Assembly: GCA_027001995.1 (NCBI GenBank)
Contig: JALTLO010000104.1
Location: forward strand, 1 to 16,292
DNA length: 16,292 nucleotides
Reading direction: 5' to 3'
Origin: Planctomycetota bacterium
Lineage (GTDB): Bacteria; Planctomycetota; GCA-002687715; DRQF01
This document shows, one piece after another, positions 1 to 16,292 of the stretch. The translations under genes were made by a program, and so were the position numbers. The notes below the pieces were generated by a model. That model was given only the letters and a program-made list of their open reading frames with translations, did no database searches and was not told where the DNA came from. Numbering within the stretch: the stretch's first letter is position 1; each line of letters starts with the position of its first letter.

Positions 1-378
1 GCTTTCCCATTGGAGCAAGAGTATGAAATGATCGTTCGTGGTCGGGACATGGCAACGGGTTTGCCACGGAGTGTCACCGCGACATCGGAACAAGTTCGTG
101 AGGCTCTGAAGGAGCCTGTTGACCTCATCGTCCAGGCCATCCGGCGAACTCTTGAGCGCACTGACCCGGAGTTGGCCGCAGACTTGGTTAACCGAGGACT
201 GACGCTCTGCGGCGGTGGTGCCTTGTTGCGGGGCTTAGACAAGCGCATTCAAAGTGCCATTGACTTGCAATGTGCCGTGGCAGCAGAGCCTTTGACGGCG
301 GTAGCCAGAGGTACGGGGCGAATTCTGGACAATCTCGACATCTTGAAGGAGATCCTCGAGAGCGCTGAGGACCTCTAA
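1..378 (+). CDS. mreB: Rod shape-determining actin-like protein MreB, C-terminal part (5' truncated by the window edge)
   Basis: The frame is open from position 1 (AFPLEQEYEM...). It contains the MreB C-terminal motifs GRDMATGLPR, PELAADLV, LCGGGALLRGLD and EPLTAVARGTG, and ends 4 bp before mreC. Confidence 0.97.
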   Translation, partial: AFPLEQEYEMIVRGRDMATGLPRSVTATSEQVREALKEPVDLIVQAIRRTLERTDPELAADLVNRGLTLCGGGALLRGLDKRIQSAIDLQCAVAAEPLTAVARGTGRILDNLDILKEILESAEDL

Positions 379-382
379 TTTC

Positions 383-1552
383 ATGGGCAGGTCGAAAATC
401 GGCGCAATTGCGATTTCGATCTGTTTCTTTTTGACCATCGGACAACCGGCTTTTCTCGATCAAGTCCGGTATCCGATGGCTCTTGTGCTTTCCTGGCCCG
501 CTCGGGTTTTGTTTTCCTGGACTAACCCCCCACCTCCCGATCCTACAGTGGCGGAAAATCAATCTCTTAGGCTTCGAGAAGTTTGGCAGAGGGCTCAAGC
601 GGGTGAACCCAATGGGCAGGGCTTTCGGGTTTTTTCTACTAATGCTAAGCGCTTCTCCATTTTCATCGCAGGGGGATGGAATGAAGGGATTCGCCGGGGA
701 GACGTGGTTCACGACAACAAAGCACTCTTGGGTTTTGTAGATTTGGTCACGGAGACCGCGTCTCGGGTCCGCCTTATCTCTTACAAAGCCTCCCATGTTG
801 CTGGACAAGTGAAACTAAGGCCAAATGAGAAGCTCCCCCGTGGGGCGTCACCAGATTTGTTGTTGTCAGGTCGTGGTGAATTCGGTTTGGTGGCTCGTCA
901 GGGATGCCGCATCCACCGAGATTTCTTAGGGCGTCCGGTGCAATACTTGGATGATCAAGGCTTATGGAAACTGACCATCGGAAAAGTCGCTTTCAGTGAA
1001 GAATTGAATCAATTGGTGGTGCTTCCCGACTTCAAAATGGACCAATTGGAGCGTGTCCTCATCGGCGATCGCAGCGCTGGCCCTCAAGAAGCTGAAGGCA
1101 AAGATGATGTCATGGCTCGTGTTATGTCATTTGGACGGACATCTGTTGCAGGCAAGCGTTGGTGGCTATCGAAGGGGAGCCAAGCTGGGATTCTTGAAGG
1201 CTCTTGGGTCTCTTGTGGCGGAGCTCTCGTTGGTCGAATCGAGCGAGTCGGTTTCTTGAGTTCGTTTATGAGATTGCTTGATCCCTCACGAGATTTGGTT
1301 ACTTGCAAGGTCGTTGATCTTGAGGATGGCGTGGTCGGAGATGTGCAATGGCCCGAAGAAAAAGAGATCTTAGGGCACCGATTCTCGAAAGGACGTAGCA
1401 AAAAGAAGGGGCTTCCTGCGGGGCTGTGGTTGGGCCATGTCGGAGATTCCCAAGTTGAGATCGGGCCTCCCGCTCCTCAATTTGGCGAAATGGTGACCAT
1501 TCACGGGGCCTTGTCTCCGAGATTGATCTTTCAGTTAGACCTAACCCGATGA
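383..1552 (+). CDS. mreC: Rod shape-determining protein MreC, apparently with two tandem MreC beta-modules
   Basis: N-terminal TM segment, short AENQSLR coiled-coil signature, then the MreC motif twice (IAGGWNEGIRRGDVV...LLGFVDLVTETASRVRLI and LSKGSQAGILEGSWV...LVGRIERVGFLSSFMRLL). Lies between mreB and mreD. Confidence 0.88.
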   Translation: MGRSKIGAIAISICFFLTIGQPAFLDQVRYPMALVLSWPARVLFSWTNPPPPDPTVAENQSLRLREVWQRAQAGEPNGQGFRVFSTNAKRFSIFIAGGWNEGIRRGDVVHDNKALLGFVDLVTETASRVRLISYKASHVAGQVKLRPNEKLPRGASPDLLLSGRGEFGLVARQGCRIHRDFLGRPVQYLDDQGLWKLTIGKVAFSEELNQLVVLPDFKMDQLERVLIGDRSAGPQEAEGKDDVMARVMSFGRTSVAGKRWWLSKGSQAGILEGSWVSCGGALVGRIERVGFLSSFMRLLDPSRDLVTCKVVDLEDGVVGDVQWPEEKEILGHRFSKGRSKKKGLPAGLWLGHVGDSQVEIGPPAPQFGEMVTIHGALSPRLIFQLDLTR

Positions 1553-2004
1553 TTGTCGTCTGGGCTCTTATCACCGCAGCTTGGTCAAGTTTGGCCACGT
1601 CATTGGATCTTGGTTTCTGGGTTCTCCCGGACATAGCCATTGTGATCTCAATCTGGGCTGGCCTACGTGTTTGGCGTTATGACGAAGACCTCCTGCTTGC
1701 CTTAGTTGTGGGATTGTCCAGTGGGCTTTTCACTACGGATCCATGGTTTTTGTCGCCCTTGCTTTCTTTGTTGGCGGTACAGCTAAGCTCCTTTCTTCGG
1801 GTTCAAGTTGCTCCTCGGAGCTTCGTTGGACGCGCCCTTGCTATTGGAGGCTGCTTGCTTCTTCTTGGTATCGCTGAGGCTCTCCTACGATTGTCGGTTC
1901 CATCGCTTATTCTGGATGCCAACACGTCTTTCGGCATTGTTTGCCGCACTTTGAGCGGTATACCGCTCACCATTTGTTTGGACCAAGTTAGGATACGACG
2001 CTAA
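1549..2004 (+). CDS. mreD: Rod shape-determining membrane protein MreD
   Basis: 151-aa hydrophobic multi-TM protein with a WVLPDIAIV motif typical of MreD. ATGA overlap with the mreC stop and TAATG overlap with pbp2; canonical operon position. Confidence 0.82.
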   Translation: MIVVWALITAAWSSLATSLDLGFWVLPDIAIVISIWAGLRVWRYDEDLLLALVVGLSSGLFTTDPWFLSPLLSLLAVQLSSFLRVQVAPRSFVGRALAIGGCLLLLGIAEALLRLSVPSLILDANTSFGIVCRTLSGIPLTICLDQVRIRR

Positions 2005-4646
2005 TGTCCACGCCGATCCCCATTCGATCTGAGCGTCGCTTAGGAGTTGTTTTCGCTGCATTCTTGGCCCTATTTATCCTGATGTCAGGGCGGCTTTTTG
2101 AATTGCAGTTCTTGCGTTCTGACGCTATCGAAACAGGCGTTGCAAAACGCCGTCATCGATACCAGAAGCTTCAAGCCTACCGTGGCAATATCCTTGATCG
2201 GCAGGGGCGTCCTTTTGCCACCACAGTCAATCGCTATGACCTGGCTTTTCTGCCAGCGAATTTTCGTGAGCGCAATGGCATAGACGCTCTACAAGATTTG
2301 CTCATCGCTTGGTGCCCAGAAGTATTGCCCGCAGAATTCGGAGAAATACCACTTCGATTCAATGACCGGGTGATAGAGCGCCTGCAGCGTTTTCACCAAG
2401 TCTATTCCTTGCGCCAAAGAGGAATCGAGAAGCTCTTGAGTCTTTCTGTCTCAGACCTTGTGTTTGAGAAGTCTCATCTTGTTCGTCGTTTCGAGAAGAT
2501 TCGTTATCCCGCTGGTGAGCTGATTCTTCCCCCTTCAAAACTGAAGCGGAGGTTAGAAACAGCACTTTTGATTTTGGCCGACAATGAAGTGTGTAGCACC
2601 CTACGAGACCTAAGATCACGGATGGCGACCTTCGAGAATTTGGCAGAAGTCTTGGCTGTGACACCAGAATCAGTGAATCAAGGGCTCGAAGATCAATGGG
2701 AGAAACTTCAACACTTCTCTGATCAGATCGTTTCTACTCGACCTGGGTTGTTCTTGACCAAGATGTTCGAGATGGAGCAAAGAGATCTGGTTCGGGTTCA
2801 TCGGCGGGTGGAAAACAGTCTGGACGATGCCATTTGCGCCATCGAGTTGGGCTCCCATGATTTAGGCCACCATTTGTCCAAAGAGCAATTTGAATCTTTG
2901 GCAGCAGAACTGGACCTGGGGCGCGACAAGGTTCAAGAGCTCGAGCCTGTTCTCAAGGAATTGTTAGAGCAAGAAGCCCAAGCAGACAACAATGAGATCG
3001 CCAAGAAGTTGGCTGCTGCCCGCGAGATCTTGCGAGGTCGCCAGTTGAAATCTTTGGCGCCTTACGAGCTCAAGAGTTTGGCGCGTGTTCTTGAGTTTTG
3101 GGACGACGATCCGCAAAGATTGAAGCGGGCTTTTGCCAAACGGTTCAAGGCGTCTCCGGCTTTCGTTGGTCGCCGAGAAGAATACCTCAAAATTGAAAAA
3201 GAATGGCACCGCACTTTGCAGTTCAAGGGTGGTGTCCCTTTCACTTTGTTTCGGGGCTGTGGTTTTCCGGTAGCGGCACAGGTCTGGCGCAGCTTCGGAC
3301 TGGGGGAACTTGGTTTTGAAGTGCGGGCCTCCCAGGGACGGAGCTATTGGGCCGATGAGAAAGGTGTTGCCGCTCAGCTCATTGGCCGACGTAATGGCAG
3401 CGGTGATCCTCTCGGAGGATTGGAGCTCGCGCTCTCCATAGGAGGAAAAGACAAGGGCATTTGGAACGCTCCCCTTGTGGGCCATGACGGGGTCTTAAGA
3501 AAACGACAAGAGTTGGATGGCCGTTGGCGCATCATTGACGGTGGCCGTGAGCCTAAACATGGCAAGGATGTCTGGCTGACTCTTGATCGGGAAATGCAGG
3601 CAGAAGCAGAGACCCTCATGGGGGAGATGTTTGCCAGTCTTGGCTCCCGAACTGGGGCTGCCTGCTGCGTCATAGATGTGGAGACTGGGGAAATCGTTCT
3701 CTTGGCATCGGCTCCAACAAGTTCGGGGGCTGATTATCTCGAACGTTATCTCGAAGAGGCGACTTTAAGACGAGCCTTGGGCGCTGCCAAGAATGCCCGT
3801 GATTCTGGTGACCTCTCGACTCAAGATTACATCGAGATTCAAAGGCGGATTCGGGAAGAACTCTATTACTTGGCGTTCTTCGAACGTTCCGTTGAAGCGG
3901 GGACCGTCACGCAATCGCCCCCAGGGTCTGTACTCAAATGTTTTGCTGCGGCGGCCTTGGCTCAAGAGGGCCTTTTCAAAGTTAACGAGATCTTTGATTG
4001 TCCCGAGAAAGGGCCAGTCAACATCTGGTTGGCCCTGGAGAGATCATCCAACCCCTTTTTCTGGGAGGGCGCTAAGCGTCTTGGCCGCGCAGCGTTAATC
4101 GACTGGTATCAACAATTCGGTTTGTTTCGTCCGATTCCTTTGCTGACCAAGCAGAGAGATTGCGATGCCAGACTCAAACAAGTCAGAAACGATGCCCCTA
4201 AGAATATCGTGATTGGACAGGGGAGCGTCAGCCTTTCGGTCTTGGAAGTCGCCAGCATGATGACCAACTTGGCAAGAGGAGGTCGTTGCGTCGAACCTAT
4301 GATTGTCAAGCGGATTGGTTCGGTTGATCTTAAAGCAAAGGATCAAAATCGAATTGAAGTTGATAGGGCCATTTTCGACGAGATCACCCAAGCCATGCTT
4401 AGAGTCTCTGGGCATTACGTTGACCCCAAGAAGGTGGAAGAATTGGGCTTGGCTGGGAAGACGGGGACGGCAGAATTGGGTGGCAAGGACAAAGGTCTCT
4501 ATAACGCTTGGTTTGCTGGTTTCGCTCCTGCTTCAAAACCAAAGTACGCATTTGCTGTCGTTGCAGAGCGAACGGGTTTGATGGGCAAGACAACAGCACC
4601 CTTCGCCGCCAGACTTATTGAAATGGTGATGAGGCTCAAGAAGTGA
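2004..4646 (+). CDS. mrdA: Class B penicillin-binding protein 2 (elongation D,D-transpeptidase), 880 aa with a large internal insertion
   Basis: N-terminal TM followed by RLFELQ, RGNILDRQG, G-LE and GKDVWLTLD class B motifs. Catalytic motifs SVLK (3927), SSN (4044) and KTGTAE (4458), plus NAWFAGFAP. Lies between mreD and rodA. Confidence 0.93.
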   Translation: MSTPIPIRSERRLGVVFAAFLALFILMSGRLFELQFLRSDAIETGVAKRRHRYQKLQAYRGNILDRQGRPFATTVNRYDLAFLPANFRERNGIDALQDLLIAWCPEVLPAEFGEIPLRFNDRVIERLQRFHQVYSLRQRGIEKLLSLSVSDLVFEKSHLVRRFEKIRYPAGELILPPSKLKRRLETALLILADNEVCSTLRDLRSRMATFENLAEVLAVTPESVNQGLEDQWEKLQHFSDQIVSTRPGLFLTKMFEMEQRDLVRVHRRVENSLDDAICAIELGSHDLGHHLSKEQFESLAAELDLGRDKVQELEPVLKELLEQEAQADNNEIAKKLAAAREILRGRQLKSLAPYELKSLARVLEFWDDDPQRLKRAFAKRFKASPAFVGRREEYLKIEKEWHRTLQFKGGVPFTLFRGCGFPVAAQVWRSFGLGELGFEVRASQGRSYWADEKGVAAQLIGRRNGSGDPLGGLELALSIGGKDKGIWNAPLVGHDGVLRKRQELDGRWRIIDGGREPKHGKDVWLTLDREMQAEAETLMGEMFASLGSRTGAACCVIDVETGEIVLLASAPTSSGADYLERYLEEATLRRALGAAKNARDSGDLSTQDYIEIQRRIREELYYLAFFERSVEAGTVTQSPPGSVLKCFAAAALAQEGLFKVNEIFDCPEKGPVNIWLALERSSNPFFWEGAKRLGRAALIDWYQQFGLFRPIPLLTKQRDCDARLKQVRNDAPKNIVIGQGSVSLSVLEVASMMTNLARGGRCVEPMIVKRIGSVDLKAKDQNRIEVDRAIFDEITQAMLRVSGHYVDPKKVEELGLAGKTGTAELGGKDKGLYNAWFAGFAPASKPKYAFAVVAERTGLMGKTTAPFAARLIEMVMRLKK

Positions 4647-5869
4647 GTGAACGTCGTCTCATAGTTTTTGCCATAGGGTTTCTCGCCTTGTCTTTGGCAA
4701 TTTGTGGTTTAGCTGTTCAGTCGTCCGTGTTGGACGTGACCGGGAACTTAGGTCATCGAACCCAGGCAAAATGGGTTCTTCTGAGTGTCTTCGCTGCAGG
4801 CGTCATTCCCTTCATTCGTCACCGTGTTTTGATGCGCCACTCCTACTTGGTCTTCGGAGCCGTGCTTCTTCTTTTGGCTGCCGTTCCCATCGTGGGAGTA
4901 AGCCGTAACTTCAGCCAAAGGTGGTTGGAGGTCGGAGGTTTCAGCTTGCAACCTTCGGAGCTGATGAAGATCGCCTTTGTCTTGGCTTTGGCTCGGCTAC
5001 TTCGGTATCGGGGTGATTTTTCTAAGCTAGGAAATCTGATCCCTGCGGGTTTACTGATGGCGCTCCCTGTTGGTCTTATTTTTCGGCAACCTGATCTCTC
5101 GACGGCCATTCTTTTTGTGCCGACGACCCTTAGTATGCTTTTTGTCGCTGGAGCCAGAAAAAAACACATTGCCATGATTCTCTGCGGTGGCGCTTTGGCC
5201 GCGATCTTTGTTTTCTTTTTCTTTCTTGAGCCTTATCAACGGGAGAGGGTGACGTCGACTTTTGGCAGCGGCTCTATGACCAAAGCTGAGCTGGAACGAG
5301 AAGGCTTCCAGTTGGATCAATCGATTCAATCTATTGGCATTGGTGGTATGTTCGGAAAGGGCTGGGCCAATGGGACTCAGAATCGCTTGAACCGTTTGCC
5401 GTACCGCCACAACGACTTCATTTTTGCGGTTTTGGCTGAGGAATTCGGCTTTGTCGGTTGCACGCTTTTGTTCGGGTCTATTCTCACTTTGCTACTTCTG
5501 ATCCTGCGGGTGGCATATTTGACGCGAGACACCGCCGGTAGGCTCACCTGCGTCGGTTTGGGCACTATGTTCGCATTTCAGTCACTGGTTCACATTGGTG
5601 TCAATCTGGGGGTGGTCCCAACCACGGGGATGACGTTGCCCTTCGTTTCCGCTGGCGGTACTTCCCTGCTGACATTCTCTGTGGCTATGTCTTTGGTGGC
5701 GAGCATTGTCATGCAGCCCAGTCGAGGTTTTGGTGGTCTGTCGATTCGTGAGCAACTTGCGCGTTTGGAGGCCATTGTCGGTTTTCGCGGTGGGAAAGCC
5801 AGTCACCCTGCGTTGCAACAAATGAGGCCTATGGTAAAGTCCAAACCTCGTCGGTTTAGAAGTTCTTGA
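4643..5869 (+). CDS. rodA: SEDS-family peptidoglycan glycosyltransferase RodA
   Basis: Motifs SQRWL, SLQPSELMK, QPDLSTA, YQRER, GFQLDQS, HNDFIFAVLAEEFG and GMTLPFVSAGGTS. GTG start overlaps the pbp2 stop (GTGA). Confidence 0.95.
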   Translation: MSERRLIVFAIGFLALSLAICGLAVQSSVLDVTGNLGHRTQAKWVLLSVFAAGVIPFIRHRVLMRHSYLVFGAVLLLLAAVPIVGVSRNFSQRWLEVGGFSLQPSELMKIAFVLALARLLRYRGDFSKLGNLIPAGLLMALPVGLIFRQPDLSTAILFVPTTLSMLFVAGARKKHIAMILCGGALAAIFVFFFFLEPYQRERVTSTFGSGSMTKAELEREGFQLDQSIQSIGIGGMFGKGWANGTQNRLNRLPYRHNDFIFAVLAEEFGFVGCTLLFGSILTLLLLILRVAYLTRDTAGRLTCVGLGTMFAFQSLVHIGVNLGVVPTTGMTLPFVSAGGTSLLTFSVAMSLVASIVMQPSRGFGGLSIREQLARLEAIVGFRGGKASHPALQQMRPMVKSKPRRFRSS

Positions 5870-6018
5870 GGTCTTCGCTTTCTTTTCTTCCTTGTGAGGC
5901 AAAGCGGCTAAGATCTGGGGGCTGTTTTAGGGGTTGAGAAGACCAGTCTTGGGGCTCGCTGAAAGCCTGGAGGCTCGAACCGTAGATCGACGTGATGTGC
6001 AAGTAAGGACTGTGGCAA

Positions 6019-7677
6019 ATGTACGCCGACCTTGAGTCGAGAAAACAAGTGCGAGAACTCCTAACCCAGGCGCGAACCGCGTTTGAGGTTTTTCGTCGCT
6101 TTGATCAGCAGCAGGTCGACCGTATTTGTTACGCCATGGTGGAGGCTGGTTATGAAGCCTCAGAACGCTTGGCTCAAATGGCTGTGGAAGAAACCGGCTT
6201 TGGCCGGGTGGATGGCAAGATCGCCAAGAACCAGTTCGCCACCCGAGGTCTGTGGGCTCACATTCGGGACATGAAAACTTGCGGTCTTCTGCGGTCTGAT
6301 GTGGCTCCTGGGGTCCATGAGTATGGTGACCCCTTTGGCATTGTTGCGGCCATCATTCCCACAACGAACCCCACGTCCACAGCTATGTTTAAGGCTTTGA
6401 TCAGCGTGAAGTCTCGCAATGCCATGGTGACGAGCCCTCATCCAAGGGCTGTGTCCTGCATTAAGGAGAGCATTCGGATCTTGCATGATGCCGCAGTTTC
6501 TGCCGGTGCCCCCCAAGGGCTTATTTCCTGCATGGATGTGATATCCTTGGATGGCACCGATGAACTCATGAAACACAAAGATACTGATCTTATTTTGGCC
6601 ACCGGTGGGTCTGGTCTGGTCCGAGCGGCCTACTCCTCCGGGAAGCCAGCTTTTGGGGTTGGCCCTGGGAATAGCCCAGCCTGGATTGATCGCAGTGCCG
6701 ATCTTGCCCATGGGGCACGTTGTTTGGTGGACAGCCAGACCTTTGACAACGGGACAATTTGCGCGTCTGAGCAGTCTTTGGTGATTGATCGTCCCGTTGA
6801 GGCAGCATTTCTAAGAGAGATGAAACAAAGAGGGGCTCATTTCTGTAGCCCTGATGAAGCGGAAAAACTGGCTAAGATCGTTTCTGTCCGAGGTGGTATG
6901 AATCCTGCCATTGTTGGCCAGTATCCCTGGCGCTTGGCGGAGATGGCGGGTTTTTCTGTTGCCAAGGAGACCACCGTTCTCTTGGCGCCCTGTTCTGGTG
7001 TGGGGGCTAAGCATCCGCTTTCAATTGAGAAGTTGTGTCCGATTCTCAGTGTTTTCGTCGAAGATGGATGGGAGGCTGGATGCGAGCGTTGTCTCGAAGT
7101 GCTTCGCTTCGGTGGTATGGGCCACACTTTGGCACTCCACTGTCAGGATGAGGCTATCATCCGGGTATTCGCCGAGCAGAAGCCGGTTAACCGCCTCATC
7201 GTCAATAGCCCGTCCAGCCAGGGTGCCGTGGGCTACAGTACAAATCTCGACCCCAGTTTGACATTGGGGTGTGGATCGTTTGGTGGCAATATCACTTCAG
7301 ATAACATTGGCCCCATGCATTTGCTCAACATCAAACGTTTGGCTTACGTTGTTCCTGACTATGAAAACAGCGCAACTTGGGGCGGTGGATTTCCAGATCT
7401 CGGTGTCGCTTTCCAGGATGTCTTCGGGGGCGGCGAAGGAAAAGCTGCCTCGGTCCTGCCCAAGCAACTTTGGCAACCGAAAAAGCGCGGCGGAAAGAAA
7501 AGGCAACGGGCAGAGAATGCAAGTCGTCTAAGTTCGGCTCCCGGAGTTGGCACACCAACGGATGATGAGCTGCGGGCGATCATCGCCCAAGCCCTTGGGA
7601 GCTCTGAAGGAAAGCACTGTCCTTGCGGAACAAATTTGGATGACCAATCCAAAGAAGATGAAAACAAGAGTTATTGA
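6019..7677 (+). CDS. BMC-associated CoA-acylating aldehyde dehydrogenase (EutE/PduP/AdhE-N-like) with a C-terminal encapsulation peptide
   Basis: Motifs IPTTNPTST, ATGG, GVGPGNSP, catalytic FDNGTICASEQ, EKLCP, GHT and LTLGCGSFGG. A ~110-aa C-terminal extension contains the amphipathic helix TDDELRAIIAQALG. SD-like AAGGA upstream; adjacent to shell genes. Confidence 0.95.
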   Translation: MYADLESRKQVRELLTQARTAFEVFRRFDQQQVDRICYAMVEAGYEASERLAQMAVEETGFGRVDGKIAKNQFATRGLWAHIRDMKTCGLLRSDVAPGVHEYGDPFGIVAAIIPTTNPTSTAMFKALISVKSRNAMVTSPHPRAVSCIKESIRILHDAAVSAGAPQGLISCMDVISLDGTDELMKHKDTDLILATGGSGLVRAAYSSGKPAFGVGPGNSPAWIDRSADLAHGARCLVDSQTFDNGTICASEQSLVIDRPVEAAFLREMKQRGAHFCSPDEAEKLAKIVSVRGGMNPAIVGQYPWRLAEMAGFSVAKETTVLLAPCSGVGAKHPLSIEKLCPILSVFVEDGWEAGCERCLEVLRFGGMGHTLALHCQDEAIIRVFAEQKPVNRLIVNSPSSQGAVGYSTNLDPSLTLGCGSFGGNITSDNIGPMHLLNIKRLAYVVPDYENSATWGGGFPDLGVAFQDVFGGGEGKAASVLPKQLWQPKKRGGKKRQRAENASRLSSAPGVGTPTDDELRAIIAQALGSSEGKHCPCGTNLDDQSKEDENKSY

Positions 7678-7720
7678 ATGAGTCGCTGGCTGATGGCAGT
7701 GAGCATGAATGGAGAAAGTA

Positions 7721-8014
7721 ATGAGTCAGATCGCATTAGGCATGATTGAGACCCGAGGACTGGTTGGAGCTGTTGAGGCTTCTGATGCTATGGTGAAGGC
7801 CGCTCGTGTCACCCTTTTGGGCAAAGAAAAAATTGGTGGTGGATTCGTCACTGTCATGGTTCGAGGTGAAGTCGGTGCGGTGAAGGCAGCAACAGACGCT
7901 GGGGCCGCTGCTGCTCGTCGTGTTGGCGAGTTGGTAAGTGTTCATGTGATCCCTCGTCCCCACGAACAAGTCGAAGGCATTTTGCCTGTGGCTGTGGCCC
8001 CTACGGAAGGGTAG
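7721..8014 (+). CDS. BMC-H hexameric shell protein (EutM/PduA/CcmK family, PF00936)
   Basis: [24 protein letters not shown]...[10 protein letters not shown]...HVIPRPH. I place the start at ATG 7721 rather than 7709 because GGAGA at 7711-7715 precedes it as an RBS. Confidence 0.98.
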
Positions 8015-8023
8015 GGCTGAACC

Positions 8024-8650
8024 GTGGCCGAAATCCAGCTTCGAACGTTTGTCTTTCTCAACTCGATGCAACCTCAGTTTGCTTCTTACGTGGCCACCAC
8101 GGCGAAGGGTTATCTGCCCGTTGCTTATGAGGCCAGCGTGTTTATTGAGATTGCTCCAGGAATCGCTATTAACCGGGCTACCGATGCGGCCCTCAAGGCG
8201 AATGATGTTCGTCCCGGTATGCAGATCGTCGAACGGGCATTTGGACTTTTGGAAATTCATGGTCCCTCCCAAGCGGAAGTTCTTTCTTCTGGCGAGGCTG
8301 CTTTGAAGGAAATGGGACTGACGATCAGCGACCGTATGAAGCCAAAGATCATGTCATCTCAGATCATCACCAACGTGAACGATTATCAAGCTCAATTGAT
8401 CAATCGCATGCGCTATGGCCACATGATTTTGGGTGGAGAATCGCTCTACATCCTGGAAGTCGAGCCAGCAGCCTACACAGCTTTGGCCGCCAATGAGGCT
8501 GAGAAAAACGCCGACATCAAGTTGTTGGACATGCGTGTTTCCGGGGCATTCGGCAGGCTTTATCTCAGTGGAGAAGAATCGGCCATCCAAGAAGCGGTTG
8601 CTGCCGTTGATGCTGCCTTGGCTAATCTGGACGGACAAGGGGGTGGCTAA
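8024..8650 (+). CDS. BMC-T shell protein, circularly permuted stacked-dimer type (BMC-Tdp; CsoS1D/CcmP/Haliangium T2-like)
   Basis: LRTFVFLNSMQPQ, EIAPGIAINR, VERAFGLLEIH, PAAY...AANEAEK and GAFGRLYLSG are the signature segments of the BMC-Tdp family. GTG start. Confidence 0.95.
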   Translation: MAEIQLRTFVFLNSMQPQFASYVATTAKGYLPVAYEASVFIEIAPGIAINRATDAALKANDVRPGMQIVERAFGLLEIHGPSQAEVLSSGEAALKEMGLTISDRMKPKIMSSQIITNVNDYQAQLINRMRYGHMILGGESLYILEVEPAAYTALAANEAEKNADIKLLDMRVSGAFGRLYLSGEESAIQEAVAAVDAALANLDGQGGG

Positions 8651-9195
8651 TGCTTCAGGGATTTGTAGCCGGAGAATTGTGGTCGAGCGTTCAGGTCCCG
8701 AGCTTGACGTCCTACAAACTTCTTTTGGTACACCCGGAAGGTGCATCGATTGACCAACGAGAGATTGTCGCGGTTGACTTGGTTGGTGCTGGGGTGAAAG
8801 ATCGTGTTTTGGTTGCTCTCGGACGGGCGGCCCGCAACGCCATGGGAGACGAGAACGCTCCGGTGGAGGCTGCGATCATAGCTGTGATTGATGGCTTAGA
8901 AAGAGACGGTCCAATTCCGACGTCCCCATTGGCGGGAAGAAATTCATCTAGCGATAGAACGCCAGTAAAGAAAAAACCAGCGCGCAAGAAGAAAGCTAAG
9001 AAGCAAGGGGAGGTGTCCGCTCCCGAAGAAACCATGGACTTGTTTCGAGAAGAAGAAACAGAAATGGATGGGAATGACGCCGGATTATTTGGCAGTGAAA
9101 CCGATCCGGATACGGTGAAGAATGACGAAATGCCAGGGATCGACGATGTTGATCGTTTCTGGGGTGATGATGAAGAGGAAGAAGGCAAGAACTGA
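8650..9195 (+). CDS. BMC-P vertex pentamer (EutN/CcmL family, PF03319) with a long disordered C-terminal extension
   Basis: The first ~83 aa carry V.G.LWS...L.SYKLLLV...VAVDLVGAG..DRVLV..G.AAR...PVEAAIIAVID; ~98 aa of low-complexity sequence follow. TAATG overlap with the upstream stop. Confidence 0.94.
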   Translation: MLQGFVAGELWSSVQVPSLTSYKLLLVHPEGASIDQREIVAVDLVGAGVKDRVLVALGRAARNAMGDENAPVEAAIIAVIDGLERDGPIPTSPLAGRNSSSDRTPVKKKPARKKKAKKQGEVSAPEETMDLFREEETEMDGNDAGLFGSETDPDTVKNDEMPGIDDVDRFWGDDEEEEGKN

Positions 9196-9797
9196 TGGTT
9201 GAAGCCAAACAAGTGAGTGACGATACCTGCCTGGGATTGATGGAGATCTCTTCGATTCCTCGAGGGTTGCTTGCTGCCGACCTGATGATCAAGGAAGCCT
9301 CCATTGAGATACTTGTGTGCCGTCCGGTTTCTCCTGCGATTTATCTCATCGTGTTTGAAGGCGATGTGGAGTCGGTTTCCCGCAGTCTAACACGAGGGCA
9401 GGAATGCGCTGGGCCATCACTTGTGGGAATGCTCTCACTCCCTCAACCTCACACTCAAATGGTTGAGGCGATTTACCAGATTCGCCAAGTCGATGAAGTG
9501 GATGCCGTCGGGGTTATGGAGCTCACACAAATTGCCGCCACTTTAGAAGCAGCCGATGCAGCAGCCAAGGCCGCTGAGATTGAGATTTTGGAAATTCGAT
9601 TGGCCATGGGGCTCCACGGTCATGGTTTCTTTACGATAACCGGAGAGATTTCCTCTGTAGAGGCAGCTATAGAGGCCGCAGCCGCAATCGGAAGAAAGCG
9701 CGGTGCTTGGCATGATCAGGCGATGATTCCGAATCCGGATGCGGTTTTTGTTCAGCACCTAACTGACCCACGTTCGCCCTTTAGCCCTCTGCCATAA
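9195..9797 (+). CDS. BMC-T shell protein, single-layer tandem-domain type (PduT/Haliangium T1-like)
   Basis: Two non-permuted BMC domains: LGLMEISSIPRGLLAADLMIK...GDVESV and AVGVMEL...AADAAAKAA...IRLAMG...GEISSVEAA...IPNP. TGATG overlap with the BMC-P stop. Confidence 0.92.
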   Translation: MVEAKQVSDDTCLGLMEISSIPRGLLAADLMIKEASIEILVCRPVSPAIYLIVFEGDVESVSRSLTRGQECAGPSLVGMLSLPQPHTQMVEAIYQIRQVDEVDAVGVMELTQIAATLEAADAAAKAAEIEILEIRLAMGLHGHGFFTITGEISSVEAAIEAAAAIGRKRGAWHDQAMIPNPDAVFVQHLTDPRSPFSPLP

Positions 9798-9841
9798 GAA
9801 CCCCAGAACCTGAGTCTTCCCTGCCAAGCCTCGAGTTTTTT

Positions 9842-9869
9842 GGAACCAAGTAAGAGTCCATGAGTCTAA
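9842..9869 (+). promoter_or_regulatory. Candidate ECF-sigma (RpoE/AlgU-like) promoter at the start of the sigma gene
   Basis: GGAACC (9842-9847), 16 nt, GTCTAA (9864-9869) resembles the GGAAC...GTCnAA RpoE/AlgU consensus. It overlaps ATG 9860. Confidence 0.5.
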
Positions 9870-10465
9870 GTAATGGTAACAAAGAGCTGACTTCCACTGC
9901 GGATGCGGAGTTGGTCCGTCAAGCAGTTGATCTGGAATCGGCTGAGGCCTTTGAAGAACTCATGAGCCGTTACTATGAACGAACTTACGCGATTATTTTT
10001 CGCATGGTGCGGGAGACGGAAGCGGCACGAGACTTAACCCAGGAGACATTCCTCAAGGCTTGGCGCGGCCTATCATCTTATTCTGGGGATGCGGCTTTCT
10101 TCACGTGGCTCTACAGAATTGCCAGGAATCTCGTGAACTCCGAGTATCGAAGATTGAGAGTTCGGCCCCAGGTTGTCATGACTTTAGGGGATAGTGGAGA
10201 AGAAGATCGCCAAGGGTTTGATCCCCAGTCAGCGGGGGAAAGTCCCGAAGAAGAATTAGCCCGTCTTGAGAGGCGGGAGAAAATTACGGACGCGATTGCT
10301 GGTTTGCCTCCAGATTTTCGCGAGATCATCGTTTTGCGTGATTTAGAGAAAACATCGTACGACGACATTGCTGAACTACTGGAAATACCAGTGGGGACGG
10401 TTCGCTCCCGCTTGCACCGTGCAAGGATGGAGTTGAAAGCGAAATTGTCCGATATGTTCGATTGA
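9860..10465 (+). CDS. ECF RNA polymerase sigma factor (RpoE/SigW-like)
   Basis: Region 2 (AFEELM..Y, DLTQETFLKAW, FFTWLYRIARN) and region 4 (LPPDFREIIVLRD...SYDDIAELLEIPVGTVRSRLHRAR). The true start may lie slightly downstream. Confidence 0.97.
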   Translation: MSLSNGNKELTSTADAELVRQAVDLESAEAFEELMSRYYERTYAIIFRMVRETEAARDLTQETFLKAWRGLSSYSGDAAFFTWLYRIARNLVNSEYRRLRVRPQVVMTLGDSGEEDRQGFDPQSAGESPEEELARLERREKITDAIAGLPPDFREIIVLRDLEKTSYDDIAELLEIPVGTVRSRLHRARMELKAKLSDMFD

Positions 10466-10474
10466 GGATTCGTC

Positions 10475-11851
10475 ATGAATTGCCGGGAGTGCCACGACAA
10501 ACTATCTCTTTACCTCGATGGTCAGTTGACCGACGAGGAGAGATTGCGCGTTGAGGAAGCCCTAGGACGCTGCCCCGAATGTGTAGAAGAACTCGCCGCA
10601 CTCTCTTCGTTGACCAAGGAGATGGGGGAGTTTGGGGATGTACCTATTCCAACGGACCTATTGCAGGATCTTAAGTCTGCTTTTCGCCAAGAGTTGGCTG
10701 TAACAGAAAAGAAGCGGGCTGGGCCTTCGTTCTTGAGGCGCATGGGCGGGTGGCGAATCGCTGCAAGCGTGGCTGCTCTTTTGTTCGCGACTTGGGCGAT
10801 TGTTGAAGATCGTGCTCATCGTGTGAGTTCGACAGAGAGTTTCTCTCAAGAATTCGTCACCCTATCTGATAGAGATTCTGACCCAGGTCGAAGAGACGTG
10901 ACGACCATGGACGGAGTTGGCCCACCTGAAGAAGAACAGGAGGAGGCTGATGATCTCTTAGGCCTTTCGAATTCCTCACGGGCTCCGGCTGGCTCCGTGG
11001 CAGAAGCTTCTTCACCATCGGTAGACAAGAAACGTCAGACCCCCAATAAAGGGCGGGCTAAACCCAAGGCCCTGAAAGCAGAGATCGTCAATGATGATCG
11101 GGACTTGGTGGTGTTAGCTGTTTCTCCCACAAGGAAGCAGTACTTGGACTTAGTTCCCGAGATGAAGAGTCGTTTGGGTCTCGATTTTCGGGCGGAACCT
11201 TGGCCCGAATTTGATGGGGGATTCGCTGGCTCGGTGAAAGGGAAACCACTGGCAAAGAAATCCGTCCTCGATGGAGTGAAGCAGGGTGGGGGAGTGGGAC
11301 GGTCTCCTCTGATCCCAAAAAGTAAGGCCAAAGGGAAAGGTATTCCTAAGACCGTTCGACGAAATGCGGCCAGCTCATTGCCCCTTGTGTCTTCGGCTTT
11401 TTTTGCTCTTGGTCCTAACGCGAGTGAGACGATTAAAGCTGCGGCCCGAAAGGCTGGACTTAAGATTGTTCCATCGAAACTTGGTTCTCTTTCCCAAGAT
11501 AAGGCCGAGTCTGTGGAAGGGGAGATCCTTACGGTGGAATTGACCAAGAGTCAGAGGGATGCTTTGCTTCAGGATTTGGCGAAGAAGAAGGGTTTTCGCA
11601 TTCAGCTATTTGGTCGTGGGGGAGAGGGCTTGTTGCACCCTGGGTCGTTGGACGAAACTGGGCAACATGCGACAGACACTTTCAAGGGAAGAGGATTGAG
11701 TAAGAGTGCCCCAGCAAGCAAAGGGGGGAAATTGCCCAAGCAAGGGAATAAGCAAGCGGACTCCAAAGCACCGTCGATGAAATCCAAGCGGACTCAAGGG
11801 AAGAAACTAGAGCCGCGATATCGCCTCAGTTTCATCTTGCTGAGGCCCTAA
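10475..11851 (+). CDS. Membrane-anchored anti-sigma factor, zf-HC2/ZAS-like N-terminus with a long low-complexity C-terminal region
   Basis: MNCRECHDKLSLYLDGQL...VEEALGRCPEC, a single TM segment (WRIAASVAALLFATWAIV), and a start 9 bp after the ECF sigma stop with GAGGA as RBS. Confidence 0.88.
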   Translation: MNCRECHDKLSLYLDGQLTDEERLRVEEALGRCPECVEELAALSSLTKEMGEFGDVPIPTDLLQDLKSAFRQELAVTEKKRAGPSFLRRMGGWRIAASVAALLFATWAIVEDRAHRVSSTESFSQEFVTLSDRDSDPGRRDVTTMDGVGPPEEEQEEADDLLGLSNSSRAPAGSVAEASSPSVDKKRQTPNKGRAKPKALKAEIVNDDRDLVVLAVSPTRKQYLDLVPEMKSRLGLDFRAEPWPEFDGGFAGSVKGKPLAKKSVLDGVKQGGGVGRSPLIPKSKAKGKGIPKTVRRNAASSLPLVSSAFFALGPNASETIKAAARKAGLKIVPSKLGSLSQDKAESVEGEILTVELTKSQRDALLQDLAKKKGFRIQLFGRGGEGLLHPGSLDETGQHATDTFKGRGLSKSAPASKGGKLPKQGNKQADSKAPSMKSKRTQGKKLEPRYRLSFILLRP

Positions 11852-12033
11852 TTGGGCATTTTTCGAATTCTCCGATATGGTTCTTCTGGGCAGATTAGGA
11901 GGAGAATTCTGACTTCCAACTTAGAAACCTCTGTGCCCCCTCCAAAGATCTGCTCCCAAAAGCATGAAATTTTCGCTTAATAGAATATTTTGTTGTATCC
12001 AGGGCGAAATTTTTTATATCCTCTCAATAGTCG

Positions 12034-12061
12034 TTGCACGGGGCAAAACGAGCTATACAAT
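12034..12061 (+). promoter_or_regulatory. Candidate sigma70 promoter for the XRE regulator gene
   Basis: TTGCAC (12034-12039), 16 nt, TACAAT (12056-12061) within an AT-rich 300-bp intergenic region. Confidence 0.45.
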
Positions 12062-12155
12062 TGTCAGTTAATCACTTGTAGCTGATTCGGGCATTCCCGA
12101 GTCTCACCAGTTTCTGGGAAATGGCTGGCCGGTGTAACGCTGAAGGAGGATGAAA

Positions 12156-12749
12156 ATGGCAGACGAAGGCAGCGTCAAGCCCGCACGGGAGGCGACCACA
12201 AAAAAGAGTAGGGCAGAGAGAGAGGCCGAAGTACGACGGAAATATGACTTCGGTGTCATCCGTGCTCTACGGCAAGAAAAGGGCCTTACCATCGAGAAGT
12301 TCGCGAAGCTTTGCGGATTGAGCTATGCGCCAATTTCTCGCATCGAAACCAATCTGATCAAGCCGAACTTAGAGACCTTGGACAAAATCGCCAAGGGTTT
12401 AGGCATCACCACTTACAACTTGGTTGCCATGGCCGAAAAGCGCGATGCTGAATTGCGAAATGGGCACGACTACAAGGCGGGTACGTTCGAGTTTCGAACT
12501 TTCACTTTCGACGGCGTTAACGTTTCTTATGGCTTCGCCCCTAAGGGTGCTCGAACGGATGAGCTTGACATGAGGGATCAGCAGTACGAAAACTTGGTGG
12601 TCCAATCTGGCTTGCTCGAGGTCACGGTCAACAACGGTTCCTTCCGCTTACAAGCGGGAGAGGCCCTTCAGTATGACCGGGTGTTCCCGAGAACTTATAC
12701 AGCGTTGGAAGACACAAGAGTTATCGTTGTTTCTCATTCAATCGGCTAA
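12156..12749 (+). CDS. XRE-family HTH transcriptional regulator with a C-terminal cupin domain
   Basis: IRALRQEKGLTIEKFAKLCGLSYAPISRIETNLIKPNLETLDKIAKGLG (HTH_3) plus the cupin segment E.LVVQSGLLEVTV...LQAGEALQY. AAGGAGG at 12143-12149 abuts ATG 12150, so ATG 12156 is the more likely start. Confidence 0.93.
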   Translation: MADEGSVKPAREATTKKSRAEREAEVRRKYDFGVIRALRQEKGLTIEKFAKLCGLSYAPISRIETNLIKPNLETLDKIAKGLGITTYNLVAMAEKRDAELRNGHDYKAGTFEFRTFTFDGVNVSYGFAPKGARTDELDMRDQQYENLVVQSGLLEVTVNNGSFRLQAGEALQYDRVFPRTYTALEDTRVIVVSHSIG

Positions 12750-12784
12750 GCCTTTGGAATGAGTAAGAAAGCGATTCCTGCCAA

Positions 12785-12820
12785 ATAAGAAGAGCATGCC
12801 TTGGGCGTGCTCTTTTCTTT
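12785..12820. terminator. Intrinsic terminator, probably bidirectional, between the convergent XRE and FGE-domain genes
   Basis: Stem AAGAGCATGCC (12790-12800), loop TTG, GGCGTGCTCTT (12804-12814) with one G-U pair, followed by TTCTTT and preceded by an A-rich run. Confidence 0.8.
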
Positions 12821-12831
12821 GATTCTCTTCC

Positions 12832-14217
12832 TTACTTCTTTTCGACGCTTTGAGCGCAACGAAAGCCTACGTCTTTTTGGTGGGTTCCGCTGGCTGGTAG
12901 TTGCCAACGCCATTTCAAAGAGACCCCAGGCTGGGAACTGTTGAAGCTACCTCCTCGAACAATAACCGTCGTCCCTTCCTTCAAATTATCCTTGCAGTCC
13001 TTGCCTTCGATGGTCGAATTGATCCATTCTTTAACGTTACCCGACATGTCGTAGAGACCATAGAAGGACCTCCCCTTGGGGTAGGTGCCCACTGTAACAG
13101 GCTTTCTATTCTTGGCTTTGCCGTCGTTGCATGATTCGGGGAACCATTTGTCGCCCCAGGGAAACTCCGTTGTCTTGCCTGGCTTTGCTGTTGCAGCCGC
13201 CATCCACTCTGCTTCCGTTGGGAGGCGTTTGCCCTGAGATTTTGCGTAGGCCCTTGCGGCAAGTAGATCGACACCTGTGACTGGCAATGTCATGTGGGCA
13301 TCCAATGGCGCGTATTCCCCCGTGTCTGGATCTTGGACCCACTGAGGCAATTCCCGCCCTTTCGAATCAGTGAATTTGGGCATGTAGGCGGCCTTCAGGG
13401 TCTTGTCCTTGAGCAAGACCCAAAACTTACTCCAGTATTCACCATGAGTGACCTCAAAGAGATCGATGTAAAACGCTTTTACTTTTGCCCGTCTTTTCTT
13501 GGTCGAGAAGCCATAGCTCGATTCTATGATGATCTTGCCCCCTGGGATCTTCGCCATTTTTGGCGGAGCGCCCACGGTGTACTTCATCTTTGGATCTTTG
13601 AGCACCAAAAGGGTTTCTTCTGACGACTTGAGGGAATCGAAGGCCGCTATGTAGTCGGATCGCTTGGGAGCAGATGATAGGATGACATCATTCCATAGTT
13701 GGTGAAATTGCGTGTCCTTCGGCAACAAACGGCGAATGACAGCTCGGGCGAATTCTTCCCCATCAACTTCTTTTTGCTCGTCCTTCAGCCAATTCTCCAA
13801 AGACAGGGTGAAGGCCCCTTTCATTTCTTTCTTCAAAGTCAGTAGGAGGGGATGTTCGATCTTACTCGTTGCCTTGGCCACTTCTTTGGAGAACCCTCGT
13901 AGGATTTTCTTGGTTTTTCGACCGCTGCGAATGTTGCTGTTGACATCTTTCAGGGGGCTTTCAAGGACGCGAACGATATCCTTGACCGCGCTCTTGTCGC
14001 TGCCATTGCGCGCTTCTTGGAAGAGCTTTTGAAGCCGAGCGTAGTCATCCTGGAGGGCCGTATTGGCTTCAGCTAACTCTATCTTTTTTGCGGCTACCAC
14101 GGCTTCTTGGGATTGAATCTTGGCCAAAGCCTTGGCGTCCACGACACCGGTTCCCCCTTGGGCTAGGGCGCTTGCCCCCATAAGAAGCCAGAGAGTAGCT
14201 ATCACTGCGAATTTCAT
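12832..14217 (-). CDS. Secreted protein with an N-terminal helical region and a C-terminal FGE-sulfatase (SUMF1/EgtB/PvdO-like) domain
   Basis: Signal peptide ending ALA-Q. Motifs FYIDLFEVT, PVTGV, GKRLPTEAEW, FPWG, YGLYDMSGNVKEW, RGGSF and VGFRC. AAGGAGA RBS on the minus strand at 14229-14235. Confidence 0.92.
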   Translation of the reverse strand: MKFAVIATLWLLMGASALAQGGTGVVDAKALAKIQSQEAVVAAKKIELAEANTALQDDYARLQKLFQEARNGSDKSAVKDIVRVLESPLKDVNSNIRSGRKTKKILRGFSKEVAKATSKIEHPLLLTLKKEMKGAFTLSLENWLKDEQKEVDGEEFARAVIRRLLPKDTQFHQLWNDVILSSAPKRSDYIAAFDSLKSSEETLLVLKDPKMKYTVGAPPKMAKIPGGKIIIESSYGFSTKKRRAKVKAFYIDLFEVTHGEYWSKFWVLLKDKTLKAAYMPKFTDSKGRELPQWVQDPDTGEYAPLDAHMTLPVTGVDLLAARAYAKSQGKRLPTEAEWMAAATAKPGKTTEFPWGDKWFPESCNDGKAKNRKPVTVGTYPKGRSFYGLYDMSGNVKEWINSTIEGKDCKDNLKEGTTVIVRGGSFNSSQPGVSLKWRWQLPASGTHQKDVGFRCAQSVEKK

Positions 14218-14397
14218 GATACGGAGAGTCTCCTTCGTCCTTTTTGACTTGGGCCGAGTATAACCGAAAGTGTCCTCATTGTTGACTCATCCCCATCCTT
14301 TCTTCTGCACTTATTCTCCCATCTTGCTGGTTCCCTCCCGTGAGGGGCTAACCCCCCCAGATGACACGGGGGGGGCAAATGGTAGGATGGGTTCATC

Positions 14398-14613
14398 ATG
14401 ACTGTATTCACCAAAGAAATGCTCGTTTGTGACATCGTGGATTCTCATCCAGGGGCCAAGGATGTCCTACTGGAGTTTGGGCTTCCCTGTTTTCGCTGTG
14501 TTGTGGCCTACACGGAGACCTTGGCGGAAGGGGTTCAGCCTCATGATTTGGACGCTGATTTGATCATCGAACGTCTCAACTCTCTTCCTGGCAAGGGCAA
14601 CAAAAAATCGTGA
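14398..14613 (+). CDS. DUF1858-like small CxxC protein (hybrid-cluster-protein-associated redox disulfide domain type)
   Basis: FTKEMLVCDIVDSHP...VLLEFGLPCFRC..A..ETLAEG...H.LD...IIERLN matches the family pattern. Confidence 0.85.
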   Translation: MTVFTKEMLVCDIVDSHPGAKDVLLEFGLPCFRCVVAYTETLAEGVQPHDLDADLIIERLNSLPGKGNKKS

Positions 14614-14645
14614 CCTGTGGTGATGAGGAGGCCCTGCCCTCGTCT

Positions 14646-16292
14646 ATGGACCAACCCGTCAGTGAATTGAAAGGTGTTGGTCCCAAGCGCAAGGACGTTC
14701 TTCGGGATGGAGGAATCAACTCCCTAGCGGATCTCCTCGGCTATTTTCCCCGCCGCCATCGATTCATTCCTGCTGTCAGCGCATTGGATGGGGTTCCTCA
14801 CGGCCGAATATGCACCCTTTTGGGAGAGGTCGCATCTTTGGTTCATCGCCGGAGTCGCCGGCATTCCGGTGGACATCTGCGTGTTCGCCTTCAAGTCGAT
14901 GATGAGATTGTTGTTCTCGAATTCTTCAATCAAGGGTACTTGCGCAATACCATTGAAGCTGGACAATTCCTTAGGGTAACGGGGGTTCTACTTCGAGAAC
15001 CTACCCTGACCTTGACACCAACGAACTTCAAGATGGCCAAGGATGTGAAGGAACTTGATTCTTCCGCCCTGATCTTGAGCGACTACAAGGCGATTGGGGC
15101 TCTGAGATCGAGCCAGATCTGGACTTTGGTACGTGCTGGCCTGCAACAAGTTGCTGGAGACATGAAGGACCCTATTCCCAGGCCTCTATTGCAGCGTCGC
15201 AAGCTGGTGAGCTTGGAGCATGCGGTTGGGCAATATCACGTACCGAATTCTTCCCATGAACTTGAGTTGGCCTCGAGGCGTTTGTCTTACAATGCCTATC
15301 TCTTAGGTGCCTTGAGGGCTGAAGGGGTCAAGAGTGACCTCAGAAAGGCTCGGGCTGAAGAAATTTTGCGGGATTCTCAGCGGGAAAAGCGAAGCCAATC
15401 TGTCTTGCCGTTCCAGTTGACCGAAGGACAAAAGGAGGCTCTTGAAGAGATTCTTCAGGACCTAGCCTATCCCCAGCCCATGCGCCGTCTTCTTCAAGGT
15501 GACGTGGGGTGTGGCAAGACAGCTGTGGCTGCCATGGTCGCTCTCAACGTCGGCCTCCATGGCCAACAGGTGGCATTCTTGGCACCGACGGAAGTTTTGG
15601 CGCGGCAAATTCATGACGTCTTGCGTGGGTGGGGCCAAGGGGTTGGCATAGAGAGCACTCTTCTTGTGGGCGGCATGAAGGTTCGCGAAAAGCGCCAAGC
15701 TCTTGAGCAAGTTGCCCAAGCCAACGGCGCCATCGTCGTGGGTACCCATGCCCTGTTTCAAACCCCGGTTACTTTCCGCGATTTGGGTCTTGTCATTGTT
15801 GATGAGCAACATCGCTTTGGGGTTCTTCAACGATTACGCTTGGTTCGCAAAGGGAAGTCACCCCATCTGTTGGCCATGAGCGCCACACCGATCCCGCGTA
15901 CTTTGGCCATGACTCTCTATTCGGATCTCAAACTCTCCTCGGTAAAGCACCGTCCGGGCAATCGCTTGCCCATTGAAACGTCCCACCATGTTCGAGACTT
16001 GGATGGCCCGTTTGCCTGGCAACAATTGGCAGCTCGGGCGCGATCTGGAGAGAAATGTTTCATCGTCTTTCCCGGAATCGAAAGTGAAAACGAGTCTTTT
16101 CCCACCCTGTTGGGCTTAGGCCGTTTGCTGGCCAAGCGATTCTTTAAGGGTGTCCCTATGGCAGCAGTCCATGGGAGAATGAAGGACGAAGATAAACAAA
16201 AAAACTTGCAAGCTTTTCGCAACGGCGACGTCAAGGTCTTGTTTGCTACCACAGTGATCGAAGTGGGAGTTGACGTCCCAGACGCTCAACAC
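14646..16292 (+). CDS. recG: ATP-dependent DNA helicase RecG (3' truncated by the window edge; not in the supplied ORF track)
   Basis: Manual translation gives MDQPVSELKGVGPKR...DLLGYFPRR, LPFQLTEGQ, MRRLLQGDVGCGKT, LAPTEVLARQ, VGTHAL, VIVDEQHRFG, MSATPIPRTL, VHGRMK and ATTVIEVGVDVPDA. An alternative in-frame GTG at 14610 overlaps the upstream stop. Confidence 0.97.
   Translation, partial: MDQPVSELKGVGPKRKDVLRDGGINSLADLLGYFPRRHRFIPAVSALDGVPHGRICTLLGEVASLVHRRSRRHSGGHLRVRLQVDDEIVVLEFFNQGYLRNTIEAGQFLRVTGVLLREPTLTLTPTNFKMAKDVKELDSSALILSDYKAIGALRSSQIWTLVRAGLQQVAGDMKDPIPRPLLQRRKLVSLEHAVGQYHVPNSSHELELASRRLSYNAYLLGALRAEGVKSDLRKARAEEILRDSQREKRSQSVLPFQLTEGQKEALEEILQDLAYPQPMRRLLQGDVGCGKTAVAAMVALNVGLHGQQVAFLAPTEVLARQIHDVLRGWGQGVGIESTLLVGGMKVREKRQALEQVAQANGAIVVGTHALFQTPVTFRDLGLVIVDEQHRFGVLQRLRLVRKGKSPHLLAMSATPIPRTLAMTLYSDLKLSSVKHRPGNRLPIETSHHVRDLDGPFAWQQLAARARSGEKCFIVFPGIESENESFPTLLGLGRLLAKRFFKGVPMAAVHGRMKDEDKQKNLQAFRNGDVKVLFATTVIEVGVDVPDAQH

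Follow-up and report, generated by a model that had tools for sequence, protein, structure and literature searches.

Five consecutive genes of a planctomycete contig encode an acylating aldehyde dehydrogenase (AldDH) and four microcompartment (BMC) shell proteins, with no signature enzyme nearby that would name the aldehyde. An earlier note on the 16,292-nucleotide stretch of DNA analyzed here (the window) had read them as an orphan locus of the Haliangium type. The question that the locus raises is whether it stands alone and, if not, which enzymes supply its dehydrogenase.

Gene content of the window locus

The five open reading frames all lie on the forward strand, with successive gaps of 43, 9, -1, and -1 bases, and family searches confirmed the names that the earlier note had given them:

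6019..7677, +, acylating AldDH, type I (TIGR02518/AdhE-N-like), 552 amino acids; Pfam/NCBIfam, comparison with E. coli AdhE, tree
7558..7599, +, encapsulation-peptide-like C-terminal helix of AldDH, amino acids 514 to 527; putative role, from sequence and a similar segment in relatives
7721..8014, +, BMC-H, EutM-like; PF00936, 72% to E. coli EutM
8024..8650, +, BMC-Tdp, CcmP-like gated-pore trimer; NF053796, PDB and CcmP scores
8650..9195, +, BMC-P gene, main-locus (fourth) pentamer; PF03319
8650..8892, +, BMC-P domain of the fourth pentamer; PF03319, AlphaFold block with pLDDT of 80 to 97 (residues 1 to 90)
8893..9195, +, charged C-terminal tail of BMC-P, about 100 residues, predicted to be disordered; sequence, AlphaFold
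9195..9797, +, BMC-Ts, PduT-like, double PF00936; Pfam/NCBIfam

The start of BMC-H was taken at 7721 from the length of its homologues; an alternative in-frame ATG lies at 7709. In agreement with the earlier note, Pfam and NCBIfam profiles matched no ammonia-lyase, dehydratase, glycyl-radical enzyme, aldolase, alcohol dehydrogenase, PduL/Pta, or acyl kinase among the 16 main open reading frames of the window.

The AldDH (PF00171) scored 588.9 bits against TIGR02518 (cutoff, 620) and 222.1 bits against NF011927. It is 43% identical to the N-terminal domain of E. coli AdhE versus 31% to EutE, and its catalytic residue, Cys248 (6760-6762), is intact and aligns with AdhE C246. A quick tree with long-branch warnings, built from 25 homologues picked by hand out of 120, placed it in type I within an order-level group (support, 91); since the tree holds no labelled HO, SPU6, ACI, or FRAG5 sequence, it speaks to type and order-level group and not to subtype. 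The enzyme has no N-terminal extension. Its peptide lies at the C terminus, where a helix follows a long linker and precedes a two-Cys remnant of the four-Cys motif of family relatives, and this arrangement suggests that the helix acts as an encapsulation peptide. The hydrophobic-moment test did not discriminate the AldDH peptide (0.40) or that of the RpiB described below (0.41) from background (90th percentile, 0.45; E. coli EutE, 0.43); the peptide of DeoC, at 0.72, lies above the 99th percentile.

BMC-H is the sole single-domain hexamer gene of the genome, which is 92% complete and holds a single BMC-Tdp, as do 15 of the 18 genomes searched. The Tdp reached 269.7 bits against NF053796, under the cutoff of 340, and its scores for CcmP (228.3 bits) and for the HO-model trimers 5V76 and 5V74 (228.3 and 222.3) do not separate the two. 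Residue 46 of BMC-Ts is serine, at a position that its two top PDB matches (3NWG and 3PAC) fill with cysteine. Altogether the genome encodes seven shell genes, three of them on another contig (C141), so the window holds neither the complete shell set nor the minimal four-protein shell that had been proposed.

The locus is flanked by mreB-mreC-(mreD by position)-pbp2-rodA and by an ECF sigma/anti-sigma pair. BMC genes directly follow rodA in family f1 and in G011; in the f3 genomes examined they lie 3 to 4 kb downstream of it, and in the f2 loci examined they do not neighbour it. Because this distance varies among families, a functional link to MreB was set aside. A promoter/terminator scan of positions 5500 to 12300 was at chance level (1 versus 3.5 and 10 versus 8.0 expected).

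DeoC, RpiB, and three pentamers on a second contig

At a second locus, on C141, BMC-P, RpiB, BMC-P, BMC-P, DeoC, and Udp lie head to tail on one strand. The features outside the window that bear on its function are:

C141 73631-73951, same strand as RpiB, DeoC, and Udp, BMC-P, first of the triplet
C141 72876-73634, same strand as BMC-P, DeoC, and Udp, RpiB (PF02502), Asp-type
C141, between RpiB and DeoC, same strand, two further BMC-P
[quoted passage not shown]
C141 70593-71390, same strand as DeoC, Udp (uridine phosphorylase)
C141 63661-67799, cdd, pnp, nupC, and a phosphomutase (phosphohexomutase family), nucleoside salvage
C17 12295-13023, BMC-type class II aldolase

DeoC and RpiB are signature enzymes of sugar phosphate utilisation (SPU) BMCs (Sutter 2021, PMC8217296; Dwyer 2024, PMC11585597). 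With them and the BMC-P triplet in the same genome, the window locus is no orphan, and its aldehyde, which the earlier note had left unknown, becomes predictable as acetaldehyde. An SPU core elsewhere in the genome is also what the note had itself named as grounds for refuting its reading; its expectation of a metabolosome with cargo encoded elsewhere was borne out.

This DeoC is the only one in the genome, and its catalytic residues are intact, D153, K216, and K245 aligning with D102, K167, and K201 of the E. coli enzyme. It carries an N-terminal encapsulation-peptide-like extension, for which a leave-family-out profile gave 17.6 to 105.6 bits in all 22 copies linked to RpiB, while none of the other 7 exceeded 1.3 bits. 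The C141 RpiB has aspartate in place of E. coli Cys66, as do 22 of 22 DeoC-linked RpiBs, and the same exchange has been reported for all SPU RPIs (PMC11585597); the housekeeping RpiB on C21 keeps the cysteine. Seven other mapped E. coli positions are retained (D9, H10, G67, H99, N100, R133, and R137). Its N-terminal extension forms a helix at residues 5 to 20 in the predicted model, and behind this peptide lies a folded EutQ/EutT-N-like segment. The three pentamers of C141, which carries no hexamer gene, fall into three separate groups in a BMC-P tree (83 columns, weak support).

Neither DeoB, DeoA, nor AckA was found in the genome; PduS had no clear match, no Fe-dependent alcohol dehydrogenase scored above cutoff, and family searches of this 92% complete genome did not find EutB, a glycyl-radical enzyme, or PduL. 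Diol dehydratase (PF02286) was matched neither here nor in any control genome. Two weak RsxC matches (C197 and C182) are presumably NuoF-like proteins. Three further PF00171 genes could serve to remove acetaldehyde outside the shell.

The two loci lie on separate contigs, or far apart, in every genome examined, and it is the joint inheritance of AldDH with the DeoC/RpiB/BMC-P module that leads us to count them as one system. Among 23 genomes of this planctomycete order (draft assemblies), AldDH was found in 16, all of which have RpiB and BMC-P beside deoC; RpiB beside deoC is kept in 19. The four genomes that lack the module (G004, G006, G016, and G019) also lack AldDH, the gap being seen in continuous sequence, and their DeoC has no extension; related genomes are not independent, and these four probably represent three to four events of loss. 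AldDH was further missed in G001 and G010, at contig breaks, and in G021, which is 76% complete. The deoC-udp adjacency (23/23) and nearby salvage genes also occur in shell-less relatives, so that on their own they do not connect salvage with the shell.

The window genes, then, are the shell-and-dehydrogenase half of a BMC whose other half, three BMC-P and DeoC, is encoded elsewhere in the genome. From both gene sets, the intact catalytic residues of DeoC and AldDH, the terminal extensions, and the joint presence and loss, we consider it probable that they form a split SPU-like metabolosome, related to FRAG5 and MIC3, that converts deoxyribose-5-phosphate to glyceraldehyde-3-phosphate and acetyl-CoA. 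Its likely task, degrading the sugar obtained from salvaged DNA components, is a known one. NupC would import nucleosides, from which Cdd, PNP, and Udp would release (deoxy)ribose-1-phosphate in the cytosol, and the adjacent phosphohexomutase-family enzyme may replace the missing DeoB. DeoC, AldDH, and the Asp-type RpiB, the last likely a packaging partner, would be directed by their peptides to the interior of a shell built from H, Ts, Tdp, and four different P. Since there is no PduL, acetyl-CoA would leave through the Tdp pore. In this family only, the shell-free class II aldolase might provide a second aldehyde feed.

The chemistry itself is ordinary. The reading gives an apparently enzyme-less BMC locus a testable substrate, illustrates how "orphan" loci can originate, with signature enzymes encoded among nucleoside-salvage genes of a different contig, and connects the FRAG5 and MIC3 types with the chemistry of SPU. 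In a MIC3-like genome (G026), a peptide-bearing DeoC and an Asp-RpiB likewise lie at a shell-free site, which surveys centred on shell genes would overlook.

Alternative explanations and the tailed pentamer

The aldehyde might instead come from the C17 aldolase, as it does from class II aldolases in MIC3, HO, ACI, and PVM. This enzyme is found in exactly those six of eight family relatives that have shell genes (not in G004 and G006) and is about 37 to 50% identical to aldolases adjoining BMC-P genes in G024, G025, G026, G029, and G039. However, no shell gene lies beside it, and it is found in none of the 14 genomes of the order's other three families, although the majority of these retain both shell and DeoC/RpiB. 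As the main source in this family it is improbable; as an additional feed it is a serious candidate, though we lean slightly against it. Its most likely substrate is 5-deoxyribulose-1-phosphate, a radical-SAM waste product split into DHAP and acetaldehyde, rather than fuculose- or rhamnulose-1-phosphate. The best PDB match is 6BTD, DrdA of 5-deoxyribose salvage (PMC6079011), albeit by a small margin (91 bits versus 86 for a FucA). In genome G000, an MtnA-family isomerase and a further enzyme of the PNP family would suit this route, but the isomerase is present in 39 of 41 genomes, so its co-occurrence is uninformative. None of eight E. coli fucose/rhamnose proteins had a tblastn match in G000, and the fucose/rhamnose route was rejected because its upstream genes were not found.

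That RpiB(Asp) is an active isomerase feeding DeoC with another sugar phosphate, the aldehyde not being acetaldehyde from deoxyribose, would accord with the seven retained positions and the conservation of RpiB across the order, and Dwyer et al. (PMC11585597) leave further substrates open. Yet the Asp-RPI of SPU6 is nearly inactive on ribose-5-phosphate and complexes DERA (PMC11585597), and the genome's only DERA adjoins udp here; we regard this as a slim prospect. The two remaining explanations are slimmer still. A self-sufficient Haliangium-type orphan with an unknown aldehyde could draw on the nearly equal Tdp scores but is contradicted by the C141 locus, by the co-inheritance of SPU enzymes with the shell, by the planctomycete host, and by a type I AldDH with a C-terminal peptide alongside four BMC-P and one Tdp. 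Were the loci unrelated, the window would encode a shell with little cargo, and the pentamers of C141 would be remnants within a housekeeping operon for nucleosides. Their separation in every genome examined, the chance-level promoter scan, and a search that found no shared regulator would fit; the lack of a hexamer gene on C141 and the joint loss in four of four genomes, together with the DeoC extension, argue against it.

One part of the proposed split SPU-like organelle is unusual, a tailed vertex pentamer. The roughly 100 extra C-terminal residues of the window BMC-P, on which the earlier note was silent, include a Lys/Arg block (8968-9003), an acidic stretch, and a conserved Trp motif (9160-9162); AlphaFold gives the tail a block pLDDT of 48 to 71 and predicts no structure in it except a helix at residues 167 to 171. 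All 14 complete copies of this fourth pentamer have a charged C-terminal tail, of 90 to 427 residues, with a net charge of -11 in this genome (including the +9 block) and near neutral in other families. In the weakly supported BMC-P tree it shows a weak grouping with pentamers from MIC3-like main loci. A 2025 preprint (PMC12747264) called the charged-tail pentamer archaeal and "not observed in BMCs." More speculatively, and on balance improbably, this order may have independently evolved an Asgard-like nucleoside BMC whose tail binds DNA/RNA, with a diverged tailed pentamer now a stand-alone scaffold. If so, a feature thought unique to Asgard archaea would recur here: the tail of an extra vertex pentamer would anchor the organelle at the nucleoid or where its substrate arises, and the diverged pentamer (in two families) would outlive deletion of the organelle (G016 and G019) as a stand-alone five-armed scaffold. 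The tailed pentamer bears on the reason for multiple pentamer paralogues in BMCs and on the question whether vertex tails that bind nucleic acids are an innovation of archaea.

Relation to catalogued BMC types

EUT, GRM, and PVM are marked by EutB/C, by a glycyl-radical enzyme, and by PduL, acetate kinase, and fucose/rhamnose supply, of which none was found in this 92% complete genome. HO (Haliangium ochraceum, type I BMC) shares a main locus of shell genes and AldDH only, a single H, a Ts, and further P held in satellites. It differs in its AldDH, which is related to SPU5/SPU7 and always has an N-terminal encapsulation peptide (EP) (Sutter 2021 Suppl. Data 2, PMC8217296), in its three P and two Tdp, and in its mostly deltaproteobacterial hosts. 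In function the analogy is not far off: an SPU-like catabolism of nucleic acids had been proposed for HO by Sutter et al. (PMC8217296).

With SPU types the system shares the DERA and AldDH core (here on two contigs), the Cys-to-Asp RPI, the N-terminal extensions of DERA and RPI, the BMC-P triplet, Ts, and a Tdp where PTAC is missing, as is typical of SPU BMCs without PTAC (PMC8217296; PMC11585597). In its shell list the system resembles SPU2 (triplet plus extra P, CcmP-like Tdp, and Ts) and SPU3, which includes Planctomycetes, has a Ts without Cys, and is sometimes split. Unlike these, the present system is always split, has a tailed fourth pentamer, and carries the EutQ/EutT-N-like segment within RpiB. 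SPU1 to SPU5 and SPU7 have a type II AldDH with an N-terminal EP, whereas the enzyme here belongs to type I and bears its peptide at the C terminus, as among SPU types only that of SPU6 does; SPU6, however, is confined to Chloroflexi and has a blue-clade Tdp and a separate EutQ-like protein.

FRAG5, with three loci that all come from Planctomycetes (Sutter 2021 Suppl. Data 2, PMC8217296), shares the host phylum, SPU enzymes, an AldDH with a C-terminal EP, the P triplet, a CcmP-clade Tdp, a Ts without pore Cys, and the lack of a PduS partner, but has two BMC-H and two Tdp where this genome has one each plus the tailed P. MIC3 (11 loci, Planctomycetes; same source) has a main locus of AldDH, H, Tdp, P, and Ts with a satellite triplet, a Cys-rich AldDH end (here in family relatives), and a related class II aldolase; the fourth P groups weakly with pentamers of MIC3-like main loci. 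The MIC3 main locus differs in having an amidohydrolase, two H, and two P of 99 to 127 amino acids without long tails, and its triplet accompanies a PF00596 aldolase, without EPs, rather than RpiB/DeoC.

The SPU-type BMC of Hodarchaeales (preprint PMC12747264) shares the DERA/AldDH/RPI chemistry, an upstream uridine phosphorylase, and the fusion of one pentamer to an extended charged segment that is disordered (predicted so here). Whereas the putative planctomycete counterpart is on a fourth pentamer and in this genome combines a negative net charge with a positive block, the tail of Hodarchaeales is net positive, spans 36 to 137 amino acids on one of three pentamers, and has been shown to bind DNA/RNA (PMC12747264).

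Shell and sugar genes on two contigs

ORF calling and a domain scan of the window located five genes, with the content that the earlier note had described, separated in order by 43, 9, -1, and -1 bases:

6019-7677, +, acylating aldehyde dehydrogenase (AldDH)
7721-8014, +, BMC-H
8024-8650, +, BMC-Tdp
8650-9195, +, BMC-P
9195-9797, +, BMC-Ts

The other 11 of the 16 scanned ORFs encode rod-shape proteins, an ECF sigma/anti-sigma pair, an XRE regulator, an FGE-domain protein, DUF1858, and RecG; as had also been stated, the window contains no BMC signature enzyme. Upstream (1-5869) lies mreB-mreC-mreD-pbp2-rodA (mreD by position), with an MreC of unusual length containing two MreC-like stretches and a PBP2 of 880 amino acids; downstream (9860-16292) follow ECF sigma, anti-sigma, XRE-cupin, FGE, DUF1858, and recG. 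This flanking order is conserved in relatives both with and without the BMC genes.

In genome searches of the draft (G000; 5.2 Mb, 92% complete), of which the window is contig C104, PF00936 matches were confined to the window, and PF03319 gave three further matches, all on contig C141, so that the shell set of the window, which had been supposed complete, is not. These three BMC-P genes form a satellite with RpiB and DeoC (deoxyribose-5-phosphate aldolase, DERA), found by domain search:

C141 70593-73951, -, BMC-P, RpiB, BMC-P, BMC-P, DeoC, and uridine phosphorylase (Udp), gapless

In the BMC catalogue, PF01791 and PF02502 with a BMC-P triplet are the signature of sugar phosphate utilization (SPU) loci (PMC8217296). 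DeoC is single copy in G000 and retains its three catalytic residues. RpiB has two copies, of which the C141-linked one carries Asp at the position of E. coli Cys66 and the other Cys. Dwyer et al. (PMC11585597) report the Cys-to-Asp change for every SPU RPI and demonstrate, for SPU6, that DERA is active and forms a complex with RPI. The region 3 to 7 kb beyond the sugar locus contains nupC, a divergent member of the phosphohexomutase family, and genes for cytidine deaminase and purine nucleoside phosphorylase.

The C141 RpiB (L009:10877-11635) carries a folded segment, residues ~38-82, that separates its peptide from its isomerase domain; a profile of this segment from 19 relatives, run against 27 reference proteins, matched the N termini of two E. 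coli proteins, EutQ (E 2.5e-7) and EutT (E 2.4e-4). Throughout the order, shell-less genomes included, a PF02577 bifunctional-nuclease-domain gene (L009:13011-13472) sits two genes upstream from the sugar locus; it could supply nucleotides.

Occurrence of the two loci

Searches covered 41 genomes, 23 of them (G000 included) from its planctomycete order. AldDH was found in 16 of the 23, and RpiB with BMC-P adjoins deoC in 19 (17 complete, 2 truncated by a contig end), among which all 16 AldDH genomes fall. The seven genomes without an AldDH match comprise two with contig breaks at the site (G001 and G010), one that is 76% complete (G021), and four with neither AldDH nor the RpiB module. In two of these four, G004 and G006, rodA directly abuts the sigma gene and the genome search found no shell gene; in G016 and G019, a deletion takes AldDH, BMC-H, and all or most of Tdp. 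The deoC-udp adjacency and salvage genes are retained in shell-less genomes too, a caution against reading too much into the association. When the N-terminal extension of DeoC was profiled with the tested family left out of training, 22/22 copies linked to RpiB scored 17.6 to 105.6 bits, and none of the remaining 7 of the 29 exceeded 1.3. All 22 DeoC-linked RpiBs carry Asp. From this sample of kin draft genomes with few loss events, the window and C141 loci are probably two halves of a split SPU-like metabolosome.

The window BMC-P is the fourth BMC-P copy of G000; AlphaFold predicts residues 1-90 as folded and the remainder as unstructured. Among 17 main-locus copies examined, 3 are truncated by contig ends, and all 14 complete ones bear a post-domain tail of 90 to 427 residues that always includes a basic block (charge +6 to +10 over 15 residues) and, close to its end, a Trp motif. 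Tail net charge ranges from -10 to -24 in the family of G000 and from -7 to +11 in other families. The triplet pentamers have no comparable tail. For the main-locus clade of MIC3, the catalogue lists 13 labels with lengths of 97 to 143 amino acids. A full-length homologue search returned four sequences only, and no bacterial tailed pentamer was found described in titles or abstract openings in a literature search with most subscription papers outside its reach. The pentamer C terminus probably faces the cytosol.

Where the RpiB module is absent, the tailed gene is intact in G019 (L175:562-1263), kept to the contig end in G016 (L111:4960-5274), and lost in the other two of the four. The G019 loss also affects Ts, RpiB, and two triplet pentamers. 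Because one triplet pentamer is retained there, slow decay is a fair alternative explanation.

Proposed chemistry and a possible second feed

From the observed genes, catalytic residues, extensions, and co-inheritance, we infer the steps of a pathway. Nucleosides would be taken up and phosphorolyzed, the neighboring C141 phosphomutase would yield deoxyribose-5-phosphate, and aldol cleavage inside the shell would precede oxidation to acetyl-CoA, which would leave via Tdp. DeoB had no match in a genome search of the 92% complete assembly; a phosphohexomutase-family phosphopentomutase is already known (PMC11641776). Family and genome searches of G000 detected neither PduL nor AckA, and no Fe-dependent alcohol dehydrogenase above the cut-off; a housekeeping-type Pta is on C138.

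The single PF00596 gene of G000, a class II aldolase on C17 with no shell genes nearby, is a possible second aldehyde feed. Within the family, it was found in exactly those six of eight relatives that have shell genes; among genomes of other families in the order, 0/14 had it. It resembles aldolases adjoining BMC-P genes in other planctomycetes. Its best PDB match, by a narrow margin, is DrdA (PMC6079011). As no fucose or rhamnose genes were found in G000, our guess at its substrate is 5-deoxyribulose-1-phosphate.

Cys-rich, possibly metal-binding motifs adjoin the peptides of three cargo enzymes: the DeoC extension (four Cys in many relatives, none such in G000), the AldDH end (four in family relatives, two in G000; window 7618-7632), and the class II aldolase end (several). 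In G024, a long DeoC adjoins an aldehyde dehydrogenase with no shell genes (L116:2426-5104), likely a non-encapsulated route, and the BMC satellite carries a class II aldolase.

Relation to catalogued BMC types

The orphan Haliangium-type (HO) assignment of the earlier note is contradicted by the AldDH, which scores 588.9 bits with TIGR02518 versus 222.1 with NF011927, shares 43% identity with the AdhE N-domain against 31% with EutE, and has no N-extension and a peptide-like helix at the C terminus. A quick tree of 25 hand-picked homologues of 120, with long-branch warnings and without labelled HO, SPU6, ACI, or FRAG5 sequences, places it on the type I side, inside an order-level group, a placement by type and not subtype. 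The idea of a metabolosome with cargo encoded elsewhere was borne out by the C141 enzymes.

Among compared genomes, G026 (L072, L103, L091) has the MIC3-like order H, AldDH with a Cys-rich end, H, Tdp, P, P, Ts, a satellite of triplet plus class II aldolase, and a third, shell-free site where extension-bearing Asp-RpiB and DeoC lie beside pnp, nupC, deoA, and deoB homologues; its gene content suggests that MIC3 may also perform SPU chemistry. G039 (L082) has such a shell-free Asp-RpiB/DeoC pair too. G030 (L073, L074, L094) shares the P-RpiB-P-P-DeoC-Udp order of G000 and, with two copies each of AldDH and Tdp located at separate sites, is nearer than G000 to the FRAG5 description.

FRAG5 and MIC3 are the nearest catalogued types, each mismatched in shell-gene counts or enzyme placement, and each SPU subtype is mismatched in AldDH type or host. 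Since all of these fail, the G000 system is best read as working like SPU while fitting no named subtype. Members of the order might already appear in the per-locus diagrams and data of PMC8217296, classed as FRAG5, as FRAG8, or with an omitted label; we place the G000 system between FRAG5 and MIC3, probably as a new variant.
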